Source: an uncultured Thiobacillus sp.
Lineage (GTDB): Bacteria; Pseudomonadota; Gammaproteobacteria; Burkholderiales; Thiobacillaceae
DNA: 64,000 nucleotides
Assembly (NCBI GenBank): GCA_964393825.1
Contig: CAYMUY010000022.1
Location: 4,074-68,073, forward strand
Direction: 5' to 3'
Shown here: in pieces, positions 1-64,000 of the stretch
Layout of the letters: each line of letters begins with the position of its first letter
How positions within the stretch are numbered: position 1 is the stretch's first letter
The notes under the pieces: generated by a model
The model's input: only the letters and a program-made list of their open reading frames with translations
What the model was told of the DNA's origin: nothing
Database searches by the model: none
Made by a program: the position numbers and the translations under genes

Positions 1-1
1 G

Positions 2-970
2 CGCACCCCGGAGATCGGCAATCGTCTGCGCGCCCGGCTCGCGGACGCCCTGCAAGCCTGCCACCTGCGCGGCGAAGCCCACATTACGGCGCGGGAACTG
101 CGCTCGGCGCTGGCCTTCATCTTCTTTGGCGTGCACGACTGCGGCGAACTCCATGCCAACCCCGAGTTGATGCCGCCCCGCTACTGGGATCGCGCCTTCG
201 CCGCCGATGCGCCACAACGCCAGGGTGAACTACTCGCTGAACTCGCCCGGTTCGATCCGGCGCTGGACAGCAACCCGCTGCTGGATCGGCATCTGCTCAA
301 GGACACCCCTCACGGCCCCGACGACATCGTCACCGCGCTGGCATCCGCCCGCCGCCGCGCCTGGTTCGAATGGGACAACGCGCGTTATGCGGTGTTGCAA
401 CTTCCAACCGATGCCTTACCCCTGTTCGGCGGCCGCCACCTCGACCGATTCCGCCGCGTACCGCTGATGAGCGAAGACGAACGCGAAACCCTGTGCCGTG
501 AGCTTTGCCTGGGCATCGCCCGCCTGGAAGACCTGCCCGAGGCCGCTTTCGCCCGCGAGGCCGGACTGCCACTGCGCATCCAGCCGCGCACGCCCACCGA
601 AAGTGCCTTCTGGGTGGTGAAGCCCTGGGGGCGTTTCCGGGTGGAAGCGCCGCTGCCGCGCACCGCCGAAGGGCTGGAAGCCCTGCATACCCACCTGCTG
701 CTGATCTATCGCACGGTAGCCGGCGGAGAGGAACGCCTGCCCATCGGCCTGGAACTGTTTCACCTGCTGCTGGCTTTGAAAGACGGCGCCCAACTGGCCG
801 GCGCCGGCCAGGAAGGGGTGTTCGCCCACCTGGAAATCTTCACCCAGCGACTGGCCCAGGAAGATGCCCGCGAGCTGCACGGCTGGCACCCGGGCGATGA
901 AGCCAGCGTGTTCCGGGTGCGGGTCGAGGCGCGAGAGGGACGGCAGATATTGGTGCGGGAGGCGGCATGA
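2..970 (+). CDS. 3' part (323 codons) of a larger gene entering from upstream of the window. It is the first visible gene of a putative defence operon and is DptF-like by position only.
   Basis: The frame is open from nt 2 with no stop; track ORF 131..970 starts at an internal GTG. Stop TGA 968-970 overlaps the next ATG (ATGA). No nameable motif in the visible part. Coding is likely; the product call is weak. Confidence 0.5.
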   Translation, partial: RTPEIGNRLRARLADALQACHLRGEAHITARELRSALAFIFFGVHDCGELHANPELMPPRYWDRAFAADAPQRQGELLAELARFDPALDSNPLLDRHLLKDTPHGPDDIVTALASARRRAWFEWDNARYAVLQLPTDALPLFGGRHLDRFRRVPLMSEDERETLCRELCLGIARLEDLPEAAFAREAGLPLRIQPRTPTESAFWVVKPWGRFRVEAPLPRTAEGLEALHTHLLLIYRTVAGGEERLPIGLELFHLLLALKDGAQLAGAGQEGVFAHLEIFTQRLAQEDARELHGWHPGDEASVFRVRVEAREGRQILVREAA

Positions 971-2739
971 ATACGAAAACCATCGTCGAGAACGTCCTGA
1001 CCCCGGCGCGGGCCAAGGAGTTGTGGACGGCCAACTATTTCACCGCGCTGCCATTTACCCCGCAGCATTTTGAGGTCGGCAGCCTCTTGCCGGCCATGAT
1101 CTACATGGCGCGCTGGGGCCACCGGCGCGGCAAAGGGCATTTCATCGAGGCCTTCGGCCGCCCAGATGCACAGGGTCGGGTTCAGCCACCCCGGCTGGTC
1201 GATGTGGCCAATGGTTTGCTCAACCGCGCAGGCGCTGATTTCGCCGGTTTCGCGGACGACCACGGCCCGGCGATGCTGGCCGACCTGCTGCTCACCTATT
1301 GCCTGGAAAACAAGGAGCATGAACTGGGCCACGAGGTGGTGGTGCAACGAGTGTTCCCGACTCATTACTTCGCGAGCTGGCTGGACTTGCCGAAAAGTGT
1401 TGGTGACTTGCGCGGTGTCCCCGAGTTATTGACCGCACTGCTGGCCTGGCAGGACAAGGGCGGCACCTTGGCTCAGCGCGCGAGCCACAGCTTTCCGGTG
1501 GGCAGTGATTTTTCGGACAACCCCTTGCTGGCCTTGTTCGGCCGCCATGTGGAGATCGACGGCCCCGCCGCCAACCTCGCCTCAGATCGTTTCATGGAAC
1601 GAACCGCCGACGACCTGGGGGTGGACGAATTGCTGGCGGTGCGATTGGCACAGGTCTGTGGCCATGCACCGGGCCGGGCTGCCGGTGCGGCGGCGGACAT
1701 CCCCAACCGCTGGCCCATCGCCAAAAGCGCCGCAAAATACCTGCGTGGCGATCTATCAACCTTCATCGAAGTCTACGGCGCCACTCTGCCACGCCAGGCG
1801 TTTCTACCGATGCTGGAAGCGGGGATCGGCCTGGGCATGGTCAATGTGTTGTTCTCGACCACGGTTTGCCTGTCCGCATGGGAAAACACTGGCCGCGTTC
1901 CCGAGGAACAAGTGCCGATGCCCTTGTTCGTGGACTGCTCACATGGCCTCGATACCAAGCTGCGCAACGTCTCGGAAGCGGCGATGAGCGAGGCGCTCGC
2001 CCGTTATGAACGTCTGCCGGTGCTGATGATGCTGGCGCGGGTGTTGGATGACCGGGTCAGCCACCACCCCAAGTTGAAGAACGATCTGCCGCCTCGGCAG
2101 CCCGACGCGACCGGTTGGCTCAATCTGCTCGGAAAGATATACCGGGAACAGCACGCCCGGTCGGACTCCATCCTGGAACGTCTGGAAGAGGATTGCGGAA
2201 GCCTGGCGGATCAACTGGAAAAGGCGGAGGAGGCGCCGGAAGTGGTTCGGGCCCTATGCAACGAGCGGATCAATTCGGGATTGCGGATGGCTGAGGCACT
2301 GGTGGAACTAAGTGGTGTTGAGCAACAGGGGCGACAATTCATGAAAGCAATGGATAGCAGCCTCATGCCCAACCGCCCCAACGGCCTCGCCTTCAAACGC
2401 CGCGTCTCCCGCAGCGAAGCCGGCACCAAGAAGGCGATCGACCTGCGTTCCATCGTCCTCTCCCACGCCCTATTGGATTTCCTGGTGCACCGCCACCTGC
2501 GCCGCGACGGCGAAGGCAAGGCCGCGCGGCCGCTCACCCTGCGCAAGTTTCTCGACATTCTGCGCGACCACTACGGGCTGTATGTGGACCGTGAACCACC
2601 GGGTATGTCCGTTCCACAAGACCTGCTGCGCGCCAACAAGGCCTGGCTGGAACGCCGCTTGCGCGACCTGGGCCTGCTGGTGGGGGTGAACGATGCGGAG
2701 TCGATGAAGCAGTTGCGGGCGCGGTTTGTTGTAGCATGA
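967..2739 (+). CDS. 590-aa protein of unknown function, second gene of the putative defence operon (DptG-like by position only)
   Basis: Long ORF whose ATG 967 overlaps the upstream stop. Mostly helical-looking, with no P-loop seen. An HELGH string lies at nt 1318-1332 and may be chance. Coding is likely; the product call is weak. Confidence 0.5.
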   Translation: MNTKTIVENVLTPARAKELWTANYFTALPFTPQHFEVGSLLPAMIYMARWGHRRGKGHFIEAFGRPDAQGRVQPPRLVDVANGLLNRAGADFAGFADDHGPAMLADLLLTYCLENKEHELGHEVVVQRVFPTHYFASWLDLPKSVGDLRGVPELLTALLAWQDKGGTLAQRASHSFPVGSDFSDNPLLALFGRHVEIDGPAANLASDRFMERTADDLGVDELLAVRLAQVCGHAPGRAAGAAADIPNRWPIAKSAAKYLRGDLSTFIEVYGATLPRQAFLPMLEAGIGLGMVNVLFSTTVCLSAWENTGRVPEEQVPMPLFVDCSHGLDTKLRNVSEAAMSEALARYERLPVLMMLARVLDDRVSHHPKLKNDLPPRQPDATGWLNLLGKIYREQHARSDSILERLEEDCGSLADQLEKAEEAPEVVRALCNERINSGLRMAEALVELSGVEQQGRQFMKAMDSSLMPNRPNGLAFKRRVSRSEAGTKKAIDLRSIVLSHALLDFLVHRHLRRDGEGKAARPLTLRKFLDILRDHYGLYVDREPPGMSVPQDLLRANKAWLERRLRDLGLLVGVNDAESMKQLRARFVVA

Positions 2740-2772
2740 TTGGCTTCAATCGTATTTAAACAAGCTACATCC

Positions 2773-3381
2773 ATGCTCGCATCCCTCCTCTTCGGTGACT
2801 ACCGCCAGAAAGTGTTGGCTTTCCTGCTGTTGCATCCCGAACAGCACTACCACGTGCGCGAAATCGCCCGTCTGACCGGCACCTCCGCCGGCACCTTGCA
2901 CAAGGAACTGGCGCGGCTCGCCCAGGCGGGCGTGCTGATCCGTGAAGCGGTTGGCAATCAGGTGCGCTACGGCGCCAATCGGCAGTGCCCGATCTTTCCG
3001 GAACTGGCGGGAATACTGCGCAAGACGGCGGGGCTCGCGGATGTTTTGAAGGAAGCCTTGGCCGGTTTGCGCGAGCGTATTGCGCTAGCGCTGGTGTTCG
3101 GTTCGGTGGCGCGCGGCGAGGAAGGGCCGCGCAGCGATGTGGATGTCCTGCTGGTGGGCGAAATCGGTTTCGCCGAAGCGGTCACGGCACTGCATGAGGC
3201 GCAGGCGCGCATCGGCCGGGAGATCAACCCGGTGGTGCTGTCCCCCGCCGAGTTTCAGGAAAAAATAAACGCGGGCGATGCCTTCCTCGCCGAGGTGTTG
3301 CACAACGACAAACTGTATCTGATGGGAGACGAAGATGACCTTGGAAAACTTGCTGGCGATCCGGCGATTGGTGCGGCATGA
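2773..3381 (+). CDS. winged-HTH + minimal nucleotidyltransferase (MNT-type) fusion protein
   Basis: N-terminal ArsR/MarR-like wHTH (YHVREIARLTGTSAGTLHKELARLAQAGVL), then the NTase signature FGSVARGEEGPRSDVDVLLVG (nt 3097-3159). ATG 2773 is preferred over the track TTG 2740. Confidence 0.75.
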   Translation: MLASLLFGDYRQKVLAFLLLHPEQHYHVREIARLTGTSAGTLHKELARLAQAGVLIREAVGNQVRYGANRQCPIFPELAGILRKTAGLADVLKEALAGLRERIALALVFGSVARGEEGPRSDVDVLLVGEIGFAEAVTALHEAQARIGREINPVVLSPAEFQEKINAGDAFLAEVLHNDKLYLMGDEDDLGKLAGDPAIGAA

Positions 3382-3760
3382 GGCCGGGCGCGCCGCCATC
3401 CTGAAACTGCTGGCGGCGGCGGAACGCAATCTGGCCGACGCCAGGGTCACCACGATCAGCGCGGAAAACCGCTTCGACGCCGCTTACAAGGCCATCCTGC
3501 AATGCGCGATGGCCGCGCTCTGGGCCAAGGGCTATCGCACTTCCACCAGCGAGCCGGGCCACCACCAGACCGCCATCCAGACGTTGCCGCTGACCCTGGC
3601 GGTTGATAGTGCCACCGTCATCGTTCTCGACGCGCTGCGCAAACAGCGCAATCTCAACGACTACACCGGCGACGGGGTCAGCGAGGCGCTGCTCGCCGAG
3701 TGCGTCGCCCAGTCGGAAGCCTTGTTGCGCCATACCAGCGCCATCCTCGGAGTGTCCTGA
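3335..3760 (+). CDS. small all-helical HEPN-like partner of the nucleotidyltransferase
   Basis: 141 aa, with GGAG 6 nt upstream of ATG 3335. Overlaps the NTase gene by 47 nt, the usual MNT/HEPN pairing. A canonical Rx4-6H motif is not seen (RKQRNLNDY instead), so the family call is tentative. Confidence 0.5.
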   Translation: MTLENLLAIRRLVRHEAGRAAILKLLAAAERNLADARVTTISAENRFDAAYKAILQCAMAALWAKGYRTSTSEPGHHQTAIQTLPLTLAVDSATVIVLDALRKQRNLNDYTGDGVSEALLAECVAQSEALLRHTSAILGVS

Positions 3761-3761
3761 A

Positions 3762-6700
3762 ATGCCCATGACCGAAAACACCGCGACTATCCTGGCGCTT
3801 GCCTTGGGCGAATTGCTGGGCCCGTCCCTCTCCGGCAGCATGGCGTTCATCCGTTGCCTGCCGGGCGAAGTGGCGCGGGAACTGGCGCTGGACAGCCGCT
3901 TCTCGGTGCCGGGCTGGCGCATCGCCGTGGTCGGTCAGACGGTAGGTGAGACCGCGCGCGCCATTACCGCGGACCAGGCGGTGGAGTGGCGCGAGGACAA
4001 GGCGGAAGCGGTGCTCCTGCTCGTGGATACCGTTGAAGCCGGTGCCGGCATGGACGGCATTTACAGCGCTGCGAGAGAGATTTCCGAGGCGGAGCTTTTC
4101 GCCAAGGCCAAGGCGCTGGCGCGCGAGAAACTGGCGCATGGCGGCAAGGGCTTCGCCGACAAGGCCTTGTCCAAAGCGCGCCGGCTGGCGCGCAACAAGG
4201 CCTTGTCGCCCTGGCGCGAGTTCGCCTATCTCTGCCGTGCCGCATATACCGACAGCCTGGAAGGCCTCGGCGCGGCCTTGCCGGAAATCGGTCTGTGGCC
4301 TGTGGCGGTGGAGGACAAGCCGGATGACGGCGATCTGGAAAAATCCGCCCGGCTGGTGGAACGCCTGCTGGCGGGCAACCGGCAATCGGCTGAAACAAGG
4401 GTGGCGGGCCTGCAACTACCGGTGGCCGAGGCGGCCTTGGCCAATGAACTGGCTGGATTTCTGCGGGAGGCCGACAACCTTTCCCGTTTGGATGCGCTGG
4501 CGCGACTGGAAGAACGAGACACCCTGTGGCTGAACAAGGTGCATCCCGGCCTGTTCGATAGCCAGACCTTGCAGTCGATACGCTGGGTGAATTGGCGTGG
4601 CAAAAGCGGCAAACCCGCTGCTTGGTCGGGCATGACGGTGGATACCGATGACCGTCTTGTTTTCAAGCTGGCGTTGACCGACAACCCGCAGCAGCGGGTG
4701 CGTCTGGAAGTGCGCTGGGAGACGGACCCCGCGACGCTGGCGAAAGACGCGGTGGATTACACGGTGGAAATCCGCGCCGGTGGCGACGCGCTGGCGGAGA
4801 AGGCCATCAGCCATGTCGCGAAAGGGCCGCAGAAATGCGTGTTCACCCAGGAGGATTTCGGCGAACTGGAGGAAAGCGCGCGCTTCGAGGCGGAAGTGGT
4901 GATCCGCGCGTTGACGGCGGAATCGCTGCTGGAGAGCGATGACCGGGAAAGCCCGTTTCGCGCCTTGAGCGAGGATTTCATCCTCTGCTTCGGCGAGAGC
5001 GACAAGCCCGCGAAAACCAGCGCCGGCAGTGTCTACCCCACCCTGGCACTGGCCGTCATCCAGGTGGCGAAGGAGCGGGAGGACTTCGACCGGCTGGCCG
5101 ACAACCCTGGTGATAGACAAGCCTTCAGCCGGGACGCCAAGGGCTATATCGCCTGCCGCGTGGACGGCAAGGCTGCACGGGTGCTGTGCCCGAATCTGTT
5201 GCTGGAATTGGCGATGGATTGGGCTGTACACGGCGGCGAACCGGGCCGCTGGCGGCTCAAGGTGCGGGCGGACGGCACGCCCGACGGCAAGCCTGAGTTT
5301 GTTTCTGTGCCGCCGACCAGCGATGAGTCGGGTAGGCGCTTCGCCCAGGTTTCCAGGGACTTTTTCCGTTGGCTGGCCACTTCCAGCCAGGGCCCATTGG
5401 CTGTGCTCTACACCGAGCGCAAGGTCATCAACGATTATGTCAACGCCGCCACCGCCTGGTGGGACACCGCGCCCGCCCGCGCCACCCTGATCCATACCCT
5501 GGAAGTGGTGGGGGTGAGCGGCCAGCGCATCGGCCTCATCGTGTTGCCGACCCATCCCTTGCGGGTGGCCTGGCAACAGGGCTTCGACATGCTGGTCTGG
5601 CGACATTGCTACGAGGAAGGGGCGCCGCCAACCAAGGTGGCCAAGCTGCTCGGCACGCTGACCGGCGCGCATTACCCGGCCATGTTGCCCGGCTTCGAGC
5701 AGGGCGAGGCCTTCGTGTTCGCGGACAGCCTGGGCTTTCATACCGTGGCGATGACCGCGACCGATGACGCTGAACCCAAGGCCACCGTGGCCTTGCTCTC
5801 CCGCTTGCTGGCGGATGGCGATGCCAAGGGGGAGGAATTGATGGCGCCGTCCGTGGGCAAGAGCGCTTCAGAACTGCTGGGCGAGGAAGTTGCCCGCTAT
5901 CTGGTCTTGCACCCGGAAACCCGGCGCGTGCATGTGCATGCCTTGCGTCCCGGCGACGCCATGCCGGCCGTGCGTGCCTTGGGCTGCGCCTTGCGCGATG
6001 TGGAAGCGGCGGAGTTGGACGAGGAAGGCGAGGTTCGGGATGGCGATGCGAGAGACGCCAATGCCAAGCGCGCATTCGTGCTGGACCTTTACCCGGCGAA
6101 GGGCCGCAAGAGCATGGTGGGGCGCTTCCTGTCGGCTACCACCGAGCGTCAGCGCAGTGGCGCCGGGGTGGTGCCGGAGGAGGACCGTTGGCTCCTGGCA
6201 AGCGCTTCCCGCCCCGGTGGCGTCAGCCTGCCGCGTCTGGCCTGGGCGCGGCGCGAGCGTGAAACGCCGGCCACCCCGGCGCATCTAGCCCTGGCCTTCG
6301 ATATTTTTTCCACGCGCCTGGAGTGCGTACCCAAGGCCAGTGTCCCCGATGCGGCACTGGAAGTGCATGGATTGGCGCTGACGCCAGAGCGTTGCTTCGA
6401 GGCGGGGCCGCTGCCACGCTGGATATCGTCGATTCCGACCGCGCCGGAAGGCGAGAAGCATCCCGTCGGGCGCGGTTTTTCCGAGCGCCTGGTCAAGGCG
6501 CATTCCGCCCTGTTGCGCTGTGTCGCCAAGCGTATGGGGGCGGGTGAGAACGACTGGCCGGTGTTGATCACGGAAGTCTCGGCCGACCAGGGTGAAATGC
6601 TGGCGAGCCTGCATCGTCTGTGCGATTGGGTGGTGACGGTAGACCGCCATGCCGGCGTCGAGTATTTCGATTCCCCACGCGATCTGCCGAAACTGTATGA

Positions 6701-8741
6701 GGCCTATCTGATCGACTGCGTGCCGGAACGAGACGACCTGGGCTTTCTGCAACTTATCACCTCAACCAGTTCTCTGGACGAAATCGTGCGCTTGCTGGAT
6801 GCCGCGCTGGGAGAAATGGGTTTGTCGGCCAGCCCGCGCAACTGCACATTCCTGCTGGATGCGCTGAAGGCGGTGAGCGGCCGTCTCGCCTTGCGTCTGA
6901 CCCAGTCCGGCACGGTGGCGCAGGAGATGGTGGCGCTGGCGCTAACGCAAAGCCACTGCGCCACGGAAAGTGAAGCAGGCGCGCCCTGGCTTTCCCTGGC
7001 CGAGGGTTTTTTCGTGCCCCTCGACGATGTGCCGGAACTGTTCCGCGCGGTGGGCGAGAGCAAGGACAAGGATGCAAGCGGGCAACGCGCCGATTTGTTG
7101 TATGTGACGGCGGCTAAACGCGGTGGCTTGAAGTTCAGCTTCGTGGAAGTGAAATTCCGCCGTTACCTCAAGACCGCGCGGGCGCCGGACTTGCTGGACA
7201 TGGTTTCCAGCCAACTCGAAGCCTCCTGCCAACGCTGGGAAAAGCTGTTCGGGCCGGAGACCGCGCCATTGGAAAAAACCGTGCAGCGCGCCCGTCTGGC
7301 GCGGGTGCTGCGCTTCTACGCGCGCAAGGGGCTGCGCCACACGCTGACCGAGGAGGCGTTCAAGCTTATCGAGGAGCAATTGGAGAAATTGGCGCGAGGT
7401 GGGGCCAGTTATGCGTTGCCGACTTTGCTGGAACAGGAAAGGGCAAAAATCGGTTTTGTGTTCTGTCCGGAGTATGGCGGCGTGAAGCCGGTCGAAATCG
7501 GCGCGGACATCTGGCTGTTTGGGCCGGTACGATTGCCCGAGGCCAGACGCGGCGCGCTGGCCCCTCCCGCCTCCGTGCCCGCCGATGCGGGCGGGGCCGG
7601 CTCGCCGCCGCGCGCGGGTGAGAAAATCGCCGAGTCAAACCAGCCGGGGCTGGATCCGCACGCGCCGCCAGAAGCTTCAGGTGAAAGCGCGGACGGTGGG
7701 GCAGGTGCGGCATGTGCGGTCGAACTCCTTCTCGGTCATCGCGAGGGCAACGAGGAACCCGTGCATTGGCGGGTCAGCATCCAGGGTAACCCGCACTTGC
7801 TGATCGTCGGCCTGCCGGGCATGGGCAAAACCACTTGTCTGATCCAGTTGTGCCGGCAACTGATGGCGGCCGGCATCGCGCCCATTGTGTTTTCCTACCA
7901 CGAGGACATCGACGAGAAGCTGGGGGCGCTTTGGGGGGATGCGCTGCGCACCGTGAGTTATGCCGGCCTCGGCTTCAACCCGCTCCAGGTGGAGAGTGAA
8001 GCGCCTCTAGCCTACATGGACAACGTGACCTTGCTGCGCGACAACTTCGCGGCCATTTTTCCCGACCTGGGGGATGTGCAACTGGGGCGGCTGCGCGAGG
8101 CGATCAAACAGAGTTATGCAGACCGGGGCTGGTCGCTGGGCGCGCGAGGCGAAATTCCACCCTTCGCGGCGTTCTACGACTTGCTCAAGGCCGACCCGAA
8201 ACCGGACAAGGGGCTGATGACCCGGCTGGCGGAACTGGCGGATTACGGCCTGTTCGACGCCAACACCGGCGCGCCCAGCCTGCTCGATAGCGCCACGCCT
8301 ACCCTGGTGCAAATCCACAGTTCACAGAACGAAGTACTGCAACGAGCGTTTTCCACCTTCGTGCTGCACAACCTCTATCAGTCCATGTTCCGGCGCGGCA
8401 CGCAAAGCCGCATCACCCACGCCATCATCTTCGACGAGGCGCACCGCGCGGCCCGCTTGAAGCTGATTCCGACGATGGCCAAGGAATGCCGCAAGTACGG
8501 GCTTTCCTTCGTGGTGGCTTCGCAAGAGGCGAAGGATTTCGATTCATCCCTGTTCACTGCCGTGGCCAACTACCTGGCGCTGCGGGTGAATGAATCCGAC
8601 GCCAAGCTGATGGCGAAGATATTCGCGCCCTCGGACAAGGTGACGCTCTATGCGGACCGGATCAAGCAGTTGGCCAAGTTCAAGGCCTGGTTTTATTCGG
8701 AAGGGATGCGGGTGCCTGTTCCTGTGAAGCTAGGTAACTGA
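3762..8741 (+). CDS. giant 1659-aa multidomain protein with a C-terminal HerA/FtsK-type P-loop ATPase; DptH-like architecture
   Basis: ATG 3762 lies 2 nt after the HEPN-like stop, whereas the track start 3603 would overlap that gene. Walker A GLPGMGKT is at nt 7809-7832 and Walker B IIFDEAH at nt 8424-8444, with VVASQEAKDF downstream. A PD-(D/E)xK-like D...EVK lies at nt 7092-7154. A Pro/Ala/Gly-rich linker spans about nt 7540-7720. Confidence 0.6.
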   Translation: MPMTENTATILALALGELLGPSLSGSMAFIRCLPGEVARELALDSRFSVPGWRIAVVGQTVGETARAITADQAVEWREDKAEAVLLLVDTVEAGAGMDGIYSAAREISEAELFAKAKALAREKLAHGGKGFADKALSKARRLARNKALSPWREFAYLCRAAYTDSLEGLGAALPEIGLWPVAVEDKPDDGDLEKSARLVERLLAGNRQSAETRVAGLQLPVAEAALANELAGFLREADNLSRLDALARLEERDTLWLNKVHPGLFDSQTLQSIRWVNWRGKSGKPAAWSGMTVDTDDRLVFKLALTDNPQQRVRLEVRWETDPATLAKDAVDYTVEIRAGGDALAEKAISHVAKGPQKCVFTQEDFGELEESARFEAEVVIRALTAESLLESDDRESPFRALSEDFILCFGESDKPAKTSAGSVYPTLALAVIQVAKEREDFDRLADNPGDRQAFSRDAKGYIACRVDGKAARVLCPNLLLELAMDWAVHGGEPGRWRLKVRADGTPDGKPEFVSVPPTSDESGRRFAQVSRDFFRWLATSSQGPLAVLYTERKVINDYVNAATAWWDTAPARATLIHTLEVVGVSGQRIGLIVLPTHPLRVAWQQGFDMLVWRHCYEEGAPPTKVAKLLGTLTGAHYPAMLPGFEQGEAFVFADSLGFHTVAMTATDDAEPKATVALLSRLLADGDAKGEELMAPSVGKSASELLGEEVARYLVLHPETRRVHVHALRPGDAMPAVRALGCALRDVEAAELDEEGEVRDGDARDANAKRAFVLDLYPAKGRKSMVGRFLSATTERQRSGAGVVPEEDRWLLASASRPGGVSLPRLAWARRERETPATPAHLALAFDIFSTRLECVPKASVPDAALEVHGLALTPERCFEAGPLPRWISSIPTAPEGEKHPVGRGFSERLVKAHSALLRCVAKRMGAGENDWPVLITEVSADQGEMLASLHRLCDWVVTVDRHAGVEYFDSPRDLPKLYEAYLIDCVPERDDLGFLQLITSTSSLDEIVRLLDAALGEMGLSASPRNCTFLLDALKAVSGRLALRLTQSGTVAQEMVALALTQSHCATESEAGAPWLSLAEGFFVPLDDVPELFRAVGESKDKDASGQRADLLYVTAAKRGGLKFSFVEVKFRRYLKTARAPDLLDMVSSQLEASCQRWEKLFGPETAPLEKTVQRARLARVLRFYARKGLRHTLTEEAFKLIEEQLEKLARGGASYALPTLLEQERAKIGFVFCPEYGGVKPVEIGADIWLFGPVRLPEARRGALAPPASVPADAGGAGSPPRAGEKIAESNQPGLDPHAPPEASGESADGGAGAACAVELLLGHREGNEEPVHWRVSIQGNPHLLIVGLPGMGKTTCLIQLCRQLMAAGIAPIVFSYHEDIDEKLGALWGDALRTVSYAGLGFNPLQVESEAPLAYMDNVTLLRDNFAAIFPDLGDVQLGRLREAIKQSYADRGWSLGARGEIPPFAAFYDLLKADPKPDKGLMTRLAELADYGLFDANTGAPSLLDSATPTLVQIHSSQNEVLQRAFSTFVLHNLYQSMFRRGTQSRITHAIIFDEAHRAARLKLIPTMAKECRKYGLSFVVASQEAKDFDSSLFTAVANYLALRVNESDAKLMAKIFAPSDKVTLYADRIKQLAKFKAWFYSEGMRVPVPVKLGN

Positions 8742-8780
8742 AATGACCAGAGGATGAGTCCTCCTTCCATGTTCGTGGTG

Positions 8781-8800
8781 GTAGGCAGTTGCCTACTATT
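8781..8800 (+). terminator. short hairpin, possible terminator of the giant gene
   Basis: gtaggc-agtt-gcctac followed by tatt, 40 nt after stop 8741. The stem is only 6 bp and the U-tract is weak. Confidence 0.25.
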
Positions 8801-8842
8801 GCGAACTGCCAACCTTTCATTCCCTTCAAACTGTCCACAGTT

Positions 8843-8872
8843 CTGATCAGAGGTACAACCCGTAATGATCAG
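8843..8872 (-). terminator. hairpin just downstream of the metZ stop, possible terminator
   Basis: ctgatca (8843-8849) pairs with tgatcag (8866-8872) around a 16-nt loop. No clear U-tract. Confidence 0.25.
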
Positions 8873-8876
8873 CGGT

Positions 8877-10058
8877 CTAGAAACTGTCCAGCCCCCGCGC
8901 CAGATCGCTCTTCAGGTCCACCACCGCCTCCAGCCCCACCGCGATGCGGATGAGGCCATCGCCGATGCCGGCGGCCGCGCGTTGTTCCGGGGTGAGGCGG
9001 CTGTGGGTGGTGCTGGCCGGGTGGGTGATGGTGGTGCGGGTGTCGCCGAGATTGGCGGTGATGGACATGACCCGGGTGGCGTCGATCACCTTCCAGGCGG
9101 CTTCCTTGCAGCCGGTGACCTCGAAGGCAACGATGCCGCCGCCCGTCGTCTGCTGGCGCATGGCGAGCGCGTGTTGCGGGTGCGAGGGCAGGCCGGGATA
9201 GAGCACGCGGCTGACCCTGGGCTGCGCTTCCAGCCAGGTCGCCAGTTCCAGGGCGTTTTCCGAATGCGCGCGCATGCGCAGGTTCAGGGTTTCCAGGCCC
9301 TTGAACAGTACCCAGGCGTTGAACGCGGACAGGGTCGGTCCGGCGGTGCGCAGAAAGGTGTAGACGCCTTCCATCAGGTCCTTTTTTCCAAGCACGGCGC
9401 CGCCCAGCACCCTGCCCTGGCCGTCCAGGTATTTGGTGGCGGAGTGGATGACGATATCGGCGCCGAGGTCGAGCGGGCGTTGCAGGATCGGGGTGCAGAA
9501 GCAGTTGTCCACCGCCAGCCAGACGCCGGCGGCATGGGCGATGTCGGCCAGGGCCCGGATGTCGCTGACCTCGGTGAGCGGATTGGAGGGCGATTCGAGG
9601 AAGAACAGGCGGGTATCGGGCCGCGCCGCCGCGCGCCATTCCTCGGGGTCGGTGGGCGAGACGAAGGTCGTCTCGATGCCGAAACGGCCGAGGATGTTGG
9701 TGAACAGCTGCACGGTGGAACCGAAGATGGAACGCGAGGCGACGACATGCTCCCCGGCCTTCATCAGGCCCATCACCGTGGCGAGGATGGCGGCCATGCC
9801 GGAGGCGAAGGCGACGCAGCGCTCGGCGCCCTCGAGGGCGGCCAGGCGTTCCTCGAACATGGTCACGCCGGGGTTGGTGAAGCGGGCATAGATTGGCCCC
9901 GGCTCGGCCCCGGAAAAGCGGGCGGCGGCCTCGGCGGCGCTGCCGAAAACGAAGCTGGAGGTGAGGTACATCGCCTCGGAATGCTCGTTGAACTGGCTGC
10001 GTTGCGTGCCGGCGCGGACGGCCAGGGTTTCCGGCTGGAGAGTGTGATCGTGGGTCAT
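8877..10058 (-). CDS. metZ: O-succinylhomoserine sulfhydrylase (Cys/Met-metabolism PLP enzyme)
   Basis: MTHDHTLQPETLAVRAG start, PLP-lysine region HSATKYLDGQG, and a typical position next to purF. ATG 10058 is chosen over the longer track ORF. Confidence 0.85.
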   Translation of the reverse strand: MTHDHTLQPETLAVRAGTQRSQFNEHSEAMYLTSSFVFGSAAEAAARFSGAEPGPIYARFTNPGVTMFEERLAALEGAERCVAFASGMAAILATVMGLMKAGEHVVASRSIFGSTVQLFTNILGRFGIETTFVSPTDPEEWRAAARPDTRLFFLESPSNPLTEVSDIRALADIAHAAGVWLAVDNCFCTPILQRPLDLGADIVIHSATKYLDGQGRVLGGAVLGKKDLMEGVYTFLRTAGPTLSAFNAWVLFKGLETLNLRMRAHSENALELATWLEAQPRVSRVLYPGLPSHPQHALAMRQQTTGGGIVAFEVTGCKEAAWKVIDATRVMSITANLGDTRTTITHPASTTHSRLTPEQRAAAGIGDGLIRIAVGLEAVVDLKSDLARGLDSF

Positions 10059-10114
10059 GCGGGCGTGGCGGGAAATGGCGATAAAGGGCCGGCGGCGAGC
10101 CGGCGCCAAAGGGA

Positions 10115-11635
<1,521 letters not shown>

Positions 11636-11644
11636 GGAAAAACC

Positions 11645-12142
11645 TCAGTGGTATTGAATCAGGGCCGCCAGATCAGGGGGCAGCCAGGGTTTGATCTTGG
11701 TGGCCGCCTGTTCCAGGTGGCCATGAACCAGGGATGTCTGCCAGGCACGGGTCTTGGGCAGGGCGGTGAGCCCGGCCAGCAGGGTCAGCATGATTAGGAC
11801 CAGGGCGCCGCGGGTGGTGCCGAACAGGCCGCCCAGAAGGCTGTCGTAGGGCCCCAGGCCGGCCACCTTGACGAGGCCGCCAACGGCGGCGGCGAACAGG
11901 CTGGCCAGGATCAACACCGCGACGAAGATCACCACCAGCGCCGCCGCATGGCTGAGCGCGGGGGCGTCGAGACCGGGGATCAGGGGGGCCAGCAGGGGCG
12001 CGAACGACTTCGCGGCGTAGAAGGCGGCGAACCATGAACACAAGGACAGCACTTCGCGGGTCAGTCCCCGCATCAGCCCGAGCACCGCGGAAAACAGCAG
12101 GATCCCGATGGCGATCAGGTCGAGCGAGGTCATGGCCGACAT
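11645..12142 (-). CDS. cvpA: CvpA-family membrane protein
   Basis: Multi-TM protein of 165 aa in the conserved dedD-cvpA-purF position. Confidence 0.8.
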   Translation of the reverse strand: MSAMTSLDLIAIGILLFSAVLGLMRGLTREVLSLCSWFAAFYAAKSFAPLLAPLIPGLDAPALSHAAALVVIFVAVLILASLFAAAVGGLVKVAGLGPYDSLLGGLFGTTRGALVLIMLTLLAGLTALPKTRAWQTSLVHGHLEQAATKIKPWLPPDLAALIQYH

Positions 12143-12143
12143 C

Positions 12144-12836
12144 TCATGGCCCCAGCATGACCGAGGTGAAGCCCTTGGCCTTCAGCCTGGCCTGCATCTC
12201 AAGGGCGCGATCTTTTTCCGGTATCGGTCCCACCCTGACCCGGAACTGGCCATTGGAATCGGCGAGGCCGACCTTGAATCCGGCGGCCTCGACCTTCTCG
12301 CGCAGCTGGCGGGCGTTGTTTTCACTGGTAAACGCCCCCAGCTGCAGATAGAACCCCTGGCTGGCAAAGGCACCGCTGGGCTTGGGCAGCGGCGCAACCG
12401 GCCTGGCTTCGATCTTTTCCTTCGCTTTTTCCCTGGCTTTCTCCGCCGCTTTCTCCGCGACCTTGTCCGTGCCTGCCGCGGCTTCGGGCTTGCTGGCCGT
12501 GCGCACAGCGGTGGCTTCCGGCTCACTTGCGCTGGCTGTCGGCGCGGGGCGAACCAGGGTCGGCTCGGCGGCCAGCGGCGGCGGCTCGTTTTCGTCCGCC
12601 CCCTCGGGAGACGCCGGCGCGGCGGCCGGCACTTGCTCGAACGGCGTGCTCGGCGCCGGGATGCGGATATCCACATCCGGCCCCAGTGGCCGTGGCTCCG
12701 GATCGAACAACATCGGCAACAGCAGCACGGCAGCCAGCGCGATCGCGATGGCGCCGACCAGGCGGCGCCGGGCGCGGCGACGCAGCGTCATCTGATCCTG
12801 CGTGAAGGCATCCTGAGTCGTGGAAATATCAGCCAT
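12144..12836 (-). CDS. dedD: SPOR-domain cell-division protein (DedD-like)
   Basis: N-terminal TM segment, Pro/Ala/Glu-rich linker, and a C-terminal SPOR-like region (GFYLQLGAFTSENNARQLREKVEAAGF). Sits in the folC-dedD-cvpA position. Confidence 0.7.
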   Translation of the reverse strand: MADISTTQDAFTQDQMTLRRRARRRLVGAIAIALAAVLLLPMLFDPEPRPLGPDVDIRIPAPSTPFEQVPAAAPASPEGADENEPPPLAAEPTLVRPAPTASASEPEATAVRTASKPEAAAGTDKVAEKAAEKAREKAKEKIEARPVAPLPKPSGAFASQGFYLQLGAFTSENNARQLREKVEAAGFKVGLADSNGQFRVRVGPIPEKDRALEMQARLKAKGFTSVMLGP

Positions 12837-14187
12837 GCGGGTTCGTGGATGTTGGGATGGCGGCCATCACTTCGGCCACGGTATGGAAGGAACCGAAGGC
12901 GGCGATTGTATCAGCCGGCCCCGCCAGCCGACACGCCTCCTGCCATGCCGTGGCGACATCGGCATGGCTCCGGTGAGGCAGACCACGCGCCGTCATGCGC
13001 TCCGCGAGTACCGCCGCCGACATGCCGCGCGGGCCGGCCAGCCCCGCCACATGCCAGAAGGCGATGCGTGGCGAGAGCAGGTCGATGACCGCATCCACAT
13101 CCTTGTCCGCGAGCATGGCAAAGACGGCGTGGATGTTCCCGGTGGGCGGCAGGTCGGCGAGATTGGCGGCCAGCGCCCGCGCGGCATGCGGATTGTGCGC
13201 CACGTCCAGCAGGCGCAGCGGCGACTGCCCGATCACCTGGAAACGCCCGGGCTGCCGCGCGGCGGCGATGCCAGCCCGTATCGCCAGCATCGGCACCGGC
13301 AGGCGCGCGCGCATCTGATGCAGGGCGGCGATGGCGCAGGCGGCGTTGATGAACTGATGCGCGCCGGCCATGGCCGGGCGTGGCAGGGCGGCGAACGCCG
13401 TCTCGCGGACGCGACAGGTCCAGCCCGTCTCAGCCAGTTCCACGCGAATATCCTGGCCGAAGCGGATGAGGTCGGCGCCGATGCCGGCGGCGTGATCGAG
13501 CAGGCTCTTCGGGGGATCCCCATCACCGCAGATGGCCGGGCGGCCCGCACGATAGATGCCGGCCTTCTCGAAGCCGATCAGTTCGCGGGTGTCACCGAGG
13601 AAGGCCTGATGGTCGAGATCGATGCTGGTCACCACCGCGCAATCGGCATCCCACAGATTCACCGCGTCGAGCCGGCCGCCCAGGCCTACTTCCAGTACGC
13701 CAACGTCGACACCGGCTTCCCGGAACAGCCACATCGCGGCCAGCGTGCCTTGCTCGAAGTAGGTCAGGGGCAGGTCGCCGCGCGCATCCTCGACGGCGGC
13801 GAAAGCGCGGCAGAGGTCGTCGTCGCTCGCCTCGCGACCGGCGATCCGGACCCGTTCGTTGTAACGCAGCAGATGCGGCGAGGTGTAGCAACCGACACGA
13901 TAGCCGGCCGCCTCCAGCATGGCTTCCAGGTAGGCGCAGGCGGACCCCTTGCCATTGGTGCCGCCGACGGTGACGAGGGGGAACGACGGGGCGAGCGCGA
14001 GCCGTTCAGCCACCTCGCGGCCGCGGTCGAGACCCAGCACGATGGCGTTGATGTTGCGGGCCTCGAGGTGCGCGAGCCAGCCGGGCAGCGAGGCGCGCCA
14101 GACATCCACCGCGCGCGCGCCCTCGGCCGAGTGGGGCAAGTCAATCGGGGGCGGCCCTTCCTTGACTTGCCGGGTCGGCGGGCTCAC
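12829..14187 (-). CDS. folC: bifunctional folylpolyglutamate synthase / dihydrofolate synthase
   Basis: Mur-ligase P-loop VGGTNGKGS. GTG start at 14187 lies 1 nt after the accD stop. The 3' end overlaps dedD by 8 nt. Confidence 0.9.
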   Translation of the reverse strand: MSPPTRQVKEGPPPIDLPHSAEGARAVDVWRASLPGWLAHLEARNINAIVLGLDRGREVAERLALAPSFPLVTVGGTNGKGSACAYLEAMLEAAGYRVGCYTSPHLLRYNERVRIAGREASDDDLCRAFAAVEDARGDLPLTYFEQGTLAAMWLFREAGVDVGVLEVGLGGRLDAVNLWDADCAVVTSIDLDHQAFLGDTRELIGFEKAGIYRAGRPAICGDGDPPKSLLDHAAGIGADLIRFGQDIRVELAETGWTCRVRETAFAALPRPAMAGAHQFINAACAIAALHQMRARLPVPMLAIRAGIAAARQPGRFQVIGQSPLRLLDVAHNPHAARALAANLADLPPTGNIHAVFAMLADKDVDAVIDLLSPRIAFWHVAGLAGPRGMSAAVLAERMTARGLPHRSHADVATAWQEACRLAGPADTIAAFGSFHTVAEVMAAIPTSTNPHG

Positions 14188-14188
14188 G

Positions 14189-15055
14189 TCAGTTCGGCGA
14201 CGGCTTGCGCATGAGTTGCGCGCACAGGCGGGCCAGTTCGCGCTTCATCTCGCGACGGTCGATGATGCGGTCGACGGCGCCATGCTCGACCAGGAACTCG
14301 GCGCGCTGGAAGCCTTCCGGCAGGGTCTCGCGCACGGTCTGCTCGATCACGCGCGGGCCGGCGAAACCGATCAACGCCTTCGGTTCGGCGACGATCACGT
14401 CGCCCAGCATGGCGAAACTCGCCGACACACCGCCCATGGTCGGATCGGTCAGCACCGAGATGAAAGGCAGCCGGTTGGCGGTCAACTGGGTCAGCGCCGC
14501 CGAGGTCTTGGCCATCTGCATCAGCGAGGTGAGGCCTTCCTGCATCCGCGCGCCACCGCTGGCGGAGACGCAGATGAACGGTTTCTTGTCGCGGATCGAG
14601 GCTTCGACGCCGCGGACGAAACGCTCGCCCACCACCGAGCCCATGGAGCCACCCATGAAACGGAATTCGAAGGCGGCAGCCGTTACCGGCACGCCGTGCA
14701 TGCGGCCTTCCATGACCACCAGGGCGTCCTTCTCGTCGGTATCCCGCGTCGCATCGCTCAGACGATCGACATAACGCTTGCTGTCCTTGAACTTGAGCGC
14801 GTCCTGAGGCAACACGCTGGCGCCGATCTCGCCGCGGCCCTCTTCGTCCAGCAACAGATCCAGGCGCCGGCGCGCGCCGATGCGGAGATGGTGACCGCAT
14901 TGCGGGCAGACGTGCTGGCTCAGTTCCAGGTCGGCCGTGTAGAGCACGGCGTCACAGGACGGACATTTGTTCCAGACACCCTCGGGTACCACCTTCTTGC
15001 TGGCCTCGACGCGCCGTTGAATCTTGGGGGGAATGAGTTTCTGAAACCAGCTCAT
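14189..15055 (-). CDS. accD: acetyl-CoA carboxylase carboxyltransferase beta subunit
   Basis: N-terminal zinc ribbon CPSC...CPQCGHH followed by a carboxyltransferase domain. Confidence 0.95.
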
Positions 15056-15065
15056 GGTCTTTCCT

Positions 15066-15863
15066 TTACTTGTCCAGGGCGGCGCGGACGCCGGCCACGA
15101 ATTGTTTCACATTGGCGAGGATCGCATCCGGCGGCGAGGTTTCGATCTCCCGCACGATGCGCGAACCGATGACCACGGCATCGGCCACTTCAGCCACCTG
15201 GCGCGCCGTTTCCGCGTCGCTGATGCCGAAGCCGACGCCCACCGGCAAGCCGGTGGCGGCGTGGATGGCCGGCAGGCGCGCGGCGACTTCGCTCATGTCG
15301 ATGGTCGCGGCGCCGGTCACTCCCTTGAGCGAGACGTAATAGATGAATCCCCGCGCCTGGCGGGCGACGGCGTCCACCCGGGTCGCCGGCGTGGTCGGCG
15401 CCAGCAGGTAGATGTTGTCCAGTCCGGCGGCGGCGCATTTGGCGGCGAACTCGGCGGATTCCTCGGGCGGGTAATCGACAGTCAGCACGCCGTCCACGCC
15501 GGCAGTGGCGGCGGCGGCGCAAAAACCGTCCCAGCCCATCGCCTCGATCGGATTGGCGTAGCCCATCAGCACCACCGGCGTGACGGCGTTGGTCTGGCGG
15601 AACGCAGTGACCATGGCGAGCACGTCGCGCAGGCCGACACCGTGCTTCAACGCCCGCTCGCTGGCCCGCTGGATGGTCGGCCCATCCGCCATCGGGTCGG
15701 AGAACGGCACCCCCAGTTCCAGGATGTCGGCGCCGCCCTCGACCAGGGCGTGCATCAAGGGCACGGTGATCGCGGGCGACGGATCGCCGGCGGTGATGAA
15801 GGGAATCAGCGCCTTGCGGCCCTGGGCTTTGAGTTGGGTGAAGGTTTGGCCGATTCGGCTCAT
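15066..15863 (-). CDS. trpA: tryptophan synthase alpha chain
   Basis: Family-typical sequence ([17 protein letters not shown]). ATG 15863 (MSRIGQTF) is preferred over the track start 15884. Confidence 0.9.
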
Positions 15864-15936
15864 GGGATGATTTCCTAATGTCACAGCTTGTTCAGCGCTA
15901 ATTCCGGGGTTTCTTGTGATTTGTACGCAAGAATCG

Positions 15937-16149
15937 CTACGCGAACATCAGCCGCTCTCCCTTCGGTTCAGGTATTGAATCGCCAAACTCTCTGGCTGTT
16001 TCCAGCCAAAGTCGCATGGCCTCCTTGACATTGGCGAGTGCACTTTCCTGGGTATCCCCGTGTGCCATGCACCCTGGCAATTCAGGCGCCTCCGCAATAA
16101 AAACCGCATCCACGGAGCTCCAGTAAAGAATGATTTCATAAGGATCCAT
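15937..16149 (-). CDS. hicB: HicB-family antitoxin
   Basis: 70 aa, with [25 protein letters not shown] typical of HicB. The start overlaps the hicA stop (TAATG). Confidence 0.8.
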
Positions 16150-16403
16150 TACATATCCCTCGCCAATTGATACCGCTGGATGATGTTGCGAGCTTGTCTT
16201 ACCTGATAAGACTTGGCTTTGGACCCATCACGTTGCAAATTGATCTTCTCCGGCACCCCATTCTTCCTGAACACATGGTGGCTGTCCTTCGTCCGCATTT
16301 CAAACCCGATATCGAGCAGCAAACCACGTCGATCATCGAAATCAATGTTGGCATCCGAGAGCCCTCGCAGTATCCGGCAAAGAAGCTTCTCGTAATTTCC
16401 CAT
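16149..16403 (-). CDS. hicA: HicA-family mRNA-interferase toxin
   Basis: 84 aa with SHHVFRK...DGSKAKSYQVRQ, the HicA-like pattern. ATG 16403 is chosen because the track start 16472 would overlap trpB. G+C is visibly lower than in the flanks. Confidence 0.75.
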   Translation of the reverse strand: MGNYEKLLCRILRGLSDANIDFDDRRGLLLDIGFEMRTKDSHHVFRKNGVPEKINLQRDGSKAKSYQVRQARNIIQRYQLARDM

Positions 16404-16419
16404 TCCATCCCCTCCGAAC

Positions 16420-17649
16420 TTACAGTTCGATTTCCGCCAGCTTCGCCACCGTATTGATGTCCTTGTCGCCACGCCCGGACAGGTTCACCAGCAGGATGCG
16501 GTCCTTGTCCATGGCGGGCGCGATCTTGGCGGCGTGCGCCAGGGCGTGGCTGGATTCCAGGGCGGGGATGATGCCTTCAAAACGACAGAGGTCGTGGAAG
16601 GCCTTCAAAGCTTCATCGTCGTTGATCGCCACATATTCGGCGCGGCCGCTGTCCTTCAGCCAACTGTGCTCCGGGCCGACGCCGGGGTAGTCGAGGCCGG
16701 CGGAGACCGAATGGGTTTCGATGATCTGGCCGTTGGCGTCCTGCATCAGGTAGGAGCGGAAGCCGTGCAGCACGCCGGGGGTGCCGGCCGACAGCGGCGC
16801 CGCGTGCTGGCCGCTGGCAATGCCGTGGCCGCCGGCCTCGACGCCGATCAGGCGCACGCCGGCGACCGGGATGTAGGGATGGAAGATGCCGATGGCGTTG
16901 GAGCCACCGCCGACGCAGGCAATCACGGCGTCCGGCTGGCGACCGAGCATCTCGGCCATCTGTACCTTGGATTCCTCGCCAATGACGCACTGGAAGTCGC
17001 GCACCAGCATCGGGTAGGGGTGCGGGCCGGCGGCGGTGCCAAGGATGTAGAAGGTGGATTCAACGTTGGTGACCCAGTCGCGCATGGCTTCGTTGAGCGC
17101 GTCCTTGAGTGTCCTGGAGCCGGATTCGACGCCCACCACCCTGGCGCCGAGCAGCTTCATGCGGAACACGTTGGGGGACTGCCGCTTGATGTCCTCGGCC
17201 CCCATGTAGACCACGCATTCCATGCCGTAGCGCGCCGCGACCGTCGCGGAGGCGACGCCATGCTGGCCGGCGCCGGTCTCGGCGATCACCCGCTTCTTGC
17301 CCATCCGCCGCGCCAGCAGCGCCTGGCCGATGGTGTTGTTGATCTTGTGGGCGCCGGTATGGTTGAGATCCTCGCGCTTGAGGTAGATCTGGGCGCCGCC
17401 AAGCGCTTCCGACCAGCGTTTCGCGTGGTAGATGGGGCTGGGGCGGCCGACGTAATGACGCAGTTCGTGATGGAATTCAGCCAGGAAATCGGGGTCGAGG
17501 CGAGCCGCCTCATATTCCTGCCTGAGTTCATCCAGCGCGGCCATCAGGGTCTCGGCGACGAACACCCCGCCGTAAGGACCGAAGTGGCCTTTCGCGTCGG
17601 GCAGCGACGACCCGGTTGCCTTCTCGGCTGCCATCTGTGACTTATGCAT
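16420..17649 (-). CDS. trpB: tryptophan synthase beta chain
   Basis: PLP-lysine motif HTGAHKINN. Full-length family match by eye. Confidence 0.95.
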
Positions 17650-18256
17650 TCCTTGCTTCCTTGATGAAGGCGGCGATCAGCGCCGCGTCCTTGATCCCTT
17701 TGCTCGCTTCGACACCACTGCTGACATCCACCGCCCAGGGACGAACCGCGCGCACGGCCATGGCGACGCTGGCGGGAGCCAGGCCGCCGGCCAGCACCAT
17801 CGGCCTGGGCAGATCGGCGGGAATCAACGTCCAGTCGAAACGCTCGCCGGTACCGCCGTGGGCCGCTTCGCTCCAGGCATCCAGCAGCCAGCCCTGAGCG
17901 TCGTCGTACGAAGCGGCGGATTGTAGCAAATCGACTCCCGGCCTCACCCGGAAGGCCTTGAGGTAGGGCACGCCGAAAGATCGGCAGAACGCCGCCGCTT
18001 CCTCGCCATGGAATTGCAGGAGGTCGGGCCGCGCAGTTTCAAGGACGGTCGTGACCTCCGCCTCGGTCGGGTTGACGAACAAGGCGACCGTGGACACGAA
18101 GGGCGGCAGCGCGCGGCCGATGGCTCGCGCCTGCTCCGGCGTGACATGACGCGGGCTGTTCGCCACGAAGACCAGGCCGATGGCATCGGCGCCGGCCTGG
18201 GCGGCGGCGAGTCCATCCTCGACGCGAGTGATGCCGCAGATCTTGATTCGGGTCAT
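17642..18256 (-). CDS. trpF: phosphoribosylanthranilate isomerase
   Basis: [10 protein letters not shown] start, about 200 aa, in the trpF-trpB position. Confidence 0.9.
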
Positions 18257-18260
18257 GGGC

Positions 18261-19052
18261 TCAGGAATGGGCGGTGAGTGAAATCAGGGGATGGACGGGC
18301 AAGCCATGGCGGGCATCGTAGCGCACGCCGGCCAGGTAGAGGCCGTCGGGCACGAAAGTGGCGGCGGCCAGGCCGCGGTCGCGACTGGCCAGGACCTCCG
18401 CCAGCCAGTCCGGCTCGCGCCGGCCCAGCCCCACCCAAAGCAGGGAACCGACCATGTTGCGCACCTGGTGATGGAGGAAGGCATTGGCACGGAACTGGAA
18501 GGTGAGCATGTCGCCGGCACGGGTGACGCTGGCCTCGCGCAACTCGCGCACCGGTGACTTCGCCTGGCACTCGGCGGCGCGGAAGGCGGAAAAATCATGG
18601 GTACCGAGCAACGCGGCGGCGGCGCGGTTCATCACGATTTCATCGATGTGGCCATGCATCCAGCCGACCCGCCCGGCCAGCAAGGCGGGACGCACGGGAC
18701 GATTGAGCAGGAAATACCGGTAGAGCCGCTCTTCCGCGGCGAACCGGGCATGAAAATCGTCCGTTACCAATCGCACCCAGAGCACCGAGATCCCTTCCGG
18801 CAGGTGGGCATTGACGCCACGCACCCAAGCCTGCTCCGGACGCGGGTTGCAGGCATCGAAATGCGCCACCTGGGCACTGGCATGGACACCGGCATCGGTG
18901 CGCCCCGCCGCGGTCAGCTTGACCGGTGCGCCATGGATGGCCGCCAACGCGGTCTCCAGGCGATCCTGCACGGTATGGCCGCCGGGCTGGGTCTGCCAGC
19001 CATGGAAGGCGCGGCCGTCGTATTCCAGGCCGATGGCTATGCGTTGAACCAT
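18261..19052 (-). CDS. truA: tRNA pseudouridine(38-40) synthase
   Basis: IAIGLEYDGRAFHGWQ and AAGRTDAGVHA catalytic-Asp motif. Confidence 0.9.
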   Translation of the reverse strand: MVQRIAIGLEYDGRAFHGWQTQPGGHTVQDRLETALAAIHGAPVKLTAAGRTDAGVHASAQVAHFDACNPRPEQAWVRGVNAHLPEGISVLWVRLVTDDFHARFAAEERLYRYFLLNRPVRPALLAGRVGWMHGHIDEIVMNRAAAALLGTHDFSAFRAAECQAKSPVRELREASVTRAGDMLTFQFRANAFLHHQVRNMVGSLLWVGLGRREPDWLAEVLASRDRGLAAATFVPDGLYLAGVRYDARHGLPVHPLISLTAHS

Positions 19053-19627
19053 AGCAACAAGGCCGCGAGGAAAGTGGGCAGTACGAGGTCATGCGAACGC
19101 ATGGGCCGGACATCGAGATGGAGTGTGATCGGCAGGTCGGCGCCCAGTTCGTCGCTGAACAGGCGGCGAAGATTGCCGCGCCCGCGCTCCAGCCCCTCGA
19201 TGGCGCGCAGCGTCAGCCCCAGGCGCAGGGCGATGCGCTCCGCCCCCAGGCCGATGCGGGCGAAGGGCAGGAACAGGGTAAAGAGCCCGGCCATCAAGGC
19301 CTCCGTCGACAGGCGCAGGACAAGCACATCCAGCCAGAGCAGGAGCACGAGCAAGCGAAATGCCTGCTGGCCCCCGTGGGCGAGCCCCTCGATCGTGGGG
19401 GAAAGCCCCCCCAGCCCGGCCAACGCCGGCTCCCCAGGCAGGCTGTAGGCATAGCCCAGGAACAGCACCAGCAGCAGCCAGCGCGTGCGCCAGACCAGGT
19501 GCCAGGGTTGGCGGCGGCGGTCGACCGCCAGGGCGAGCAGCAGCAACAGTGGCATCAGGAAAAAAGGCAGCCCTGGGATTGCCAGGGCTGCCAGGAGATA
19601 GATCAGGATGCGACTTGCCGGATGCAA
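19037..19627 (-). CDS. polytopic membrane protein of unknown function
   Basis: 196 aa with several hydrophobic helices. ATG lies 10 nt after the fimV stop, and the 3' end overlaps the truA start by 16 nt. Confidence 0.55.
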   Translation of the reverse strand: MHPASRILIYLLAALAIPGLPFFLMPLLLLLALAVDRRRQPWHLVWRTRWLLLVLFLGYAYSLPGEPALAGLGGLSPTIEGLAHGGQQAFRLLVLLLWLDVLVLRLSTEALMAGLFTLFLPFARIGLGAERIALRLGLTLRAIEGLERGRGNLRRLFSDELGADLPITLHLDVRPMRSHDLVLPTFLAALLLWFNA

Positions 19628-19636
19628 TGAAACTCC

Positions 19637-22465
19637 TTAGCCCGCCTCGGCCAGCAGCTTGTCGGCATCCGCCTTCTGCTGGGCATCCCCTTCGCCCAGG
19701 ACTTCCTGAAGAATTTCCCGAGCGCCTTCCTGGTCGCCCATTTCCAGATAGGCGCGCGCCAAATCCAGCTTGGTATTCACTTCTTCCCACAGTTCGGGAT
19801 CGATGGCGTCAGCCGGCGGTGTAGCGGCCGGAGCCGTATCCACGACGTCTTCCCCGACCTCTTCGGCAGGCGCGGCCTCGAATGGCGCATCCGCCAGGAA
19901 GTCAAGCGGCTCGTCATCGCTGGCGGGAGCGAACTCTTCGACCAGGTCGGGGGCGGGTGACGCATCAACTTCCGCGACGAATGCCTCGGCTGTCGCCTGC
20001 ACTTCCGGTTCCGCTGCAACGGGCACCTGCATCTCCAGGGCGGACTCCAGTTCGAGGTCGGCTGGCGTGGTATCCAGATCGAGATCGATTCCGGAAAGAT
20101 CGAGTACCGGAACGGATGCCTCCTCCTCGCTCGTCGGCGTCGCCTCGGCAAAAGTCTCTGCCGCATCGAATTCCAGATCCGATCCCTGCTCGTCCCAGGC
20201 GGGCGCATCCGCGACGTCATAAGTCTCGGGCAAGGTTTCCGGTGTGGACTCGGGCGCCACGATCGGCTCGGGTTCATGGCTCGCCGGCGTCTCCCAACTC
20301 AACGGCTCAGGCTCAGGCTCCGGCGCGGCCACGGGCACCTGTGGGGCGGACTCGAACTCGAGGGAATAGTCTTTGTTGGAATGGTCCGCGCCGAAGTTGT
20401 CCTGTTTCGGAGCCTGCGCGGGAGGCGCAAGGGAATCGGCGGCGGCGGGGAGGTCGAAATCCTCATCCCGACCCGACGGCGGGAATGGCGCGTCCCAGTC
20501 ATCCTCGGGCGTCTGATCTTGCGGCATCGCCGCCAGTGGCGCCGCAAAAGCCGACGCGTCGGGACGGGCGGCGGGTTTGGCGGTGAAACTGGCGGCGGTG
20601 GACATCTCGGTGGCCGAGGCCCGATAAAGTGGATTGGACGGATCGATGCTGCGTCCCATCTCGGCGGCGCGCTGCCAGACCGGTCCGATACCACCCACGC
20701 CGGCATACAACTCGCTGGAAACGGTCTCGAAGGCCTGGGTATCCTTGCGTGCGGCATAGATTTCCAGCAGCTTCAGGGCGATTTCGTGACGGCTGGGATC
20801 CTTGTTCAGGGCCTCCTTGAGGATTTCCTCGGCCTGGGCATCGCGGCCGTAGGCCATGTAGACCTCGGCTTCGGCGATGGGATCGACCTCGTGGGTATCG
20901 ATCGCCCCCAGACCCAGTCGGCTGAAATCGGTCAGCAGCATGCTGCCTTCGGTGCTGATGCCGGCACCAGAGCTCGAAGCGCTGGAAGACGCGTTGAACA
21001 CGGCGTTATTCTTGAACTCGCCGCCGGTCATGATGCTGTCCTCGAACTTGTTGAGGCCGTGGCGACGGCGGCTGCCGACCATCATCATCCACAACAACAC
21101 CGACAGCAGGATGGCGGCCACGATGCCGCCGATGTAGAGCGGATTGCTGATGAAGGTCGAAATCCAGCTCGAGCCCTGGGGTGGCGCCGGCTCCGGCATT
21201 GCCACCGGCGCGGCGACGGGCTGCGCCTTCATCACCGGCGGGGGTGGCGCCACGGGAGGGGCTTCCGCTTCGGATGCGGCCTCGGCAGGAGCAGGCGCCG
21301 GAACCGGCATCGCCGCCGGGGCGACGGCGGCGGGCGCTGGTTCGGGTTGGACAGGAGCCTGAGCCTTCAACGCCAGCAGCTTCTGCATGTCGCTGACGGC
21401 GCGCTCGAGCTGGCCGACGCGATCCTGGGCCTCGCGCAAGGCGCGTCCCTTGGCCGCCAGTTCTTCTTCCAGTGCGTGCAATTTCTCCTGGGTCTTGCCG
21501 TCCACCCGACCGGTTGTGCCGGGCTCACCCTTGGAGAGCTTGAGCATGTCCCGCGGCGCAGCGGCGGGCGCCGGTGTTTCCTCTGACTTGGGCGCGAGTT
21601 TCCCGGCCGCGGCTTCCGGCGTCCTGGCAGTTGCGGTTTCCTGTGCCATTTCCGCGACTTTCTGGCGGTAGGCGTGCCAGTCGGCAGCATGGCCGCGGAC
21701 GGCACGGATGGCCTGATCGGGCGAAACCTGGAGGTGAACAGCCTCGGAATCGGGCACATTGAGCACCCGGCCGCGCTTGAGGCGGTTCATGTTGTCCGCC
21801 AGGAAGGCATCCTGGTTGGCACGGTAGAGGCTGACCATCATCTGTTCGAGGGTCACGCCGTCCTGCTTCACCTTGGCGGCGATACCACGCAGCGTCTCGC
21901 CGGACTTGACCGGGCCATAGCGCCTGGGCTGTTTTGCGGGCGCGGCTTCAGGCGCCCGTGGCCGGGCACTTTCCGCGACCGGCTTGCGCTCCACGGGCGC
22001 GGCCAGTATTTGCGGCGGTGCGGTCCGCGCCGTCTCCGGCAGTGCTGCCGGCTGCGCCGGCCTGGCCTCGGCGGGTGGGTCCAGCAGGATGGTGTACTCG
22101 CGAAGCAGGCGGCCTGAATTCCAGTTGACTTCGATCAACAGGTCGAGAAAGGGGTCGGCGATCGGCACGCTGGAACTGACCCGAATGACCGGTTGACCGT
22201 TGCTGCGTTGATCGATAGTGAAGCGCAAGGACGCAAGTGCCGCGATGCGGTCGATGCGCGCTTGCCGGAAGGCATCGGCGCCGGCGAGGGTGGCGGTGAT
22301 CCCGGGCAACTCATCCTTGTTGACGGACAGCAGTTCGATTTCGGCCTTGAGCGGTTGCCCTAATGCGGACTGGACACTGAGCTTGCCCAAACCCGCGGCG
22401 TCCACGCCTCCCGCAGCCAACAGCAACGCCCACAGCAACCCGCTGATTTTCATGGTTTTATGCAT
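19637..22465 (-). CDS. fimV: FimV/HubP-family polar landmark protein
   Basis: Signal peptide, LysM-like segment (YGPVKSGETLRGIA...VLNVP), coiled coil, TM segment, long acidic Pro/Glu/Ala-rich region, and the C-terminal FimV motif TKLDLARAYLEMGDQEGAREIL. The start could be 22465 or 22453. Confidence 0.85.
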   Translation of the reverse strand: MHKTMKISGLLWALLLAAGGVDAAGLGKLSVQSALGQPLKAEIELLSVNKDELPGITATLAGADAFRQARIDRIAALASLRFTIDQRSNGQPVIRVSSSVPIADPFLDLLIEVNWNSGRLLREYTILLDPPAEARPAQPAALPETARTAPPQILAAPVERKPVAESARPRAPEAAPAKQPRRYGPVKSGETLRGIAAKVKQDGVTLEQMMVSLYRANQDAFLADNMNRLKRGRVLNVPDSEAVHLQVSPDQAIRAVRGHAADWHAYRQKVAEMAQETATARTPEAAAGKLAPKSEETPAPAAAPRDMLKLSKGEPGTTGRVDGKTQEKLHALEEELAAKGRALREAQDRVGQLERAVSDMQKLLALKAQAPVQPEPAPAAVAPAAMPVPAPAPAEAASEAEAPPVAPPPPVMKAQPVAAPVAMPEPAPPQGSSWISTFISNPLYIGGIVAAILLSVLLWMMMVGSRRRHGLNKFEDSIMTGGEFKNNAVFNASSSASSSGAGISTEGSMLLTDFSRLGLGAIDTHEVDPIAEAEVYMAYGRDAQAEEILKEALNKDPSRHEIALKLLEIYAARKDTQAFETVSSELYAGVGGIGPVWQRAAEMGRSIDPSNPLYRASATEMSTAASFTAKPAARPDASAFAAPLAAMPQDQTPEDDWDAPFPPSGRDEDFDLPAAADSLAPPAQAPKQDNFGADHSNKDYSLEFESAPQVPVAAPEPEPEPLSWETPASHEPEPIVAPESTPETLPETYDVADAPAWDEQGSDLEFDAAETFAEATPTSEEEASVPVLDLSGIDLDLDTTPADLELESALEMQVPVAAEPEVQATAEAFVAEVDASPAPDLVEEFAPASDDEPLDFLADAPFEAAPAEEVGEDVVDTAPAATPPADAIDPELWEEVNTKLDLARAYLEMGDQEGAREILQEVLGEGDAQQKADADKLLAEAG

Positions 22466-22579
22466 CTCTCCGCCCTTATGTCCGCTTACCCTTGTGCCGC
22501 AATGACGCGCCAAACGACCTGAACCCGAGCAACTTTCCGTGATGTGTCATGGGCTTAGGCGCTCTACTTGAAGGAATGC

Positions 22580-23509
22580 TCACGTTAGCATCGAATTTGT
22601 CGGCTTATCAATCCAATTTTCCACGACCGTCACGATCTGCGCGGCCTCCAGGCGCAGAGGATCGAAGACCAGCCAGAACTTGAGATGATTTTCCCGGGCC
22701 TGGATGCGGCCGACAAACACATCATCGCTGTCCGCCGCGTCGGTGGCCGGCGACGGGATGCCGGCGGGCAATTCGCTTTCCATCAGGGTGATGCCCTCGG
22801 CGCGGGTCAGGGCCTGGCGCAACTTCTCCAGTTCGATGCCGCGTTCGGCGCGAACATGCAGCATGACGGCGGCGCCAAAGAAGATCGGCGCCTGGATGCT
22901 GCTGTAGTCGACCGCGACCGCCCTGCCCAGGAGTCGCTCGGTGGCTTCGGCCAGAACGCTGTCATAAGCCTGGTCCGGCAACGGCATCAGATTGAAGGCA
23001 ATCTGCAGCGGGAAGATCTCCGGATCCGGGCTATCCAGATTGAACAGGCCGCGGGTCTGGCTGGAGAGTTCATCGACGCCGACCTTGCCGGCCATTGCCA
23101 CGGACAACGAGACGAAGGCATCGGCGCCTTGCAGGCCTGCCAGGGCATCGATCACCCCGAGCACCCGCGCCACGGCGACAGCGGGGGCCGGCTCGATGCC
23201 CGCGACGCCGACCACCGGCATGGCCGGCCGCACCGCGATTGCCTGGGCGGCCAGCATCTGGGCGGCGGCCGCGCGGGTCGCGACGACCAGGGCCTGGGTC
23301 CGGTTGAAGTCGAATTCGGCCTCGGTCATGCATGGCCAATCCTTGCCGGCGAAAGCGACGGTGGTTTCCACCTCGTTCAGTGTCAGTGGATACAGCTTGC
23401 CGACGGCGACTTCGCGTTCTTCCAGCAAACGCAGGACGGCTTCACCAAGGGGGTCGTCGGCGCCCAGGACGGCCAGGTCGAAATGGGAAGTTTGTTCGCT
23501 CACCCTCAT
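22580..23509 (-). CDS. aspartate-semialdehyde dehydrogenase-like paralogue (Usg-like), probably non-catalytic
   Basis: Asd-family length and position directly after asd (ATGA overlap). There is no Cys at the active-site position and the dinucleotide-binding glycine motif is degenerate. Confidence 0.65.
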
Positions 23510-24618
23510 GCTTCCAGCAGGATGCGCAGCATCCGGCGCAGCGGCTCGGCCGCGCCCCAGAGGAGCTGGTCACCAACTGTGAAGGCGGTCAGGTATTCCG
23601 GGCCCATGTTGAGTTTGCGCATGCGGCCGACCGGCACGGTGAGCGTGCCGGTGACGGCGGCGGGGGTCAGCTCGCGCATGGTGATCTCGCGGTCGTTGGG
23701 GATCACTTTCACCCAGTCGTTGTGCGCGGCGATGATGGCGTGGATGTCGTCCAGCGGCACATCGCGGGTCATCTTGATGGTCAGCGCCTGGGAATGGCAA
23801 CGCATGGCGCCGACCCGCACGCAGAGACCGTCGATGGGAATCTGATTGTCGGAGCGACCGAGAATCTTGTTGGCCTCGACCTGCGCCTTCCACTCTTCCT
23901 TGGACTGGCCGGAGGCCAGGGCGACGTCGATCCAGGGGATCAGGTTGCCGGCCAGGGGAACCGGCCAGGCATCGAGCGGATAGCGATCGGAACGGATGTA
24001 ATCGGCCACCTTCTTGTCGATTTCCAGAATCGCGGAAGCCGGGTCGGCCACCAGATCGGCCACTTCGCCGTGCACCGCGCCCATCTGCTTGATCAGTTCG
24101 CGCATGTTGCGCGCACCCGCCCCGGAGGCGGCCTGATAGGTCATGGGGGAAATCCACTCGATCAGGCCGGCGTCGAACAGGCCGCCGATGGCCATGAGCA
24201 TCAGCGACACCGTGCAGTTGCCGCCGACATAAGTCTTCACGCCACCAGAGATGCCGTTCTTGATCACGTCCTTGTTGACCGGGTCGAGAATGATGATGGC
24301 CTCATCCTTCATGCGCAGGGCGGAAGCGGCGTCGATCCAGTAGCCGTTCCAGCCGGCCGCGCGCAGCTTCGGGTACACCTCCTTGGTGTAATCGCCGCCC
24401 TGGGCGGTGATGATGATGTCCATCGCCTTCAGTTCGTCGACGGACATCGCATCCTTCAGGGGCGGGACGTCCTTGCCAATTGACAGTCCCTTGCCGCCGA
24501 CATTGGAGGTAGTGAAGAACACCGGATCGACAAGATCGAAATCCCGTTCTTCCATCATCCGGCCCATGAGCACCGAGCCCACCATGCCGCGCCAACCGAT
24601 CAGACCTACTCGCTTCAT
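23506..24618 (-). CDS. asd: aspartate-semialdehyde dehydrogenase
   Basis: [17 protein letters not shown] start and active-site motif [10 protein letters not shown]. Confidence 0.95.
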
Positions 24619-24644
24619 TTCAATAACCTCGATTCAGGAATTCA

Positions 24645-25706
24645 TTACATCGCGGCGACGACGGCATCGCCCATCGCCGAACAGGATACTTTGTTGCCGC
24701 CTTCGGTCCAGATATCGCCGGTGCGATAGCCCTGGGCGATGACCTTCTTCACCGCGTTTTCGATGCGGTCGGCCGTGGCCATGTCGGCGAAGGTGTAGCG
24801 GTACATCATCGCCACGGAAAGGATCGTCGCCAGCGGATTGGCGATGTCTTTTCCGGCGATGTCCGGGGCGGAGCCGTGGATCGGTTCGTACATGCCCTTG
24901 TTGTTCTCATCCAGAGAAGCCGAGGGCAGCATGCCGATGGAGCCGGACAACATGGAAGCCTGGTCGGACAGGATGTCGCCGAAGATGTTGCCGGTGACGA
25001 TCACGTCGAACTGCTTCGGGTTCTTCACCAGCTGCATGGCGGCGTTGTCCACATACAGGGTGGACAGCTCGACTTCCGGATAATCCTTCGCCACCTCGGC
25101 CACCACGTCGCGCCACAGTTCCGAGCACTCCAGGACGTTGGCTTTTTCCACCGAGCACAAACGTTTGTCGCGCTTCATGGCGATGCCGAAGGCCACATGC
25201 GCCACCCGGCGCACTTCCGATTCGGAATAGATCATGGTGTTGAAGCCGACCCGCTCACCGTTCCTGATCTCAATGCCGCGCGGCTGGCCGAAATACACGT
25301 CGCCGGTCAGTTCCCGCACGATCATGATGTCCAGTCCCGCCACCACATCGGGTTTCAGCGAGGAGGCGCCGGCCAGTTCCGGATAGAGCAGCGCCGGGCG
25401 CAGGTTGGCGAACAGGTTGAGTTCCTTGCGGATGCGCAGCAGGCCGCGCTCCGGGCGCAACGGGCGATCCAGCTTGTCATACTGCGGCCCGCCGACGGCG
25501 CCGAGCAGCACGGCATCCGCCGTTTTCGACAGTTTCAGGGTCGATTCCGGCAGCGGATCACCCTCGGCGTCGTAACCGGCGCCGCCGATGTGGCCGTACT
25601 CCATCTCGATCTTGGCGCCGTCGCACTTCAACACGTCGAGCACCTTGACCGCTTGCGCGACGATTTCCTTACCGATGCCGTCACCCGGCAGAACCGCGAG
25701 TTTCAT
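24645..25706 (-). CDS. leuB: 3-isopropylmalate dehydrogenase
   Basis: [16 protein letters not shown] start, with ATG verified at 25706. The 460-aa track ORF is an upstream run-on. Confidence 0.95.
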
Positions 25707-25753
25707 GATTTCTTCCTGTTTTCCATGCAGATAATGTCGCTGAATAAATGTAG

Positions 25754-26167
25754 TTACACCGCCTCGACCCGCAACCCGGCACGTATGGCCGCGTCCCGCT
25801 GCCGCTGATCGGCCGAGATGAAGACATCGGCTTGCAGGGCGACGGCGCTGCCGATGTGGATCGCGTCCATGCCACGCAATACATTGGCTTCCAGGCAGGA
25901 AACGGCTTGCGCCAATACCCGCGGGGTGAGATCGCAGATGGCGGCATCCTCGATGTCGGCGAGCAAGAGCGACTTCAGTTGCCGGTATTGGGTGTCGCTG
26001 ATCTTTTCTTCCCGCTTGAGCCGGCAAAAAGCGGAGACGATCTCCGGCAGCGCGATACCGGAGAGGCCGATCTCCGTGGCCCGGTCACACCATTCCAGAA
26101 CCGCATCAGTCCCGTCTTCGCTGACATAGCGCTTGACGAAGGCCGAGGTATCGAAAAACACACGCAT
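25754..26167 (-). CDS. vapC: PIN-domain toxin (VapC-like)
   Basis: 137 aa with [10 protein letters not shown] (first acidic residue), further conserved acidic positions and a C-terminal ISAD. The start overlaps the antitoxin stop (TAATG). Confidence 0.8.
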
Positions 26168-26394
26168 TACCGTCCGGCCTCGCGCTCGTCGAGAATCATG
26201 CGACTGAGGGAAACGCCATCGAGAACCAGAGGTTGCGCGCGGCGGCGTTTCCAGGAAGGCAGGTCCGCAACGATTGGAACGATGTCGGCGATGGGTTTCC
26301 CATTCCGCAGCACACGAACGGACTCACCCATTTCGACGATGTCGAAATACTGCTTCGCATGGTTACGCACTTCGGTAAAGGTGGCTTGTTTCAT
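26167..26394 (-). CDS. Phd/YefM-type antitoxin
   Basis: 75 aa, MKQATFTEVRNHAKQYFDIVEMGESVRVLRNGKPIA. ATG 26394 is preferred over the track start 26424. Confidence 0.75.
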   Translation of the reverse strand: MKQATFTEVRNHAKQYFDIVEMGESVRVLRNGKPIADIVPIVADLPSWKRRRAQPLVLDGVSLSRMILDEREAGR

Positions 26395-26485
26395 GGCGAC
26401 CTGATGATGTACAGATGGGTGCAATTGTAAATGCTCATACCCATGAAATGCGTGGGGGTCGTGGGAGCGTGCTGGGTGATATGAA

Positions 26486-27124
26486 TCAGGCGAACAACCA
26501 CGCCGCTTCCGCCTTGCGCCGTGACTCGTAGGCCTTGATCTGGTCCGTGTATTGCAGGGTCAGGGCGATGTCGTCGAGGCCGTTCAACAGGCGGTGTTTG
26601 CGCTCACCATCCACTTCAAAGGAGATCGCTTCGCCGGAGGGCGTGGTGACGGTCTGCGCGGCGAGGTCGATGGTGAGGCGGTAGCCTTCGCTCGCTTCGG
26701 TTTCCTTGAACAGGCGGTCGACGATGTCGGCGCTCAGGACGATGGGCAGGAGGCCGTTCTTGAAGCAGTTATTGAAGAAGATGTCGGCGTAGCTGGGGGC
26801 GATGATGGCGCGGAAACCGTAGTCTTCCAGTGCCCAGGGGGCGTGTTCGCGGCTGGAGCCGCAGCCGAAATTCTCGCGCGTGAGCAGGATCGAGGCGCCC
26901 TGGTAGCGCGCCTGGTTGAGCACGAAATCCGGGTTGATCGGGCGGTTGGCGCAATCGACGCCGGGCTCGCCGCGATCCAGATAGCGCCATTCGTCGAAGG
27001 CGTTGGGGCCGAAGCCGGAACGCTTGATCGACTTGAGGAATTGCTTGGGGATGATGGCGTCGGTATCGACGTTGGCGCGGTCGAGCGGCACGGCCAGGCC
27101 ATGCAAGGTATTGAACGGGTTCAT
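26486..27124 (-). CDS. leuD: 3-isopropylmalate dehydratase small subunit
   Basis: Family-typical sequence ([13 protein letters not shown]). Confidence 0.95.
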
Positions 27125-27282
27125 TTGTTGCCTGCTCTTTGAATGGCCTCTCCGGCCCTTTCGATATCCTGGCCGACGCCGCGCACGGTGTTGCAGCCGT
27201 ACATGCTGTAGACGACGCCGATGGCGATGGCCAGCACGGCCAGTTTCACCGCGCCGATGATGATGAGTTTTTTCGGGGTCAT
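27121..27282 (-). CDS. 53-aa entericidin A/B-like small lipoprotein (not in the supplied ORF track)
   Basis: My own translation is [53 protein letters not shown]. It has a signal peptide, a Cys, and the CNTxRGxGxDI pattern of entericidins. ATGA overlaps occur with the leuC stop (27279-27282) and the leuD start (27121-27124). Confidence 0.7.
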
Positions 27283-28703
27283 TGCATCACCTCACGTATA
27301 TCCACGAAATGGCCGAACACGGCGGCGGCGGCGGCCATCGCCGGCGACACCAGGTGGGTGCGCCCCCCCTGACCCTGGCGGCCCTCGAAGTTGCGATTGG
27401 AAGTCGAGGCGCAACGCTCGCCCGGCTCCAGGCGGTCGGCGTTCATCGCCAGGCACATGGAACAGCCGGGATCGCGCCATTCGAAGCCGGCGGCGACGAA
27501 GTCACGGTCCAGCCCCTCGGCCTCCGCCTGCGCCTTCACCAGGCCGGAGCCCGGCACCACCATCGCCAGCTTCACATTGGCGGCGACGCGGCGCCCCTGA
27601 GACACGGCCCAGCGCGCCACCACGGCGGCTTCGCGCAGGTCTTCGATGCGCGAATTGGTGCAGGAACCGATGAAGGCCTTGTCGATGGTGATTTCATTGA
27701 TCGGCGTGCCGGCGGTGAGGCCCATGTAGGCCAGCGCCCGCTCCCAATCGGCCTTTTTGACGGCATTGGGGGCGTCAGCCGGGTTCGGCACCTTGTCTTC
27801 CACCGACAGCACCATTTCCGGCGAGGTTCCCCAGGTGACTTGCGGCTTGATTTCCGCCGCGTCCAGGTCCACCACCGCATCGAACGCCGCGCCTTCGTCG
27901 GAATGCAGGGTGCGCCAGTAGGCCACGGCGGCATCCCAGTCCGCGCCCTTCGGCGCCTGCGGCCGGCCCTCGACATAGCGAATCGTTTTCTCGTCGGCCG
28001 CCACCATTCCGGCACGGGCCCCGGCCTCGATGGCCATGTTGCACAGGGTCATGCGGCCTTCCATCGACAGGGCGCGGATGGCCTCGCCGCCGAACTCCAC
28101 CGCGTAGCCGGTGCCGCCCGCCGTGCCGATCTTGCCGATGATGGCGAGCGCCACATCCTTGGCGGTCACGCCCGCCGGCAGGTCGCCGTCCACTTTCACC
28201 AGCATGGCCTTCGACTTCGATTGCCACAGGCATTGCGTCGCCAGCACATGCTCGACCTCGGAGGTGCCGATGCCGAAAGCCAGCGCGGCGAAAGCGCCGT
28301 GCGTGCTGGTATGCGAATCGCCGCACACCAGGGTGGTGCCCGGCAGGGTGAAGCCCTGTTCCGGGCCGATGACATGGACGATGCCCTGGCGCGGGTCGCT
28401 CATGCGGAATTCATTGAGGCCCAGTTCGGCGCAATTGGCGTCCAGGGTCTCCACCTGGGTGCGCGAGACCGGATCGACGATGCCGGCGGCGCGGGCGGTG
28501 GTCGGTACGTTGTGATCGGGCGTGGCCAGGATGGTATTCGCCCGCCACAATTTGCGCCCGGACAGCTTCAGGCCCTCGAAGGCCTGCGGGCTGGTCACTT
28601 CATGCACCAGATGGCGGTCGATGTAGAGCAACGCGGTGCCGTTGGCTTCCTGGTGGACGACGTGGGCGTCCCAGAGTTTGTCATAGAGGGTGCGGGCGGT
28701 CAT
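27279..28703 (-). CDS. leuC: 3-isopropylmalate dehydratase large subunit
   Basis: Aconitase-family Fe-S ligand motifs [18 protein letters not shown] and CSMCLAMN. Confidence 0.95.
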
Positions 28704-28831
28704 GGCGAAGGCTGCGTAAGAAAGAGGCGGATTATTTCACGGCGCGGGGGGTGGACGGTAGGAGGCACCCGCTTGCGGCGCAAACCAGTCATGTCCGCCC
28801 CGTAGGAGCGTCCGCTCGCGGCGCGAACAGC

Positions 28832-30391
28832 CTACATGCCCAGCCGCACCAAGGCATATTCCATGCTGTCCGACAACGCCCGCCAGCTGGCGTCGATGAT
28901 GTTGGCGTTGGCGCCGACCGTGGTCCACGCGGCCTCGCCACTCTGGAAATCGATGAGTACACGGGTGTTGGCGGCGGTGCCGGCGGTGCCGGACAGGATG
29001 CGGACCTTGTAGTCGGTCAGGTGCACCGTGCGCAGCACCGGGTAGGTGCCCACCAGGGCGTTCTGCAAGGCGGTGGCCAGCGCATTGACCGGGCCATTGC
29101 CCTCGGCGGCGGTGAATTGGACCGCGTCACCGACCCTGACCTTCACCGTCGCCTCGGCGAGCAGGCCGCGCCCGTGTCGACGCTCGGTGATGACGAAGTA
29201 GTCGAGCAGTTCGAAGGGACGGACGTAGGCCGGATCGAGGCGGTGGAACATCAGTTCGACACTGGCCTCGGCGGCTTCGAAGGTGAAGCCTTCGTGTTCC
29301 AGATGCTTGATCTGTCCCAGGACGTGCTGCGCCGCGTCGTTGTCGAGATCCAGCCCCAGGCGCCGCGCCTGCAACTGCAGATTGCCGCGGCCGGACAACT
29401 CCGAGGTCACCGAGCGCATCTCGTTGCCCACCCGCTCCGGGTCGATGTGCTGGTAGGTATCCGGCGATTTCAGGATCGCCGCAACGTGGATGCCACCCTT
29501 GTGGGCAAAGGCGGAATGGCCGGTATAAGGCTGGTGGTCGTCATGCTTCAGGTTGACCACCTCGGCAACGAAGCGCGACAGGCTGGTCAGCTCGCGCAGG
29601 CGTTCCTCCGGCAGGACCGCGTGCCCCATCTTCAATTGCAGGTTGGGCAGGATCGTGACCAGATCGGCGTTGCCGACCCGCTCGCCATAGCCGTTGACAG
29701 TGCCCTGCACCATCGTCGCCCCGGCGCGCACCGCTGCCAGCGAGTTGGCCACCGCGCAGCCGGTGTCGTTATGGCAATGCACCCCGATCTTCGCCTCGGG
29801 CAGGCGGGTCGCCACCTCGCGGGTGATGGCTTCGATTTCCCAGGGCAGTTTGCCGCCATTGGTCTCGCACAGCACCACCCAGTCGGCGCCCGCCTCCACC
29901 GCCGCGCGCAGGGTCGCCAGGGCATAGTCGGGATTGGCGAGGAAACCATCGTAGAAATGCTCGGCGTCGAACACCACTTCCCTGCCCCACCCCTTGATCC
30001 AGGTGACGCTGTCGCGAATCATCGCCAGGTTTTCAGCCGCGGTGGTCTTCAGCACGTGGCTGACGTGGTAATCCCAGGACTTGCCGACCAAAGTCACCGC
30101 CGGCGTGCCGGCCTCGATCAGGGCGCGCAGGTTGGCATCATCATCGCAGCCGGCGTTGGCATGGCGGGTGCGACCGAAGGCGGCCAGCCGCGCCGGCAGG
30201 TTCATGCGATTGGCGCGGGCGAAGAACTCGGCGTCCTTGGGATTGGAGCCGGGCCAGCCGCATTCGATGTAATGCATGCCGAAGGCCGCCAGGCGGTGGG
30301 CGATGGTCAGCTTGTCTTCGACGGAGAGGGAGATGTCTTCACGCTGCGAGCCGTCGCGCAGGGTGGTGTCATAGAGAAAGATCGAATTCAT
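28832..30391 (-). CDS. cimA: citramalate synthase-type member of the LeuA/2-isopropylmalate synthase family
   Basis: MNSIFLYDTTLRDGSQ start (ATG 30391 verified) and HCHNDTGCAVANS metal site. About 519 aa with a C-terminal regulatory domain. The cimA versus leuA assignment is not certain. Confidence 0.75.
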   Translation of the reverse strand: MNSIFLYDTTLRDGSQREDISLSVEDKLTIAHRLAAFGMHYIECGWPGSNPKDAEFFARANRMNLPARLAAFGRTRHANAGCDDDANLRALIEAGTPAVTLVGKSWDYHVSHVLKTTAAENLAMIRDSVTWIKGWGREVVFDAEHFYDGFLANPDYALATLRAAVEAGADWVVLCETNGGKLPWEIEAITREVATRLPEAKIGVHCHNDTGCAVANSLAAVRAGATMVQGTVNGYGERVGNADLVTILPNLQLKMGHAVLPEERLRELTSLSRFVAEVVNLKHDDHQPYTGHSAFAHKGGIHVAAILKSPDTYQHIDPERVGNEMRSVTSELSGRGNLQLQARRLGLDLDNDAAQHVLGQIKHLEHEGFTFEAAEASVELMFHRLDPAYVRPFELLDYFVITERRHGRGLLAEATVKVRVGDAVQFTAAEGNGPVNALATALQNALVGTYPVLRTVHLTDYKVRILSGTAGTAANTRVLIDFQSGEAAWTTVGANANIIDASWRALSDSMEYALVRLGM

Positions 30392-30514
30392 GGGTGGAAC
30401 CGTAAGGAGGGAAGCATGGCGCCAATCACCCTCCCCAGGACCTGGCACCGGATGCCGAGGCTACCGCAAAGCCATCCGATCGAGAAGGCCGGTGTGAACC
30501 CTCACCCAAATGGA

Positions 30515-30536
30515 CAACGCCCCGTTCGGGGCGTTG
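30515..30536 (-). terminator. GC-rich hairpin, likely rho-independent terminator after the gspCDEF-OMP gene string
   Basis: caacgcccc-gttc-ggggcgttg, a 9-bp perfect stem. On the - strand it is followed by tccattt. Lies 34 nt downstream of stop 30570. Confidence 0.5.
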
Positions 30537-30569
30537 CATCCTGGACCACCGGTGTGGGCAGATGATGGA

Positions 30570-30944
30570 TCAGAAACCGATGCGCAAGGCAAACCCGGTG
30601 TAGCCGCCATTCAAACGCGGATCATCGCTGCTGCCGGAGCCCAGGTCCGGCTTGAAGGTATGCAGGCCGAAGCCATTGTGCCGCGCGAGGTTCACCCCAT
30701 TCCCGACGGCATAATCCAGACCGCCCAGAATGTCCTTGAGTGTCCCCAGCAAACCGCCTGGAAACGCGGCGACATCGCGGGTCTGATCGAACGGCAGGGC
30801 CGAGAACTGGCCGACCGACCACGCAGCGGCGTAATCATGGCCCATCTGGCCAGACCTGCTCCCCTTGGCATAAGCCGATGTACAGGCTCCCGCCACCATT
30901 GCAAAGCCCACCAAGGCCAACTGGCGTTTGATCTTGCGCTTCAT
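30570..30944 (-). CDS. small secreted Gly-rich protein with an OMP-like C-terminus
   Basis: 124 aa. MKRKIKRQLALVGFAMVAGACTSAYA signal peptide with an imperfect lipobox, and a C-terminal ...GFALRIGF ending in Phe, as in beta-barrel OMPs. ATG 30944. Confidence 0.55.
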   Translation of the reverse strand: MKRKIKRQLALVGFAMVAGACTSAYAKGSRSGQMGHDYAAAWSVGQFSALPFDQTRDVAAFPGGLLGTLKDILGGLDYAVGNGVNLARHNGFGLHTFKPDLGSGSSDDPRLNGGYTGFALRIGF

Positions 30945-31070
30945 CGCTCTCTCTCCTGCCGATGGATGCATAAACCACCTTTATGGTGCTGGTATAGCAG
31001 CCAGAGGCAAGAAGTGCGCGGAAAATTTCAATCCGGTGGACTGAAGGCATCGTCCGCCACGGCGATGCGC

Positions 31071-32285
31071 TCAGTGGATCATCTGGTTCATCTCGAAGAT
31101 GGGCATCAGGATCGCCAGCACGATGAGCAGGACGACACCGCCCATCACCAGAATCAGCACCGGCTCCAGCAAGGCGGTGAGCGAAAGCACGCGGGTGTCG
31201 AGTTCCTGGGTCTGCTGACTGGCGATGCGGTCGAGCATTTCCGGGAGACGGCCGCTCTTTTCGCCGCTGGCGACCAGATGCGTCATCACCGGCGGGAACA
31301 TGCCGGTGGCCGCGATGGCCCGGCTCATGCTGCCGCCCTCACGCACCCGCTTGAAGATCTCGTCCACGGCGGCGCGCATGGGCAGGTTGCCGACCACGCC
31401 GGCGGCTGCCTGCAACGCGGCGAGCAGGGGCACGCCGCTGCCGGAGAGGATGGCCAGGGTGCTGGTCAGGCGCGCGGTATTGACGGTACGGGTGAGGCGG
31501 CCGATCAGCGGCAGGCGCAGCAGGGTAAGGTGCCAGCGACGGCGGAAGGCCTCGCCGCGCAGGGCGCGCTGGAACAGGAACACGGCGACGGCCAGCGCGC
31601 CCAGGAGATAGATGCCGTAACCACGCAGCAGGTCGGAGAGGCTGATCAGGACGCGGGTCAGCAGCGGCAGGGTCTGGTGCGAGTTCTCGAACACCGCCAC
31701 CACCTGTGGCACCACATAGGTCAGCAGGCCGGTCACCACCAGGATGGAGACGGTGGTCACCAGCGCGGGATAGATGAAGGCCAGGCTGACCCGGCGATGC
31801 AGGGCATTGCGCGCTTCGATGTAGTCCGCCAGCCGTTCCAGCACCGCGCCGAGTTTTCCGGAATCCTCGCCGGAGGCGACGATGGTGCGATACAGCTCGG
31901 AGAACACGGCGGGGTAGCGCGCCATCGCCCGCGACAGCGAAGCCCCGCCCAGCACCTCGCCGCGCACTCCGGCAAGCACCCGCTGGGTGGCGACGGATTC
32001 GGATTGTTCGATGCAGGCGGAGAGGGACTCCTCCATGGTCAGGCCGGCCGCCAGCAGCGTCGCCATCTGGCGTGTCGCCAGGGCCAGGTCGGCGGTGGAG
32101 AGACCACGTTCGCGGAACCGGTGCTTGCGCTTTTTCTCCACGCTCTCCAGCAAGACCTCGACCTGGGTCGGGATCAGGCCGCGCTCGCGCAGCTTCGCCC
32201 GCGCCTGGCGCGGGGTATCGGCCTCCAGTACCCCGCTTTCGCGGCGCCCGGCATTGTCTATGGCTTCAAAGCGAAATCCGGCCAT
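31071..32285 (-). CDS. gspF: type II secretion system inner-membrane platform protein
   Basis: MAGFRFEAIDNAGRRESGVLEA start and duplicated GspF domains. ATG 32285 verified. Confidence 0.9.
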   Translation of the reverse strand: MAGFRFEAIDNAGRRESGVLEADTPRQARAKLRERGLIPTQVEVLLESVEKKRKHRFRERGLSTADLALATRQMATLLAAGLTMEESLSACIEQSESVATQRVLAGVRGEVLGGASLSRAMARYPAVFSELYRTIVASGEDSGKLGAVLERLADYIEARNALHRRVSLAFIYPALVTTVSILVVTGLLTYVVPQVVAVFENSHQTLPLLTRVLISLSDLLRGYGIYLLGALAVAVFLFQRALRGEAFRRRWHLTLLRLPLIGRLTRTVNTARLTSTLAILSGSGVPLLAALQAAAGVVGNLPMRAAVDEIFKRVREGGSMSRAIAATGMFPPVMTHLVASGEKSGRLPEMLDRIASQQTQELDTRVLSLTALLEPVLILVMGGVVLLIVLAILMPIFEMNQMIH

Positions 32286-32351
32286 GATCGTGATCGTTAG
32301 CGCAGTGATCGGCCAGAGGCCGGAAATGGGGGCAACAAAACACACGTCACC

Positions 32352-32410
32352 TGTAGCGCCGGCGTTTCGACGGCGTCCTTGGCAAACGCCGGCGGGGCGC
32401 CGGCGCTACA
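32352..32410. repeat. REP-like palindromic element (copy 1), 13-bp perfect inverted arms
   Basis: tgtagcgccggcg (32352-32364) is the exact reverse complement of cgccggcgctaca (32398-32410). An extra cgccggcg copy lies between the arms. Located in the gspE-gspF spacer. Confidence 0.7.
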
Positions 32411-32415
32411 TGCCC

Positions 32416-33900
32416 TCATGCCCTGGCCACCCGCATCACTTCTTCCAGCGTGGTTTCCCCCGCCGCCACCCAGCGCAAACCGTCATCGTAGAGGCTGATC
32501 CAGCCGCTGCCGGAGGCAATCTCGCGCAACGCGGCCTCGCTGGCGCCGTCATGGATGAGGCGACGGACAGCGTCGGTGAGGGTGAACAGTTCGTAGACAC
32601 CGGTGCGACCGCGGTAGCCGGTCTGGTTGCACTCCGGACAGCCGACCGCGTGCATCACCTGTTCCACGGCGTAGCCCGACAGCGCGGCCTGCTCCATGGC
32701 ATCGGCCGGCGCGGGGCGCTTGCAGGCGGGACAGAGGCGGCGCACCAGGCGCTGGCCGAGCACGCCGATCAGGCTGGTCGCCAGCAGATAGGGTTCCACC
32801 CCCATGTCGGCCAGGCGGGTCACCGCGCCAAGGGCATCATTGGTATGCAGGGTGGCCAGCACCAGATGGCCGGTGAGCGAGGCCTGCACCGCGATCTGCG
32901 CGGTTTCCAGGTCACGCACCTCGCCGATCATCACCACGTCCGGGTCCTGCCGCAGGATCGCGCGCAGGGCGCGGGCGAAGGTGAGTTCGATGCGAGGGTT
33001 GACGTGGGTCTGGCTGATCTGGTCGAGGTCGTATTCGATCGGATCCTCCACCGTCATGATGTTGAGCCGGGAGGCATCCAGCCGCGACAGGGCGGCGTAC
33101 AGCGTGGTGGTCTTGCCGGAACCGGTGGGCCCGGTGACCAGGATGATGCCGTGCGGCGCCCGGATCAGGCTGTCCAGCGCCGCCAGGGTCGACGGATTCA
33201 TTCCCAGCGCCTCCAGTTCCAGGCGACCGTGCTGCTTGTCGAGCAGGCGCAACACCACCCGCTCGCCGTGGCCGGTGGGCAGGGTGGATACCCGCACGTC
33301 GACGGCGCGCCCGGCCACCCGCAGCGAGATGCGGCCATCCTGGGGCAGGCGTTTCTCGGCGATGTCGAGGCTGGCCATGACCTTGATGCGGGAGACCAGC
33401 GCCGCGTGCAGCGCGCGCGGCGGCGCCATCACGTCGCGCAGGACGCCATCGACCCGATAGCGGATCACCGAGCGGTTCTCGTAGGCTTCCAGGTGGATGT
33501 CGGAGGCCCCTTCGCGCAGCGCCTGGGCGAGCAGCGCATTGATCAGGCGGATGATCGGCGCGTCGTCTTCCGACTCGAGCAGATCGCCCACCGCCGGGAT
33601 GTCCTGGGCCAGGGCGGAGAGATCGATCTCCTGCTCCAGGTCGTCCATGATCTGCGCGGCGTGACCTTCCTCGCGCGCGTAGGCCTGGGCCAGGCGGGAT
33701 TCGAATTCGTCCGTGGCGAGCATGACCGGCAGCAGCGGCGCCGCCAGGATCCGGCGCGCCTCGGACAGCGCCGCCACGCTGGCGCCCTGGCGCACCCAGA
33801 CCTCGATGGCATCCCCGACCTGACGGGCGGCAACGATGCCCTGGCCGCGCGCGGCATGGTAGGGAATGCGCCGGACGACGGCGGGATCGATGATCGACAT
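32416..33900 (-). CDS. gspE: type II secretion ATPase
   Basis: Walker A VTGPTGSGKTTT, tetracysteine CPACKR...CPECNQTGY, and GspE-type N-domain. Confidence 0.95.
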   Translation of the reverse strand: MSIIDPAVVRRIPYHAARGQGIVAARQVGDAIEVWVRQGASVAALSEARRILAAPLLPVMLATDEFESRLAQAYAREEGHAAQIMDDLEQEIDLSALAQDIPAVGDLLESEDDAPIIRLINALLAQALREGASDIHLEAYENRSVIRYRVDGVLRDVMAPPRALHAALVSRIKVMASLDIAEKRLPQDGRISLRVAGRAVDVRVSTLPTGHGERVVLRLLDKQHGRLELEALGMNPSTLAALDSLIRAPHGIILVTGPTGSGKTTTLYAALSRLDASRLNIMTVEDPIEYDLDQISQTHVNPRIELTFARALRAILRQDPDVVMIGEVRDLETAQIAVQASLTGHLVLATLHTNDALGAVTRLADMGVEPYLLATSLIGVLGQRLVRRLCPACKRPAPADAMEQAALSGYAVEQVMHAVGCPECNQTGYRGRTGVYELFTLTDAVRRLIHDGASEAALREIASGSGWISLYDDGLRWVAAGETTLEEVMRVARA

Positions 33901-33906
33901 CGGCGC

Positions 33907-35940
33907 TTACTCGGGCCAGACCGTGAAAGAGGAGGCCGGAGCGGGAGCGGGGACGGCCTGCTTCTGGGCATTCTTCGGTTGCACGGTGAGCACGCTATCC
34001 AGTTTCAGATCAGGCAGCTTCTCTGGGGAAATGTCCGGCATCAGCCAGCGCTTGGGCGCGGGATAGGCGCCATAGACGTTGCGTATGTATTCGTAACGAC
34101 CTTGTGTCAGATCGGACATCGACTCCGGCGTGCGTACCACGACCGGACGCAGGAACACCATCAGATTGGTCTTGGTGCGCTTGCGGGTTTCACTGCGGAA
34201 CAGAGCCCCCAGCAAGGGGAGGTCACCCAGACCGGGCACCTTGTCGACACTATTCTGGACATCGTCCTGAATCAGTCCACCCAGCACGATGGCTTCACCA
34301 TCTCCGACCAGCACGGTGGTTTCGATGGATCGCTTGTTGGTGATGATGCCTGCGGAGTTGCTGGAATCCCGGACACTGGAGACTTCCTGCAAGATTTGCA
34401 GCTTGATGGTTCCGCCTTCCGAAACCTGCGGCTTCACCTTCAGGGTCAGGCCCACGTCCTTGCGTTCGATGGTCTGGAACGGATTCACCGCCGCCGCGGC
34501 GCCGCCCGCCGACGCTTGCGCATAACTGCCGGTGATGAATGGCACATTCTGGCCAATCACGATTTTCGCTTCTTCGTTATCCAGCGTCAGCAGATTCGGG
34601 GTCGACAATACGTTTGCATCTGAATCGGATTGCAGCGCCCGCGCCAGGGCCGTCATCCCGGTGATGGTCTGGCCGCCAACGGTAATCCGCTGCAACAAGC
34701 CCACGGACAGGCCCGGCGCGGGCAACACGGCGCGGCTGTTCAGACTCAACAGATTCTTCCCGGCGGCGGAAGCGGCGTCGTTGAACACCGAACCGGCAAC
34801 CAGCGCGGTACCGCCGCCCTCCGCGATCGGCGTCATCCACTGCACACCGAGATCCGCCACCTTGTCGCTGGTGACTTCCACGATCAGGGCCTCGATGAAA
34901 ATCTGCGCGCGCTGCGCATCCAGTTTGTCGACCACCGCGCGCAGACTGTTGTAGAGATGATCGGGCGCGCTGATCACCAGGGAATTGCTCGCGGCATCGG
35001 CCAGAATCGTCACGCCGGTACCGCTGCTCGCCGCCGGTGTCGCCGGCGTGGCGCCCGTGGCTGCCGCCGATCCGGCGGCCATCGCGCGCAGGGTCTCCGC
35101 CAGTTTGGTCGCATCGGCATTGCGCAGATGCACCACCTGCAGGTTGCTCATGCCGGCGGAAGGCGTATCGAGTTGCGCCACCATCGCGCGCAGGGTGTCC
35201 AGCTTGCCCTGGTTGTCGGTTCGCACCATCAGGCTGTTGCTGCGGCCATCGGCGGCGATCATCATGGAAGTCCCGGCCGCCGCGCCGGCCGGCTCGGCGA
35301 ACAGGCGGGTCAACTGCTGGGCCAGTTCGATCGCGGAGAGGTGTTGCACCTTGATGATGTTGAATTCGGCGTCGTTCGGCTTGTCGATCGCCTCGATGAT
35401 TTGCGAGATACGCTTGAGGTTATCCGCGTAATCGGTGATCACCAGGGTATTGGAGCCGGGATAGGCCGACACCGCGTTGTTCGGCGCGATCAGCGGCCGC
35501 AGGACGCCCACCAGCTGCACCGCCGTGGCGTACTGCAGGGGATAGACCTGGGTCACCACCTGATCGCCCCCCTTCTTCACCACCTTGCCATAGGTATCGC
35601 TAAAGTGCTGCTTGGCATCCGCCTCCGGCACGATCTTGACCAGATCCTTTCCTTCCACCGCCGTGAAGCCCTGCATGCGCAGCGAGGAAATCAGGATCTG
35701 ATAGGCCAGGTCCGCGCTCACCGGCTTCACCGAGGCGATGCTGATCGTCCCCTTCACGCGCGGGTCGAGCAGGAAGTTCTTGCCGGTGATCTGCCCCATC
35801 GCACGCACCACGGAATCGATCTCCGCGTTGACGAAATTGAGCATCACCGGGCCGGTCGCCGACATTGCTGGCGCCGCCAGGCAGAACAACGAGAGACAGG
35901 CAACTACCATGCCTCGTTTCGATGAGATCCGTCGCGTCAT
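33907..35940 (-). CDS. gspD: type II secretion secretin
   Basis: Signal peptide, N0-N3 domains and a secretin C-domain (VLVGDGEAIVLGGLI...VPGLGDLPLLGALF). Confidence 0.95.
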   Translation of the reverse strand: MTRRISSKRGMVVACLSLFCLAAPAMSATGPVMLNFVNAEIDSVVRAMGQITGKNFLLDPRVKGTISIASVKPVSADLAYQILISSLRMQGFTAVEGKDLVKIVPEADAKQHFSDTYGKVVKKGGDQVVTQVYPLQYATAVQLVGVLRPLIAPNNAVSAYPGSNTLVITDYADNLKRISQIIEAIDKPNDAEFNIIKVQHLSAIELAQQLTRLFAEPAGAAAGTSMMIAADGRSNSLMVRTDNQGKLDTLRAMVAQLDTPSAGMSNLQVVHLRNADATKLAETLRAMAAGSAAATGATPATPAASSGTGVTILADAASNSLVISAPDHLYNSLRAVVDKLDAQRAQIFIEALIVEVTSDKVADLGVQWMTPIAEGGGTALVAGSVFNDAASAAGKNLLSLNSRAVLPAPGLSVGLLQRITVGGQTITGMTALARALQSDSDANVLSTPNLLTLDNEEAKIVIGQNVPFITGSYAQASAGGAAAAVNPFQTIERKDVGLTLKVKPQVSEGGTIKLQILQEVSSVRDSSNSAGIITNKRSIETTVLVGDGEAIVLGGLIQDDVQNSVDKVPGLGDLPLLGALFRSETRKRTKTNLMVFLRPVVVRTPESMSDLTQGRYEYIRNVYGAYPAPKRWLMPDISPEKLPDLKLDSVLTVQPKNAQKQAVPAPAPASSFTVWPE

Positions 35941-36773
35941 GGTGTTACCCGTATGTTGATATTCATATTGCCGCCCGCTCGCAGGACATCCACGCTCACC
36001 CTCTCGCTTTTCACTAGCTGCTCATAGAGCCGAACCATATCGCCCATGCCGGACAGCGACTTCCCGTTGATTCCGTTCACCACATCGCCGACGCGCAGCC
36101 CCAGTTTTTCCGGGAGACCGCCAGCCGGGCTGTTCTCCAGCACCAATCCGCCACGCGGATGCCGGCCGAAACGCCCCAGCAGCGCCAGCTGATCCGCGCT
36201 GCGCAACGATTTCAACAACTGCGCGCGGGAAAAACCGTACAGCCTGGGGCCCAGTTCTTTCACCTCGACCCGCAGGCCAGCCGGCTCGGCCACGGCGCCA
36301 GCCTGCGCCGCCACCATGGTCGCCGGCATGCGCGCGACCTCGATCTGGCCGCCACGCTGGATTTCCACGCGATCCGGGTAGACCTGATGCAGCACCATGC
36401 CGGGCATGAACTCATTCCCCTGCAGCGCCGACAAGGTGTGGCCATCGACCACCAGAACGGCGAATCCGGAGCGGCCGTCGCGCGCCGCATAGATACCCTG
36501 CACGCTGATATTGGAGGTAGCGGCCACGGGTTCCTGGCCTGGCGCCGTGGCTCCCACCAGGCCGCCGAACAGGCGGAAGGCCACCACCTTCTCGGCGAGC
36601 AACTTGCCGAGGACCGGAGGCGTGGCGGCCGCGGCCGTGTCGGACGGGCGCGGCGTCACGAACACCCAGGTCCAGTACGCCAGCGTCCAGGCCAGCACCA
36701 CCAGGGCGAGGAACAGGGCGATGGACGGCAAGCGGGTCAGCACGGCAGGGCGGGCAATCAAAGGAATAAGCAC
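35937..36773 (-). CDS. gspC: type II secretion protein C with a PDZ domain
   Basis: N-terminal TM segment and a C-terminal PDZ-like region GLRVGDVVNGINGKSL. Overlaps the gspD start by 4 nt. Confidence 0.8.
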   Translation of the reverse strand: MLIPLIARPAVLTRLPSIALFLALVVLAWTLAYWTWVFVTPRPSDTAAAATPPVLGKLLAEKVVAFRLFGGLVGATAPGQEPVAATSNISVQGIYAARDGRSGFAVLVVDGHTLSALQGNEFMPGMVLHQVYPDRVEIQRGGQIEVARMPATMVAAQAGAVAEPAGLRVEVKELGPRLYGFSRAQLLKSLRSADQLALLGRFGRHPRGGLVLENSPAGGLPEKLGLRVGDVVNGINGKSLSGMGDMVRLYEQLVKSERVSVDVLRAGGNMNINIRVTP

Positions 36774-37095
36774 CTGTTGTAAACGACGGGACGAGTGTTT
36801 CCGGCAACCACCCCCAGCGCCGATCGTCGTCCCATGGCGTCAAGGGTGAAATACGAAAACGCCTGGCAGGTTAACCCAAGAACGTTGCCGCCGAAACCCG
36901 GGTGCGGACGCTCATGGTGGAACCCTCCATAGGGGAAGGTGCACTGACTCGATAGAACGAGTGTGCTATCCAGCATTTATCGGACTGGCGTATGGTTGTA
37001 CCATCCGCAAAAGTCACAGTAACCGACCATCCCGCTGTTCCAGGTGGCGCTTGATGGTTCTGTCCCTTTCCCCACTTTCGACGAAGGAACAATCA

Positions 37096-38895
37096 ATGAA
37101 AACCTCACGTTGGATCATGCTGACCATGCGACTGGGGCTGGCACTGCTCATCGCCGGGCTGGCGGGTTGTGGCGGTGGTGGTGGTGGTGGCTCAACGCCC
37201 GCCACGGTCGTCAGTGCGCCCGAGCAGGTCACCGTCGATGGCGGCCGCGCCCGGATCACCGTGACCTGGTCGGGCGTCAGTGGCGCCACCAGCTACAACA
37301 TCTATTATTCCGCCACCACGCCTGTGAACCCGGCCACCGCGAGCAAGGTCGCCGGCGTCGGCAGCCCGCAGACCATCCGCGACCTGACCAACGGCACCCG
37401 CTATTACGCGGTGGTCACCGCCGTCGGCGCGGGTGGTGAAAGTGCGGTGTCCAAGGAGATATCGGCGGTTGCCGCCGACCCTGCCCCCCCCATGGCTCCC
37501 CTCAACATTCATGCCGATGCAGGCAACGGCCAGATGACCGTGAGCTGGGATGCGGCCGATGGCGCCACTTCCTACAACCTCTACTACGGCACCAGCGCCG
37601 CCGTCACCAAGACCAGCGGCACGAAAATCACTGGCGTCACCAGCCCGCTCGTCGTGTCACCGCTCACCAGCGGCACCCGCTACTACGCCATCGTCACCGC
37701 GGTGAACGCGGTTGGAGAAAGCGCGGATTCGTTCCATACCAGCGCCACCCCGTCCGCCTCGCCGCCGCCGGTCGCGCCCACCAACCTGCAAGCGGCACTC
37801 TCCCCGACCGACCCGACCAAGGTCGTGCTGACCTGGACCGCCGCCGCCGGCGCCACCAGTTACAACCTTTATTACGGCAGTTCCTGGGGCGTCACCAAGA
37901 CCACGGGCACGGCGGTGAACAACATCACCAGCCCGCATACGATGTCCACGCCGCCGCTGACCCTGAACAAAGCGACCTTCTTTGTGGTGACGGCGAGCAA
38001 TGCGTCAGGCCAGAGCAGCGAATCCAGCCAGGTGTCCGCCACCCCGCGTGCCAGCGCACTCGTCGCCGCCAATGCCCGCATGGTCGGCATCCCGGCCGGC
38101 AGTTTCCTGTTCGGCGACAGCAACGATGGCATCGCTTATGCGCTGCCGGTCAAGTCCATCAATGTCAGCGCGTTTCGCATCGATCGTTACGAGACCACCT
38201 ACAGCCTGTGGAAGACAGTCTACGACTGGGCCGTCCTGAACGGCTACGCCTTCGACAACGCCGGCCAGAACGGCTCGGAAGTCACCGGCAGCGACATGCC
38301 GGTGACCCGCGTGAGCTGGTATGACGTCGTCAAATGGCTCAATGCGCGCTCGGAAATGGAAGGGCTCGCACCGGCCTACTACACCGATGCCGGACACACC
38401 ACGGTCTATCGCAGCGGCCGGGTGGACGTGCAGAACACCATGGTCGACTGGACCGGAACAGGTTATCGGCTGCCGACCGAAGCCGAGTGGGAAAAAGCCG
38501 CGCGCGGCGGCCTGGCGGCCAAGCGCTACCCCTGGGGCGACGACCCGGCGGACCCGACGCTGGTTTCGAGCGCGCAAGCCAACTACACCGCCGGCCGGAC
38601 CATCAGCGTCGGCTTGCTGCCGCCCAACGGCTACGGCCTCTATGACATGGCCGGGAACGTCTGGGAATGGACCTGGAACTGGTGGGTCGCCGACTACAAC
38701 GACGCCAGCGTCACTGCCAGCGACCCGCGGGGGCCAAACGCACCGCTGGACATGCTGAACAACTACGTCCGTGTCAGACGCGGCGGCGGCATCGCCTATG
38801 GCCCGTATTTCTTGCGCAACGCCGAACGTGTTGGTCGGGCGGCAACATATACTGCACCCTACTTCGGTTTCCGCGCCGTACGCAGCGGCTTATGA
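37096..38895 (+). CDS. lipoprotein with three FN3-like repeats and a C-terminal FGE/SUMF1 (formylglycine-generating-enzyme-like) domain
   Basis: Lipobox LIAGLAGC followed by Gly7. Three repeats of about 90 aa each carry GATSYN[IL]YY (about nt 37216-38040). The FGE-type motifs are RVSWYDVVKWLNA, GYRLPTEAEWEKAARGG, GLYDMAGNVWEWT and RVRRGG. ATG 37096 verified. Confidence 0.8.
   Translation: MKTSRWIMLTMRLGLALLIAGLAGCGGGGGGGSTPATVVSAPEQVTVDGGRARITVTWSGVSGATSYNIYYSATTPVNPATASKVAGVGSPQTIRDLTNGTRYYAVVTAVGAGGESAVSKEISAVAADPAPPMAPLNIHADAGNGQMTVSWDAADGATSYNLYYGTSAAVTKTSGTKITGVTSPLVVSPLTSGTRYYAIVTAVNAVGESADSFHTSATPSASPPPVAPTNLQAALSPTDPTKVVLTWTAAAGATSYNLYYGSSWGVTKTTGTAVNNITSPHTMSTPPLTLNKATFFVVTASNASGQSSESSQVSATPRASALVAANARMVGIPAGSFLFGDSNDGIAYALPVKSINVSAFRIDRYETTYSLWKTVYDWAVLNGYAFDNAGQNGSEVTGSDMPVTRVSWYDVVKWLNARSEMEGLAPAYYTDAGHTTVYRSGRVDVQNTMVDWTGTGYRLPTEAEWEKAARGGLAAKRYPWGDDPADPTLVSSAQANYTAGRTISVGLLPPNGYGLYDMAGNVWEWTWNWWVADYNDASVTASDPRGPNAPLDMLNNYVRVRRGGGIAYGPYFLRNAERVGRAATYTAPYFGFRAVRSGL
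37174..37188 (+). repeat. (GGT)5 in-frame trinucleotide tract encoding the poly-Gly linker
   Basis: ggc ggt ggt ggt ggt ggt ggc, read directly and codon-aligned, immediately after the lipobox Cys codon (37168-37170). Confidence 0.9.
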
Positions 38896-38998
38896 ATTCA
38901 GGAAATGCCTTTTGGCAGGGCGTGGCAACGTGCATTTTCGACCTGCGTTGCTACATTGAGTCTATGGGGACATTCCCATCTTTTGATTGGAGATAGCC

Positions 38999-40915
38999 AT
39001 GAAACGGAAATGGTGGCAAAGCATCCTGGCCTTCCTGGCCTTGATGATGTTGGCAACCGCGCCAGTTAGCGCGGTGACGGATGGGGAGATCGCCTCACTG
39101 ATGGCGGGTGGCCAGAAATACCTGCTGGATAGTTTCGTTGTGAAACCAAGTGACTCAACCATGGGTTACTGGACGTCCTCGGGCGGTGGCAACCCATCCC
39201 AACCGGATACCGCCGCTGCGGTCGCCGCACTGATCGAAACCGGCAAATACAGTGACCCGGCCTACGCTGCCATCATCGACAAGGCGGTCAAATACCTGCT
39301 GAGCAATGTCCAGTCCAATGGTGGCATCTACGCGAGCAGCTATGAGGCCACCTATCAGACGGGCTTGAGCCTGGTCGCGTTGAGCCTGTATGGGCATCAG
39401 ACCACGCAGAACGCCGCGTTCGGCACGGTAATCCAGAATGCGCTGAATTACTTCAGCAACAACCAGAGCACGGATGGTGGCTGGACCTACACGCCCAGTT
39501 CCTCCTCCACTTCCAGCGACATGTCCAACACGCAGTTCGCGGTGATGGGCCTGTACTATGGCTCCAGCTACCTGAACATTCCGATCAACGCCGATACGGC
39601 GGGCACCTGGGCCAACAAGCTCTACAACGCCATCACCTTTGATGACGCGACCCATACGCCCTATCAGTATGCGGACGGCCACTGCGGCTACTCGCACGGC
39701 GTGAACTACGTCGGTGAATACACCAACGAGACCATGACCGGCGCCTGCCTCTGGAGTCTGGCCATGATCGGCAAGGGCGGCAGCGCGGCAGCCCAGAAAG
39801 CCATCGCCTGGTTCGCCAACAACTATCGCTGGACGCTGAACCAGCGCGACTACTACTTCGTCTATGCCATGTCGAAAGCCCTGGCCGGTACCGTGGGCGC
39901 CAACAACTCGATCGGCACGGCGCCGAATACCCACGACTGGCTTAGCGACCTCAAGCAGACCCTGTTCGACCAAAAGGTCGCGGGCGCGGCTGGCACGAAT
40001 CACTTCTACTGGACGGACCAGAACTGGTTGTCTTCGTATCCTCCGCTGACGGTGTCGTTCAACCTGATGGCCCTGGTGTTCGCCGACCCGAATACGGCAA
40101 GTCCCTCGAAGCTGTTGCCTGAAGAACCGGGCACCGACGTCCCTGCGCTCAACCAGGGCTTGGTCCGGCTCGAAACGACGGGCGGCGTCACCATCTCGGC
40201 ACCGGATCGCGGCAATATCGCGGCGGGTACGAAGGATACCGGCGTTGAACTCCCGGTCGGCTCGTTCGACTTCACCCTCAATGGCCTGACCACTGCGACC
40301 ACGGTATTGCGGATCACCCCGCCCGCGGGCTCGCTCGACAAGACCAACCCGGCTGGCTTCCTCAACGCCGACGGCACCATCAAGGCCGGCCTGACCTGGT
40401 TCAAACTGGTGGGCGGCGCCTGGAAAGGCCTGCCGAGCGTGCCGATCTCGCTGGGCCCGGTGGGTGGTCCCTACACCTACATCGAAGTGACCCTGACCGA
40501 CAACGGCCCGGAAGACACCAATCCGGCAGTCGGTGTGATCACTGACCCGGGTGCGCCTGGCGTCGGCTATACCGCTCCGACCGGCACGAGTACAGGTGCG
40601 GGTGGCGGCAGCTGCTTCATCGCCACCGCCGCCTACGGCAGCTACATGGCCCCGGATGTGATGGTGCTGCGTCAGTTCCGCGATCAATACCTGCTGACCA
40701 ACGGCTTCGGCCGGATGCTGGTAGAAACCTATTATGCGGTTTCGCCTCCCATCGCCCACTTCATCGCCCAGAATGAAGCCCTGCGCAGCGCCACCCGCGC
40801 GGCTTTGGCGCCGATCGTCTTCACGGTGAAGTATCCGTGGGCTTCGCTGGCCATCACCTTGCTGGCCGCTCTCGCCGGGCTGTTCCTGGTACGCCGCCGC
40901 AGCGCGATGCTCTGA
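38999..40915 (+). CDS. secreted prenyltransferase/squalene-cyclase-repeat (alpha-alpha toroid) protein with a [11 protein letters not shown]-terminal module and TM anchor
   Basis: Signal peptide [25 protein letters not shown]. QxxxGGW-type repeats ([21 protein letters not shown]). C-terminal module from nt 40613: [28 protein letters not shown]..., then a hydrophobic helix and RRRS tail. Confidence 0.7.
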
Positions 40916-40943
40916 TCCGCTGCAGTACGAGCCTGGCTTGAAC

Positions 40944-40972
40944 AACGCCCCCGCAAGGGGGCGTTTTCTATT
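40944..40972 (+). terminator. rho-independent terminator
   Basis: aacgccccc-gcaa-gggggcgtt, a 9-bp stem followed by ttctatt, 29 nt after stop 40915. Confidence 0.75.
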
Positions 40973-41060
40973 GGCGCGTCGCGCCCTTGCGCGATGATGT
41001 CGACGGGAATGTTCTTTCTGTATTCTCCCGAAACCAGCGAGGCAGCAGGACGCCTCGAAA

Positions 41061-41116
41061 AACCCGTCTCACCACAGAATGCCGGTGTCCAGGTTGTCCA
41101 TGAATATGGATTCCGG
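41061..41116. repeat. 56-nt intergenic direct repeat, copy 1
   Basis: aacccgtctcaccacagaatgccggtgtccaggttgtccatgaatatggattccgg. 45 of 56 positions are identical to copy 2 by hand alignment. Confidence 0.7.
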
Positions 41117-41310
41117 CCGCGGATAGTGGCACCTCGGGGTGGCGTCCTTTCGCCGGAATGACAGCGCAGAAGTTCGTACAGGTACCCAGCAGTTTGTCGC
41201 TGTACAGGCGCGTTCGCTTGCAGCGAGATACGTTGCGGATCGCGCCGCAAGCGGACGCGCCTGCGCCAGACCCACCATCACCTCGCGATAGCCCACAGGA
41301 CACCACGCAT

Positions 41311-41366
41311 AACCCGTCACACCGACGAATTCCGGTGTCCAGGTTGTTGATTTCACTGGATTCCGG
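41311..41366. repeat. 56-nt intergenic direct repeat, copy 2 (exactly 250 nt from copy 1)
   Basis: aacccgtcacaccgacgaattccggtgtccaggttgttgatttcactggattccgg. Its 3' 18 nt form the left arm of the hairpin at 41349-41390. Confidence 0.7.
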
Positions 41367-41390
41367 AACAAGCCGGAATCCAGTGAAATC
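41349..41390. other. perfect 18-bp stem / 6-nt loop hairpin
   Basis: gatttcactggattccgg-aacaag-ccggaatccagtgaaatc, verified as exact reverse complements. Lies 22 nt downstream of the gspN stop, with no U-tract on either strand. Confidence 0.8.
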
Positions 41391-41411
41391 AGAGGTATTT
41401 CGAGGTCGCCC

Positions 41412-42197
41412 TCAGTGTGCTTCCAGATTGAGCACCCAGGCGCCGGTGGCGTCCGCCCTGCCGATCATGTTCAGCACCGGTGTGTAGAGATTGCGGCGAT
41501 CGTCCTGCGGGGGAACGAGGACCAGCCGCCCATTCATGCCCTTGCCGGGGTAATACTCGCCATCGCCATTGATCGCGACCGCGCCTTGCAGGGTCTGGAC
41601 GGTGATATGGGCGCGCCTGCCATCCGGGTCGGCACGCAGGAGCGCGCTGTAGTCGCCCAGGGGCGCGGCAACGAGGTCGCTGCGGGCGCCGCGCCAGTCG
41701 GCTTTCGCTTCACCATGGATGCGATTGCCCGACAGATGCAGGTTCGCGATATCCAGCACCAGCTTGCCCTGGGGTTGCAGCAGGCTCAGCGCGCGCGTGG
41801 CGAAGCCGAGAACGGGCGCGTCAAGCTCGCCCCGGACATCGCGCAGATGCACGCCGTCACCACCGTAACGCAACGATCCCTTCAGCATTCTGGAGGCCTG
41901 GCCAAGCTCGAGGGCGAAACCCAGACCGCCGTGTAGCAACTCACCTGGCTGCCATCTCCAGCGCAGCCGGCCCAGGTCCAGGGTATCCATGCCCGAATTC
42001 CAGGTCACCCGGCCGACCGAGCCATGCCAGAGATCGCCCTCGACCTGATGCAACTGGACCGGGCTGTCCGCCGGTAAACGGCCCGCCACCCAGACTGCGG
42101 GCATCTGGACCACCAGGAACAGGAGATAAAGCAGCACACCGCCGAGGATCAACTTGTAGCGCACGCGTGGCGTCCGGGTGCCTGGATTCGGGTTCAT
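41412..42197 (-). CDS. gspN: type II secretion protein N
   Basis: N-terminal TM segment plus the GspN-like DLWHGSVGRVTWNS region. Last gene of the gspG-N string. ATG 42197 overlaps the gspM stop. Confidence 0.7.
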   Translation of the reverse strand: MNPNPGTRTPRVRYKLILGGVLLYLLFLVVQMPAVWVAGRLPADSPVQLHQVEGDLWHGSVGRVTWNSGMDTLDLGRLRWRWQPGELLHGGLGFALELGQASRMLKGSLRYGGDGVHLRDVRGELDAPVLGFATRALSLLQPQGKLVLDIANLHLSGNRIHGEAKADWRGARSDLVAAPLGDYSALLRADPDGRRAHITVQTLQGAVAINGDGEYYPGKGMNGRLVLVPPQDDRRNLYTPVLNMIGRADATGAWVLNLEAH

Positions 42198-42694
42198 GGT
42201 GCGCTCCTCGACAACGTGGCCCGGGCGCGAACCAGACCGGCAACGGGCAATCCCTCGACCTTGCATTCGCTCAAGGCAACGCCTTGCACCCCGAGTTCGC
42301 CAACCCAGCGCAGCCAGGCCTCGAAGGCCACACCGTCCATGTTGACGACCAGGCGGTCGCTCCCCCGCGCACTCACCTCACCCAGTTTGTCCACCAGCTG
42401 GAATCGCGAGGCCGCCAGGCGCGCCGTGGCTTCGAGCGTCTGCGCGCTGCGGATCGGCGCCAGCCCGCGCAGGCGTTTGACATCCTCGCTGTCGGCACGC
42501 AATTGCGCGAGATCGACACGCAGTTGCGCGACGCGGTCACGCAGTCGCACGCGCTCGCCGGTGAGTGGCTGCCAAAGGTAGAAGTACAGCCCGATCGGCA
42601 ACAGCACCAGCAGACCGATCAGGATCAGGTTGCGCTCACGCGTGGCGAGGTTGGCCCAGGCATCGCCCAGCCGGGCAGGCATGCGGATCGTCAT
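42194..42694 (-). CDS. gspM: type II secretion protein M
   Basis: 166 aa, single TM segment, positioned between gspL and gspN with ATGA overlaps. Confidence 0.75.
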   Translation of the reverse strand: MTIRMPARLGDAWANLATRERNLILIGLLVLLPIGLYFYLWQPLTGERVRLRDRVAQLRVDLAQLRADSEDVKRLRGLAPIRSAQTLEATARLAASRFQLVDKLGEVSARGSDRLVVNMDGVAFEAWLRWVGELGVQGVALSECKVEGLPVAGLVRARATLSRSAP

Positions 42695-43890
42695 GGCCGG
42701 CTCCGTTCGATCACGATGTTGTGGCCGCTTCCTTCGCCGCCCGCGTCGGCCACCTGGTAGCCCTTGCTGGCGAGCACGGCGCGCAGACCGTCGAGGTCCG
42801 TGGCGGTGGGTTGCACCAGGGTGAGCCGGCCGTCCTCGTAGTTCAGGCCGGCCACCCCGCCCACCTGGCCGGAGGTCGCATTGAGAACATGGAGAAAGTC
42901 ACCGGGTTCGATAAAGCCACGCGCGCGCCGCAGCTCGGCCTGTTGCCTTTGCATCTGCAGGACCGGATCGACGATGGCCTGGGTTTGCGGAAAGGTGTCC
43001 TTGAACACCTGGTTCATCTCGGCTCGCAAGTGCTTGTTCTCCCAGGACAACCTCGCCCAGTCGACGACCGTGCCGAGGAGATGCACGCCCAGCGCGGCGG
43101 CGACCAGGCCGGCGGCAAGCCGATAACGGCTGAGGTTGGCGCCGCTGGAAAGCCGGGCGAGCCAGCCGCCGCGTTGCCGCGCGTAGTCGCCCTGGAGCAG
43201 ATTGATGGCGGGAGGATGCGGATCGGGCTGGAGCCGTTGCAGGAGAACGGGGCAATCGAGCACGCGGCTCCAGGCGTCGGCATCCACTTCCAGCCCGCTT
43301 TCCAGCGTGATCGCACTGGGCGCGGCCTCGTGCCGACGCGCTTCCACGAGTGCCAGTTGCAGCGCCAGTGGCGGCGAGTTGGCGTCACCGTCGTCCAGCG
43401 CGAAACCGGCGCAGGGGCCACTGCGGACAAAGCCCTCATGGCCATTCCAGCGCGCGCTCCATTGCCCCGGAACATCCTCGCCACGCCAGAGCAGGTTTTC
43501 CGGAATCGCGCCGACCGCCACGATGCCATGCTTCCGGCACAATGCCAGCACCCGATCCAGCCAGGCGATTTCCACCACGGCGACGGGATACACATCATCC
43601 ATCCCGACCTTGCCAAGGGCGACATGGGCGTTGGCCGGATCGAGCATCAGCCGGTCTTCCAGCGCATTGCCCAGGGCGCCGTGCAACTGGCGCAGGGCCT
43701 GCCGGGAAATCTTGATGTCGCTGAGCAGGACCCGGCCTGCGGGCAGTGCCAGCCAGACTTCGTCGGCGCCGGGAAGTTCAGCCGCCCCAGCGGCCTCGCC
43801 TTGATCGGGACTGCCGCCCGGCAGTCGCCAGATGATGCGATCCAGGCTCTCGGGCAGGGGGTCGGGGAGCGAGATGAAGAGTCTTTTCAC
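42691..43890 (-). CDS. gspL: type II secretion protein L
   Basis: 399 aa, cytoplasmic actin-like N-domain plus a TM segment, positioned after gspK. Confidence 0.75.
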   Translation of the reverse strand: MKRLFISLPDPLPESLDRIIWRLPGGSPDQGEAAGAAELPGADEVWLALPAGRVLLSDIKISRQALRQLHGALGNALEDRLMLDPANAHVALGKVGMDDVYPVAVVEIAWLDRVLALCRKHGIVAVGAIPENLLWRGEDVPGQWSARWNGHEGFVRSGPCAGFALDDGDANSPPLALQLALVEARRHEAAPSAITLESGLEVDADAWSRVLDCPVLLQRLQPDPHPPAINLLQGDYARQRGGWLARLSSGANLSRYRLAAGLVAAALGVHLLGTVVDWARLSWENKHLRAEMNQVFKDTFPQTQAIVDPVLQMQRQQAELRRARGFIEPGDFLHVLNATSGQVGGVAGLNYEDGRLTLVQPTATDLDGLRAVLASKGYQVADAGGEGSGHNIVIERSRP

Positions 43891-43951
43891 GTCAGGTCTC
43901 GTAGAGGCGGCGCTACAGGAAAGCCTGTCTCGGCAAAGGCGCGATCCGGGT

Positions 43952-44869
43952 TCAAAGTTGTTTCAGCCATAACAGCAGCGGCCAATTCTGCCCTTGCCGT
44001 TGATAAAGCGCCAAATAGCGCTGCTTTACCCGGCCAAATTCGGCGCTCAGGTCGACCAGGAAATAATCGCTGGCGACAGTCAGCAGGCGCTCCTGAAAGC
44101 CGAGTGCTTGCGCGGCGGTGAGCTTGCCATGGAAATCGGCCAGGGACTCGCTGCCATTGCCCCGCTTTTCCACCAGCTGACGGGCATCCTCCAGGGTCAG
44201 TCCGGGGATGACGGCGGCCAGCACCTCGGGTCCGGCGGTATTGACGTTGACCGGCGTGGGCAGAGGCAGAACACAGACATAGGGGGCAAGCCTGTCGATG
44301 GTCGCCTGATCGTAGCCGCGCACCAGAGCCAGCTCGGACAGGTCGACCAGGGCACGGTTGGCGGGGTAATACGGGCTCGGCCTGGCCAGGTAATAGGCAT
44401 CCTCGGCGCCGTCGGCGCCATACGGCAAGGCATCCGGGTCGATCCAGTCGACCAGGGCGTCAACCAGGGTGGCGGGCAAATCCAGCTGGGCGAGCAGGCG
44501 CTGATAGACGGCGATGTCCGCCCCGCTGACCTGGTTGTTGCGAACCAGATTATTGAGGTTGAACCGCGCCTGCTGGTCGCTGATGCCGCCATCGACGCGA
44601 CCGCGCTCGACCGGCAGGGCGACATGTTGCGCCCAGGGCTCGCCGAGATGGTCGACCGCATTCTTGCGCCGATCCTCATTGAGGATGGCGCCAGCCCAAT
44701 CGATGCCGGCACGTACCACCGCCTCGCCCTGCGAGGCATCGCGCAGGTTCTCCACCTGCCGGGTCCAGACCTGCTGGCGCCAGGCGACGAAACTCGCCAC
44801 CGTGGTGGCCATGGCGACGATGAGAATGACGGTGATCAGCGCGATGCCGCGGCTGCGGTCAGTAGGCAT
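43952..44869 (-). CDS. gspK: type II secretion minor pseudopilin K
   Basis: RGIALITVILIVAMATTVA N-terminus and GspK-like body. Confidence 0.8.
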   Translation of the reverse strand: MPTDRSRGIALITVILIVAMATTVASFVAWRQQVWTRQVENLRDASQGEAVVRAGIDWAGAILNEDRRKNAVDHLGEPWAQHVALPVERGRVDGGISDQQARFNLNNLVRNNQVSGADIAVYQRLLAQLDLPATLVDALVDWIDPDALPYGADGAEDAYYLARPSPYYPANRALVDLSELALVRGYDQATIDRLAPYVCVLPLPTPVNVNTAGPEVLAAVIPGLTLEDARQLVEKRGNGSESLADFHGKLTAAQALGFQERLLTVASDYFLVDLSAEFGRVKQRYLALYQRQGQNWPLLLWLKQL

Positions 44870-45458
44870 ACCAGCGGGTCAGCACTTCACCCGACTCCAG
44901 TTTCAGGGTCACTTTCACCGCGCTTGGCTGCCGCATGCTGGCGTTGGGAGGCCAGCGCGTATTCCAGAGGCCGGCCAGGTCACGGTAGGAAAACTCCAGC
45001 GCCGAGACATGATCGAGCAGCACGGCGATATCCGGCGTCGCGCGCGGGCCGCTGTCGACCATGGGCCAGCGCAACCACTCGATCTTGCCGTCGCGCAGCC
45101 GGTAGGCCACCCGCTCCGGCGGCAGGTTGCCGGCATCGGCCGGGCCCAGGCGGGTGAATTCCAGTTGCGCCGCATACTCGCCGGTGACGGTCGGCTCGCC
45201 CAGGAAGGCGGGCTGCGGCGTACCGCCGCGCAGGCGCGCGGGACGCTCCACGAAAGCGCTGAGGTCACGCCCCAGCCGGGTCCAGAACAAGGCCACCGCG
45301 CGCCACTGGCGATTTTCGTCATCCAGCCGCGCACGCGCCTTGAGTACCGCGTCGAGCCCGGCATAGGCCGCCATGCCCAGAAGCGCGAAGAGGGCCATCG
45401 CGACCAGGACTTCCAGCAGGGTGAAGCCAGCATGGCGTGATGCCCGGGAGTGCGTCAT
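44859..45458 (-). CDS. gspJ: type II secretion minor pseudopilin J
   Basis: Prepilin-type N-terminus AGFTLLEVLVAMALFALL. Confidence 0.8.
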   Translation of the reverse strand: MTHSRASRHAGFTLLEVLVAMALFALLGMAAYAGLDAVLKARARLDDENRQWRAVALFWTRLGRDLSAFVERPARLRGGTPQPAFLGEPTVTGEYAAQLEFTRLGPADAGNLPPERVAYRLRDGKIEWLRWPMVDSGPRATPDIAVLLDHVSALEFSYRDLAGLWNTRWPPNASMRQPSAVKVTLKLESGEVLTRWYAY

Positions 45459-45832
45459 CGATTCACCAGATAGCCGACCAGGATGGCCAGTGCGTGCTGG
45501 CCCCCGGCGACGGCGGCGACGCGGATTTCCACACGCTCGACATAAGGGTTGGGGGTGGTGCCGACCTCGCTGGTCCAGTGGAAGGTGATGCCGGCCTGGG
45601 TTTCCGTGCCGCTGGTCTCGCCGGTGGGCGGCAGCTGGCGGGTGGCGCGCAGTTCAGCCAGACGATTGTCCGCCACCCAGCTCGCCAGCAGACGCTGCTT
45701 GAGTTCAAAGGCATTGTCCATCGAGGCCATGACCGAGCGCTGCACGGCCGCCAGCGCGATCGCCAGGATGGCCAGCGCCACCAGCATTTCGATCAGGGTG
45801 AAACCCGGGACGGGCGCCGCGCGCAACCTCAT
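45455..45832 (-). CDS. gspI: type II secretion minor pseudopilin I
   Basis: Prepilin-type N-terminus PGFTLIEMLVALAILAIAL; 125 aa. Confidence 0.8.
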   Translation of the reverse strand: MRLRAAPVPGFTLIEMLVALAILAIALAAVQRSVMASMDNAFELKQRLLASWVADNRLAELRATRQLPPTGETSGTETQAGITFHWTSEVGTTPNPYVERVEIRVAAVAGGQHALAILVGYLVNR

Positions 45833-46401
45833 TCGCCGGCCCCCTGATCAAGATCGTCCTCGACCCGGAGATTGCCGATGGCATCGGAGACCACCACCAC
45901 CCGCAGATCATCGAGCGCCAGCACCACCGAAAACGGCGTATGGATGCCCGAGGGCGAGAACACGATCCGTTCCGGCGGAGTTGCCGAGAGTGACAACACG
46001 CGCTTGCGCGCCCGGACTTCGGCGATGCGGATGTCCTCCCGCATCTTGCGGGCGGCAAACAATTCGTCGCCGGGGCGAGGGCGCCAGGCGAGTTCGGGGC
46101 CCTCGTCGCGCTCCCAGAAGGCATAGCCGTCCTCGTTGAACGACACCGCCAGCGGTCTGGCGCTGGTCACGGCCTCGTCGGCGAGGGCGGTGAGCAGAGC
46201 GGCCAGGCGCTCACCCTCGGTGCGCAAGCGGCGGGCATCATCGGAAAACAGGTTGAGCTGGAGGGTGGCGACCACGATGCCGATCACCACCAGCACCACC
46301 AGGAGTTCGATCAGGGTGAAGCCGCGCGCGGCACGGCACGACGGCACGGCGCGAAGCGGCGCAGGCAACGGCCTCGACTCGATCGACACGACCCGGTTCA
46401 A
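45829..46401 (-). CDS. gspH: type II secretion minor pseudopilin H
   Basis: Prepilin-type N-terminus RGFTLIELLVVLVVIGIV. Confidence 0.8.
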   Translation of the reverse strand: MNRVVSIESRPLPAPLRAVPSCRAARGFTLIELLVVLVVIGIVVATLQLNLFSDDARRLRTEGERLAALLTALADEAVTSARPLAVSFNEDGYAFWERDEGPELAWRPRPGDELFAARKMREDIRIAEVRARKRVLSLSATPPERIVFSPSGIHTPFSVVLALDDLRVVVVSDAIGNLRVEDDLDQGAGE

Positions 46402-46407
46402 GGTGCG

Positions 46408-46842
46408 CTACAGGCTCCAGGAACCGATATCGGCACCATCGCCCTCACCACCCGATTCCCGATCCGAGCCAAAGGAAAACACATCGATTTCGCCATGGAC
46501 ACCCGGACTGAGATACTGGTAGGGCGAACCCCAGGGGTCTTTCGGCAGGCGATCGAGATAGCCGCCGCCCTTCCAGTTGGGCGGTACCGGTTCGGCGCTG
46601 GGGCGGGTGACCAGGGCGTTGAGGCCCTGTTCGGTGGTGGGGTAGCGGAAGTTGTCCAGGCGGTAGAGCTTCAACGCCTGCAACAAGGAGGAGATGTCCT
46701 GCTTCGCGGCGACCTGGCGGGCCTCGTCCGGACGGCTCATCACCTTGGGCACGACCAGGGCGGCGAGGACACCGAGGATGACGACGACAATCATGATTTC
46801 CAGCAACGTGAAGCCGCCGGACCGCAGAGGAGTGGAGCGCAT
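46408..46842 (-). CDS. gspG: type II secretion major pseudopilin
   Basis: GGFTLLEIMIVVVILGVLAALVVPKV plus a conserved GspG body (DPWGSPYQY). ATG 46842 verified. Confidence 0.9.
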   Translation of the reverse strand: MRSTPLRSGGFTLLEIMIVVVILGVLAALVVPKVMSRPDEARQVAAKQDISSLLQALKLYRLDNFRYPTTEQGLNALVTRPSAEPVPPNWKGGGYLDRLPKDPWGSPYQYLSPGVHGEIDVFSFGSDRESGGEGDGADIGSWSL

Positions 46843-46882
46843 GGTGCTGTATTCCCGAAGTGTTGGAGAAAGCACGTCGATT

Positions 46883-48049
46883 CTATCCCGCTACCATGGT
46901 TTTTTCGCGGCGGTCCAGCCAGAGGAAGGCGATGACCGCCATGACGGCGCACAGCGAAGCGATCGAGAAAGTTTCGCCAGCCCCGAGCAGATCCCAGGCG
47001 GCGCCGGAATAGAGGCTGCCGATCGTGCCGCCGACGCCGAAGGCGAGGCTGTTATAGAGGGCCTGGCCGCGCGCCTGGTTCCTGCCGGTGAAATGCCGGT
47101 GCACCAGGGCCAGGGCGGAGGCGTGGTAGGCGCCAAAGGTGAGCGCGTGCAGCAATTGCGCGAACAGCAGCACCGGCAGGTTGCCCGCCTGCCAGCCGAT
47201 CAGCAGGAAACGCACGGCGGCGGCGACCAGGGTGGCGAGCAGCACGGTTTCCGGACGGATCGTGCGGAACACCCTCGGCATCACCAGGAAGATACCGATC
47301 TCGCAGACCACCCCCAGCGCCCACAGCCAGCCGGCGAGCGATTTGCTGTAGCCGGTCTGCACCAGATGGAGGGTGAAGAAGGTGTAATACGGCCCGTGCG
47401 CGGCGGCCATCAGCAGCGCCGCGCTGAACAGGGCCAGCACCGCGGGACGTCGCAACACCTCGCGCATGGGGATGTGGACCTGCTCGTGGCGGGCGATCTC
47501 GGCTTCCGGGATGACCCGGGAAGTCAGCACGATGCCCACCAGCAAGCCCATCACCACCCAGGGCACCAGGCTGATCGAGGCGTGATCGAGCAGCGCGCCC
47601 AGTCCCACCACCACCAGGATGAAGCCGACCGAGCCCCACAGGCGGATGCGGCCATAGCGGTCGGTGCGATCGCCCAGGTGCGACAGGGTGGTGGCTTCCA
47701 CCAGGGGCAGCGAGGCACTCCAGAAGAAGCTGATCAGTGACATCACCGCGAACAGCCACCAGAAGGTCTTGGCGAAGAACACCCCGACAAAGGCGATCAG
47801 GCAGACCAGGGCGGCCAACTGGACGATGGCGACGCGGCGGCCGGTATGGTCGGCGATGTGTCCCCAGATGTTGGGCGCGAAGATGCGCATCACCTGCAAC
47901 AGCGACATCAGCACGCCGATCTGGAAAGCGTTGAACTCCAGGGAATGCAGATACAACCCCCAGAATGGCGCCATGGCGCCGACGAAGGCAAAGTAAAAGA
48001 AGTAGAAACCGGACAGGCGCCAGTAGGGGATGCCGCTCATGGAAGGCAT
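46883..48049 (-). CDS. MFS transporter (HcaT/LacY-like subfamily)
   Basis: 12-TM pattern with N-terminus IPYWRLSGFYFFYFAFVGAMAPFWGLYL. Confidence 0.75.
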   Translation of the reverse strand: MPSMSGIPYWRLSGFYFFYFAFVGAMAPFWGLYLHSLEFNAFQIGVLMSLLQVMRIFAPNIWGHIADHTGRRVAIVQLAALVCLIAFVGVFFAKTFWWLFAVMSLISFFWSASLPLVEATTLSHLGDRTDRYGRIRLWGSVGFILVVVGLGALLDHASISLVPWVVMGLLVGIVLTSRVIPEAEIARHEQVHIPMREVLRRPAVLALFSAALLMAAAHGPYYTFFTLHLVQTGYSKSLAGWLWALGVVCEIGIFLVMPRVFRTIRPETVLLATLVAAAVRFLLIGWQAGNLPVLLFAQLLHALTFGAYHASALALVHRHFTGRNQARGQALYNSLAFGVGGTIGSLYSGAAWDLLGAGETFSIASLCAVMAVIAFLWLDRREKTMVAG

Positions 48050-48067
48050 GTCGGCGGTACGGCGACG

Positions 48068-48155
48068 GTAGCGCCGGCTTGACGGCGCGAAGGGCCGGTA
48101 TCCTTCAGGGCCAGCCGGCCACCTGCAAACCCGCGGGCAGGAAGGCTGGCGCTAC
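48068..48155. repeat. REP-like element (copy 2): inverted pair of the GTAGCGCCGGC core
   Basis: gtagcgccggc at 48068-48078 and gctggcgctac at 48145-48155, which is the reverse complement with one mismatch. Located in the MFS-aroC spacer. Confidence 0.6.
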
Positions 48156-48228
48156 ACGGATGCAAGATCGACGTCTTCGTAGACCGCATCAACCGGTTCA
48201 GCGGTTTTTTCCAGCACAGCGCCCATGC

Positions 48229-49332
48229 TCAGCCCTCGGCGTGTCCCGGAATGGCCGGGGTCGGACAGACCACGTCGGCGTTCTGCGCCCGCTGCCGCAG
48301 GGCGTGATCCATCAACACGATGGCCAGCATCGCCTCGGCGATGGGGGTGGCGCGGATGCCGACGCAGGGGTCGTGACGCCCCTGGGTGACCACTTCGATC
48401 GGCTCGCCCTGGCGGTTGATCGAGCGGCCGGGAATGCGTAGCGAGGACGTGGGCTTGATGGCGATGGAGGCGCTGATGTCCTGGCCGCTGGAAATGCCGC
48501 CGAGCACACCGCCGGCGTGGTTGGAGAGGAAGCCTTGCGGGGTCATCTCGTCGCGGTGCTCGGTGCCCAGTTGCGACACCACCGCGAAACCGTCGCCGAT
48601 TTCCACGCCCTTGACCGCGTTGATGCTCATCAAGGCATGCGCGAGATCGGCGTCGAGGCGGTCGTAGACCGGCTCACCCAGGCCCACCGGCACGTGCTCG
48701 GCGACCACGTTGATGCGGGCGCCGACCGAATCACCGGACTTGCGCAAATCATCCATGTACGCCTCGAGCGCCGGCACGGCGTCCGGGTCGGGCGCGAAAA
48801 AGGGGTTCTCCCGCACGCTGTCCCAGGTCTTGAACGGTACCGCGATGGGTCCGAGCTGGGCCAGGTAGCCGCGGATCACGGTACCGAACTTCTCGAACAG
48901 CCACTTCTTGGCGATCGCGCCCGCTGCCACCCGCACGGCGGTTTCCCGCGCCGAGGAACGGCCGCCACCACGAAAATCGCGGAACCCGTATTTCTGGTCG
49001 TAGGTGTAGTCGGCATGGCCGGGTCGAAAGGTCTCAGCGATGTTGCCGTAATCCTTGCTGCGCTGGTCCTCGTTGCGGATCAGGAGGGCGATGGGCGTCC
49101 CGGTGGTCCGCCCCCCGAACACGCCGGAGAGAATTTCCACCGTGTCCGATTCGCGCCGCTGGGTGACGTGACGGGACGTGCCCGGCTTGCGCCTGTCCAG
49201 ATCGTGCTGGATGTCCGCCTCGGTCAGGGCGAGCCCGGGCGGGCAACCATCCACCACACAGCCGATGCCGGGGCCATGCGACTCGCCGAAGGAGGTGACG
49301 GAGAAAACGAGACCGATCGAGTTACCTGACAT
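48229..49332 (-). CDS. aroC: chorismate synthase
   Basis: [24 protein letters not shown] start; full-length family match. Confidence 0.95.
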
Positions 49333-49415
49333 GGTGGAAGCGTAAATAGATGAAGGTGCTAAATTTTAGCCCAAGGCCACCGTTATCCATTCACCGACTC
49401 GGGGAGCAAGCACAC

Positions 49416-50444
49416 ATGCCATGCCGAATGCGCATCATCTTGTTGCTGTGCCAGGCACTGCTGCTGTTCGGCTTGATCCATCCGGCCGGGGCGAACGCCG
49501 GCCCGCGCATCGTGATTGCCCTGCCCGGCCCGAATGTGGCGCCCTACCTGCCCATCGAGCTGATGCCGCGAATCGGGGCCGACCGCAAGGCAGGATTCCA
49601 GCTGGTCATGCGTCATTTCGGCGGCGGCCCCCTGGCGGTGAAAGACATGATCGATGGCAACAGCGATTTTGCCGGCGCCGGCATGCCGGCACTGGCCGGC
49701 ATCCGCCTGGCCAACCCAAGCCTGACCTCCATCGCCTCGCTGACCCTGGTCCCCGCCTACGTCCTGATGGTGCGGCGCGACCTGGGTGGCCGGATCCGCA
49801 CGATCGCCGACCTGCGCGGACGCAGCATCGGCACACATAGCAGCAGCAAGCAGGGCAAGTCCACGGCGCGCCAGATCGCGGAATACCTGCTCATGCGCAA
49901 TGGCGTCAGCCTCGACGAGGTGAATTTCCTGCATGCCGGCCAGAACCTGAACGACTACAGCGCCGCCCTGCGCTCGGGCATGGTCGATGCCATCGTGGTC
50001 AACGAACCGGCCGCCACCCTGCTGGAGCAACACCGGCTCGCCTGGCGCCTGGCCGATCTGCACGCCCCCAAGGTCGCGAAAGCGCACCTGGGCGGCCGCT
50101 TCCTCTACACCCAGGTCGCCGCCGACAGGAACACACTGCGCCGGCAGCCGGACAAGGCGCGCCTGTTCGTTCTCGCCCTGCAAGACACGCTGCGCTGGAT
50201 TGCCAGCCATGACGCCCGGGAGATCGTGGCGCGTCTGGACCTGCCCGAAGGCGAGAACAAACGCGCCCTGGAAGCCTACCTGGGCGCGCACAAGGACATC
50301 TACAGCCCGGATGGCGCCTTCAGCGAAGAGGCCCTGCGCAACAGCGAAGCCTTCTTCCACGCGGTCAGCGCCGGCAATCCGGCCGCGGCTGGTCTGCGCT
50401 ATGCCGATTCCATCGATAGCCGCTGGAGCGGGCATGGGCGCTGA
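49416..50444 (+). CDS. periplasmic substrate-binding protein (NMT1/SsuA-TauA-like fold)
   Basis: Signal peptide MPCRMRIILLLCQALLLFGLIHPAGANA and SBP-like body. The start could be 49416 or 49428. Confidence 0.65.
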   Translation: MPCRMRIILLLCQALLLFGLIHPAGANAGPRIVIALPGPNVAPYLPIELMPRIGADRKAGFQLVMRHFGGGPLAVKDMIDGNSDFAGAGMPALAGIRLANPSLTSIASLTLVPAYVLMVRRDLGGRIRTIADLRGRSIGTHSSSKQGKSTARQIAEYLLMRNGVSLDEVNFLHAGQNLNDYSAALRSGMVDAIVVNEPAATLLEQHRLAWRLADLHAPKVAKAHLGGRFLYTQVAADRNTLRRQPDKARLFVLALQDTLRWIASHDAREIVARLDLPEGENKRALEAYLGAHKDIYSPDGAFSEEALRNSEAFFHAVSAGNPAAAGLRYADSIDSRWSGHGR

Positions 50445-53103
50445 AGCCAGGGCCGACACGGCCCCGGTCGGGGACAGCCTCGCGCGCCAGGCCGGGCGCC
50501 GCGCGGCCGCGGTGTTCCTGATCATCGGCGGCCTCTCGACCGCCTTGTTCTCCCTGGCCTGGTATTACGCCAACACCGCCCTGCAACGTGAACAGTCGCA
50601 GCTCAACACGCAGGCCCTGCAGGCCAGGCTGGACACCCGCTACCAGGAATGGCGCCGCGAGGCCGAAGCGCTGGCGACCCAGATCGCCCTGACCCATATG
50701 CTGGATAGCGGCGACGAATACCGCTGGGACAAGCTGCGCGCCTATCTCAATGCCCTCGGCGAGGGGGCCCACTTCGATACCGTGGCGGTCGCCGACAGCG
50801 ACGGCGAGATGCGCTTCCGCCAGGGCGAAGATGTCGATGAACAGGCCATTGCCGTGGAGTTGAAGGGTGCCGACTGGTACTTCAGCAAATCCCATCAACA
50901 CCTGCACCGACTGCTACGCACGCCGATCTGGCTTGGCTTGCAAGGCAAGCATGGCACCCTGTACCTGCACCGGGCCATGGACAATCAGCTGCTGCGCGAC
51001 CTGGCCGGCCCCGGCATCGAACTGGCGCTGAGCATCGACGGCGAGATCCAGGCCAGCAGCGACGGCACCAGGGCGATCGGCACGACCTTGATACGGCCCC
51101 GGCAGGACGCGACGCACCACGATCTGCTCCTGGCGCCGCCGAACATCCGCCTGCATATCCAGCAGGCCCTGCCGCAAGCGGTCTCCCCGATGCAGTTCAT
51201 CGTGGCGGGAGGCGGCCTGGCGATCGCGCTGGGATTCGCGCTCTGGGCGGTGTTTGGCGCCTGGCTGCGCCGCACGGTGCAACGCGTGCGGGCGCTCACC
51301 CAGGCCGCCGATCAGTTCGGCCAGCGCCACCGGGTGGACAGCGAAATCAATACCGCCCTGGACCAGGCCGCCGGCGAACTGGATGAGGTCGGCGTCCTGC
51401 ACCTGCACCTGCGCGAATTGATGCGAGCCAGCGAGGAACGCGACGAGGAATCGCGCGCCTATCTGCAAACCCTGGACATGCTGGAGGAGGCCGTGGTCGA
51501 AATCGACCGGGAAGGCCGACTGCTGCGCACCTCTCCCGCCTGGGAAATCCTGAAGGACAGGGAAGCCGACGCCCGCGAGCTTTACCCCTGTTTCGACCCG
51601 GACGACCGGGAAGACCTGAAGCGGCAGCTCGCTCTGCTGTTCAGCGGCGAGAAAAACCTGCTCACCCTGCGTCTGCGCGCCGGCCAGTCGCGGCACACCA
51701 CGTCCTGGCTGGAATGCCGCTTCGTGCCGGTCGTCAGCGCCAACGGCGCCATCACGCGGGTCCGCGGGGTCTTGCGCGACATCACGCAGACCTACCTCCA
51801 GGAAAAGCACATCACCCACATGGCCCTGCACGACGCGCTCACCGGCCTGCCCAACCGCATCCTGCTGGAGGATCGCCTCAAGATCGCGCTGCGCCTCGCG
51901 GATCGCGAGCACACCCGGGTCGGCGTCGGCTTCATCGACCTGGACCACTTCAAGAACATCAACGACGCCCTCGGCCACAAGGCCGGGGACCAACTGCTGG
52001 TGGCCTTCGCCAGCGCCCTGCAGTCGGTGTTGCGCAGTGGCGACACGCTGGCGCGCTGGGGCGGCGACGAATTCGTGGTGTTGTTGCCCGACATGCCCGG
52101 GCAGGAAGAAATCCGCCATGTCGCGGAGAAACTCGCCGAATCCAGCCGCGAGCCGCTGCGCATCGTCGACCACGCCTTGCCGGTCACCTTCAGCATGGGC
52201 TTCACCGTCTTCCCCGACGACGGCGGCGAAGTCGAAGTCCTGCTGTCTCAAGCCGACCGCGCCATGTTCCACGCCAAATCCCAGGGCCGCAACATGGTGC
52301 AGTTCTATGCCGACATGACCCGAAAAGGGTTGGGCCGGAAAGACCTATATATCCAGACCCGGCTGGCCGCCGCCATCGACAGCGGCGCCATCCAGACCTG
52401 GTTCCAGCCCCTGGTCGACGCCCGCAGTCGCCGCGCCATCGGCCTCGAGGCGCTCGCCCGCTGGCATGACCCGGAGCTGGGCTGGGTGTCGCCCGCCACC
52501 TTCATCCCGATGGCGGAGAACCTCGGCCTGATCAGCGAACTGGGCGATCAGGTCCTCACCCATGCCCTCACGCTCGGCCGCGCCCTGGTGGATGAGGGTC
52601 GCGATCTGCTGCTGGCGGTCAACATGTCCAGACGCCAGCTGTTTCTCGCCCATTGCGTCGAGCACCTGTTGCATCAATCCCATCTGGCCGGTGTCGATCC
52701 CGGCCGCATCGTGCTGGAGATCACCGAAAGCGTGGCCATGTCCGATGTCGATTTCGCGGAGGCCCGCCTGCGGGCGCTGCACGCCGCCGGCTTCAAGCTG
52801 GCGGTGGACGACTTCGGCGTGGGTTATTCCTCGCTCTCGCAACTCCATGAGATGCCGGTGGACGAACTCAAGATCGACATTTCCTTCACCCGCCGCGCCC
52901 ACGAAACGCAGGGCGTTCGCCTGCTGCAGGCGATCGCCGGCATGGGCCAGGCCCTGCATCTGCGGGTCGTCGCGGAAGGCGTGGAAGACGGCGAGACCGC
53001 CGACCTGCTGGAACAACTCGGCATCCATTCCTTCCAGGGACGGTACTTCGGCGAACCCATGCCGATGCATGAGATCCTCGCGTGGCTCAAGGAGAGGGAT
53101 TAG
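50434..53103 (+). CDS. membrane sensor with periplasmic domain, PAS, GGDEF and EAL domains
   Basis: Two TM segments flank a loop of about 270 aa. RWGGDEFVVLL (GGDEF) and GLEALARW plus LEITES (EAL). ATG 50434 overlaps the SBP gene by 11 nt. Confidence 0.85.
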   Translation: MGAEARADTAPVGDSLARQAGRRAAAVFLIIGGLSTALFSLAWYYANTALQREQSQLNTQALQARLDTRYQEWRREAEALATQIALTHMLDSGDEYRWDKLRAYLNALGEGAHFDTVAVADSDGEMRFRQGEDVDEQAIAVELKGADWYFSKSHQHLHRLLRTPIWLGLQGKHGTLYLHRAMDNQLLRDLAGPGIELALSIDGEIQASSDGTRAIGTTLIRPRQDATHHDLLLAPPNIRLHIQQALPQAVSPMQFIVAGGGLAIALGFALWAVFGAWLRRTVQRVRALTQAADQFGQRHRVDSEINTALDQAAGELDEVGVLHLHLRELMRASEERDEESRAYLQTLDMLEEAVVEIDREGRLLRTSPAWEILKDREADARELYPCFDPDDREDLKRQLALLFSGEKNLLTLRLRAGQSRHTTSWLECRFVPVVSANGAITRVRGVLRDITQTYLQEKHITHMALHDALTGLPNRILLEDRLKIALRLADREHTRVGVGFIDLDHFKNINDALGHKAGDQLLVAFASALQSVLRSGDTLARWGGDEFVVLLPDMPGQEEIRHVAEKLAESSREPLRIVDHALPVTFSMGFTVFPDDGGEVEVLLSQADRAMFHAKSQGRNMVQFYADMTRKGLGRKDLYIQTRLAAAIDSGAIQTWFQPLVDARSRRAIGLEALARWHDPELGWVSPATFIPMAENLGLISELGDQVLTHALTLGRALVDEGRDLLLAVNMSRRQLFLAHCVEHLLHQSHLAGVDPGRIVLEITESVAMSDVDFAEARLRALHAAGFKLAVDDFGVGYSSLSQLHEMPVDELKIDISFTRRAHETQGVRLLQAIAGMGQALHLRVVAEGVEDGETADLLEQLGIHSFQGRYFGEPMPMHEILAWLKERD

Positions 53104-53302
53104 CGCACCGCAATCCGCACCATTCCGGTGCCGGGCGTGGTGCGCGCCATCCCCGCCGGGCAGGCGATCGGGCACGAACGGGCGGCGGCAACTGCGCCAA
53201 GCCCCTGATTACGCGGGACAGGAGCGCGCGCGCGGCCGACCACGCCAAGCGGGCGCAATTATTGCTGTATGGTAGCCACTGCCTCATCGGAACCGAACCA
53301 GC

Positions 53303-56300
53303 ATGAGTATTCGCGTCGCGATTCGCCACAAGACCCATTACCGCTACGACCGTCCCGTCCACATGGCGCCGCATGTCCTGCGCCTGCGCCCGGCGCCGCA
53401 CAGTCGCACGCCCATCCTCGGCTACGCGTTGCGCATCCTGCCGGAGAAGCATTTCATCAACTGGCAGCAAGATCCTTTTGGCAACTTCCTGGCGCGCCTG
53501 GTCTTCCCGGACAAGACCACGCATTTCGACATCGAGGTGGAGGTGATCGCGGACATGACCGTGATCAATCCCTTCGATTTCTTCCTGGAGGAATACGCCG
53601 AGAAATACCCCTTCGCCTACGACAGGCAGCTAGCGAAGGAACTCACCCCCTACTTCGAGAAAGTGGAAGCCGGTCCGCGCCTGCTGGACTGGTTGCGGGG
53701 CGTCGACCGCAGCGAGCGGCCCACCCAGAACTTTCTGGTCGAACTCAACCAGAGGGTCTGGAAAGACCTGAAATACAACATCCGCATGGAACCCGGGGTG
53801 CAGACCTGCGAGGAAACCCTGGAACGGGCCTGCGGCTCCTGCCGCGACAGCGCCTGGCTGCTGGTGCAGATCCTGCGTCACCTCGGCCTGGCGGCGCGCT
53901 TCGTCTCCGGCTATCTGGTGCAACTCACCGCCGATGTGAAATCGCTCGACGGTCCCTCCGGCCCGGAAGCGGATTTCACCGACCTGCACGCCTGGGCCGA
54001 GGTCTACGTGCCCGGTGCCGGCTGGATCGGCCTTGACCCCACCTCCGGTTTGTTCGCCGGGGAGAACCATATCCCTCTGGCCTGCACGCCCGACCCGGTC
54101 AGTGCGGCGCCGGTCACCGGGGCGACGGACAAGTGCGAGGTCAGTTTCAGCTTCGAGAACACCGTCACCCGCATTCATGAAGACCCGCGCGTGACCAAAC
54201 CCTACCGCGACGACCAGTGGGCGGCCATCGATGCTCTCGGTCGCGCGGTGGACACGAAACTGCGGGAGTACGACGTACGCCTGACCATGGGTGGCGAACC
54301 CACCTTCGTCTCCATCGACGACATGGAATCGGCGCAGTGGAACAACGCCGCGCTGGGCCAGCACAAACTGGAACGCGCACAGGATCTCTGGAACCGCCTC
54401 GGCCGCCACTTCGCGCCGAATGGCCTGAAATTCTCCGGCCAGGGCAAGTGGTATCCGGGTGAGCCGCTGCCGCGCTGGGCGCTGGGCATCTTCTGGCGCA
54501 CCGACGGCGTGCCGCTGTGGAAGAACCCCGCACTGCTGGCCGACGAGGGCAAGTCCTACGGCCACTCCACCGCCACCGCCGCGGCCTTCATGGATGCGCT
54601 CTGCGGCCGCCTCGGCCTGCCCTACGCCTATATCCAGGCCGGCTATGAAGATGCCCTGCATTACCTGCTGAAGGAAGCGGAGCACCCCGCCAACCTCGAC
54701 CCGACCCGGATCGACCTGAAAGATCCGCAGGCACGTCGCAGCCTGGCCGACAAGCTCTCGCGCGGCCTCGACGAAGCCGTGGGCTACGTCCTGCCCATCG
54801 CCTGGAATGACCTCGAACACACCTGGACCAGCAGTCTCTGGAATTTCCGCCGCGGCCGCCTCTATCTCGTCCCCGGCGACTCGCCGATGGGATTGCGCCT
54901 GCCGCTGGACAGCCTGCCCTGGGTCGCCGAGGCGGAGCGCGAGACACCGTGGCCGCTGGACATGTTCGCACCGCGCGGCGAACTGCCGGATGGCACGGGC
55001 GAGATCGCGCAACGCTATTCGCTGTTCCAGCCGGAGGAAAAGCCGCACCCGGAGATCCAGGAACAGGCGCTGGCCGGCCAGCGCGGCGGCCCCGTCAAGG
55101 TCATCCACACGGCCCTGTGCGTGGAAGCGCGCGGCGGGGTGGTGCGCGTGTTCATGCCGCCGCTGTCCACCCTGGAGAATTACCTCGACCTCACCGCCGC
55201 GATCGAACAGGTCGCCTCCCGGTTCGACACCCCGGTGATCCTGGAAGGCTACGAGCCCCCGCGCGACTGGCGCCTGCAGCGCCTGATGGTCACCCCGGAC
55301 CCCGGCGTCATCGAGGTCAACATCCACCCCGCGAACAACTGGGAGGAGTGGGTCGAGAACACCCGCGTGCTCTATGAGGAAGCCCGCCTGGCGCGGCTGA
55401 CCACCGAGAAATTCATGCTCGACGGCCGCCACACCGGCACCGGCGGCGGCAACCACGTCACCCTGGGCGGCGCCACTCCGGCCGATAGCCCGATGTTGCG
55501 GCGGCCCGACCTGGTGATGAGCCTGGTCACCTACTGGCAACACCACCCCGGCCTTTCCTACCTGTTCTCCGGCATGTTCATCGGCCCCACCAGCCAGGCG
55601 CCACGCGTCGACGAGGGGCGTGACGAGAAGCTCTATGAACTGGAAATCGCCTTCCAGCAGATGCCGGAAGTACAACCCGGCGGGGAAACCAGCCAGCTCT
55701 GGCTGGTGGACCGTCTGTTGCGCAACCTGCTGGTCGATCTGACCGGCAACACGCATCGCTCCGAGTTCTCCATCGACAAGCTCTACTCGCCGGACAGCCC
55801 GACCGGACGCCTGGGCCTGGTGGAGTTTCGCGGCTTCGAAATGCCGCCGCACTGGCAGATGAGCGCCACGCAGGCACTGCTGCTGCGTATCCTGGTCGCG
55901 CGCTTCTGGGATAAGCCGTACCGCCACAAACTGGTGCGCTGGGGCACCGAACTGCACGACCGCTTCATGCTGCCGCATTACGTGCGCGCCGACCTGCTCG
56001 ACGTGGTGCGCGACCTCCAGGCCTCCGGCTACCCCTACCAGGCCGACTGGCTCGACCCCTACGTCGAGTTCCGCTTCCCGCGCATCGGCACGGTGCAGAT
56101 CGACGACATCGAAATCGAACTGAGGACTGCCATCGAACCCTGGCACGTGCTCGGCGAGGAACTGTCCAACGTCGGTACCGCCCGCTTCGTCGACTCGTCG
56201 GTGGAACGGGTCCAGGTGCGGGTGACCGGCCTGACCGAAGGCCGCTATGTGGTCGCCTGCAATGGCCGCCGGGTGCCGCTGCGTTCCACCGGCCGCCACG

Positions 56301-56686
56301 GCGAGTTCGTCGCCGGCATCCGCTACCGCGCCTGGCAGCCTCCCTCGGCGCTGCATCCGACCATCGGTGTCCACACCCCCCTGGTGATCGACCTGATCGA
56401 TACCTGGACCGGCAAGGCCGTCGGTGGCTGCGCCTACCACGTCAGCCATCCGGGCGGGCGCAGTTACGACGTCTTCCCGATCAATGCCTTCGAGGCCGAG
56501 TCGCGCCGCGTCAACCGCTATCAGGACTGGAACCACACGCCAGGACCGCTGCCGGTGCCGGCCGAACTCGCCCGCCTGGACAAGTTCGTCCCCAGCGGCA
56601 GCGGTCTCAAGCCGATGGCGCCGCCGCCGGAAGAGCCCACTCACGAGTATCCATACACGCTGGATCTGCGGAGAAAACCGGAGTGA
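53303..56686 (+). CDS. large transglutaminase-family protein with DUF2126-type C-terminal region
   Basis: 1127 aa. N-terminus MSIRVAIRHKTHYRYDRPV, TGase core CGSCRDSAWLLVQILRHLGLAARFVSGYL, and HAWAEVYVPGAGWIGLDPTSG (Cys-His-Asp). Confidence 0.8.
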   Translation: MSIRVAIRHKTHYRYDRPVHMAPHVLRLRPAPHSRTPILGYALRILPEKHFINWQQDPFGNFLARLVFPDKTTHFDIEVEVIADMTVINPFDFFLEEYAEKYPFAYDRQLAKELTPYFEKVEAGPRLLDWLRGVDRSERPTQNFLVELNQRVWKDLKYNIRMEPGVQTCEETLERACGSCRDSAWLLVQILRHLGLAARFVSGYLVQLTADVKSLDGPSGPEADFTDLHAWAEVYVPGAGWIGLDPTSGLFAGENHIPLACTPDPVSAAPVTGATDKCEVSFSFENTVTRIHEDPRVTKPYRDDQWAAIDALGRAVDTKLREYDVRLTMGGEPTFVSIDDMESAQWNNAALGQHKLERAQDLWNRLGRHFAPNGLKFSGQGKWYPGEPLPRWALGIFWRTDGVPLWKNPALLADEGKSYGHSTATAAAFMDALCGRLGLPYAYIQAGYEDALHYLLKEAEHPANLDPTRIDLKDPQARRSLADKLSRGLDEAVGYVLPIAWNDLEHTWTSSLWNFRRGRLYLVPGDSPMGLRLPLDSLPWVAEAERETPWPLDMFAPRGELPDGTGEIAQRYSLFQPEEKPHPEIQEQALAGQRGGPVKVIHTALCVEARGGVVRVFMPPLSTLENYLDLTAAIEQVASRFDTPVILEGYEPPRDWRLQRLMVTPDPGVIEVNIHPANNWEEWVENTRVLYEEARLARLTTEKFMLDGRHTGTGGGNHVTLGGATPADSPMLRRPDLVMSLVTYWQHHPGLSYLFSGMFIGPTSQAPRVDEGRDEKLYELEIAFQQMPEVQPGGETSQLWLVDRLLRNLLVDLTGNTHRSEFSIDKLYSPDSPTGRLGLVEFRGFEMPPHWQMSATQALLLRILVARFWDKPYRHKLVRWGTELHDRFMLPHYVRADLLDVVRDLQASGYPYQADWLDPYVEFRFPRIGTVQIDDIEIELRTAIEPWHVLGEELSNVGTARFVDSSVERVQVRVTGLTEGRYVVACNGRRVPLRSTGRHGEFVAGIRYRAWQPPSALHPTIGVHTPLVIDLIDTWTGKAVGGCAYHVSHPGGRSYDVFPINAFEAESRRVNRYQDWNHTPGPLPVPAELARLDKFVPSGSGLKPMAPPPEEPTHEYPYTLDLRRKPE

Positions 56687-56693
56687 TGGCCGG

Positions 56694-56734
56694 GTAGCGC
56701 CGGCGTCCCGCCGGCGGTCTTCGGATGCCGGCGG
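56694..56734. repeat. REP-like element (copy 3) with adjacent 8-bp hairpin
   Basis: gtagcgccggc at 56694-56704, then ccgccggc (56708-56715) paired with gccggcgg (56727-56734). Located in the 93-nt spacer between the TGase and ATP-grasp genes. Confidence 0.6.
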
Positions 56735-56779
56735 CGATGACCGCACCACGCGGACAGGTTGCTTGAGTAGTATTCGACC

Positions 56780-59317
56780 ATGACCCAGCTTTCCCTGCTC
56801 ACCCCCGCCTCCAGCTACCACCCTCTGCCCGGCACCTGGGATGAAATGTGGGACGGCGAATCCGGTGTCCGCCCGCACTGGCGCCATCTGGTCAAGGGCC
56901 TGGCCGGTCTCGGCGCGGCCGAGTGGGCGGCGCGCGGTCAACGCATCGCGCGGCTGCTGCGCGAGAACGGCGTCACCTATCACGTCTACAGCGACCCGCG
57001 CGGCTTCAGCCGCACCTGGGAGCTCGACCCGATCCCGCTGGTGCTGGACGGCAACGAGTGGCTGTCCATCGCCACCGGGCTGGAACAGCGCGCGCATCTG
57101 CTCGACCTGCTCCTGCGCGACCTGTATGGCGAGCAGAACGTACTCAAGCGGGGCCTGCTGCCGCCCGAACTGGTCTACCAGCACAGCGGCTACCTGCGCC
57201 CGATGATCGGCGCGTTGAACCCCGGCCAGCGGCAACTGGTGCTCTACGCGGCGGACATTTCCCGTGGCCCCGATGGCCAGGTCTGGGTGACCGCGGATCG
57301 CGCGCAATCGCCCTCCGGCATCGGCTATGCCCTGGAAAACCGCGCGGCGATGGCGCGGACCTTCCCGGAACTCCTGGAAGACGCCGGCGTCGCCAAGCTC
57401 AATCATTGGCTGGAAGCGATGCGCTCGACCCTGGCGTCCCTGTCGCCGAGCACGTCCCTGCATCCCCATGTGGTGGTCTTCACTCCCGGCCCGGCCAACG
57501 AAACCTATTTCGAACACGCCTACCTGGCCGCGCGCATGGGCTTCACCCTGGCCCAGGGCGACGACCTCACCGTGCGCGATGGCCGCGTCTGGCTGAAGGC
57601 GGTCTCCGGCCTGAAGCCGGTGGACGTGATCCTGCGCCGGGTCGACGAAGACTGGTGCGATCCGCTGGAATTGCGCCAGGACTCGCGCCTGGGTAGCGCC
57701 GGACTGATCGAAGCGGTGCGACGCGGCACGGTGGCGATGGCCAACCCGCCCGGCGCCGGGCTGCTGGAAAACCCCGCCCTGATGCCCTTCCTGCCGGCGC
57801 TGGCCAAAGCCCTGCTGGGCGAGGACCTGAAACTGCCCACCGCCGCCACCTGGTGGTGCGGGCAGAAGCGGGAATGCGAGTATGTGCTGGCAAACCTGTC
57901 GAGCCTGGTGCTGAAACCGATCGCCCGCGGCATGAGCAGCGAGACCGTTCTGGGTGCTGCGCTGGATCGCCGGCAACTCGCCGCCTGGCGCGAGCGCATC
58001 CGCGCGCGGCCGCATCTCTACGTCGGTCAGCAACCGCTGGCGCTCTCCACCGCGCCGGGATTGCAGGCGCACCAGGTGGTGCCCCTGCGCATGAGCCTGC
58101 GTGCGTTCCTCACCAGCCATGACGACGGCTATGTCGCCATGCCCGGCGGTCTCACCCGCTGCGGGATCGATGCCTTGCTCTCCGGCCAGAGCGGCGCCCT
58201 GTCGAAGGACACCTGGGTCACGCCGGGGCCACCGAAGCCGGTCACCTCGAGCTGGCACCTGCTGGCCACGGCGAGACCGGAATCGGAAATCCTCACCAGC
58301 CGGGCGGCGGACAACCTGTTCTGGGCGGGCCGCTACCTGGAACGCGCGGAAGGCGTCGCGCGCCTGCTGCGCACCCTGCTCGACGGCCTCTGGGAGGAGG
58401 AAACCACCCCCGGCCTGGAACCGGTGCGGGCGGCCCTGATGCGGCTGATCGGCCAGGCGACGGCCGGCTCCGGCGATGCCAGCCAGCGACACCAGACCCT
58501 CAGCCTGGCTGACGAGATGCACGACCTGCTTACGCGAGAGGAACACCCCGGCAATCTCGCCGACTCCGTGCGCGCCTTCCTCGGCTGCGCCTACAGCACC
58601 CGCGAATACTGGTCGGTGGCGATCTGGCGTTTACTCGACCGCATCGAGCATGACTGGATCAAGCGCCCTCGCCACCGCAACCGGGGGAATGAACGCAGCG
58701 ATCTCTGGCTGGGCCGGCTCATCGACACCCTGGCCGGATTCGCCGGCCTCGCCTCGGAAACCCTGGCACACGCAGATGCGTTTCGCTTCTTCGACCTGGG
58801 CCGCCGCATCGAACGCGGCCTCACCGCCAGTACGGTACTCACCTGCATCCTGGAATCGGAACTGACCGACGAAGCCGAGCGGGAAAGCCTGTCGCTGGTG
58901 CTGCAGACCGCCGACAGCCTGGTCACCTTCCGCCGCCGCTACCGCAGCGAACCCTTCCTTGGTGGCGTTCTCGAACTGCTGCTCTGGGATAGCGGCAGCC
59001 CGCGGGCACTGATCTACCAGCTCCATACCGCGCGCCTGCACCTGGCCGCACTGATATCGCCGCAGCAAAACTGCCAGGGCGAGGACCGGATACACGCGGC
59101 GCAGACCCGGCTGACCAATGGCAGATCCAACGTGGTGACGCTCTCTCCGGAACCGGAAACGCGCGTCCGCCTGATCCAGCTGCTCGGCGACATCAATGTC
59201 GATCTCTATCGCGCCTCCGACGCCATCACCCAGACCTGGTTCACCCACGCACAGGAACTGCACGCCCTCAGCGCCGAATCACAATCCAGCGGCGAAACCG
59301 AGTCGATGAGCGCATGA
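56780..59317 (+). CDS. circularly permuted ATP-grasp (type 2) fused to an alpha-E domain
   Basis: 845 aa. Recognised by overall family resemblance and by its invariant position between the two transglutaminase-family genes. Confidence 0.7.
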   Translation: MTQLSLLTPASSYHPLPGTWDEMWDGESGVRPHWRHLVKGLAGLGAAEWAARGQRIARLLRENGVTYHVYSDPRGFSRTWELDPIPLVLDGNEWLSIATGLEQRAHLLDLLLRDLYGEQNVLKRGLLPPELVYQHSGYLRPMIGALNPGQRQLVLYAADISRGPDGQVWVTADRAQSPSGIGYALENRAAMARTFPELLEDAGVAKLNHWLEAMRSTLASLSPSTSLHPHVVVFTPGPANETYFEHAYLAARMGFTLAQGDDLTVRDGRVWLKAVSGLKPVDVILRRVDEDWCDPLELRQDSRLGSAGLIEAVRRGTVAMANPPGAGLLENPALMPFLPALAKALLGEDLKLPTAATWWCGQKRECEYVLANLSSLVLKPIARGMSSETVLGAALDRRQLAAWRERIRARPHLYVGQQPLALSTAPGLQAHQVVPLRMSLRAFLTSHDDGYVAMPGGLTRCGIDALLSGQSGALSKDTWVTPGPPKPVTSSWHLLATARPESEILTSRAADNLFWAGRYLERAEGVARLLRTLLDGLWEEETTPGLEPVRAALMRLIGQATAGSGDASQRHQTLSLADEMHDLLTREEHPGNLADSVRAFLGCAYSTREYWSVAIWRLLDRIEHDWIKRPRHRNRGNERSDLWLGRLIDTLAGFAGLASETLAHADAFRFFDLGRRIERGLTASTVLTCILESELTDEAERESLSLVLQTADSLVTFRRRYRSEPFLGGVLELLLWDSGSPRALIYQLHTARLHLAALISPQQNCQGEDRIHAAQTRLTNGRSNVVTLSPEPETRVRLIQLLGDINVDLYRASDAITQTWFTHAQELHALSAESQSSGETESMSA

Positions 59318-60195
59318 AGGCCCGTTTCCGTGTCAAACACCTCAGCCGCTATCGCTACGGCCATGGCGTCGGCCTCAACTACTCCGAGGCGCGCCTGCTG
59401 CCGCGCGACACGCCGGGTCAACGCGTCCTGGAACGGCACCTGGAACTCGACCCGGTGCCGGACGATTACCGCGAGCGCGATGATGTCTGGGGCAATCGCG
59501 TCGCCTGGTTCATGACGCGGCGTCCGCACCAGGCCTTGAGCGTCACCGCCCACGCCGTGGTGGAGCGCGAACTCATGGCGGCTCCGCCCGCTTCCGCCGC
59601 CTGGGAAAACGTGGCTGCCCGCCTGGCGCAACCCGAAGCGGACGCCATCGCCGCCCGTGAGTTCAGCCTGGAATCGCCCATGCTTCCGCCGCACCAGGGC
59701 GCCACCGACTACGCCCGCAGCAGTTTCCCACCGGGGCGGCCCCTGCTCGACGCGGTGGCGGACCTGACCGCGCGCATCCACGCCGACTTCCAGTACCGCC
59801 CCGATGCCACCCACATCGATACGCCACTCGACGACATCCTGCGGGAACGCCATGGCGTCTGCCAGGACTTTGCCCATCTCGCCCTCGCCGGCCTGCGTGG
59901 CATGGGCCTCGCCGCGCGCTACGTGAGCGGCTATCTGGAAACCCTGCCGCCCGCGGGCATGCCGGCCCTGGAAGGCGCCGATGCCACCCACGCCTGGATC
60001 AGCGTCTGGCTGCCCGAATGGGGATGGTACGATTTCGACCCCACCAACGGCGTCGCGGCGGGCCTCGGTCATCTCATCCTCGCCTGGGGCCGCGACTTCA
60101 GCGACGTCACGCCGCTCAAGGGGGTGATCCGCGGCAGCGGCTCGCACACCCTGGAAGTCGGTGTCACGGTCACCCGACTCGTCAACGAAACATGA
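59314..60195 (+). CDS. transglutaminase-family protein (Bact_transglu_N + transglutaminase core)
   Basis: GVCQDFAHLALAGLRGMGLAARYVSGYL and THAWISVWLPEWGWYDFDPTNG. ATGA overlap with the upstream gene. Confidence 0.85.
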   Translation: MKARFRVKHLSRYRYGHGVGLNYSEARLLPRDTPGQRVLERHLELDPVPDDYRERDDVWGNRVAWFMTRRPHQALSVTAHAVVERELMAAPPASAAWENVAARLAQPEADAIAAREFSLESPMLPPHQGATDYARSSFPPGRPLLDAVADLTARIHADFQYRPDATHIDTPLDDILRERHGVCQDFAHLALAGLRGMGLAARYVSGYLETLPPAGMPALEGADATHAWISVWLPEWGWYDFDPTNGVAAGLGHLILAWGRDFSDVTPLKGVIRGSGSHTLEVGVTVTRLVNET

Positions 60196-60920
60196 CCCGA
60201 CGCAAACTCATTCTGCTCAAGGCCGGCAGTACTTTTCCGGACCTCATCCCCCGCCTCGGCGACTTCGACAGCTGGCTGCTGCCTGGACTCGGCCTCCCCG
60301 ACGATCAGCTGGAAATCCTGGATATCTGGCGCGATGCAGCGCTGCCACCTCCCGAGGCCTGCGCGGGCGTCATCATGACCGGCGCCCACGCGATGGTGAC
60401 GGACAGGCTGCCCTGGATGCGCCGCGCGCTCGACTGGCTGCCGCGCCTGGTGGCCGCGGAGGTACCCTACCTCGGTATCTGCTTCGGCCACCAGATGCTC
60501 GCCGAGGCGATGGGGGGCCGCGTCGACTTCCATCCCGGCGGCAGGGAAATCGGCTGCGTCGACCTGCACCTGTATCCCGCGTGTGCCGGGGATGCCCTGT
60601 TTCACGACCTGCCCGAACAGTTCCCCGCGCTTGCCGTGCATGCCCAGAGCGTGCGCAAACTACCCCCGGGCGCCACGCTGCTGGCCGGCAATGACTACGA
60701 ACCACACCACGCCTTTCGCGTCGGCACCCACGCCTGGGGCATCCAGTTCCACCCGGAATTCAACCGGGAACGCATGGATGCCTACGTCCATCATCTCTCC
60801 CTGCAACTCTGCGCGGCCGGGCGGGATTGCCAGGAGATTCGCGCCAGGCTCTGCGACACGCCGATCGCCGCCAGCCTGCTGCCACGCTTCGCGGCGTTGG
60901 CCCAGACACGCATGGCATGA
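60192..60920 (+). CDS. class I glutamine amidotransferase-like protein
   Basis: Nucleophile elbow GICFGHQML and HAWGIQFHPEF (His-Glu). ATG 60192 overlaps the upstream stop (ATGA). Confidence 0.8.
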   Translation: MTRRKLILLKAGSTFPDLIPRLGDFDSWLLPGLGLPDDQLEILDIWRDAALPPPEACAGVIMTGAHAMVTDRLPWMRRALDWLPRLVAAEVPYLGICFGHQMLAEAMGGRVDFHPGGREIGCVDLHLYPACAGDALFHDLPEQFPALAVHAQSVRKLPPGATLLAGNDYEPHHAFRVGTHAWGIQFHPEFNRERMDAYVHHLSLQLCAAGRDCQEIRARLCDTPIAASLLPRFAALAQTRMA

Positions 60921-61133
60921 ACCAGCTTCCTGACTTGCCACGCTCGCTTCGCCAAAGGGGGAGGTCCATTCCTTCGCAACGACCGTGCGGAACCGACATG
61001 ACCTAGATCAAATAAACCAGTCGATTCCCCTAATAATTAGCCAGCAATGCAACCCAATTGTCATTTCTCCGCGTTACCATTGCGGTCCGGCCGAAAAAAC
61101 AACGGCACGGCAACAATATGGACGGAGACAACA

Positions 61134-61391
61134 ATGAAATCACTCGATCAAGTGGCGCTCGCGCCACAGCTCAAGGAGCGGCGACGCAATCCACAACTGC
61201 GCCAGCACTTCGAAGCGGCGCATACCCTGCTGACCCCCCTGCTCGGCAATCCTGAAAGCCACACTGGCGCGGCCTTCTACCGGGCCATGCATCAGCTGCA
61301 AACCGCGTTCCCGCAGATGTCGGTCAACGAAATCGAAGCCCTGGTCGCCGCCGTCGTTCGCACCGTGCAGACCCGCGCCAGCGGGCGCTGA
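61134..61391 (+). CDS. 85-aa helical hypothetical protein
   Basis: GGAGA 5 nt upstream of ATG 61134, with an AT-rich spacer upstream. No recognisable motif. Confidence 0.5.
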   Translation: MKSLDQVALAPQLKERRRNPQLRQHFEAAHTLLTPLLGNPESHTGAAFYRAMHQLQTAFPQMSVNEIEALVAAVVRTVQTRASGR

Positions 61392-61503
61392 TCCCGCGCC
61401 ATCACGGGATCAGCGGCTGACGCCGCCGGCTGGCGGTGCGCGGCGCGGCAGCCGGTATGATGGTCGTTTTCCAGCACGGCGAACCCCGCACGAGGCACCC
61501 GGA

Positions 61504-63036
61504 TTGATCGACCCGATCGCCAACACCCTGGCTTATCACGCCCGCACCAAACATCACCTCGACCGCTACGCCGCCGGCCCCGGTTCACTCGACTGGGATG
61601 CGCAACCCGACCCGTTCCGGCGCTGGCGCGGCGCGACGGTCACCCCCCTGCCGCGTGAAGTCATGGCCAGCCATCTGCTCTGGCCGCAACTCGACCTGCC
61701 CCACCCGGCGCACGCCTTCACCCCGCGGACGCTCGGCTCCCTGTTGCGCCTGTGCGCCGGCATCACCGCCTGGAAACAATACGGCCCCAACCGCTGGTCG
61801 CTGCGCGCCCATCCTTCCTCTGGCAACCTCCACCCCACGGAAACCTGGCTGATCTGCAGCGATGTTCCGGGCCTGGCGAACGGTGTGCACCACTATCAGG
61901 CACGCGATCACAGCCTCGAACAACGCGGCGGCAACGGCGGTGGCGTCCCCGGCGTCTGGCTGGGCTACAGTTCCATCCCCTGGCGCGAGGCCTGGAAGTA
62001 CGGTGAACGCGCCTTTCGCTACTGCCAGCTCGACCTGGGCCATGTCCTCGCCGCGCTTGCCTATGCCGCCGCGCTGCACGGCTGGCAACCCCGCCTGCTG
62101 GCGCTCGATCCGGCGGCGGTGGCGGCCCATCTCGGCCTCGACCGCACGGCCGATTTCGCCGGTGTCGAACCCGAGGAAGGGGAGGTCATCGTCAGCCTGA
62201 CGCCCGCTGAAACCCCACCGCCGACCTGGCGCAACTGGGATGGCCAACCCAGCCTGCTCGACCCGAAACCGATGTACCAGTGGCCGGTGATCGAGGAAGT
62301 GGCGGCGGCCACGCGCGGCCCCCTGCCGGCCAGCTCAGCGGCGGATCCCGACACGGCCAGGCATGTCGTCCCCTCCGTCTCCCGCCATGCCGCCACGCAA
62401 GTCATTCTGCAACGCCGTAGCGCACAAGCCTTCGACGGCAAGAGCGTGATGCCCCATGACGTCTTCCGCCGTCTCCTCGCCGCCCTCCTCCCGGGGGGAT
62501 CACCGGTGTGGCGCCTCTGGCCACATGCGCCGCGGGTCCACCCCATCATCCTGGCGCACCGTGTCGAAGGCGTGAAACCCGGCCTCTACGCCCTGCCCCG
62601 CTCGACTGCCGCCCAAAGCGCCCTTGCGGACGCCATGCCGGACCTGTTCACCTGGACCCCGGTCGACCCGGAACTGCCGCTGCATCTGCTCCTGGCCGCC
62701 AAAGCCGAACGTACCGCCCGCACCCTCTCCTGCCACCAGGACATTGCCTCCCACGGTGCCGCCACTTTCCTGTTCATCGCGGAGTTCGCCGCCCCCATCC
62801 AGGACAACCCCGCCGCCTGGCGCCATCTGCACTGGGAAGCCGGCATGCTCGGCCACTGCCTCACCCTCGAAGCCGAAGCTGCCGGCTGGCGCGGTACCGG
62901 CATCGGCTGCTTCTTCGACGACGCGGTCCATGAAGTCCTGGGATTACAGGACACGCGCTACCAGGTCGTCTATCACTTCGCCATCGGCATGCCCATCGAC
63001 GACCCGAGGCTACTGACCCTGCCCGCATATGAATGA
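61504..63036 (+). CDS. tandem nitroreductase-fold protein (SagB-type dehydrogenase-like)
   Basis: 510 aa. N-terminus IANTLAYHARTKHHLDRY and two nitroreductase-like halves (SSGNLHPTE...; C-terminal HWEAGMLGHCLTLEAEAAGWRGTGIGCFFDD). TTG start at 61504, since no in-frame ATG is nearby. Confidence 0.65.
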   Translation: MIDPIANTLAYHARTKHHLDRYAAGPGSLDWDAQPDPFRRWRGATVTPLPREVMASHLLWPQLDLPHPAHAFTPRTLGSLLRLCAGITAWKQYGPNRWSLRAHPSSGNLHPTETWLICSDVPGLANGVHHYQARDHSLEQRGGNGGGVPGVWLGYSSIPWREAWKYGERAFRYCQLDLGHVLAALAYAAALHGWQPRLLALDPAAVAAHLGLDRTADFAGVEPEEGEVIVSLTPAETPPPTWRNWDGQPSLLDPKPMYQWPVIEEVAAATRGPLPASSAADPDTARHVVPSVSRHAATQVILQRRSAQAFDGKSVMPHDVFRRLLAALLPGGSPVWRLWPHAPRVHPIILAHRVEGVKPGLYALPRSTAAQSALADAMPDLFTWTPVDPELPLHLLLAAKAERTARTLSCHQDIASHGAATFLFIAEFAAPIQDNPAAWRHLHWEAGMLGHCLTLEAEAAGWRGTGIGCFFDDAVHEVLGLQDTRYQVVYHFAIGMPIDDPRLLTLPAYE

Positions 63037-63155
63037 AACATGGACAGCCACATCACACTCGCGGTCAGCCGGGACGTCACCCCGAACCTGGCAAGCGAGT
63101 GGGATGCCGCATCAAATCCAGCTCACCCGCCACCCCCAACGATCAGGAGCCCCTT

Positions 63156-63617
63156 GTGAAAAAAGCGATCGCAACCTTGTCCCTCACCCTGCTGGCATTC
63201 GCCGGCCAGTCCCACGCGGACGCCGACGCCCGGAAAGAAGCGGAAATCATGCTGACCGGTCTGGGCATGGAAACCGTCCTGGAGCAATCCATCGAGGAAA
63301 CGTTGAATATGCAACTTGAACAGCGGCCCAAGCTCGTGCCGTTCAAGGGCGTCATGCTCGGCTTCTTGAAGAAATACATGAGCTTCGAAAGCCTCAAGCA
63401 GGACATGATCGACATCTACGCGGACGCCTTCACCGCCCCGGAACTTCGTGAAATCAACGCCTTCTACCGCACCCCGACCGGCACCAAGGCCATCAGGCTC
63501 ATGCCCGAACTCATGGCCAAGGGCGGGCAACTGGGCGCGCGGAAAGTCCAGGACCACATGGAAGAACTGCAACAACTGATCACAGCGGAAGCAAAACGCC
63601 TCAAGGAGCAACGCTGA
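63156..63617 (+). CDS. secreted DUF2059-like protein
   Basis: GTG 63156 lies 6 nt after AGGAG. Signal peptide KKAIATLSLTLLAFAGQSHA, and FTAPELREINAFYRTPTG typical of DUF2059. Confidence 0.65.
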   Translation: MKKAIATLSLTLLAFAGQSHADADARKEAEIMLTGLGMETVLEQSIEETLNMQLEQRPKLVPFKGVMLGFLKKYMSFESLKQDMIDIYADAFTAPELREINAFYRTPTGTKAIRLMPELMAKGGQLGARKVQDHMEELQQLITAEAKRLKEQR

Positions 63618-63639
63618 GGGAGTCGTCCGTGCGGTGAGG

Positions 63640-64000
63640 CTACTTCCGCCGTCCGGCCCGCGCCTCGACTTCAAACACGTTGTCCAGGTAGGGATGCCGG
63701 TGTTGCACCCAGGCCCATAGGCTTGCCAACGGATAAGCGACCAGGAACAACACGCCCCAGCGTTCATATTGAGCGACGTGCACCCGCTCATGTCGGCGGG
63801 TGTCATCCAGGGCCGCGCTGGAACGGGCCAGCACGACATGGCCGAAGGTGATGGCCGCGACCGGGCCGGAGCCGGGCAGGTGCCGCGACAGGAGCCAGCC
63901 GGGCACGCCGCCGGCAACTTCCAGCACGCCGCCATGCCAGCGCATCCGCCCACGTCCGGCGATCAGCGTGGCGGCCAGCAACAGGCCGACCAGGCTGGCC
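63640..64000 (-). CDS. hypothetical membrane-associated protein with an HExxH-like string, 5' end outside the window
   Basis: The frame stays open to nt 64000, upstream of the track TTG at 63981. Contains HERVHVAQYERWG. Confidence 0.45.
   Translation of the reverse strand, partial: ASLVGLLLAATLIAGRGRMRWHGGVLEVAGGVPGWLLSRHLPGSGPVAAITFGHVVLARSSAALDDTRRHERVHVAQYERWGVLFLVAYPLASLWAWVQHRHPYLDNVFEVEARAGRRK

Follow-up and report, generated by a model that had tools for sequence, protein, structure and literature searches.

Gene content and boundaries of the locus

The window, a 64-kb stretch of DNA, begins with five co-oriented open reading frames on the plus strand, designated A-E (Table 1). An earlier note on this DNA had listed the five genes and their junctions; all five are present, and the junctions are exactly as stated there. 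The stop codon of A and the start codon of B overlap in an ATGA (967-970), the stop of B (2737-2739) is separated by a 33-nt gap from the ATG of C (2773), D starts (3335) 47 nt before the end of C (3381), and 1 nt lies between the stop of D (3758-3760) and the ATG of E (3762). As judged from gene spacing only, A-E may be expressed as a single transcript. A scan of the locus found no promoter-like site, and terminator-like sites occurred at chance frequency only. Homologue searches returned hundreds of full-length homologues for each gene, so that A-E are real genes and chance ORFs are ruled out. For gene E, the start at 3762 is favoured over a longer TTG ORF starting at 3603, since its homologues are 1644-1662 aa long and cover 100% of the query.

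Table 1. Features of the locus in the window
Feature	Position	Strand	Basis or remark
Gene A, 3' end, aa 982-1303	2..970	+	Part of lid and C-terminal region only
Gene B, 590 aa, MAD7/SspG/DndG-superfamily subunit	967..2739	+	MAD7/SspG profile and hhalign matches
Gene C, 202 aa, winged-HTH and minimal nucleotidyltransferase (MNT-type antitoxin-like)	2773..3381	+	PADLOC PDC-M05A, Pfam
Gene D, 141 aa, PDC-M05B / UPF0332-type HEPN-like, toxin-like partner of C	3335..3760	+	PADLOC
Gene E, 1659 aa, DndH/SspH/MAD8-like giant effector	3762..8741	+	MAD8/SspH/DndH matches
Gene E, PD-(D/E)xK core, aa 1082-1135 (D1088/D1089, D1111, E1129-V-K1131)	7005..7166	+	Conservation and model
Gene E, HerA/FtsK-type P-loop ATPase, aa 1320-1659	7719..8738	+	PDB, hhalign, conservation
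metZ (O-succinylhomoserine sulfhydrylase)	8877..10058	-	NCBIfam NF006003, 711 bits (cut-off 522)

Downstream, the unit ends, as had been noted, at a convergent junction with metZ, 135 nt separating the two stop codons; metZ is a housekeeping flank that marks the downstream boundary and lies outside the system. At the other end, the window edge cuts gene A. The stretch 2-970, listed earlier as gene 1, holds only the final 322 codons; the complete gene encodes a NERD, kinase and DndF-like fusion of 1303 aa, and the rest of it precedes the window start. Full-length A (L001:1133-5044) and both island boundaries were recovered from another contig, L001, which carries the same operon with 100% identical A-E proteins. 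There, the DNA upstream of nt 1, where dnd or ssp genes had been proposed to be looked for, contains none of these; the rest of A is preceded by an ECF/CbiO-type ABC ATPase gene, which forms the upstream boundary.

Proteins of the A-B-E triad

Protein A carries, in order, a NERD nuclease and two kinase-like domains, the first degenerate and the second a Ser/Thr kinase, followed by a DndF/SspF-type P-loop core and the C-terminal region; Pfam matches were obtained for NERD (4e-10) and Pkinase (2e-14). By its conserved motifs, the NERD domain is a PD-(D/E)xK nuclease (D57...E70-V-K72) and the second kinase is catalytically intact (K498, H596-G-D598, N603, D615), while the P-loop core carries an intact Walker A (G797-NAGDGK803-T) and an Asn at the Walker B position (LAIN880SG). 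Fusion of NERD, an inactive and an active kinase to DndF has already been reported (PMC10853773, PMC12839542). A aligns over its full length (aa 9-1273) with bona fide MAD6 (BLASTP, E = 7e-62, 25% identity; hhalign probability 100%) and matches the NCBIfam MAD6 model at 1e-55, although its 189 bits lie below the cut-off of 460. The P-loop core is also recognised by PADLOC SspF (4e-17, aa 774-1026) and aligns with E. coli DptF by hhalign (E = 8e-7, probability 91.7%, aa 769-926). In some family members the F protein is unfused (606 and 629 aa), and these match SspF with E-values between 1e-13 and 1e-17 and DndF at 1e-6.

Protein B is presumably a DNA-binding or adaptor subunit, and it lies directly between A and E wherever the DNA of the locus is sufficient. 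It matches NCBIfam MAD7 at 3e-29 (102 bits, below the cut-off of 410), PADLOC mad7 at 3e-9 and, marginally, PADLOC SspG (0.008), and all B homologues among the matches listed carry PF26611 (MAD7) in precomputed Pfam. Similarity to true MAD7 was detected by BLASTP (2e-9) and hhalign (98.5%, aa 250-590); hhalign detected none to E. coli DptG. The PADLOC mad7 model also hits true DptG at 4.5e-140, and true MAD7 matches SspG at 2e-8. A triple-wHTH fold of B is putative, the AlphaFold model being poor (pLDDT 56).

In protein E, N-terminal alpha/beta, helical and beta-rich domains are followed by a Rossmann-like (methylase-like) region, a PD-(D/E)xK nuclease, a low-complexity linker and the HerA/FtsK ATPase. 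The nuclease-like motif and the Walker A GLPGMGKT, which had been picked out by eye, are real and conserved. Across 31 sequences down to 40% identity (family of 66), no variation occurs at D1088, D1089, D1111 or E1129, K1131 is nearly invariant (at least 90%), and the model places beta strands at 1082-1086, 1112-1117 and 1123-1128. The ATPase is conserved as well: Walker A (1350-1357) is invariant from G1350 to T1357, and the domain also has Walker B FDEAH (1557-1561), R1577 and Q1588. Among PDB sequences it is closest to the ATPase domain of DptH (7es4_A, E = 2.3e-16), with HerA proteins next; it aligns with E. coli DptH by hhalign (98.3%), whereas the match to the MAD8 ATPase is only E = 0.037.

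The approximately 1050 residues that precede the nuclease (alpha/beta, helical, beta-sandwich-like and methylase-like) were modelled as part of aa 1-1200 with AlphaFold2 (pLDDT 85.6, pTM 0.75), and the domain order of the model is the same as that described for DndH (PMC10853773, section 21). Foldseek returned weak matches only, to SAM-methyltransferases and to GH2/chaperone beta-sandwiches, with nothing at E <= 1e-3; the helicase-like, beta-sandwich, TRD and inactive-methylase labels of this region thus derive from weak matches and the order of secondary structure. The methylase motif [SDN]PP[FYW] is absent from all of E. With true MAD8, E shares 26% identity over aa 468-1250 (BLASTP, E = 1e-31; hhalign 99.9%), while the MAD8 model NF047742 is not matched. 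PADLOC recognises the protein as SspH (4.5e-7, aa 944-1183) and DndH (2e-20, aa 1319-1643).

The inserted C-D pair

The earlier note had proposed an NTase/HEPN pair. For the NTase half, C matches PADLOC PDC-M05A (4e-77) and Pfam NTP_transf_2 (31.6 bits, cut-off 21), and its translation contains a GS...DVD motif. MarR_2 (26.8 bits) is marginally below its cut-off of 27, and NCBIfam MntA (8.5e-7, 28.8 bits) is below its cut-off of 60. D has no match in Pfam, HEPN included, and no PDB sequence match; its HEPN label comes from PADLOC PDC-M05B (2e-64), from the name 'UPF0332 family' given by JGI to some of its homologues, and from the description of PDC-M05 as an NTase with a HEPN-domain protein (PMC12988326). 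GHHQ (75-78) and RKQRNLNDY (102-110) are conserved in D.

Many phyla are represented among the 80 related loci (down to 40% identity), and essentially all of them keep the A-B-E order, whereas C-D occurs in only 11 of these (L001-L006, L008-L010, L012 and L013), all of the Accumulibacter/Rhodocyclaceae clade. A-B-E is thus the conserved unit, and C-D is a lineage-specific insertion between B and E. Three other lineages carry other TA cassettes, independently entered, at the A|B junction, and these belong to TA families unrelated to C-D. The chromosomal position of the whole cassette also varies between Accumulibacter species: it follows xerC in some, while here it lies between the ABC-ATPase gene and metZ.

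Affiliation and possible function of the triad

The nearest characterised relatives of A-B-E, on sequence comparison, are MAD6, MAD7 and MAD8 of the 8-gene MADS, for which the bona fide operon on a Piscinibacter plasmid served as reference. The sizes are comparable (1391, 557 and 1858 aa, against 1303, 590 and 1659 aa for A, B and E). MADS phage defence needs each of mad6, mad7 and mad8 (bioRxiv 10.1101/2023.03.30.534895). The triad falls below every curated MADS cut-off, and no MAD1-5 gene accompanies it in the window or, within 4-10 kb, in about 76 of the 80 related loci. Kinship to MADS was not among the alternatives of the earlier note.

We consider it likely that the locus comprises a three-gene, F-G-H-type restriction-like defence module with an inserted, unrelated TA-like cassette. 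The triad can be placed in the DndFGH/SspFGH/MAD6-7-8 superfamily, which suggests a function in defence, and seems to represent a widespread, uncharacterised clade of it that has no modification module. The two alternatives offered previously each hold in part. A DptFGH variant with an embedded TA-like pair holds as regards the superfamily and the insertion of the pair, but DptFGH proper does not apply; an uncharacterised HerA-ATPase-based system was correct in that the clade has no curated name, but the architecture had been described (PMC10853773). Such NERD-kinase fusions and 'DndFGH as a standalone system' have been described (PMC10853773, PMC12839542) and were catalogued computationally in 2024; the triad is not categorically new.

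Work on DndFGH, SspFGH and MADS, together with the domains analysed in PMC10853773, suggests a mechanism. The three proteins would join in one complex, in which DNA recognition might fall to B and to the domains in the N-terminal part of E; E would then translocate or capture the DNA through its HerA/FtsK ring and pass it to its nuclease for nicking or cutting. A may be both the sensor and the switch: the P-loop domain would bind nucleotide, the kinase would gate or amplify the response via phosphorylation, and the NERD nuclease would serve as a second or backup effector. Since no modification partner is present, self and non-self are probably discriminated by infection-dependent activation or by the state of incoming DNA, and less probably by a cognate epigenetic mark. 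C-D is probably an independently mobile MNT/HEPN-type cassette that inserted between B and E in the Accumulibacter/Rhodocyclaceae lineage. It may now be co-transcribed with the triad, and most likely it functions separately, in addiction or abortive infection.

Another explanation, which we regard as unlikely, might be that the triad is a reduced MADS or another modification-dependent F-G-H system, with modification genes elsewhere in the genome and epigenetic self-protection. Besides the kinship to MAD6-8, the model of the MADS authors makes MAD6-8 alone mandatory, operon completeness varies (bioRxiv 10.1101/2023.03.30.534895), and N6-methylase genes lie near four of the related loci. SspFGH and DndFGH harm host DNA once their modification partner is missing (PMC8092258), a point against the partner-less reading, and the damage done by unrestrained SspFGH implies that protection of some kind is needed. 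However, identity to MAD6-8 is only about 25%, and neither the 64-kb window nor the 80 related loci have a methylase, dnd or ssp gene linked to the triad. A tblastn search with MAD1-5 and DndB/C/D against the window and 84 loci gave generic N6-methylase similarity only, in 4 loci; about 76 of the 80 have no MAD1-5, DndB/C/D or conserved methylase within 4-10 kb, and neither does the 64-kb window. The few methylases found near related loci resemble type I HsdM of neighbouring systems and are often on the opposite strand. It has also been argued that F-G-H modules often occur uncoupled from modification genes (PMC10853773).

A single obligate system made up of all five genes, with C-D as integral regulator or effector (for example a HEPN RNase executioner and an NTase signal generator), appears improbable. 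The tight coupling at the C/D and D/E junctions, the maintenance of the pair throughout the Accumulibacter/Rhodocyclaceae/Hydrogenophilus clade (66-89% identity), and the HEPN and PIN genes that border Dnd systems as possible backup effectors (PMC10853773) would all agree with it, and the TA-type cassettes in the same operon of three further lineages hint at a recurrent functional association. Yet these belong to unrelated families and occupy a different junction, which fits opportunistic insertion, and about 70 of the 80 loci have A-B-E without C or D. The D family (4692 homologues) also exceeds the B and E families (roughly 400-450 matches) about tenfold in size, thus occurring mostly elsewhere, and PADLOC treats PDC-M05 as a self-standing two-gene candidate.

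A canonical phosphorothioate-dependent DptFGH/SspFGH module with dnd or ssp genes beyond the window is very improbable: the name 'DptH' given by JGI to several E homologues, the weak SspF, SspG and SspH matches and the DptH-like ATPase of E might suggest it, but the profile comparison proposed earlier gave no match of A, B or E to TIGR03238 (DptF), TIGR03236 (DptG) or TIGR03237 (DptH), on which the true E. coli proteins score 454, 309 and 1208 bits, and the window and 84 loci show no similarity to dndB/C/D, which are adjacent in the E. coli dpt locus. Of E, only the C-terminal ATPase resembles DptH. The PADLOC search, also proposed earlier, gave matches to the PDC-M05 pair, mad7, SspF/G/H and DndH.

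Genomic neighbours of the related loci

No other conserved gene family was found in the flanks of the related loci. Some of these loci lie in a defence context. The Rhizobium phaseoli triad is plasmid-borne and has a SIR2 gene, IS elements and a type ISP R-M gene next to it, and type I R-M, Dsr2 and SNF2-helicase genes are scattered neighbours in other loci.

Organisation of the operon and its surroundings

Five plus-strand open reading frames, genes A to E, were read at the beginning of the window, which has a G+C content of about 65%. The five-gene co-oriented layout and the junctions described in the earlier note were all confirmed from the sequence (see the table). The ATG at 3762 is favoured as the start of gene E, because E homologues of 1644-1662 aa span the whole query. 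Gene A is cut by the window edge, and its complete form, encoding 1303 aa, was seen on a JGI contig (L001) that was found by an exact-protein look-up of B; proteins A-E are 100% identical on this contig, and nucleotide 1 of the window corresponds to its nucleotide 4075. A gene of an ECF/CbiO-type ABC ATPase is located directly upstream of A on L001. Since housekeeping genes thus lie on both sides of the operon (the ABC ATPase gene and metZ), the island comprises exactly five genes. The remaining part of the window carries housekeeping genes as well, including folC, leuC, FimV, GspD and a gene of a GGDEF-EAL protein. No tRNA genes were found in the window, and a promoter scan gave 0 promoter-like sites, with terminator-like sites at chance level. 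Judging by their position, C and D are probably co-transcribed with genes A, B and E, further referred to as the triad.

Genes, junctions, predicted domains of protein E and inserts in related loci (nucleotide positions in the window unless a locus is named)
Feature	Position	Strand	Location, content or basis
Gene A	2-970	+	3' end only
Gene B	967-2739	+
Gene C	2773-3381	+
Gene D	3335-3760	+
Gene E	3762-8741	+
A/B junction	ATGA overlap 967-970	+	read from sequence
B/C junction	33-nt gap, 2739 to 2773	+	read from sequence
C/D junction	47-nt overlap, 3335 to 3381	+	read from sequence
D/E junction	1-nt gap, 3760 to 3762	+	read from sequence
metZ (O-succinylhomoserine sulfhydrylase)	8877-10058	-	next gene after E; then purF
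E, alpha/beta domain	residues 1-125		AlphaFold2 model
E, helical domain	residues 129-250		AlphaFold2 model
E, all-beta domain	residues 272-410		AlphaFold2 model
E, alpha+beta domain	residues 423-515		AlphaFold2 model
E, Rossmann-like region	residues 522-1070, beta insert 814-890		followed by the nuclease; AlphaFold2 model
Insert in L016, uncultured Gammaproteobacteria	L016:7494-8176		between A and B; small ORF and PIN protein, borderline 23.4 bits
Insert in L021, Thiodictyon	L021:7368-8145		between A and B; UPF0175 and DUF3368
Insert in L022, Lamprocystis	L022:6755-8072		between A and B; Unstab_antitox and DUF5615

Domain composition of proteins A, B and E

The window fragment of A had no match in Pfam, and the domains of A were identified from the complete gene. 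Its N-terminal NERD nuclease domain scored 40.6 bits against a Pfam cut-off of 22.1, with D57...E70-V-K72 conserved. A first kinase-like region (approximately aa 190-440) is poorly conserved, its HRD and DFG motifs being replaced by HRH and DFS, while the second kinase (Ser/Thr) is intact (G-loop 471-476, K498, H596-G-D598, N603 and D615 conserved). Together these N-terminal modules account for matches of A to the PglW models (NCBIfam 1e-12, PADLOC 8e-15). The P-loop domain was recognised by the PADLOC SspF model (aa 774-1026, 4e-17), and its motifs in 50 family members are Walker A G797-NAGDGK803-T, N839-L-D841 and LAIN880SG, where N880 is an Asn in the position usually occupied by the Walker B Asp. 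According to PMC10853773, DndF proteins combine a canonical Walker A with an acidic residue that follows strand 2, and have Asn instead of Asp in Walker B; the P-loop of A appears to share these peculiarities. [quoted passage not shown]

In two related loci of the same E family (E about 40% identity), L052 (6390-8210) and L070 (6267-8156), the protein in the place of A, which corresponds to the F subunit of DndFGH-type systems, has just 606 and 629 aa, respectively, and is devoid of the NERD and kinase modules; these unfused proteins matched SspF at 1e-13 to 1e-17 and DndF at 1e-6. A 706-aa ORF precedes the F-like gene in L070, and a shorter, possibly truncated 429-aa F-like version is encoded in L049 (3421-4710).

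Protein B, in the position of the G subunit, had no match in a Pfam search, belongs to the precomputed Pfam family PF26611 and matches the MAD7 models (NCBIfam 3e-29, PADLOC 3e-9). The PADLOC mad7 model scores the true E. coli DptG at 4.5e-140, and a true MAD7 matches SspG at 2e-8; a mad7 match alone cannot separate MADS from DndFGH. The PADLOC match of B to SspG was weak (E = 0.008, model positions 448-511 of 519, C-terminal 60 aa), and the B family gave no match to E. coli DptG in hhalign with a single-sequence template, which limits sensitivity. The AlphaFold2 model of B, built with 31 homologues of 57-88% identity, was poor (mean pLDDT 56). The family is small, since a profile search recovered 418 cluster representatives (E ≤ 1e-3) among 1.84 billion.

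In protein E, the counterpart of the H subunit, D1088, D1111 and E1129 of the PD-(D/E)xK motif are invariant and K1131 is nearly invariant (at least 90%); in the HerA/FtsK ATPase, GLPGMGKT (1350-1357), FDEAH, R1577 and Q1588 are conserved. With these residues, E has the active-type PD-(D/E)xK nuclease and, after it, the HerA/FtsK ATPase with Gln as sensor-1 that were described for DndH (PMC10853773). The best PDB match of the ATPase was the ATPase domain of DptH (7es4, E = 2.3e-16). Compared with the reference proteins, it matched DptH at 6e-11 and MAD8 at 0.037, being nearer to DptH, in line with the account in PMC10853773 that HerA/FtsK domains were 'captured' repeatedly. The PADLOC SspH model matched aa 944-1183 (4.5e-7, model positions 985-1207 of 1766).

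The AlphaFold2 model of residues 1-1200 of E was confident (pLDDT 85.6, pTM 0.75). The N-terminal plan given for DndH consists of an inactive SWI2/SNF2 C-domain, an HTH, two beta-sandwiches, a TRD and an inactive methylase with a nested TRD (PMC10853773), and the order of domains predicted in the E model is consistent with it, without amounting to proof. A Foldseek search of this model against the PDB gave no match at E ≤ 1e-3; sub-threshold matches (probabilities 0.8-0.99) were to SAM-methyltransferases and to GH2 and chaperone beta-sandwiches, and could not be placed on the domains of E. The methylase motif [SDN]PP[FYW] is absent from E. No match between the N-terminus of E and DptH was found by hhalign, again with a single-sequence template of limited sensitivity.

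Directly downstream of the intact E gene in a Thiodictyon MAG lie fragments of another, degraded copy (L021:15864-18210), which match E aa 772-841, 976-1159, 1303-1371 and 1516-1659. In a Gammaproteobacteria MAG (L082:10453-11862), approximately 1.4 kb interrupts the E homologue near codon 150. Current annotations of genes of the A, B and E types read 'hypothetical', 'ATP-binding protein' or, in some cases and wrongly, 'DptH'; several E homologues bear the last name in JGI though they miss TIGR03237.

Relationship to known defence systems

The locus represents an uncharacterised and unnamed clade of a known superfamily, the architecture of which has already been catalogued in silico; the absence of a modification module and the embedded toxin-antitoxin (TA)-like pair distinguish this clade. 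The earlier note, which proposed a DptFGH variant with an embedded TA pair as one of its two readings, was right about the superfamily and the insertion and wrong about DptFGH in the strict sense; it also missed the relationship to MADS.

MADS, the Methylation Associated Defence System of Pseudomonas aeruginosa SMC4386, requires each of mad6, mad7 and mad8 for phage defence, and only these three genes are mandatory in its detection model (bioRxiv 10.1101/2023.03.30.534895). An eight-gene operon on the Piscinibacter gummiphilus plasmid NZ_CP136338.1 was used as the reference. Its first five genes encode an HTH protein, an N6-methylase, an AAA ATPase and two further proteins, and the last three encode MAD6 (1391 aa), MAD7 (557 aa) and MAD8 (1858 aa). 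As positive controls, the three MAD proteins scored 760, 658 and 231 bits, all above the NCBIfam cut-offs. The triad has the same gene order with comparable products of 1303, 590 and 1659 aa. A is 25% identical to MAD6 over the full length, including the NERD, the two kinase-like domains and the C-terminal half (E = 7e-62, hhalign 100%), B matches the C-terminal 300 aa of MAD7 (E = 2e-9, hhalign 98.5%), and E is 26% identical to MAD8 over aa 468-1250, including the nuclease region (E = 1e-31, hhalign 99.9%). The kinase, MAD7 and giant ATPase of MADS have homologues in the same order here, over most of each protein. On the other hand, the MADS cut-offs were missed: A scored 189 of 460 bits (NF047741), B 102 of 410 (NF047733), and E had no match to NF047742; the NCBIfam models of MAD6 (612 positions) and MAD8 (200 positions) cover just the N-terminal parts of these 1391- and 1858-aa proteins. 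The five upstream genes mad1-5 are absent from the triad operon, which, unlike MADS, carries an embedded TA-like pair. A tblastn search for MAD1-5 homologues flanking the triad in 80 loci found none, just generic N6-methylase similarity in 4.

DndFGH in the broad sense, as redefined by Rakesh, Aravind and Krishnan (NAR 2024, PMC10853773), has been argued to be a counter-invader system in its own right that often occurs uncoupled from dndABCDE (PMC10853773, PMC12839542); its DndG was described as composed of three winged-HTH domains (PMC10853773). The triad shares with it the F-G-H order, the standalone layout without linked modification genes, and the F core, in which Walker A is intact and Walker B has an Asn, preceded by the NERD, pseudokinase and kinase. 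The H-like E also agrees in its size of about 1650 aa, in the order of the nuclease and the HerA/FtsK ATPase, the latter with a Gln sensor, and in a methylase-like region without the catalytic motif. In some members of the triad family F is unfused and about 600 aa long.

SspFGH, compared in the version of Vibrio anguillarum FF-93, has the same three-gene order and a similar FtsK-like C-terminus of H. In PADLOC, a check suggested by the earlier note, the only F/G/H models besides the mad ones that matched all three proteins were SspF, SspG and SspH (4e-17, 0.008 and 4.5e-7). These matches are partial or weak, that of SspF covering model positions 36-274 of 600, and SspF is devoid of the NERD and kinase modules that A has. 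SspFGH is adjacent to and dependent on sspBCD phosphorothioation, and without the modification genes it damages host DNA (PMC8092258). There are no ssp genes beside the triad, as judged by the lack of gene families conserved in its flanks.

The NERD, pseudokinase and kinase module of A is shared with PglW of type 2 BREX (Pgl), and the same tripartite module is known in PglW and a subset of DndF proteins (PMC12839542). The C-terminal half of PglW, however, consists of a triple winged HTH and an inactive STAND, compared to the DndF-type P-loop core in A, and the partners PglX, PglY and PglZ are absent here.

Canonical DptFGH was rejected: A, B and E gave no match at E ≤ 0.01 to the equivalog models TIGR03238, TIGR03236 and TIGR03237, on which DptF, DptG and DptH of the reference E. 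coli H240 DndBCD-DptFGH locus scored 454, 309 and 1208 bits as positive controls, and E. coli DndB, DndC and DndD found nothing by tblastn in the 64-kb window and 84 related loci. Likeness to these reference proteins was confined to the P-loop in the case of A (DptF residues 37-176, hhalign 91.7%) and to the ATPase in the case of E (DptH, hhalign 98.3%). Upstream of the window, where the earlier note suggested looking for dnd or ssp genes, A is preceded on L001 by the ABC ATPase gene.

Distribution of the triad

A scan of one genome per species revealed 309 loci with a relative of E, 80 of which were fetched. The clade is thus present in at least 309 species-level genomes of many phyla: Beta-, Gamma-, Alpha- and Deltaproteobacteria, and also Planctomycetota, Acidobacteriota, Verrucomicrobiota, Chloroflexota, Bacteroidota, Cyanobacteria, Nitrospirota, Spirochaetia and several more. 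In essentially every locus with enough DNA among these 80, A, B and E are adjacent and in the same order, down to 40% identity (tblastn). As A, B and E are kept together and C and D are restricted to one clade, the triad is the conserved functional unit.

Clustering of all flanking ORFs revealed no further conserved neighbour. Even among Accumulibacter species the flanks vary: three loci (L004-L006) have xerC upstream, and here the operon is bordered by metZ and the ABC ATPase gene. In Rhizobium phaseoli, a plasmid carries the triad next to a SIR2 gene, a type ISP restriction-modification gene and the insertion elements IS66 and IS21, and the triad products were named by PGAP 'NERD domain-containing protein kinase family protein', 'hypothetical protein' and 'ATP-binding protein'. 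Among the 110 nearest flank ORFs, PADLOC found scattered type I REase, Dsr2, SNF2-type helicases and methylases, and neither this search nor the flank clustering revealed a constant modification or defence partner.

The C-D pair and toxin-antitoxin-type cassettes of other lineages

Protein C consists of a winged HTH and a nucleotidyltransferase (PDC-M05A 4e-77; NTP_transf_2 31.6 bits against a Pfam cut-off of 21). Its translation contains FGSVARGE...SDVDVLLV, with the GS...DxD of MNT proteins; at 28.8 bits, C stays below the 60 bits required for the MntA equivalog. Protein D matches PDC-M05B at 2e-64 and is a member of a very large family, named UPF0332 in JGI. It had no Pfam HEPN or PDB sequence matches; its conserved motifs are GHHQ and RKQRNLNDY without His, and there is no canonical Rx4-6H at the usual position. 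D is predicted to be a HEPN protein because of its PDC-M05B match, the UPF0332 name and PMC12988326, where PDC-M05 is described as an NTase and a HEPN-domain protein with TA-like architecture and an unconfirmed antiviral role. C-D resembles the type VII MntA/HepT system in that its two genes overlap and that of the nucleotidyltransferase comes first, while C differs by its N-terminal winged HTH.

By tblastn in 80 loci, C and D were present only in L001-L006, L008-L010, L012 and L013, which belong to the Accumulibacter, Rhodocyclaceae, Sulfuritalea and Hydrogenophilus clade with E at least 71% identical. The pair is a lineage-specific insertion into the spacer between B and E, and probably acts in its own right as a TA or abortive-infection cassette of the MNT/HEPN type. 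A core role of C-D in the system was rejected, as the pair is absent in about 70 of the 80 loci. The inserts of L016, L021 and L022 are independent of the C-D insertion, and at least four unrelated TA families, C-D counted, have entered the operon independently. In a small way, these insertions are an experiment of nature that shows TA cassettes invading defence operons and perhaps strengthening them.

TA-type ORFs were also observed just downstream of E in L080 (15054-15578), L019 and L055, with DUF3368 in L080 and others. In the Rhodocyclaceae/Hydrogenophilus group, an extra ORF of approximately 130-180 aa is located between B and the NTase gene (L012:8448-8948, L013:1112-1660, L010:6895-7275); it is Cys- and Lys-rich, with CxxC...CxxC, and has no Pfam match.

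Possible mode of action

The triad is conserved as a unit, its domain content includes conserved catalytic residues, and no modification module is linked to it. Proteins A, B and E might assemble into one complex, in which B and the N-terminal domains of E would bind DNA and the HerA/FtsK motor of E would capture DNA or translocate it to the E nuclease. The P-loop and C-terminal region of A may sense a nucleotide or an infection cue, its kinase may gate the response, and the NERD domain could be a further effector.

A broader reading, unlikely to hold in all its parts together, is that the triad is a self-sufficient, modification-independent immune machine, whose DNA-capture nuclease, driven by HerA/FtsK, is licensed by a NERD-kinase-DndF sensor only in response to infection cues. 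It would represent the ancestral or minimal core that was later coupled to epigenetic marking in MADS, Dnd and Ssp, and its operon junctions would be a recurrent landing site of TA cassettes, kept by selection as built-in guards or as backup effectors triggered once a phage shuts off operon expression.

MAD6-8, DndFGH and SspFGH are mechanistically obscure. This clade, which has the same three proteins and lacks linked methylation or phosphorothioation genes, may represent a naturally 'stripped' form of them and a possible missing link. If the triad defends alone, the F-G-H machine tells self from non-self without a cognate mark, and the kinase-fused F subunit is the obvious candidate for the switch.

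Other large ORFs in the window

Two adjacent large ORFs of 1127 and 845 aa (53303-56686 and 56780-59317, both on the plus strand) had no NCBIfam matches at E ≤ 1e-20, and both of these putative ORFs are overlapped by one of 1638 aa that runs on the other strand. Two further ORFs of about 640 aa each (36961-40915), one with a PorK/GldK-like C-terminal region and the other with a CFI-box-CTERM domain, are located near the gene of the type II secretion secretin GspD (33907-35940, minus strand).
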